A DNA stretch of 24,000 nucleotides from Chromobacterium rhizoryzae (GCF_020544465.1 NZ_CP066126.1:2877260-2901259), one strand, 5' to 3'. Positions 1-24,000 are shown, counted from the stretch's first letter. Numbers and translations are program-made. The notes: generated by a model not told the origin, from the sequence alone.

Positions 1-212
1 CGTACATTCCCATCATTAATAGCATCCGTCGCAAAGCGCGCCGCAGCAGCTTCAAGAGCTTCAATGCTTTTCTTGAGAGGCGACTCCAGTTCATGCCGCA
101 GATTAACCTGATAGTAACCTCGGTACTCGATCTTATATTCGGGGACGCTGGCCCCGCTGGTGGTGGAAGTGCCAGCACTGCGGCTTCTGCCATAGGTCAC
201 GGAATCAGTCAT
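1..212 (-). CDS. Hypothetical protein, N-terminal part only (gene runs off the left edge). It is translationally coupled to the PAAR gene and may be a PAAR-associated cargo or accessory protein.
   Basis: ATG at 212-210 lies 3 nt after the PAAR stop (TGA, 218-216), with GAGGG about 8 nt upstream. Hand translation gives MTDSVTYGRSRSAGTSTTSGASVPEYKIEYRGYYQVNLRHELESPLKKSIEALEAAAARFATDAINDGNV with no stop up to position 1. The ORF is absent from the supplied track, probably because it is open at the edge. No family motif recognised. Confidence 0.45.
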   Translation of the reverse strand, partial: MTDSVTYGRSRSAGTSTTSGASVPEYKIEYRGYYQVNLRHELESPLKKSIEALEAAAARFATDAINDGNV

Positions 213-215
213 GTC

Positions 216-785
216 TCAGCCCTCAATCAGATTAATGAATTGGTTAAAGAGGCATTCGCCATTATCTTCGTCATCCGGAATTTCCACATGGACACCCGCC
301 ACCTCGGCCATGGAGTCAATCCGCAAGCAGCTGGCCTGGTCAAACGTCATGTCTTTGGAACTGCCGTCGTTGAAGTTGATCGTGCAGGCCAAGCCTTGGT
401 AGTTCTCCTGGGCGGGCAAAGCGAACTCGATCCAGTTCGGGCCTTGCGCCAGCATGGGCGCTCCCGCCGCAATCATCGCGCTCAGCGGCCCCGGCACCCT
501 CTTGGCTGCGCCAGGGTCGGTATCTACCGTGGCTTGAGACTGGGAGGCAATCAGGACTGCGCCGCAGGAAGTGAGCATCCCTTCCACCGCCACATTCTTG
601 CCCATGAAGATGACGTTTTGCGCCCCGGCCACGATGACGAACTCTGTCTTGCACTGCGGACAGTAGCCACGGTGGCCGATGCCGGATGCGTTCTTGCCAT
701 AGATATTGAAGTTGGGGAATGACTCCAGCACGGTGCCGCCATGTGAAGTGGTATCGCCCTCCCGGACGATTGCGCGCGCAGCCAT
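216..785 (-). CDS. PAAR-domain protein (T6SS spike-tip family) with a C-terminal extension of about 95 aa of unknown function
   Basis: ORF track 216..800. The N-terminal ~95 aa follow the PAAR-like pattern of T6SS tip proteins (REGDTTSHGGTV ... GHRGYCPQC ... VAVEGMLTSCGAVLIAS). The start is placed at ATG 785 (AAGGA 6 nt upstream); ATG 800 is the alternative. The C-terminal half has an acidic tail (EIPDDEDNGE) and no recognisable toxin motif. Confidence 0.85.
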   Translation of the reverse strand: MAARAIVREGDTTSHGGTVLESFPNFNIYGKNASGIGHRGYCPQCKTEFVIVAGAQNVIFMGKNVAVEGMLTSCGAVLIASQSQATVDTDPGAAKRVPGPLSAMIAAGAPMLAQGPNWIEFALPAQENYQGLACTINFNDGSSKDMTFDQASCLRIDSMAEVAGVHVEIPDDEDNGECLFNQFINLIEG

Positions 786-897
786 AGTTTTCCTTTCCAT
801 TCAAGAAAGTAGCTTCCGGCACGCCACGGGCATTCTCGGCAATTATTCTTAAGATATCAACTAAACGAAGTCCCCTGCTCCGATTTGTCCATACGGA

Positions 898-1098
898 GGC
901 AACCGAACCTAGCGGCTCCGCCGCTGTATAGGTTCGTCTGGCTGCGCCCTCGTCGTACCCGCAAGAAGGCCAAGCCTGACGGCTGCCGTAGTAGATTGCG
1001 GTCTTGCAACCTTGTCGCGCGCCGGGTCAAGCCTCTCCCGGCCGGCGCCAAAGTTGACCAGGAGGCCGCAATAACGCCTTTCCCTCCGCACTCCGCTG
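898..1098 (+). repeat. Degenerate copy of the conserved leader/small-ORF cassette, paralogous to 4912-5100. The start-codon position reads ATA.
   Basis: Hand alignment with 4912-5100 gives shared blocks: GGCAnC...GCTGTA, GGCTGCCG, CGGTCTTGCnACCTTGTC, a hairpin with a 16-nt loop containing GCCTCTCC, AAAGyTGACyAGGAGrCCGCAAT, and CCGCACTCCGCT. The position equivalent to ATG 5075 is ATA (1071-1073). Confidence 0.5.
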
Positions 1099-1249
1099 CG
1101 TATGCCTCGTCCATGGGATATGCCGGGCCGCCGGTCATCAAAGCATTGCGGGGCCTCAGCCAGCGCTTGCTCGCGCAACAGGAGCAAAACCCCTTGCCGC
1201 AGCTAGCCGTCCAAGCAAAGCGGCTTGCGGCACAGGAGGCTTTCCCACG

Positions 1250-4200
1250 TTATGGCGCCCGGAATGTGGTGGTCCAGGCGGCGAACTGCTCAGCCGGCAT
1301 CGGCGCGGCAATAAAATACCCCTGAGCATAGTCGCAGCCCAGCTCACGCAGGCTCTGCCAGTCAGCGGCGGACTCCACTCCCTCCGCCACCACCAGCCGT
1401 CCCAGATGGTGGACAAGTTCGATGGTGGATTTCACGATCATGGCGGAGTCTTTGTCCTGCGACATATTCATCACAAAAGACTGATCAATCTTGATGTAAT
1501 CCACCGGCAGTTTTTGCAGATAGCTCAACGACGAGTAGCCGGTGCCAAAATCATCCACATACAGTGCGACACCAGCGCATCGCAGTTCATGCAACAAGGC
1601 CAGCGCCAGCTCCGGGTCCAGCATCACGGAGCTTTCCGTGATTTCCAGCTCCAGCAAGCCGGTGCGAATCGAACGCTGTTCCTGCCAAAGCCGCAGCTTG
1701 TCCGGCAAGGCGTCGTCTTGCAGATTGCGCACCGATAAATTGACCGCGATGGGCAGCATCAGCCGCTGCCTCTGCCAGGCTTGCAGAAGCTCCAGCGTTG
1801 CCGTAATGACCCACTCGGTCAGCGGGTGGATAAGCCCGGACCGCTCAGCGATATCAATGAAGGCGCTGGGCCCCAACAAGCCGTGCTGCGGATGCTGCCA
1901 GCGCACCAAGGCCTCGGCGCCGCAGATCCGGCCATCGGCCAGGCTGACCTTGGGCTGCAGGTATAGCCGCAGCTCGCCCTGCGCTATGGCATGGCGGAGT
2001 TCTCTGGCCAGCGTCAGCCGCTCCGCCTGCGTCTCGCCCTTGCCCGGTTCGTACAGGCAATAAGCCACCCCTCGCTGCTTGGCCTGCTGTGCGGCCTTGC
2101 CCATATGACGCAACAAATCGTGTACGTTCCCCCCATGTTGAGGGAACAGCGCGATTCCCACTCTTGCAGCAACGTCCAGGGTCAGCCCCGCCACTTCAAA
2201 AGCGGTGGTCATCGTCCAGGTGACCGCCGTGACCAGCACCAAGGCCTCTTGCGCGTCGGCGCCGGGGAGCAAGACCGCAAATTCGTCGCCTCGCACGCGC
2301 GCGGCCAACGCGGCGGCGGGCAGGCAAGCCCTCAGGCGAGCGCCAAACTCACGCAATACCTGGTCGCCCTGCGCAAAGCCGAGCACCTCGTTGATTTCCC
2401 CCAGCCGCTCGATATTGAACTGCAGCACGGCCAGCATGCGGCCCTCCTGGCTGGCGTGCACAACGGCCAGCGTCAATGCCTCTTCAAACTGCAACATATT
2501 GGGCAGGCCGGTCAGTTGATCATGGCGCAGCATTTGCTGCATGGCTGCGCGGGCCTGCTCTCGTTCCCGCTGCGCACGCAAGGAGCCGATGCCGAACGCG
2601 AGATCGGCGCTGGCCTCAATCAGCAAATCAATCTCGTCGTCGTCAAAGGTATCCGCCTGCTTGTCGTAAATGGTCAGGGCGCCGATCACGCGGCCGTCCA
2701 CCCGCAACGGGCAGGCCAGGCCGGATGCCGCCCCATACATCAAGGCCCGCAGCGCCCCATACCGGCTGTCGTTCTGCATGTCGCGCGCCAGTTGCACCTT
2801 GCCGGTACGCACGGCAGTCGGCGTGATGCTGATGCCGCCGGCGGCATCGGCTCTGCCCAGGACAATGCCTTTCAGTTCGTCCAGCCCGCCGGCAAAGCCG
2901 CATTGAGCCATCGGCTGTAGCTCTTGCGCCTCTCCGTCGCCATACCAGATCACCGCCGTGTCGTAACCGCCGGCCTCAACAATGGCCCGGCAGCTGCTGT
3001 CCAGCAACTCCTGCTCGTCCTTGGCGCGCAACATGGCGCGGTTGCCAGCGCTGAGGGTACGCAAGGCGCGGGAAACATGCTCCAGCTCGCGCACTTGCTG
3101 AGACAGTTCGTTGTTGAGCAGCTGGATATGCTCCTCTGCCGCCTTGCGCTCGGTGACGTCGATGCCCAGCACGTAATAACCGATCACCTCCTCCTGCTCA
3201 TTGCGTTTGGGCACATAGCGTATGTTTTGCCAAACCCCTGGAAAAGGCTGCCAGTCATAGTCCAGCGGCTCGCCTGCCAGCGCCTTGTCAATGCGCGGAC
3301 AGGCTATGTCGTAACGCTCTTCCCCCAGAATTTCCTTCACGGCGCAGCCGGTGATGTTCACGCGCTCTGGCGCAAAGCGCTGCCGGTACTGTTCGTTGAC
3401 ATACACATAGAGGCGATCGGCATTGACATAGGCAATCAGCACCGGCACTGCGCTGAGGATGGCGTCCAGATGCGCCTCGCTTTCCACCAAGCGCAAGGAC
3501 CGGTCCTGCACTCTCTCGGTAAGCAGGGCATTCTGCGCCAGTATGGTCAGCCGGGCATCCCGTTCCGCGGTGGAGTCATGGAATACGACCACCACGCCGT
3601 TCAGTTGACCGCCGCTGGCGATAATCGGGGCCACGGTGTAGCTGATCGGGCACTGCCGGCCGTCGCGCGCCACCAGTTCCCCATGCCAGGACTCCGGCAT
3701 GTGCAAGGCCTGAGTCACCATTCTTGTGCCGCACGCCAATAAATCGATAGCCCGGTCGTCTTTATCCCGCCGCACGGTCAATATCTGTGACAGGGGCACG
3801 CCGACGGCCTCGGCGGCAGGCCAACCCGTGAGCAACTCGGCCACCCGGTTGCAACGGGTAATCAAGCCAGCCGCATTGACGGAAACAACCGCGTCCCCAA
3901 TCGAATGCAGCGTGGCGGCCAGGCTTTCCTCGCTGGACGCCAATGCCTCCCGGCTGGCCTTGAGCGCCCGCCATTGCCGCCGCACCATGAAAAAAGTCCC
4001 GGCCAGCAGCAGGTAAAGCGTGATGCCGCTCAGGCCGTTCCACCATAGCTGCCACTGCTGTGAGCGCTCATAATCGATCTGCCTCCGTTCCAACACGTGG
4101 TGCTCTTCCCGGTCCATTTCGTCCAGCAAGCGATATACCTGTGTGCGGGAGGCGCGTAGCGGCGCTTGCGTCGCATAGGCGCTGGCTGCGGTTCCGCCCT

Positions 4201-4603
4201 GCTGGCGATACAAGCGCTCAACCTCACGGGAGATTGCCAATCGCTGATTGACGACTCTGCGCAGAGCCATCCAACGCTTAAGCTGTTCCGGGCTATCGCC
4301 GACTCGCACACGAAGCTGCGCCAGCAAGCGCTCGCGTGCGTCAATTGCCCTGTCGCGCTCCTTTAAATTGGATTCATCGCCTGTCAGACGATAGTTCTGA
4401 GTGCTCATTTCCACTTGCGTGGTATCGCCGCGGATATGCGCCAACTGGTCCATGACCAGAACGCTGTTCGCCAGCCAGTGCGCGGCTTGACTGGCGTTGT
4501 CGACAACCTTCCAGATGGAAAGCGACAGCGCCGCTACAAACAACATGGCAACGGCAATGGCGACTCGCAACTTGGCTTCAAATCGGTCTGGCAAAATGTC
4601 CAC
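1250..4603 (-). CDS. Membrane-bound c-di-GMP signalling protein: CHASE3 sensor, 2x PAS, GAF, degenerate GGDEF, EAL phosphodiesterase
   Basis: ORF track 1250..4603, 1117 aa, GTG start. N-terminal TM helix, then the CHASE3 signature (STQNYRLTGDESNL), then a second TM. Two PAS regions (SIGDAVVSVNAAGLITRCNRVAELLTGW; ILSAVPVLIAYVNADRLYVYVNEQY ... DVTERK) and a GAF region follow. The GGDEF domain has motif RGDEF, and LTGLPNM / FNIERLGEINE replace the usual NR and DxD-type residues. The EAL domain is intact (GAEALVRW, ELEITES, DDFGTGYSSLSYL, KIDQSFV, EGVE). Confidence 0.92.
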   Translation of the reverse strand: MDILPDRFEAKLRVAIAVAMLFVAALSLSIWKVVDNASQAAHWLANSVLVMDQLAHIRGDTTQVEMSTQNYRLTGDESNLKERDRAIDARERLLAQLRVRVGDSPEQLKRWMALRRVVNQRLAISREVERLYRQQGGTAASAYATQAPLRASRTQVYRLLDEMDREEHHVLERRQIDYERSQQWQLWWNGLSGITLYLLLAGTFFMVRRQWRALKASREALASSEESLAATLHSIGDAVVSVNAAGLITRCNRVAELLTGWPAAEAVGVPLSQILTVRRDKDDRAIDLLACGTRMVTQALHMPESWHGELVARDGRQCPISYTVAPIIASGGQLNGVVVVFHDSTAERDARLTILAQNALLTERVQDRSLRLVESEAHLDAILSAVPVLIAYVNADRLYVYVNEQYRQRFAPERVNITGCAVKEILGEERYDIACPRIDKALAGEPLDYDWQPFPGVWQNIRYVPKRNEQEEVIGYYVLGIDVTERKAAEEHIQLLNNELSQQVRELEHVSRALRTLSAGNRAMLRAKDEQELLDSSCRAIVEAGGYDTAVIWYGDGEAQELQPMAQCGFAGGLDELKGIVLGRADAAGGISITPTAVRTGKVQLARDMQNDSRYGALRALMYGAASGLACPLRVDGRVIGALTIYDKQADTFDDDEIDLLIEASADLAFGIGSLRAQREREQARAAMQQMLRHDQLTGLPNMLQFEEALTLAVVHASQEGRMLAVLQFNIERLGEINEVLGFAQGDQVLREFGARLRACLPAAALAARVRGDEFAVLLPGADAQEALVLVTAVTWTMTTAFEVAGLTLDVAARVGIALFPQHGGNVHDLLRHMGKAAQQAKQRGVAYCLYEPGKGETQAERLTLARELRHAIAQGELRLYLQPKVSLADGRICGAEALVRWQHPQHGLLGPSAFIDIAERSGLIHPLTEWVITATLELLQAWQRQRLMLPIAVNLSVRNLQDDALPDKLRLWQEQRSIRTGLLELEITESSVMLDPELALALLHELRCAGVALYVDDFGTGYSSLSYLQKLPVDYIKIDQSFVMNMSQDKDSAMIVKSTIELVHHLGRLVVAEGVESAADWQSLRELGCDYAQGYFIAAPMPAEQFAAWTTTFRAP

Positions 4604-4911
4604 CCCGGCGTGCTGACCCCAATCAATATCCTATATAGATAGTAAATTCCGCCACGGTAGAACAAGGCATTAACCAAGGGTTTGGTCTTGAGGCCCCACA
4701 AACTCCAGTCCGCTCCCCCTTGAAAATTCCAACTTGATGAACCACGACGCATCCTTTGAAGGATGACAATCAAGAAACCCTCCTCTCCTCCGCCATTGGC
4801 TTGACGCCCCACCCCCGCCTCAGTACCCTGTGCCTCGCGCTGCGCCCAATACGCTGCGTAGGGCTGGCAAGCCCAGAAATGTATGATCGCAGACTCTTTT
4901 GTGTCCGCTTT

Positions 4912-5074
4912 GGCACAACTACGTCTGCTGCCACGCTGTACCCATTCGGGTAGGCCGTGGCAGGGAGCTCCTTGTGGGCTGCCGGTCCTTGATCATACAT
5001 ACCGGTCTTGCCACCTTGTCACGTGCCTGTCCATGCCTCTCCGGGCAGGCTCTAAAGCTGACTAGGAGACCGCA
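4912..5074 (+). promoter_or_regulatory. Candidate structured 5' leader (cis-regulatory RNA) upstream of the small ORF; class unknown
   Basis: Conserved against 898-1070. Hairpin GCCTG(5025-5029)/CAGGC(5046-5050) with a 16-nt loop. Block CGGTCT (5003-5008) is complementary to AGACCG (5067-5072), which overlaps the SD GGAG, and CAT (4998-5000) is complementary to the ATG (5075-5077). The terminal motif GACTAGGAGACCGCA loosely resembles a B12 box, but I could not find the canonical cobalamin core. Confidence 0.4.
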
Positions 5075-5365
5075 ATGACCCCTTCCCATCCGCACTCCGC
5101 TTTCGCCAAACCACCGCCTGATCCACAGAGCCAAACCCTGGCCGCCTGCGCCCTGGCCTTGAACTGCCTCGCCACCCTGCGTCACGCGCTTGACGCCTTC
5201 CAATCCCACGCCGCACAGTCACATCAACCCCGTTTGCAGCATCTGGCCTGCGCCGCCACCGCGGTGCTGGACAATTGCGCCAGCCAGTTGCACAGTCTTT
5301 GCCCCGACGCCGTTCCCTGCCCGCGGAACGACAGGTTTCCAACACTGACTTGGAGACCGCAATGA
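5075..5365 (+). CDS. Small hypothetical protein, 96 aa, Cys/His-rich, predicted helical
   Basis: ORF track 5075..5365. GGAG lies 6-9 nt upstream of the ATG. Third codon positions are strongly G/C-biased through the central part (GCC, CTG, TGC, CAC ...), consistent with real coding. It has 6 Cys arranged as CALALNC, CAATAVLDNC and CPDAVPC. The stop TGA (5363-5365) overlaps the next ATG (5362-5364). No family recognised. Confidence 0.45.
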   Translation: MTPSHPHSAFAKPPPDPQSQTLAACALALNCLATLRHALDAFQSHAAQSHQPRLQHLACAATAVLDNCASQLHSLCPDAVPCPRNDRFPTLTWRPQ

Positions 5366-5445
5366 CGCCTTCCCTCTCTTTCGCCACTGCCGCTAAACCG
5401 CCCCCGGCTGCCCGCTCTGTCAGACGCCCGCATCAGTCGGCGTTG
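5362..5445 (+). pseudogene. Truncated second copy of the small-ORF cassette; only about 25 N-terminal codons are conserved
   Basis: MTPSLSFATAAKPPP parallels MTPSHPHSAFAKPPP of the upstream ORF and is preceded by the same GACTTGGAGACCGCAATGAC junction. After about 25 codons the frame enters AT-rich sequence with non-coding-like codons (AAT TGT CAT ATT TTT AAC AAA TTA). It then runs through the bgl RAT/terminator, so the long track ORF 5275..5658 is not credible. The end coordinate is approximate. Confidence 0.3.
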
Positions 5446-5570
5446 AATTGTCATATTTTTAACAAATTAAGTTGTCATTCCTACCATCCTATGGTCTTAT
5501 GCGTTGATGACAGCTGGGACCAAAGCCGTGACAGGGTTCCCGCGTCGTCAAACCGGATGTATGTGCTCAA

Positions 5571-5602
5571 GGATTGTTACTGCGCAAGCAGGCAAAACCT
5601 GA
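5571..5602 (+). promoter_or_regulatory. RAT (ribonucleic antiterminator) site 1, the BglG target in the operon leader
   Basis: GGATTGTTACTGCGCAAGCAGGCAAAACCTGA matches the BglG/SacY-family RAT consensus (GGnTTGTTACTGC..GCAGGCAAAACC). It overlaps the 5' arm of the following terminator. Confidence 0.85.
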
Positions 5603-5641
5603 TGACTTGGCTGAGGCCAAGCCGTCAGGTTTTTTTGTTTT
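5596..5641 (+). terminator. Rho-independent terminator 1, conditional and overlapped by RAT 1
   Basis: AACCTGATGACTTGGC-tgag-GCCAAGCCGTCAGGTT forms a stem of about 16 bp with one mismatch and one wobble, followed by TTTTTTTGTTTT. Confidence 0.85.
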
Positions 5642-5654
5642 CAGGGTGTGCGCT

Positions 5655-6473
5655 ATGAAAATCAGCAAAATCTTGAACAACAACGCGGCCCTCGTGTTGG
5701 ACGAACACCAGCATGAGTTGGTGGCCATGGGCTGCGGCCTGGGGTTCCAAAAGCGCCCGGGAGACGCGCTGGACCCGGCCCGGATCGAAAAACTCTTCGC
5801 CTTGCAAAACCATGAGCTGACATCCCGCTTGAGCGAAGTCTTGAGCGGCATCCCCGCGGAGGTGATGGCGGTGTGCGCCGATATCCTCAGCCTGGCGAAA
5901 AAGCAATTGGGCAAACTGCCCGAGGAGGTGTATCTGGCGCTGCTGGATCACTGCCATTTCGCGATTGAACGCCAGCGCCAGGGCATTGCCCTCCACAACG
6001 CGCTGCAATGGGAAATGCGCAGGCTCTACCCAAGAGAGTTCGCCCTTGGCCAGCAAGCGCTGATGCTGATTGAGCAGCGCCTGGGTCTGAGCCTGCCGGA
6101 AGATGAAGCGGGGTTCATCGCCTGGCATTTGACCAATGCCCAAATATCAACCGAGGCTCTCGGGATGCAAGCCATTTCCCAATTGATGCAGCAGATACTC
6201 CGGATTGTCACCTACCAGCAAGGGCGTGAGCTTGACGAGCAAATGCTGAACTACCACCGCTTCATTGCCCACCTGAAGTTTTTTGCGCAACGCGTGTTGT
6301 CGCAGCAGACATTGCCTGTTGGAGACGCCTCCTTGCATGCGGCGGTGAAGGCAAGCTACCCGCAGGCGTGGCGCAGCGCGGAAAGCGTTAGAGGCTTTAT
6401 TTGGGAGCAGTACCAGAAGGAACTTGAGTTGGACGAGATGATGTTCCTCGCCATTCACATCAGCCGCCTGTAA
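5655..6473 (+). CDS. bglG: BglG/LicT-family transcription antiterminator (CAT RNA-binding domain plus two PRDs)
   Basis: 272 aa. The N-terminus MKISKILNNNAALVLDEHQHELVAMGCGLGFQKRPGD is typical of the CAT domain, and length and context match BglG. The start is at ATG 5655, just after terminator 1. The track's 5574 start would lie inside the RAT/terminator. Confidence 0.92.
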   Translation: MKISKILNNNAALVLDEHQHELVAMGCGLGFQKRPGDALDPARIEKLFALQNHELTSRLSEVLSGIPAEVMAVCADILSLAKKQLGKLPEEVYLALLDHCHFAIERQRQGIALHNALQWEMRRLYPREFALGQQALMLIEQRLGLSLPEDEAGFIAWHLTNAQISTEALGMQAISQLMQQILRIVTYQQGRELDEQMLNYHRFIAHLKFFAQRVLSQQTLPVGDASLHAAVKASYPQAWRSAESVRGFIWEQYQKELELDEMMFLAIHISRL

Positions 6474-6520
6474 GCCTGATCTTTACTCGCCGGCGGCTTT
6501 GAGCCGCAGAGACATCAATA

Positions 6521-8481
<1,961 letters not shown>

Positions 8482-8500
8482 CCACCGCATCAGGAGATGA

Positions 8501-9901
<1,401 letters not shown>

Positions 9902-10023
9902 TCGCAGAAACGGGAACATTCGCGGCCCGCCAACAGCGGGCCAAGCCATAGCAGGCGCTGCCATAGGCCAGGAGCGGGCTTTGCCCGCGCCTAGGCAGCC
10001 GCCGGAAAGATCAGGAGACAAAC

Positions 10024-11412
10024 ATGCCTACCTTGTTCTCTACCGCCCCGCGTCGCGGTCCCTTGGCTTTGGCGCTGAGCTTAGGGGTATTGCTAAGCCC
10101 CGATGTCATTCAAGCCGAAAGCCAAAACCCGGCCTGGAACGGCACGGTTCTGGGCTTCGAACCGCAGGCCGGCGACTTGCTCAGCACCGATACCGGTATT
10201 CGCAACCGGCTGGAACAATATGGTTTTCGTTATCGCCTGGCCCACGTCAGCCAAACCGCCTACAACGCCAAAGGCGGTTACAACAAGGACAAGAAAGCCG
10301 AATACATCGACCAGTTTTCGCTGACCTTCAGCCAAAGCCTGGAGGCGCTGACCGGCATGCCCGATGCCGCGATCGAGGGCAATATCGTCAACCGCAATCA
10401 TGACAACAATCTGACCAGCACGCGGCTGCAAGACCCACGCGTCGGTTTCAACGATCTGGCGCAGGAAAGCTGGGGCGGCCAGTCCATTACCCGGCTGGGC
10501 TGGCTGACCTTCCGTCGCAGCTTTCTCGACGGCAGATTGCAGTGGCGGATAGGACTGATGAACAAGGTGCAGGACTTCGACCAGATCATTCCCTGCGATT
10601 TCCAGACCTTGAATCTGTGCGGAGGAAAATCCGCCGGCTCGCGCACTTGGTACAACTGGAACGTGCACTACTGGGGCACAAGCTTACAGTACCGGCTCAC
10701 TCCGGAAGTCACCCTGAAAACCGGCCTGCTGGAACAGAACCCGCAAGCGCCATCACGCAGCCACGCCTGGAGCGTATCCACCGACGGCAGCCGCGGCATC
10801 CTGCTGCCGCTGGAAGCGGAATGGAAAACCCGCCATTTTGGCCTGCCAGGCATTTACATGCTGGGATTGCTCTATACCAATGCCAAGCAACGCGACTTCT
10901 ACGCCGGAGCATCCGGAGGCGCGGGAACGGACGACCCCGCGGGGTATCGGCACTACCGCAATACTTGGTATCTGTACACCGGCTTCAATCAACAGCTGAC
11001 TCGCCGCCTTGAAACAGCCAACCGCGGGCTCAGCCTCTCCTGGAGCTTGGGCGTGGCCGATCAACGCAGCAACGCCCGGTCCTATGCCAGCTCCTTGTCC
11101 TTACGCTATCGCGGACCATTTGATGCCCGGCCAAATGACTGGCTGGCCTTGGGCGTATCCAAATTTCAGGCCAGCCCCAACTGGCGCCGCAGCCAGAACC
11201 TGCTGAATCAGCGAGCCGGCGTCAGCGACTATCAGGACCCGCTTTACGCGCCGCTGCCGGAATCCTCGGTCAACGCCGAATTGATCTACCGCTACCAGGT
11301 CTGGCCCTGGCTGGAGTTGCAACCCGGACTCCAATACTGGGTGCGGCCGGGAGGGCTGGTTCAGACGCCCAATGCCTGGGTCGTGGGCCTAAAAACCACC
11401 CTCAACTTCTGA
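10024..11412 (+). CDS. OprB-family carbohydrate-selective outer-membrane porin
   Basis: 462 aa. Signal-peptide-like N-terminus (…LALALSLGVLLSPDVIQA/ES). OprB-like N-terminal region (GDLLSTDTGIRNRLEQYGFRYRL...NAKGG). Alternating beta-strand pattern and a C-terminal aromatic residue (…GLKTTLNF). GGAG lies 8 nt upstream. It is co-directional with the bgl genes. Confidence 0.85.
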   Translation: MPTLFSTAPRRGPLALALSLGVLLSPDVIQAESQNPAWNGTVLGFEPQAGDLLSTDTGIRNRLEQYGFRYRLAHVSQTAYNAKGGYNKDKKAEYIDQFSLTFSQSLEALTGMPDAAIEGNIVNRNHDNNLTSTRLQDPRVGFNDLAQESWGGQSITRLGWLTFRRSFLDGRLQWRIGLMNKVQDFDQIIPCDFQTLNLCGGKSAGSRTWYNWNVHYWGTSLQYRLTPEVTLKTGLLEQNPQAPSRSHAWSVSTDGSRGILLPLEAEWKTRHFGLPGIYMLGLLYTNAKQRDFYAGASGGAGTDDPAGYRHYRNTWYLYTGFNQQLTRRLETANRGLSLSWSLGVADQRSNARSYASSLSLRYRGPFDARPNDWLALGVSKFQASPNWRRSQNLLNQRAGVSDYQDPLYAPLPESSVNAELIYRYQVWPWLELQPGLQYWVRPGGLVQTPNAWVVGLKTTLNF

Positions 11413-11462
11413 TATCGCCAATCTTCTTGAGTTTTTCAGAGGGGTCAAACCTAAGGAATGCC

Positions 11463-11771
11463 ATGACAACGACCTTGCCCGCCATGGAGCAATTAAGGCG
11501 CTTGAACCAGAACCTGAGCAATACACAGGACCAGAGCGCCTTGCCGCAGCTTGGCCGGCAACTGGCCCGGCAATGCGAAGAGATGGACGCCCGTCTGACG
11601 CAGGGCCTGATCGACATCCGAGCCGCCCATCTCGGCCTGCAGGCCATCCTGACCCTGCTGCAGCGCCGCGACGAGCCCTTGCTGTGGAGCAGCGAGGAAG
11701 CCGCGGCGCTGCTGGAGCCGCTGCAACAGCGCCTGAGCCAGGGCTTAAGCCGCATCAACCGCCTGGTCTAG
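11463..11771 (+). CDS. Hypothetical protein, 102 aa, Leu/Gln-rich, predicted all-helical
   Basis: ORF track 11427..11771. The start is moved to ATG 11463 (AAGGA 7 nt upstream); the track start is a TTG without an SD. Third-position G/C bias supports coding. No motif recognised. Confidence 0.6.
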   Translation: MTTTLPAMEQLRRLNQNLSNTQDQSALPQLGRQLARQCEEMDARLTQGLIDIRAAHLGLQAILTLLQRRDEPLLWSSEEAAALLEPLQQRLSQGLSRINRLV

Positions 11772-11805
11772 CCCGCCTGGCCTCCCTGCCGGCGGCCGGC
11801 GGGCC

Positions 11806-14800
11806 TCAGGTGCCGCTCTCGCTCAACAGCCCCGCCAGGGTCAGCAGCCCGGACGCGCCGGTGGCGCCGTTGGGATCGGCGACATCCTCGCTCTGCGGGA
11901 TGACCGACGCATCCGTCGGGCCCAGCCACAGCGGGGCCAGCCGGCTGAGGCCGCCTTGCATCAGCAGATCCGAGATCAGATCAAAGGCCGCGGCGGGCGA
12001 TTGCAGGCGCAGCCATTCCGAGGCCGGCAGCCCCGCCGCGTCCGTTGGGCTCACCTGCAGCTTGGCCGCCATCAGTTGCCGGCGGAAGGCGCTCACCTTG
12101 CGGCTGTAACCGCCGGCGATGTCCCGATCGAACGAGGCCACCGCCATGCTGCCGTCGAAGGTCATGCCGCGGCGCCGAAAATGGGTGGCGCCGCTCAGGC
12201 ACCAGACGTCGTCGACAATGACGGTGGTGGTGCGCAGCTGCGCCCAGCGGCCGGGGAAGCCGCGCGGGTGGAACACCGCCACGCGCGCCGCGCCGGCGCT
12301 TTGCAGGATGTCCACGGCGTCCTTGCGCTGGGCGATCGCCCTGCGCACAAAGGGCGCGTACGCGGGCGCGAAGTCCGTCTCGCGCGGCAGGCAGACAATC
12401 ACTTTCAGATTGGGGTTGGCCGCCATCCGGTCCGCTATCTTTTGCGCAAGGTCTATCTCATAGGCGGCGGGCGGGCCGCTGGGCCGCGCGGTGCGGGCGA
12501 AACCGGCGGTCTCGATGTAGATCAGTTCATCGGCCTCGCCGATGGCGCGGGTCAGCGCCCAGAGCGAATCGCGGTTGCCGTGCTTGGAGACGAAGAATTC
12601 GCGCCGCACCGCGTTGATCAGCCGGTCTTCGTTGGAGATGGTGATGGACGGCGCGCTGCCCAGCCCCAAGGCGGCGGCCAGCTGGTTGAGCAGGTTCTGG
12701 AAGGTGATAGGCGAGGACGAGCCCAGCGGGTTGTCGTCGGGCAGCAAGGACAGCTCCGGCGTTTCGCATACCGCGCACACCGTTTCCAGCGCCACGCCCG
12801 AGGAGCTGCCGGGCGTGGCCGCCGGCGCGGCGGCGGGCGGGTTGAAGTTGTTGCCGCCGGACATGGCGATCCAGCCCGGCGTGCTGTCTCCGGGCAAGGG
12901 AAAGATGGGCTGGACGCGGCGCAGCGCGTGCTGGGCCAGGTCGTAAGCCAGCGCGCCGGTGACGCGCACGCCCGGCGCATGGGTGTCCGGGCCGGCGGGG
13001 TTGCCGGGGTTGGCGTTGGCGTGGTCCGCCGATCGGCTTTCGCGCGCCCAGCGGCCGCCGCTGAGCACCGCGTCCCAGTCCAGCCCCGCCGATACGTTGG
13101 CGCTGGGGACGCCGGTGACGACGATCGCGTCGAAGCGCGCCATGGTGGGCATGCGCGGCCCTTGGCGCGGCTGGGTTTCGGACATCAGCGCGCGCGCCAG
13201 GTCCGCCGCGGTGGCCGGGGAGCCGCCCGGCGGCGTCACGGTGCGCGGCAGGCCGAAGAGCGGCACCGGGCAGATGGATTTGATGTTGTCCGGCCAGGCC
13301 GCCAGCGGGTCTCCGGCGGCGAAGGGGTCGGCCGGCGCGGCCGCCGGCCCGGCGGCGATGACGGCGCGCTGCGCCGCCCACATGCGCCGCCGCCCGGTGC
13401 GCGGCGCGATCACCAGGTCATAGACCAGGGTGCCGGGGCTGGGCAGCGGGTCCCCGGGCTTCAGGCCAAACGGGTTGCGCACCAGCACCTGCACCGGGCT
13501 GCCCGCCGCGGCGATCGCCGCGCCGCCGTCCGCGCGCAGGAAGGAGAGCTCCTCGCCTATGGCCTGGATCAGCTGGAAGCGCTGCGCGAAAACGCGCACG
13601 GTGGCGCCGCTGGGCGCGAAATCGGCCGGGATGGCCACCACCACGTCGTTGGTTCCGGACCAGGCGGCGGTGACGCCGGCTGGCGGCGCCATGCCCGCGC
13701 CAAAGCCGGCATTGGTGTTGGGGCCGGGAAAAGCCGGCCAGTGCGCGCCCGCGCCCGGCGCGGCGGCGGTGCCCACGCCGGATTCAAAGGTGGGCGACAC
13801 GGCGAACATCAGCGCGCCGGCGCCGGCCCCCATCATGCGTCCCGCCGTCTGAGACGCCGCGGCCAACATGTCCGGGCCGTCCGCCAGGTAATCCACGGTT
13901 ACGCCGTCCCTGACCTGGGGCTGCAGGTCCGCCGGTATTTTCTGGTCGTCCGCGGGGATGCCGTTGACCGCGGAGGCGGTGCGGTTGCCGCGCAAATGCC
14001 AATCCAGGTCCACGGCGAAGGCGCGGACGAACTGGCGCGCCAGCGTCACGCCCGCCGGCAGATTGGGCACGGTGAGCGGTCCGGCCGACATGGTGCCGCC
14101 GCCGGCCCAGCCCAGGCGCAGCCTGGCCGCCGCGCCGGCTCCCGTGCCCGCCAGTTGCTGGCCGGCGCTCATGGCCACCAGCCCTGCCGCGCCCAGCGCC
14201 GTGGACGAGCCGCCGCCGGACGCCTGCCTTTCCACGCCGGGGCCGCCGCCCACCGCTGAAAACGCGCGCCCGTGCAACGTGGCCACCTGGGCGAGCACGC
14301 CGCCGGCCAGGCCGGCAATGCTGCGCACCCCGCCCGCCGCCGCGGGCGATACCGCGCCGGCGCTGATATCCAGCGCGGGAAACGCCGTTTGCAGATCGTC
14401 CAGCATGGCGGCCACCGCGACGGGGTCGACGATGAGTCCGCGCGCATCGTGAAAACTCAGCGCCGCGCCCGCGGCCCCGGCCGGCAGGTCATCGCCCGGA
14501 TCGTAGCTGTGCGGCGAGACGTTGTCCGTCAGGCCGCGGACAATCAGGGTATGCGGCACGGCGCGCACCTGGGGCTGCCCGGGCGCGGCGTAACGGCCGG
14601 CGGCCAGCGTCTCCAGCCGCGCCGCCGCCTGCGGATGCAGGCGCAGCGCCGCGCCGGCCCCGCTCAGGGGCGCGCCGTCCGCCGCGCGGAACGCGGCCAG
14701 GCTGTCCAGGTATTCAAGAATGCCGCGCCACGGCGCTTTGGGCGCGCCGGCAAAGGCGAGCGTGAGCGCCGCGCCGTCAAACGCGGGGTTGGCCCCGCCC

Positions 14801-14904
14801 CAGCGAGGCCCCAGCCGCAGCGCGGTCAGCCCCAGCGCGTCCAGTCCGTGGTCCTTGAGCGCCTGCGCGGCGCCCGCCGGCGTCAACGTGAAAACCGTCA
14901 CCAT
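11806..14904 (-). CDS. Giant hypothetical protein C, 1032 aa. The N-terminal ~680 aa are Ala/Gly/Pro-rich and unknown; the C-terminal ~300 aa form a PLD-like domain with a degenerate HKD motif.
   Basis: ORF track 11806..15114. The start is set at ATG 14904 because TAAGGAGCGCGCCATG couples it to the upstream gene, and the track's N-terminal 70 aa are Arg/Pro-rich junk overlapping that gene. C-terminal strings: NRDSLWALTRAIGEADELIYIETAGFA and LRTTTVIVDDVWCLSGATHFRRRG. Confidence 0.8.
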   Translation of the reverse strand: MVTVFTLTPAGAAQALKDHGLDALGLTALRLGPRWGGANPAFDGAALTLAFAGAPKAPWRGILEYLDSLAAFRAADGAPLSGAGAALRLHPQAAARLETLAAGRYAAPGQPQVRAVPHTLIVRGLTDNVSPHSYDPGDDLPAGAAGAALSFHDARGLIVDPVAVAAMLDDLQTAFPALDISAGAVSPAAAGGVRSIAGLAGGVLAQVATLHGRAFSAVGGGPGVERQASGGGSSTALGAAGLVAMSAGQQLAGTGAGAAARLRLGWAGGGTMSAGPLTVPNLPAGVTLARQFVRAFAVDLDWHLRGNRTASAVNGIPADDQKIPADLQPQVRDGVTVDYLADGPDMLAAASQTAGRMMGAGAGALMFAVSPTFESGVGTAAAPGAGAHWPAFPGPNTNAGFGAGMAPPAGVTAAWSGTNDVVVAIPADFAPSGATVRVFAQRFQLIQAIGEELSFLRADGGAAIAAAGSPVQVLVRNPFGLKPGDPLPSPGTLVYDLVIAPRTGRRRMWAAQRAVIAAGPAAAPADPFAAGDPLAAWPDNIKSICPVPLFGLPRTVTPPGGSPATAADLARALMSETQPRQGPRMPTMARFDAIVVTGVPSANVSAGLDWDAVLSGGRWARESRSADHANANPGNPAGPDTHAPGVRVTGALAYDLAQHALRRVQPIFPLPGDSTPGWIAMSGGNNFNPPAAAPAATPGSSSGVALETVCAVCETPELSLLPDDNPLGSSSPITFQNLLNQLAAALGLGSAPSITISNEDRLINAVRREFFVSKHGNRDSLWALTRAIGEADELIYIETAGFARTARPSGPPAAYEIDLAQKIADRMAANPNLKVIVCLPRETDFAPAYAPFVRRAIAQRKDAVDILQSAGAARVAVFHPRGFPGRWAQLRTTTVIVDDVWCLSGATHFRRRGMTFDGSMAVASFDRDIAGGYSRKVSAFRRQLMAAKLQVSPTDAAGLPASEWLRLQSPAAAFDLISDLLMQGGLSRLAPLWLGPTDASVIPQSEDVADPNGATGASGLLTLAGLLSESGT

Positions 14905-14914
14905 GGCGCGCTCC

Positions 14915-17900
14915 TTATCCGTGGGCCCGTTGTTCGACCGTGCGGCCGTCGGGCGTGATGATGCGAACCAAGACGCCGCGCAAGGCCAGCGCCGAGACGA
15001 TGGCGAAATGGTCGTGCGCCGGCGCGGCCTGCCGCGCCACGGCCGGCCCCGACGCGCCGAGGACGGGCCTGCCGGACACGGTGGGCACCGAGCCCAGCTC
15101 CGCCTCGAACACATAGACCCCGTTGATCAGCTTGAACTGGGACGGCGCGGGACGCGGGCCGATGATGATGGGTGGGATTCCTATGCCGCCTATGCCGCCC
15201 AGCCCGGGCGGCAGCCGCGGCGAGAGGGGCGGAATGGTCGGCAAGGGCCGGATGGGCGGTATCGGCGTAATGGGCGGAACCGACGGTTCGGGCGTCAGTT
15301 CTATGCGCAGACGATAGACCCCGCCCGCATCGCTGTCCGGCGCGTTGCTGCTAAAGGTGTAGGCCTTGCCGGATGGCGACAGGGCCGCGCCGACGATGGG
15401 CGACAACAGCGGCAGCGGGACGATGGAGCCGGACGGGATGGCCAGCGTACGCTCGCTCGCGCGTCCCAGCGGGTCCGTCATCCGCACCGTCACCGACACC
15501 GCGTCGCCCATGGCGGCGCGACGCACCAGCAGCCGGTATTGGGTGGGGCCGCCGTCTATGCGCCAGACGTCCGTGCCGGTGACGGGCGGCGCCAGGCCCA
15601 GCTTGTCGAGCGCCGTCTGCCGCCGCAACAGGGGCGCGCCGCCGGCCAGGACGGCTTCCACCGACAGCATGTGCGGCCCGGCCGGCGTGGCCGCCACCGG
15701 CGCGTTGGAGCTGAACTGCAGCAGCACCGCGGCCGGATCGCCGCCGGGCCAGCTCATCGTCAGCGGGGACAGGTCCGGCGGCCCGGCCGGCGGGATCAGC
15801 ACCGACACCGCGGGCGACGGCCGCGAACGCCCCTTGAGCACGCCGCGCAGCGCGTCGTCGTCGCTCCAGGCCACGGCGCGATACCAGACATTGCGCCATG
15901 AGCCGCTGGGGCGGTCTTCGCCGGCCAGGCGGGCGATCCAGTCGCCGCCGCCGTCCGGCGCGCTCACCGTCCAGCCGCCGCCGCTGGCCATGACGCTGGC
16001 GATTGGCGGGCCCATGCTGTCCAGCGCGCGCGCCGCGTCGTCCACGCGCACGCGGTACAGGTCTATGCGCTTGGGCCGCGCGCCGGCACCGCCGCGCGTG
16101 CCCACCCGGATGCGCGCCCGGTAGTCCGGCGCGGCGGGCGGTTTGTCGAACACCATCTGCACTTCTATCGTTGGCGGCGCGGGCTCGGCCACGCGCGGCG
16201 CGGCGTAGGCGATGAGCGCCTGATCCGCGTTCGGCCCGCTGGGCCAGGCCGCTTCGTGGCCGCCCGCCATCATGGGCAGCACGGTGTAGACGTGGATGTC
16301 GCGCGAGCCGCGCGGCATCGTCACGTCGGCGGCGGTGACGGTGATCAGTTCGGCGTTGCGGCGGATGAAGTCCCGGCGGATGGGGTTGGCCTTGAACGCC
16401 TGCTTGATCGTGCTCAGCCGCTGGCTGAGCGTGCGTTCCGGCGTGGGTTCCGGCTGCCCGGGGTGGCTGCTGAGGATGCGGGTTTCGGTGCTTTCGTACA
16501 CCGCGTAGCCCACGGCGCCGGCCACGGCCGCCCAGCTCAGGTGCGCGTGGCATTCGCCGGCGGCGTCCGGCAGGCTGGCGAGCTGGACGATGTCCACGAC
16601 GGTGGGCCGCGCGCGCGGATCGGAGGCGTAAGCCAGGCGCGGCGTAGGCGGCCAGGGGCCGCTGCGGTGCGGCGCGATGGCCTCCACCGCGCGCGCCTCC
16701 AGCACCAGGCCGATATGCGGCGTGGCGCCGAAGTCCAGCGAGAAGCCTGGAATCGTCAGCCGGTAACGCCGGCTGCTGCCCTGCGCGGCGTGGCCGGGCG
16801 TCACCACCGCCGCGCCTTCCGCGTCCAGCGCATCCACCGTGCCGCCGGCCAGCGCGGGCGCGTCGCCGGCGAAAGTCAGCTGCATGGCCGCCGCCGCGCC
16901 GCCCAGCGATTTTTGCAGCCCCGCCGGCGCGGGCGCGGCCGGCGGAGCGCTGCTGCGCGTGGCCGCGGCGAACAGGCGGCCGCGCAGATCGATGCGCGAC
17001 GGGGTGCGCACGCGCCAGTCCACCGATATCTCGCACACCAGGGACGCCGCGCAGACGCTGCCACTGCCCGGGTCCGTCGCGCGCAGGTCGGCGGACAGGA
17101 ACTGCACCGGCGAGAGGTCCGGCTGGCCCACGGTGATGGCCGCCGCCGCCCAGGGGCTCCAGATGCCGAAAATATTCTGGGTGGCCGCCGCATACGTCAT
17201 GGCCACGCTGCCCGGATCATTGGGGACGGCGAGCGCGCCGTCGGTGGCGCTCTGGCGCGTCGGCTCCGGGTCGCGGTCGTTGCGCGCGCTGCCGATGGGG
17301 CGATGGCCGCCGGCCTGAGCGTGCTTTTGCAGCAGCGCCTCGGCCGCGCCGGGCGCGCCGTTGCGGCGCCGCGCCGCGGCGTAGCTGGCCACCGCGCTCA
17401 GCTGGTTCAAGGGAAAGCGCTCCCAGCTCGCCCGGATCGACGCCAGCCAGTCCCGGTCCGCCTGAGACGGCCGCAGATTGGCCTGGAAGTCCACCGCGAA
17501 ATCCGCCGGCGTGGGCGCGGGCAAGGCCAGGCCCGGACGCGGCACCAGCGCGGCGAACTCCACCGGCCCCGACGCCCCGTCCAGCCCCTTGTCCCACAGG
17601 CCGGTGATCAGCCAGTCCCAATCGCTGCGGCTGGCGTCGCCGAACAGCTGGCTGCTGGCGAAGTTGATGGGCGGAATGTCCTCGTCCGCGTAGCCGGTGC
17701 CGTAGCCCAGCGTCACGGCCAGCAGCGGATCGGTCGACGCCGCCATCGCCAACAGCCCCACCGGCGACAGATCGGCCTTGCCCGGGTCCGTGGCGGGCAT
17801 GGTTTCGCCGGCCGGGTTCTGCGGCGGATCGATGGTGAAGGTGAAGCGTTTGGCCGCCTGCTGATTGGGCGGCAGCGAGGCCACGTCATGCAGCATGGGC

Positions 17901-18685
17901 AGCAGTTCGATGGCGCTCTCGTCCACCAGCTTGGCCGGGTCCGGCAATTGCCACATCGGCGCCGGCGCGGCGTCCGGAAACGCCGGCCACCAGCCCAGCG
18001 GATTGACGCCGCGCTGGTAGCGGTCCACCGCCGCGTCCGGCGCCGGCATTTCCGCGCCCACCCTGCCCTGTTTGACGCCGTGGCGCTGGCCCAGCCCCGC
18101 CCAGTCCGCCTCCGCCACCGGCAGCCCCACCGTTTCCACCAGCTGCCAGCCTTCCACTTTTTCCAGTTCGTCGGCGTTGAGCCCGGTGGGCGCGTCGTAG
18201 CTGGAGACGTTGACCAGCATCAGCCCGGTGATCAGCGGCGCCTGAAACTCCAGGGTGTCGCTGCCGCCCGCGGCCAGGGTGCGGGACTGCACGGCCACGA
18301 TGGCCTCCAGCACCGGCGGTCCGGCCAGCACGGCCACGCTGAGCATGCCGCCGGCGCTGGAATGCACGGTCAGCCGCGCCGAAGCCAGCGGCGCGTCGAA
18401 CTGAATGATGCGGAACAGCGGCGGCAAGGCCAGTTCTTCATAGCCCACCGGATGCGGCTGGCCCAGCGGCGTGGCCGGACGGCGCCAAACCTTGAAGGGC
18501 TCGCTGGGCAGCCCGGCCGCGGGGCTGGTCTGCCAGCGCAGCAGCAGCGCGCGCCGTTTGGGCGGCACCATGGTCGCCGCGCCGATATTGGGGTTGACTC
18601 CGCCGCGCTGGCGCAGGAGGGCGGTGAAATCCACCAGGGCGCCTTGCGCGTTCAGGATCGCGGGGTCGTAGATACGGGTCGCCAT
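14915..18685 (-). CDS. Giant hypothetical protein B, 1256 aa, with an FN3-like signature and a C-terminal Pro/Ile/Gly-rich segment
   Basis: Same frame as track ORF 14915..20206, but the start is set at ATG 18685 (MATRIYDPAILNAQG...), preceded by TGAGGAGCCCCGAG. The track's upstream 507 aa are Arg/Gly/Ala-rich and overlap the preceding gene out of frame. Signature HLSWAAVAGAVGYAVYES at 16490-16543. Confidence 0.8.
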   Translation of the reverse strand: MATRIYDPAILNAQGALVDFTALLRQRGGVNPNIGAATMVPPKRRALLLRWQTSPAAGLPSEPFKVWRRPATPLGQPHPVGYEELALPPLFRIIQFDAPLASARLTVHSSAGGMLSVAVLAGPPVLEAIVAVQSRTLAAGGSDTLEFQAPLITGLMLVNVSSYDAPTGLNADELEKVEGWQLVETVGLPVAEADWAGLGQRHGVKQGRVGAEMPAPDAAVDRYQRGVNPLGWWPAFPDAAPAPMWQLPDPAKLVDESAIELLPMLHDVASLPPNQQAAKRFTFTIDPPQNPAGETMPATDPGKADLSPVGLLAMAASTDPLLAVTLGYGTGYADEDIPPINFASSQLFGDASRSDWDWLITGLWDKGLDGASGPVEFAALVPRPGLALPAPTPADFAVDFQANLRPSQADRDWLASIRASWERFPLNQLSAVASYAAARRRNGAPGAAEALLQKHAQAGGHRPIGSARNDRDPEPTRQSATDGALAVPNDPGSVAMTYAAATQNIFGIWSPWAAAAITVGQPDLSPVQFLSADLRATDPGSGSVCAASLVCEISVDWRVRTPSRIDLRGRLFAAATRSSAPPAAPAPAGLQKSLGGAAAAMQLTFAGDAPALAGGTVDALDAEGAAVVTPGHAAQGSSRRYRLTIPGFSLDFGATPHIGLVLEARAVEAIAPHRSGPWPPTPRLAYASDPRARPTVVDIVQLASLPDAAGECHAHLSWAAVAGAVGYAVYESTETRILSSHPGQPEPTPERTLSQRLSTIKQAFKANPIRRDFIRRNAELITVTAADVTMPRGSRDIHVYTVLPMMAGGHEAAWPSGPNADQALIAYAAPRVAEPAPPTIEVQMVFDKPPAAPDYRARIRVGTRGGAGARPKRIDLYRVRVDDAARALDSMGPPIASVMASGGGWTVSAPDGGGDWIARLAGEDRPSGSWRNVWYRAVAWSDDDALRGVLKGRSRPSPAVSVLIPPAGPPDLSPLTMSWPGGDPAAVLLQFSSNAPVAATPAGPHMLSVEAVLAGGAPLLRRQTALDKLGLAPPVTGTDVWRIDGGPTQYRLLVRRAAMGDAVSVTVRMTDPLGRASERTLAIPSGSIVPLPLLSPIVGAALSPSGKAYTFSSNAPDSDAGGVYRLRIELTPEPSVPPITPIPPIRPLPTIPPLSPRLPPGLGGIGGIGIPPIIIGPRPAPSQFKLINGVYVFEAELGSVPTVSGRPVLGASGPAVARQAAPAHDHFAIVSALALRGVLVRIITPDGRTVEQRAHG

Positions 18686-18696
18686 CTCGGGGCTCC

Positions 18697-21600
18697 TCAG
18701 AACTCTTCCCACGGCGCATGCGCCAGCGGTTCGTCGACGATCACAAAATCGGTGGGCGCGGCGCCCGCGCCATCGAGATAAGCCGCCTTGAAGACCTTGC
18801 GCTCCAGCGCCAGGCGCAGCCGCTGACCGCGCGCGCCCGCGCCCAGGCGGATCAGCGCGCGCTGATTGCCCGGCGCCCACAGCGTCTGGCTCACGCCGGC
18901 CGCATTGCCGGCCGCCGGGGTCAGATCCAGCCAGACTTGCTCGGTCATCTGCCAGCGTTTGCTGGGCGGCGTGTCGCCGCTGGGCTCCTCGCTGGGCAGC
19001 GGGCGGGTGCGGCGCATGGGTTCGGGGGCGTCTATCATCACCGCCACCGGCTGCGGCGTGGCCGCGGGGTTGGCCTGTTCCCAGAACACGACGACGCGCG
19101 GCTCCTTGGGCACCGGCATCGGCTCCAGCCCGGCGGCCATCATCGCCTGATCCAGCTCCGGCCCCTGCGGGTCCCGGCTGGCGAAGGCGGCGGTGGCGAA
19201 AATGCCCTGCATGGCCCCCGTCGGCGCGTAACGATGCTCGGTCAGCACGCCCTGGAAGGCGGTGGCGAACGCGTCGAAGGTGCCGAAGGCGCCGGTTGAG
19301 AAATGCCGCCGCAGCACGCGCTCGCCCACGGCATTCTTGGGCGCGCCCATGGGCACGGCTTCGATGTCCAGCACGTAGTCGGTGTAGGGATCGAGCGGGA
19401 TCGGGAGGGTCAGCTCGCTGTGACGCGAGCGGTCGACATCGACCGGGATGCACGGCCCGAACTCGGCCAGCTTGTCCACCAGCGCGCCTTCGAACGGCGA
19501 CATCACGCTCGCCTTCACATCGCCCAGCTTGGGCTGGATGCCGGCGCCGCCCCCGGCGGGATGGACGATGGGCACAGGATGCTCGATGCCCGGCACGTTC
19601 ACCTGGGCGAACGAGGCGGCCTTCAGGCGCACGCGCAATTCCTTGCCGTAGGCCCCCCACAATTTGTCCACATCGTTGGTCCCGAACACCAGGCGCACGT
19701 GCTCCTCGCCAAAATAATGCGCTTCCCCGGCGGCCGGCAGCGTGCACAGCATCCACGGTTCCAGCGATTTGGGGCTGTTGGCGTCGGTGCGGAACCAGAA
19801 GTCCTGCGTCTGCGCGCCGCCGTCGGTTTCGTTGCCGGCTTTGTCGCGGGCGCGGATATGGACCGTGGTGCGCAGGTGGTACAGCTCGTCCGGCGCCAGC
19901 AAGGCCACGTCGCCGCTGGCGGCGCCCAGCAATTGCTCCAGCACGCCGCGGTTGCGCTGGGTCTGGCGTTGATCCCAGTCTTCGCGCGCGGCCTCGGCCC
20001 AGCGGGTGAACTCCAGCGCGGCCACATAGTACGGCCGCCCGCTCACCTCGCGTTTCTTGGCCGCGGCCGGGTCCTTCGCGTGCGGCACGCCGATCTCGAT
20101 GCGGTCCAGCTTCTCCGCCTTGTCCAGGTGGATCAGATACGGCACATAGCCCTGCGCCTGCATCAGCTGGGATTGCAGCACCACGTGGGACACCGGATCC
20201 ACCCACGGCCCGTTGGCGTCCGTCCAGCGCGGCGGCAGGCCGAGCAGGCCAAGCGCGTCGGCGTTGCTCACCACGCGGCGGCCGATCTCGGCGCCGCTCA
20301 CGTCCAGCAGACGCAGCACCAGGCCGCGCGCCGGCGTGGGGTTGGGCGGCAGTTCGCGCCGGGCCAGCAGCAGGATGCGGCCGTCGACGATGGCGCCGCA
20401 GCTCACCACGATCACATCGTCCAGCGGGCCTTGCTTGAAGCCGGCCTGCTCCAGTTGCGCGGCCACCTCGCCCGCGCGGCGCTTGTCGCCGAACACCACC
20501 GGCAGGCCGATGTCGTACAGCGGAGACGCCAGCAGACGGCTGTCGCAGCGGCGCGGCGGCACGGTGGCGGCGCCCGGCGCGGCGGCCGACGGCGCCAGCG
20601 TGGCCAGGCCGGCGCTGATCTGCGTCAGCGCCGCTCGGTTGATGACGGTGCTGCTCGCCAGCTGGCGCACGGTGTCGGCAAACGCGACCGGGGCGACGTC
20701 GATGCGGTCGGTCCGGCGCAGCGCGATGGACGGCGCGGTGGCGGCTTCCAGCACCGCGCGTCCGACGGCGAGACGGCTGGCGAAACCCGACAGATTAAGC
20801 GGCGCGGCGACGCCCGCGGGCACGGTGGAGGACGGCAGTCCGGGCTTCTGGCGGCACGGCACTTGCGTGCCCGCGATGACGGCCGGCACGATGCCGCGCT
20901 GGCGGTCCAGCTGGCGCTGGCCGGTGCGCCAGCGTTCGCTCACCTCCAGCTCCAGGTCCGGCGCTTCCGAGCGCTTGGTCTTGTCCGGGTCCGGCCAGGC
21001 GATGCCGTCCACCTGCCAGCCGGTTTCCGACGGGCCACTGGGTTCGTGCTCGAAGGTCCAGAGCACGGCGGCGGCGGGCGCGGCGTCGTGGCAGACGGTA
21101 CCCCAGCGTTCGGTGATGTTTTCTTCCAGGAACTGGCTGCGCTCCAGCGCCTTGGGCGTGGGGTTGGGCACCCAGTTCAGCAGGGACAGATTGGCGACGA
21201 GATTGCCTTCGGTGGGGTCGTTCAGCGTCCACCAGGTCGACGGCGTCGGCCCCGGGCCGACCGCGACGCCGCCGTCGGCGCGCGTCAGCTCCACGGCGGT
21301 CACGTCGTAACGGTAGGCGTAGTCGCCGCGCTTGACGAAGCCGTCGGCCGGCGCGCCGGGCGATCCGCCCGGCGTCTGGCCCAGAATCGTCAGCGCGTCG
21401 TCCACCGGGGTGGCCGACATCGTGATCACCGGAATGGCGTCAATGGGCACCACCGGCAAGGCCGGATTGTTGGCGGCCGGCTGCGACGCGCCGCGCAGCG
21501 CGTCGCCGATTTTCGAATCAATGCCGCGGTCCACCCCGGTGCCCACCACCAGCGCGGGCGAACGGCTGACCAGGCTCACCGCCCGGACCAGCTCGGGCGC

Positions 21601-24000
21601 GGCCGGGATGATGGGGTTTTGCTCGCCGATGTGGAAATCGACGCAGCCCTTGATGCTGAAGAAGAACAGATCGATCTCGCCGCAGATCTCGCCGTCTATC
21701 CGCGAGATCTGCGAGCCGTCGGACTTGGTGCCGATCTGCACCGTCAGATCCGCCGACGCGCTGATGCTGATGATGAACAGGTGCAAGTCCCCGCGGACGT
21801 AGAGCAGGCCGCCCACGTAGAACGGGTCGAAACCGAGCACCGCGTTGAAACCGGCGGTGGCGCGCAGATAAAGGTTGATCGAGGTGTTGCCCCAGGTGAT
21901 GGACACCTCCAGGCCCACGGCCAAGCCCACGCCCGAGACCGCCGACAAGCCCTTGTACGCCGGGATGCCGTGCCCAGACACCATCACATAGCCCTGGCCG
22001 TCGAACACCTTGAGGATGTTGGCGTGGATGGGGCCCGGCAGCGGACGGTTCATGCTGTCGCTGCCCGGGAAGGTGCCCAGGTAGACGTGCCAGTCGCCGC
22101 CGTGATTGAGGTTGAAATACGCCTCGATCGGGATGGTGATCTGCACGATGGGGGTGATCTTGAAATCGATGGACAGCCCAATGGTCAGCGTGCCGCGGCC
22201 GAAGTCGAGATCGATCACGCACAGGAAGGTGCCTTCGGCGGTTTTGTCCTTGAGGTCCGGCAGCTTGGCCAGCAGATTGGCCTTGACCACCAGCAGCAGG
22301 CGCGGCCCCGGCAGTTCCAGCAGGACCATCCCCTTGACGTTGAAGATGATGCCGCCTTCCATCGTGCCCAGGATGGCGCCCACGCCGAAGGCCCAATGGT
22401 CTATCTGCGGCTTCCACGCCTGAAGGTTGGTCGGATTGCCCTGGGCCCGGTCCTTGAGCCAGGTGAGCGCGGGCGTCAGCGAGGTGATGCCGTCCTCGTT
22501 GCGGGTGTAGTGCATGGCGAACAGGCCGAGGAAGCCGTAAATGCCGAAGCCGGACTGCGCCAGCGGTATCGCCACCGGCAGCTCCAGTTCCAGCGAGATC
22601 GCCACCGCCGTGGCCGGCCCGCCCAGGGCCGCCGGGATGTCGGACACCGCGATGCCCGCCGCCAGCCGCAGCTTGATGGGCACCAGCGATACGTCGATCT
22701 GCCCCTTGATCTCGAACGGGTTGGCGTTGATCTCCATATAGCCGCGCCCTTCTATGGTGCCCGGCACCTTCAGGCTGGCGGCGAAGGCCGTCAATTCCGG
22801 CGGACCCGCCGGATCCACGGGAATGCGCACCCGCGCGCGTTCTATGGTGATCACGCCCAGGTTGACCGCGAAACCGAGATCCACTTCGAAGGTCAGCGGA
22901 TTGGTCCGCGCGATGCGCGCGCCCAACACCTGGATGATCTGGCCCAGCGGGTCCGGCACGCGCACCGCGCCCGGCCCCGACAGGTCGATGGAATAACCCT
23001 TGGACGAATCGAACATCGGCCGCAGCTGGAAGCGGTTGGCCGAGCCCGGCGGATAGCCCATCTGCAGACCTATCGCCTTGTAGCGCACCGCCAGCGGCTT
23101 GTTGCGCGGAATCTCCAGCAGCTGGAAGCCGCCGATGGAGACATTGGCCGACACCGCCGTTTCCACGTCGAACAGCAGCGTGGAAACCCACTGCCCCGCT
23201 CGCGTCGTCACATGCAACTCGCCGCCGTACAACACCACGCGCTCCACATTGAACAGGCCCAGCTCCGCCAGCGTGATGGGCAGCGCGAGCGCGGCCCCGG
23301 TCAGCACCAGGGCGCCGACGTCGCCGTCGGCCGGATTGGCGGGCGCGGTGGCGGCCAGCAGCGGCGTGAACACCGTGGTCATGCCCAGCACGTTGCGGCC
23401 GGTGCTGGGGGCTTGCAGCGGCTGGCCGGCCAGCTGCCCCGTCATCACCAGGCCGTCGCGGTCGTTGGGATCGGCGCCCAGGTAGAGCTTGACCTCGTCG
23501 GTCTGGCTGGCCGGATCGCGCTGGTAGAGGATCTGGTAATTGACGATGCCGTCCGACGGGTTCTGGCTGCCCAGGCCCTGGAAGGTGGGGATGTCGCCCT
23601 GGGCGACGCCGCCGTTGCGCAGCCGCTGTTCGGCCGCGGTTTCAAAGTCGATCGACCCGCTCAATTCAATGGCGACGAACTGATCGCGCACGATGCGCAC
23701 CTTGAGCGCGGCGGAGCGGAACCAGTCCGGCGGCGGCGGCGTGGCGGGCGCGGGATCCCGCGTGGGGATGGTGGGCGGCGGCGGCGGCGGGGCCGCCGGC
23801 CGCGTGGCGTCGCCCTGGGTGACGGTGCCCGGCAAGGCGATGGGCCCGAAGCCGCCGATGCTCGCCTTCCACCACAGATTGCGCGCGCCGGAATGCGTCT
23901 GCCAGTCCGCGGTCCAGGCCGGCGGCGGCTCCGCCGCGCCGATGTCGGGCGGGTCCAGCGTCAGCGTAAAGCTGGGGATGCGCAGATTGGCGTCCGGATT
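18697..24000 (-). CDS. Giant hypothetical protein A, C-terminal 1767 aa visible (N-terminus beyond the window), with a proline-rich hinge and a long beta-rich body
   Basis: Track ORF 18697..23835 starts at a TTG. Hand translation of 24000-23836 in the same frame (NPDANLRIPSFTLTLDPPDIGAAEPPPAWTADWQTHSGARNLWWKASIGGFGPIA) has no stop, so the gene continues upstream. Composition is ordinary and globular in this frame only. Confidence 0.8.
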   Translation of the reverse strand, partial: NPDANLRIPSFTLTLDPPDIGAAEPPPAWTADWQTHSGARNLWWKASIGGFGPIALPGTVTQGDATRPAAPPPPPPTIPTRDPAPATPPPPDWFRSAALKVRIVRDQFVAIELSGSIDFETAAEQRLRNGGVAQGDIPTFQGLGSQNPSDGIVNYQILYQRDPASQTDEVKLYLGADPNDRDGLVMTGQLAGQPLQAPSTGRNVLGMTTVFTPLLAATAPANPADGDVGALVLTGAALALPITLAELGLFNVERVVLYGGELHVTTRAGQWVSTLLFDVETAVSANVSIGGFQLLEIPRNKPLAVRYKAIGLQMGYPPGSANRFQLRPMFDSSKGYSIDLSGPGAVRVPDPLGQIIQVLGARIARTNPLTFEVDLGFAVNLGVITIERARVRIPVDPAGPPELTAFAASLKVPGTIEGRGYMEINANPFEIKGQIDVSLVPIKLRLAAGIAVSDIPAALGGPATAVAISLELELPVAIPLAQSGFGIYGFLGLFAMHYTRNEDGITSLTPALTWLKDRAQGNPTNLQAWKPQIDHWAFGVGAILGTMEGGIIFNVKGMVLLELPGPRLLLVVKANLLAKLPDLKDKTAEGTFLCVIDLDFGRGTLTIGLSIDFKITPIVQITIPIEAYFNLNHGGDWHVYLGTFPGSDSMNRPLPGPIHANILKVFDGQGYVMVSGHGIPAYKGLSAVSGVGLAVGLEVSITWGNTSINLYLRATAGFNAVLGFDPFYVGGLLYVRGDLHLFIISISASADLTVQIGTKSDGSQISRIDGEICGEIDLFFFSIKGCVDFHIGEQNPIIPAAPELVRAVSLVSRSPALVVGTGVDRGIDSKIGDALRGASQPAANNPALPVVPIDAIPVITMSATPVDDALTILGQTPGGSPGAPADGFVKRGDYAYRYDVTAVELTRADGGVAVGPGPTPSTWWTLNDPTEGNLVANLSLLNWVPNPTPKALERSQFLEENITERWGTVCHDAAPAAAVLWTFEHEPSGPSETGWQVDGIAWPDPDKTKRSEAPDLELEVSERWRTGQRQLDRQRGIVPAVIAGTQVPCRQKPGLPSSTVPAGVAAPLNLSGFASRLAVGRAVLEAATAPSIALRRTDRIDVAPVAFADTVRQLASSTVINRAALTQISAGLATLAPSAAAPGAATVPPRRCDSRLLASPLYDIGLPVVFGDKRRAGEVAAQLEQAGFKQGPLDDVIVVSCGAIVDGRILLLARRELPPNPTPARGLVLRLLDVSGAEIGRRVVSNADALGLLGLPPRWTDANGPWVDPVSHVVLQSQLMQAQGYVPYLIHLDKAEKLDRIEIGVPHAKDPAAAKKREVSGRPYYVAALEFTRWAEAAREDWDQRQTQRNRGVLEQLLGAASGDVALLAPDELYHLRTTVHIRARDKAGNETDGGAQTQDFWFRTDANSPKSLEPWMLCTLPAAGEAHYFGEEHVRLVFGTNDVDKLWGAYGKELRVRLKAASFAQVNVPGIEHPVPIVHPAGGGAGIQPKLGDVKASVMSPFEGALVDKLAEFGPCIPVDVDRSRHSELTLPIPLDPYTDYVLDIEAVPMGAPKNAVGERVLRRHFSTGAFGTFDAFATAFQGVLTEHRYAPTGAMQGIFATAAFASRDPQGPELDQAMMAAGLEPMPVPKEPRVVVFWEQANPAATPQPVAVMIDAPEPMRRTRPLPSEEPSGDTPPSKRWQMTEQVWLDLTPAAGNAAGVSQTLWAPGNQRALIRLGAGARGQRLRLALERKVFKAAYLDGAGAAPTDFVIVDEPLAHAPWEEF

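Follow-up and report, generated by a model that had tools for sequence, protein, structure and literature searches.

A self-contained, horizontally acquired operon encoding three giant proteins in Chromobacterium rhizoryzae belongs to a rare but widespread family

The stretch of Chromobacterium rhizoryzae DNA analysed here (24,000 nucleotides; "the window" refers to its whole length) carries three adjoining genes on the minus strand at 11806-24000, which we call A, B and C and which fill ~12.2 kb. We conclude with high confidence that this trio is a complete, self-contained, translationally coupled and horizontally acquired operon, that it represents a rare and widespread family whose members travel alone, and that A and B form its core. 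Our reading of its function is tentative (probability roughly 0.3): the three proteins may form an envelope- or membrane-acting, β-rich complex, that is, a membrane-targeting toxin-like particle. Profile searches and searches with PADLOC and PHROG models match almost nothing, in keeping with the fallback of the first-pass annotation of this DNA, that the genes could be an uncharacterised system. We regard the trio as an uncharacterised kind of system that merits experimental work. The operon and its borders comprise the following features.

18697-24000, minus strand: 3' part of gene A, an open frame that runs to the window edge with no stop
18686-18699, minus strand: A/B junction with an 11-nt spacer (TGA 18699-18697, GGAG 18696-18693, ATG of B 18685-18683)
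14915-18685, minus strand: gene B, an ORF of 1256 aa counted from its ATG, with an identical protein in CP053750
14905-14917, minus strand: B/C junction with a 10-nt spacer (TAA 14917-14915, GGAG 14914-14911, ATG of C 14904-14902)
11806-14904, minus strand: gene C, an ORF of 1032 aa, backed by an AlphaFold2 model and by homologues
11770-11805, minus strand: GC-rich hairpin directly 3' of the stop codon of C, in the 34 nt separating C from the convergent DUF1484 gene

The full-length gene A encodes 2390 aa and starts ~1.9 kb past the window edge; the window carries its codons 624-2390 (1767 codons), and a complete copy is available in Chromobacterium sp. Beijing CP053750 (L001:2817-9989). The start of gene C is the second ATG of a mechanical 1102-aa ORF, and the starts chosen for B and C agree with the homologues. 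Both the three co-directional giant ORFs and the stop-GGAG-ATG architecture of the two junctions (ttcTGAGGAGccccgagATG, 11 nt, and ggaTAAGGAGcgcgccATG, 10 nt) had been described in the first-pass annotation exactly as we find them. At 72% GC, long frames can in principle be artefacts of non-coding DNA, and overlapping ORFs of 700-2100 aa do occur on the opposite strand and in other frames, as a consequence of the high GC content. This explanation is negligible, however, and we consider it refuted: the frames of A, B and C display the codon-position pattern of true genes (GC1/GC2/GC3 of ~0.69-0.72, 0.49-0.58 and 0.90), full-length homologues form at least 244 clusters for A, 80 for B and 120 for C with gene order conserved, and C is modelled as a confident fold (pLDDT 87). 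The three frames are real coding frames.

Obligate co-expression, which had been suggested from the two junctions of the window, is supported by the relatives, in which short or overlapping junctions are kept across phyla. Between A and B the distance ranges from -7 to +21 nt, with a Shine-Dalgarno-like GGGAGGA embedded in W-E-E codons, and the stop-GGAG layout between B and C is seen again in five of five close relatives. The hairpin that follows C (-34 kcal/mol, z -2.5 against shuffled sequences, no U tract) is a candidate bidirectional terminator or stabiliser. At the other end, A is preceded in CP053750 by two lipoprotein genes, one Tle1-like and one small, and then by a 167-nt AT-rich gap, and homology among family members begins exactly at the start codon of A. 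The Tle1-like gene is not kept beside the trio outside Chromobacterium. The lipoprotein gene pair is unrelated and the operon is A-B-C alone, which overturns the idea that the trio lies at the end of a longer operon.

The composition of the trio departs from that of the remaining window, with a GC content of 0.717 (11806-24000) vs 0.605 (1-11771) and a GC3 of 90.4% vs 76.3%. The two single-line counts from which a compositional switch had been proposed are correct (0.483 at 7021-7080 and 0.75 at 13381-13440), but the first of these lines is unrepresentative; the step is real and amounts to ~11 points rather than 27, and its maximum-likelihood change point falls at 11535, ~250 nt left of the gap where it had been placed and inside the small DUF1484 gene. 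In each of nine hosts checked, the GC content of the trio exceeds that of its flanks. The nearest relatives outside the genus are found in Novosphingobium-like Alphaproteobacteria (73-81% identity), the host being a betaproteobacterium, and among Chromobacterium species representatives the trio is found in just one. The step in GC and GC3, the alphaproteobacterial affinity and the single Chromobacterium representative all agree with the horizontal acquisition that had been proposed.

The family occurs in ~116 species representatives (~0.06%) from ten phyla, and A alone has 1378 representative proteins in a library of 1.84 billion proteins. With diderms and monoderms both among the hosts, an outer-membrane role could not hold for the whole family. 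The order A-B-C and the common strand are retained in all but one of ~70 loci for which the contig reaches far enough, so that the three genes do co-occur across genomes as the first-pass annotation expected. C is present in most members of the family and absent from others, and since relatives without C exist, A and B represent the evolutionary core. Conservation is evenly high along all three proteins, with no hypervariable module, and A retains 44-48% identity between Proteobacteria and Acidobacteria across 2400 aa. Toxins usually possess a hypervariable or polymorphic region, and its absence here, together with the possibility that C is not an enzyme, counts against our working model.

What surrounds the trio differs from one locus to another. 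In Roseobacter, Methylobacillus, Edaphobacter and an alphaproteobacterial MAG it stands alone among unrelated housekeeping genes. Across the ~70 loci we find no recurrent fourth gene family and no linked secretion or lysis genes, and no locus has a VgrG, PAAR, adaptor or immunity gene as a neighbour. The 144 nearest neighbours, taken from at least 60 loci, distribute over 161 Pfam families, each found in at most three loci, and most are ordinary metabolic genes. Matches to the trio number zero in 50,697 phage genomes and zero in 2.9 million viral contigs, and the trio is absent from plasmids with the exception of one divergent copy on a 2.08-Mb replicon of Rhizobium tropici.

These neighbourhoods bear directly on the earlier inference that the genes encode a distal component, baseplate or fibre, of a particle resembling a phage tail or an extracellular contractile injection system (eCIS), with its other genes upstream. 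That inference drew on large β-rich proteins, FN3-like elements and proline hinges, and the features themselves are present (hinges at A 690-715 and B 1131-1182, FN3-like stretches in B). The reading is nevertheless very unlikely. Upstream of A lie the lipoprotein pair and the AT-rich gap instead of tail genes; no sheath, tube, spike, AAA+ or secretion gene occurs within 10 kb of the trio in Chromobacterium or in the four genomes named above; and no tail gene recurs in the ~70 loci. None of the three proteins matches a PHROG or has a PDB profile match to a tail, baseplate or T6SS protein, and no structure of a baseplate, fibre, eCIS or T6SS protein reaches a meaningful TM score when C and A 700-1899 are searched by Foldseek in PDB and BFVD (B and the first 700 and last 490 residues of A were compared by sequence profile only). 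We consider a distal tail part largely refuted, as the trio stands alone with different neighbours at each locus.

Regular expressions and family searches detect no Walker A, HExxH, RHS, intact HKD, LysM or lipobox in A, B or C, as had been judged by eye, and, weak signals in A aside, the proteins match no family in Pfam, NCBIfam, PADLOC or PHROGs. Searches by Pfam, NCBIfam and regular expression likewise return no NTPase, helicase or nuclease motif, and those by Pfam and NCBIfam no AsmA, TamB, LptD, Bam or other envelope-biogenesis family. A literature search found no paper or experiment bearing on the family. The proteins have no signal peptide, lipobox or transmembrane helix, and their conserved N-termini are not signal-like; this, like the lack of linked secretion or lysis genes, is a point against the working model.

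The recognisable parts of protein A within the window are as follows.

23920-24000, minus strand: tail of an OmpA-like module (A 624-650), from the profile of A homologues
23725-23802, minus strand: proline-rich hinge (A 690-715), translated as RPAAPPPPPPTIPTRDPAPATPPPPD
21610-23724, minus strand: core of A (residues 716-1420), delimited by AlphaFold2 secondary structure
21634-21693, minus strand: hairpin GEICGEIDLFFFSIKGCVDF with C1396 and C1409, both invariant in 44 sequences
18700-21609, minus strand: C-terminal 970 residues of A (1421-2390), mixed α/β, without a fold assignment

The core of the OmpA-like module, YNxxLSxRRA, lies just beyond the window edge (A 591-614). A profile of A homologues matches ~15 PDB chains of OmpA/Pal/YfiB type at A 570-650 (best E 0.003), and the Pfam OmpA model stays below threshold in four family members, with E values of 0.2, 0.017, 0.002 and 0.004 and with 12.5-18.8 bits against a cut-off of 27.2. 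In A itself the motif reads YNyLLSRRRA, with R610 and A611 invariant, and the upstream Asp of the OmpA peptidoglycan-binding pair, which contacts the DAP stem, appears in a hand alignment to be replaced by Ser. A second weak signal concerns DUF6603 (PF20248), of which the first half of the model matches A homologues in the middle of the core (~980-1223; e.g. Roseobacter denitrificans WP_011569817 and Acidobacteriales P0276). Full-length homologues that are 44-53% identical to A score 30-44 bits over only half the model, with a gathering score of 27, and several carry the NCBI name "DUF6603 domain-containing protein". The window protein has no Pfam match at E <=1, DUF6603 included, and since only the homologues match PF20248, A can be linked to this family by transitive homology only.

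The core is the most conserved part of A in the conservation profile. AlphaFold2 models it as all-β, an antiparallel meander of ~28 strands of 10-20 residues (pLDDT mostly 70-88, model pTM 0.34). Foldseek returns local-only matches to PapC, LptD, SlpA, TonB-dependent barrels and the β-belt of ApoB100 (E 1e-4 to 0.06, TM <=0.25, rmsd 20-45 Å), and no lipid-transfer fold of TamB, VPS13 or ATG2 type is among the best 50 matches. The DSSP string (model strands 688-702 and 705-716) gives a register in which C1396 and C1409 are predicted to lie opposite each other on neighbouring strands, and in this model they may form a disulfide. The C-terminal 970 residues have no PDB profile match; they hold four more invariant cysteines and end in an invariant APWEE.

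Protein B is β-rich and has two FN3-like stretches, which span residues 47-70 and 703-733. Its single PDB profile match is to an FN3 domain (residues 42-72, E 0.8), and no Pfam domain is found in any of the 80 clusters of B homologues. One further feature stands out near its C-terminus.

15140-15295, minus strand: proline-rich hinge of B (residues 1131-1182), from the translation

This hinge coincides with a 9-nt tandem repeat at 15227-15279 and precedes a small conserved C-terminal domain ending ...ITxPDGR...; its length varies, and the terminal PDGR is kept in all lineages. In a two-gene relative, which has no OmpA-like module, the end of B' carries two PASTA-like repeats, of a peptidoglycan-binding type, below curated thresholds. 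That the OmpA-like and PASTA-like assignments both fall below such thresholds, and that the matches of the A core are local with TM <=0.25, also counts against the working model.

For protein C, AlphaFold2 yields a two-lobed fold of the phospholipase D (PLD) superfamily (pLDDT 87.3, pTM 0.91), with ~400 residues of extra β-domains modelled between the lobes. Foldseek finds 103 PDB matches at E <=1e-3, and the best 50 of these 103 all belong to the PLD superfamily; they include human PLD2 and PLD1 (E 2e-10), plant PLDα, P. aeruginosa PldA, Streptomyces PLD, PS synthase, PLD4 and F13, with E values from 2e-10 to 1e-6, probability 1.0 and 400-600 aligned columns. No PLD family is recovered for C by Pfam, by NCBIfam or by comparison of a 59-sequence alignment with PDB profiles, and a regular expression finds no HxK(x)4D. 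The remnants of the two motifs can be placed as follows.

13978-14022, minus strand: HKD remnant of lobe 1 (C 295-309), AFAVDLDWHLRGNRT, from hhalign and invariant columns
12148-12234, minus strand: HKD remnant of lobe 2 (C 891-919), RTTTVIVDDVWCLSGATHFRRRGMTFDGS, the most conserved stretch of C

In lobe 1, F292 occupies the canonical His position and R294 that of Lys; in lobe 2, His corresponds to R891, Lys to T893 and Asn to H908, and an invariant RRRG comes next. This register was taken from an hhalign comparison of the two lobes that falls short of significance (12 columns, E 0.12), with support from a D-x2-W-x3-G spacing common to both lobes, and the motif HxK(x)4D(x)6GSxN was mapped by hand and not on coordinates. 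As judged from the alignment, both catalytic HKD motifs thus appear to be replaced by an Arg/His-rich site. Because both canonical catalytic histidines are absent, C may not be an enzyme.

Taken together, these observations suggest how a complex of this kind could work. A, B and C would be made in fixed proportion, as the conserved short or overlapping junctions with their embedded Shine-Dalgarno-like sequence and the evenly high conservation of the three proteins suggest, and would come together as a single large β-rich complex whose target is a cell envelope or membrane. The scaffold would be A, consisting of an N-terminal domain, Ig-like domains, an OmpA-like anchor of peptidoglycan type, the proline hinge and the ~28-strand antiparallel sheet, and this sheet would engage or enter a lipid bilayer. 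B, with its many FN3-like domains, would be the obligate partner of A, with a binding or adaptor role, and the ligand that C would bind, or cleave in a non-canonical manner, would be a phosphodiester, for instance a phospholipid head group. An envelope or membrane site is suggested by the OmpA-like module, the PASTA-like repeats of the relative and the FN3-like stretches, and also by the cysteine pair of A, the barrel- and ApoB-like neighbours of its core and the PLD fold of C. Given that signal peptides and linked secretion genes are lacking, we favour release of the complex over its secretion by Sec; it would follow the logic of Tc toxins but be unrelated to them. Its role would be either offence or a self-directed, abortive-infection type of membrane attack.

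Much of this evidence can also be read in terms of the producer's own envelope, with the trio forming a wall-membrane tether, a large pore or a lipid-handling β-sheet groove or belt with a PLD-fold subunit. The succession of OmpA-like module, proline hinge and large β-sheet mirrors tethers of the OmpA, OmpM and SlpA type, the Foldseek matches include LptD, SlpA and ApoB100, C resembles lipid-acting PLDs and PS synthase, and uniform purifying selection would suit a structural machine. We nevertheless think this unlikely, as neither a Sec nor a Tat signal nor an N-terminal anchor is present in the proteins, the family is rare and clearly accessory and extends to monoderms, which lack an outer membrane, and the searches for envelope-biogenesis families and lipid-transfer folds described above recover neither.

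A possibility that deserves some weight, though a minor one, is anti-phage defence by abortive infection, in which cytoplasmic A and B would sense a cue (possibly peptidoglycan fragments), the sheet of A would enter the inner membrane of the cell itself in the manner of a gasdermin, and C would act as an accessory phosphodiesterase-like effector. A patchily distributed, horizontally moved and self-sufficient operon whose products have no signal peptides and include a PLD-fold component would fit such a system, as would hosts that are both monoderm and diderm. In addition, about a tenth of the nearest-neighbour ORFs match defence models: among the 144 ORFs, PADLOC recovers ~30 families in ~12 proteins, a raw pooled count that is not set against a background, including LmuA (twice), DRT reverse transcriptase (twice), mad3, mad8, Avs1a, PbeA, a PARIS/Septu/Gabija-like ATPase and ThsB/SAVED-TIR, and the Edaphobacter locus has an integrase fragment and ArdC nearby. 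Against this, none of the 5027 models of PADLOC-DB v2 matches A (window part), B or C at E <=1, the proteins have no NTPase, helicase or nuclease motif, the HKD motifs of C are lost, the sequences are more strongly conserved across phyla than is usual in an arms-race gene, ordinary metabolic genes make up most of the neighbours, and the trio is missing from phages, viral contigs and, the Rhizobium tropici copy aside, plasmids.

The released, membrane-targeting complex that we favour can be set beside several known systems. DUF6603, for which a literature search found no paper, provides a model spanning ~240 of the 2390 residues of A, and the three-gene system lies outside the domain entry. The baseplates of eCIS and phages (Afp11-13, T4 gp6/gp7) resemble the trio only in having very large β-rich proteins with Ig- or FN3-like elements; tail-module genes are absent near the trio in the hosts examined, and the parts compared give no sequence or fold matches. 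With the PLD superfamily, C shares the two-lobed fold, and its closest relatives are lipid-acting PLDs, among them the T6SS effector PldA/Tle5a, but it has no sequence-level match, both of its HKD motifs are replaced and ~400 extra residues separate the lobes. Whereas T6SS cargo effectors of the Tle5/PldA type go with VgrG, PAAR, an immunity gene and an HKD motif, C has none of these and is the third subunit of a fixed trio.

Peptidoglycan-tethered barrels such as OmpA, OmpM and Deinococcus SlpA have, like A, a wall module, a linker and a very large antiparallel β-meander, and SlpA, together with LptD and PapC, which are barrels of 24-30 strands, ranks among the top Foldseek matches to its core. 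In contrast to barrels, the modelled core has consecutive tight hairpins with no alternation of short turns and long loops, A has no signal peptide, its matches are local only and its hosts include Gram-positive bacteria, and its sheet sits within a protein of 2390 aa that has ~1700 further residues.

There is a parallel in organisation with the Tc toxins of Photorhabdus, Yersinia and Serratia, in which TcA (~2500 aa), TcB (~1470 aa) and TcC (~970 aa) are encoded in that order. The equal gene order, the similar sizes, the lack of signal peptides and the self-contained, mobile three-gene unit could be taken to mean that the trio is a divergent homologue of this ABC insecticidal complex. Descent from a common ancestor is extremely improbable, however, and we consider it refuted: Pfam and NCBIfam find no VRP1, TcA_TcB_BD, SpvB, TcdB_mid, neuraminidase-like or RHS/YD domain in the trio, there is no PDB profile match to Tc structures, and Foldseek returns none for C or A 700-1899. 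The core of A is all-β rather than an α-helical shell and channel, C has a PLD fold rather than an RHS cocoon with a hypervariable tip, and C is dispensable in some relatives. The parts of the trio that were compared thus show no RHS cocoon, α-helical pore or hypervariable toxin tip, and no homology in sequence or fold. The analogy is as strong as our working model: both systems consist of three giant proteins ordered A, B, C that have no signal peptides and are encoded by a self-contained, mobile operon, and the largest protein in each is A, taken (by inference in the case of the trio) as the subunit that engages the membrane.

The interval 11806-24000 encodes three proteins, A, B and C, in consecutive minus-strand frames (mechanical ORF list and translations):

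18697-24000, minus strand: gene A, with no stop codon up to the window edge (last 500 bases read by hand)
14915-18685, minus strand: gene B, 1256 aa from MATRIYDP...
11806-14904, minus strand: gene C, 1032 aa from MVTVFTL...

The three frames are coding, with GC contents of about 0.70, 0.55 and 0.90 at codon positions 1, 2 and 3, and the long ORFs on the opposite strand are a product of 72% GC. An artefact of high GC was rejected as an explanation for A, B and C themselves because of this codon-position pattern and the many full-length homologues. At both junctions (ttcTGAGGAGccccgagATG and ggaTAAGGAGcgcgccATG) a stop codon is followed by GGAG and then ATG, as the first-pass annotation had described, and the stop-GGAG arrangement is also seen in closer relatives. 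Most A/B and B/C gaps across phyla range from -7 to +21 nt, and the C-terminus of A carries an APWEE motif that is invariant in every phylum (window 18700-18714; about 20 loci) and whose TGGGARGAR codons double as an SD-like GGGAGGA just before the start of B; the constraint at this site may be on the protein or on the ribosome-binding site. On average, alignment columns are 51% identical in A, 38% in B and 47% in C, and each protein is evenly and highly conserved over its whole length, dipping at linkers only, with no hypervariable module in the conservation profiles. The short, coupled junctions and the uniform conservation suggest, at the level of sequence, that A, B and C form one complex of fixed composition.

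Full-length homologues fall into 244 clusters for A, 80 for B and 120 for C, all unnamed or 'hypothetical'. The three genes are found together in Roseobacter denitrificans, Methylobacillus gramineus, Edaphobacter modestus and an alphaproteobacterial MAG (2370-2457, 1210-1328 and 1031-1124 aa), flanked by housekeeping genes that are wholly different each time. Scanning a single genome for each species gave 116 relatives of B, of which 77 loci were kept, from Alpha-, Beta- and Gammaproteobacteria as well as Acidobacteriota, Nitrospirota, Gemmatimonadota, Planctomycetota, Chloroflexota, Actinomycetota, Bacillota, Cyanobacteria and Abditibacterium. By tblastn, A, B and C are adjacent, in this order and on a single strand, at all loci with a long enough contig except one Arthrobacter locus that lacks C, which bears out the co-occurrence that the first-pass annotation had set as a check. 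Clustering of all flanking ORFs revealed no recurrent fourth gene, and the 144 nearest neighbours belong to 161 Pfam families, each present in three loci or fewer. Homology begins at the start codon of A, the upstream leaders having no sequence in common, and neither conserved non-coding ends, terminal inverted repeats nor att sites were found around the cassette; hence the idea that it is a transposon-like element was dropped. The trio is not phage-borne: neither a set of 50,697 phage genomes nor one of 2.9 million viral contigs (IMG/VR) contains a match. The sole plasmid match is a divergent trio (2480, 1225 and 1087 aa; B about 25% identical) on the 2.08-Mb megaplasmid pRtrCIAT899c of the well-studied strain Rhizobium tropici CIAT 899 (L082:5170-19563; about 21.8-36.2 kb in the record, whose PLSDB copy is without annotation). 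Taken together, these results show that the trio belongs to an uncharacterised family and that its three genes form a complete module, both mobile and co-translated.

A step in GC content had been noted earlier from two sample lines, and these lines do have values of 0.483 and 0.75; the step is real but smaller across segments, 0.605 (1-11771) versus 0.717 (11806-24000). GC at third codon positions is 76.3% in the left segment versus 90.4% in the trio, and synonymous codon choice also differs. The switch had been placed at the 34-nt gap next to the trio, but the best change point is at 11535, inside the convergent gene at 11427-11771 (plus strand; 102 aa from the ATG at 11463; DUF1484, E 5e-8), whose GC content shifts midway from 0.55 (11401-11600) to 0.72 (11601-11800). 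The trio exceeds both flanks in GC, by 0.02 to 0.15, in all nine hosts compared (L001, L002, L003, L009, L011, L013, L020, L021 and L048), even where it seems long-resident, and part of this excess may come from a composition rich in Ala, Gly and Pro; Pro makes up 9.6% of the trio and 4.3% of the host genes of the window. The copy in Chromobacterium has its nearest relatives in Novosphingobium-like Alphaproteobacteria (73-81% identity), and the trio is present in only one Chromobacterium species representative; thus the horizontal acquisition proposed at first reading, here across classes, is well supported.

The exact B protein is also encoded in Chromobacterium sp. Beijing (CP053750; locus L001), where A is 2390 aa long and is preceded, at a distance of 167 nt, by two unrelated genes of lower GC (L001:420-2650, about 2-4 kb past window position 24000). 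The first is a Tle1-like DUF2235 phospholipase (Pfam E 3e-55) with a lipobox (LQGC) and no T6SS linkage, and the second, overlapping it, is a 223-aa lipoprotein (VAGC) of no family. This pair does not adjoin the trio in other genera, and its GC content of 0.56, below that of the host, marks it as a second foreign-looking insert. Since the upstream pair is unrelated, no further gene at L001 is co-directional with the trio, and the downstream side is occupied by the convergent DUF1484 gene followed by the bgl/OprB cluster present in the window, the operon consists of A-B-C alone and is not the terminal part of a longer one, as had been supposed.

The leader of A (L001:2650-2816, outside the window) is 167 nt long and AT-rich, with a perfect 12-bp inverted repeat, ATATGGTTTATG-N24-CATAAACCATAT, which may be an operator and shares no sequence with the trio leaders of other hosts. 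Scans of the region for Rfam families, tRNAs, promoters, terminators and tandem repeats returned nothing relevant. In some Chromobacterium strains (L083, L085 and L086, at ~10310-11607) the DUF1484 gene and C are held apart by a further ~1.26 kb, which contains ORFs of 219/248 aa and 77 aa that have no Pfam matches; the same gap is 34 nt in the window strain (11772-11805), and the insert boundary differs between strains. No empty insertion site was found; every Chromobacterium contig with the neighbouring DUF1484 protein also has the trio. The left half of the window holds an ordinary β-glucoside cluster (~5650-11412, plus strand) of a BglG-type antiterminator (CAT_RBD/PRD), a PTS EIIBCA, a GH1 phospho-β-glucosidase and an OprB-family porin, with no Rfam element detected in its leader. 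ARAGORN calls a 90-nt tRNA-Pro(TGG) at 2288-2377 (minus strand), within an ORF for a 1117-aa CHASE3-PAS-GAF-GGDEF-EAL protein (1250-4603), and this is probably a false positive because Rfam reports no tRNA there at gathering threshold.

Searches of A, B and C against Pfam, NCBIfam, PADLOC and PHROGs gave nothing above noise, the only profile signals in the trio and its divergent relatives being sub-threshold OmpA, Cadherin-like, TY-Chap3 and PASTA. Neither a Walker A motif nor HxK(x)4D was found in the trio, in agreement with the first inspection by eye, and hhalign detected no domain shared among the three proteins. For A, a PDB search with a profile of 44 homologues returned OmpA-like chains only, namely some 15 peptidoglycan-binding domains of the OmpA/Pal/YfiB type that match residues 570-650 (best E 0.003), and Pfam OmpA is sub-threshold in four family members; the core of this motif lies just outside the window. 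DUF6603 (PF20248) matches weakly, with the first half of its model, at about residues 980-1223 of some A homologues, and has no match at E 1 or below in the A protein of the window.

The model of A 700-1899 has a pLDDT of 69.9 and a pTM of 0.34, too low for its domain arrangement to be relied on; within it, about 28 antiparallel strands, all long, span residues ~873-1415, with tight turns at many joins. Foldseek finds only local resemblance (TM 0.25 or below) to PapC, LptD, SlpA, TonB-dependent barrels and the ApoB100 β-belt, no tail, baseplate, T6SS, Tc or RHS structure being among the matches, and a comparison of the A core with viral BFVD models gave no TM above 0.1 except for small porin-like proteins. 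Invariant C1396 and C1409 lie opposite each other on adjacent strands, as read by hand from the DSSP register, and may form a disulfide, which would hint at an oxidising location. The A-core profile retrieves 1378 representative proteins from a library of 1.84 billion.

For B we observe FN3-like stretches only, and the PDB profile search, for which the alignments of A, B and C held 44-59 sequences, gave a single FN3 domain for B (E 0.8). More informative are the relatives that have A and B without C:

L091:845-9492: two-gene relative, with proteins A' and B'
L095:4355-15203: two-gene relative; A of 2370 aa, B of 1244 aa, then an unrelated LacI gene
L049:3198-13636: two-gene relative

The Arthrobacter locus is the third C-less case beside L091 and L095; A and B thus form the core, to which C has been added. 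At L091, A' has 1787 aa and is without the first ~700 residues, including the OmpA-like module, and B' (1095 aa; hhalign to B, E 2e-88), which no C follows, ends in two PASTA-like repeats (weak in Pfam; NCBIfam PknB_PASTA E 4e-4; Staphylococcus aureus Stk1 PASTA structures E 0.2) with the motifs VPDVVG and VPNVIG. A PASTA-like wall-binding module is thus present exactly where the OmpA-like module is absent, and this apparent swap, seen in one protein at sub-threshold scores, is the best single hint of a peptidoglycan role.

The AlphaFold2 model of C, built from a 59-sequence alignment, has a pLDDT of 87.3 and a pTM of 0.91. Foldseek against the PDB places it in the two-lobed phospholipase-D (PLD) superfamily, with human PLD2/PLD1 at E 2e-10 and further matches to plant PLDα, Pseudomonas aeruginosa PldA, Streptomyces PLD, PS synthase, PLD4 and F13. 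The relationship is invisible to sequence methods (Pfam, NCBIfam, PDB profile), the PDB profile search giving only spurious low-complexity OspA matches. An hhalign of the two halves of C is local and non-significant (12 columns, E 0.12), aligning AFAVDLDWHLRG with TVIVDDVWCLSG, which have a D-x2-W-x3-G spacing in common. When the catalytic HKD motif, HxK(x)4D(x)6GSxN, was mapped by hand from the alignments rather than from coordinates, the His/Lys positions were taken by F292 and R294 in lobe 1 and by R891 and T893 in lobe 2, where H908 stands at the Asn position and is followed by an invariant RRRG...FDG. With these positions replaced in both lobes, C is a PLD-fold protein without HKD motifs, which leaves two possible roles for it, that of a binding subunit or that of an enzyme whose site has been rebuilt and is rich in Arg and His.

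These results do not sustain the earlier reading of the trio as the baseplate or fibre end of a phage-tail-like operon, which we reject because the operon is A-B-C only, no neighbour recurs, phage and viral collections give no match, and the fold comparisons, which cover C and half of A, find none either. Homology to Tc toxins was likewise discarded, since no Tc or RHS structure matches the A core and C has a PLD fold, as was a T6SS effector cluster, since no fourth gene recurs and C lacks HKD motifs. We tentatively propose instead, with a probability of roughly 30%, that the trio is a β-rich complex acting on the envelope or membrane, in which A would be a wall-anchored, bilayer-engaging scaffold, B its partner, and C an accessory binding or cleaving phosphodiester, the complex being released rather than secreted. 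Against this proposal stand the lack of an export signal and of linked secretion or lysis genes, the presence of the family in both monoderms and diderms, and the weakness of the OmpA, PASTA and barrel-like assignments.

Among the 144 nearest-neighbour ORFs (flanks of L005-L081), about a dozen match PADLOC defence models, a count with no background control: Lamassu LmuA (two), DRT reverse transcriptase (two), MADS mad3 and mad8, Avs1a, a PARIS/Septu/Gabija-like ATPase, PbeA and ThsB/SAVED-TIR. Two are IS240-type transposases. This suggests a mild association of the trio with variable islands. The strongest rival, which we consider unlikely, is a defence or abortive-infection system attacking its own cell's membrane from inside; it would account for the absence of signal peptides and for the mild, uncontrolled excess of defence genes, but is hard to square with strong conservation across phyla and with proteins that have neither NTPase or nuclease motifs nor PADLOC matches. 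An envelope role that serves the producer ranks third, behind both this rival and the envelope- or membrane-acting complex that we prefer.

About 4,700 residues, no part of which has a known function, travel as one cassette and retain 40-50% identity between Proteobacteria, Acidobacteria, Actinobacteria, Cyanobacteria and Firmicutes. If our reading is true, the A core would represent a new single-polypeptide route to a very large membrane-engaging β-sheet, C a new branch of the PLD superfamily that does without HKD, and the whole a new toxin-like or defence-like module relevant to microbial competition, predator resistance and biotechnology (e.g. as a delivery or pore device). Even if the trio proves an ordinary envelope accessory, context is gained for DUF6603 and two unnamed families. 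Three genes without accessory factors are a clean experimental target, and tractable, culturable hosts include Chromobacterium, Pseudomonas fluorescens, Janthinobacterium, Roseobacter denitrificans and Rhizobium tropici.

Homologues are publicly annotated as 'hypothetical', 'DUF6603 domain-containing' and once 'phospholipase D-like domain-containing', and the literature library searched holds no paper mentioning DUF6603, PF20248 or the locus tags tried. The fallback offered at first reading, an uncharacterised system, is supported. On these grounds we rate the trio as outside every described kind of system, bearing in mind that uncharacterised does not mean mechanistically new. The picture that joins these observations, on which we would place an even bet, is that of an unrecognised class of protein machine, with a core of A, carrying a ~28-strand sheet of a new kind, and FN3-rich B, binding to the wall through interchangeable OmpA-like (in A) or PASTA (in B') modules, and an HKD-less PLD-fold subunit recruited in most lineages. 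Such a machine would move as a bare cassette across at least ten phyla, without integrase, secretion or regulatory genes, and would attack or remodel membranes by a mechanism unrelated to those of Tc toxins, contractile injection systems, T6SS effectors and known defence systems.
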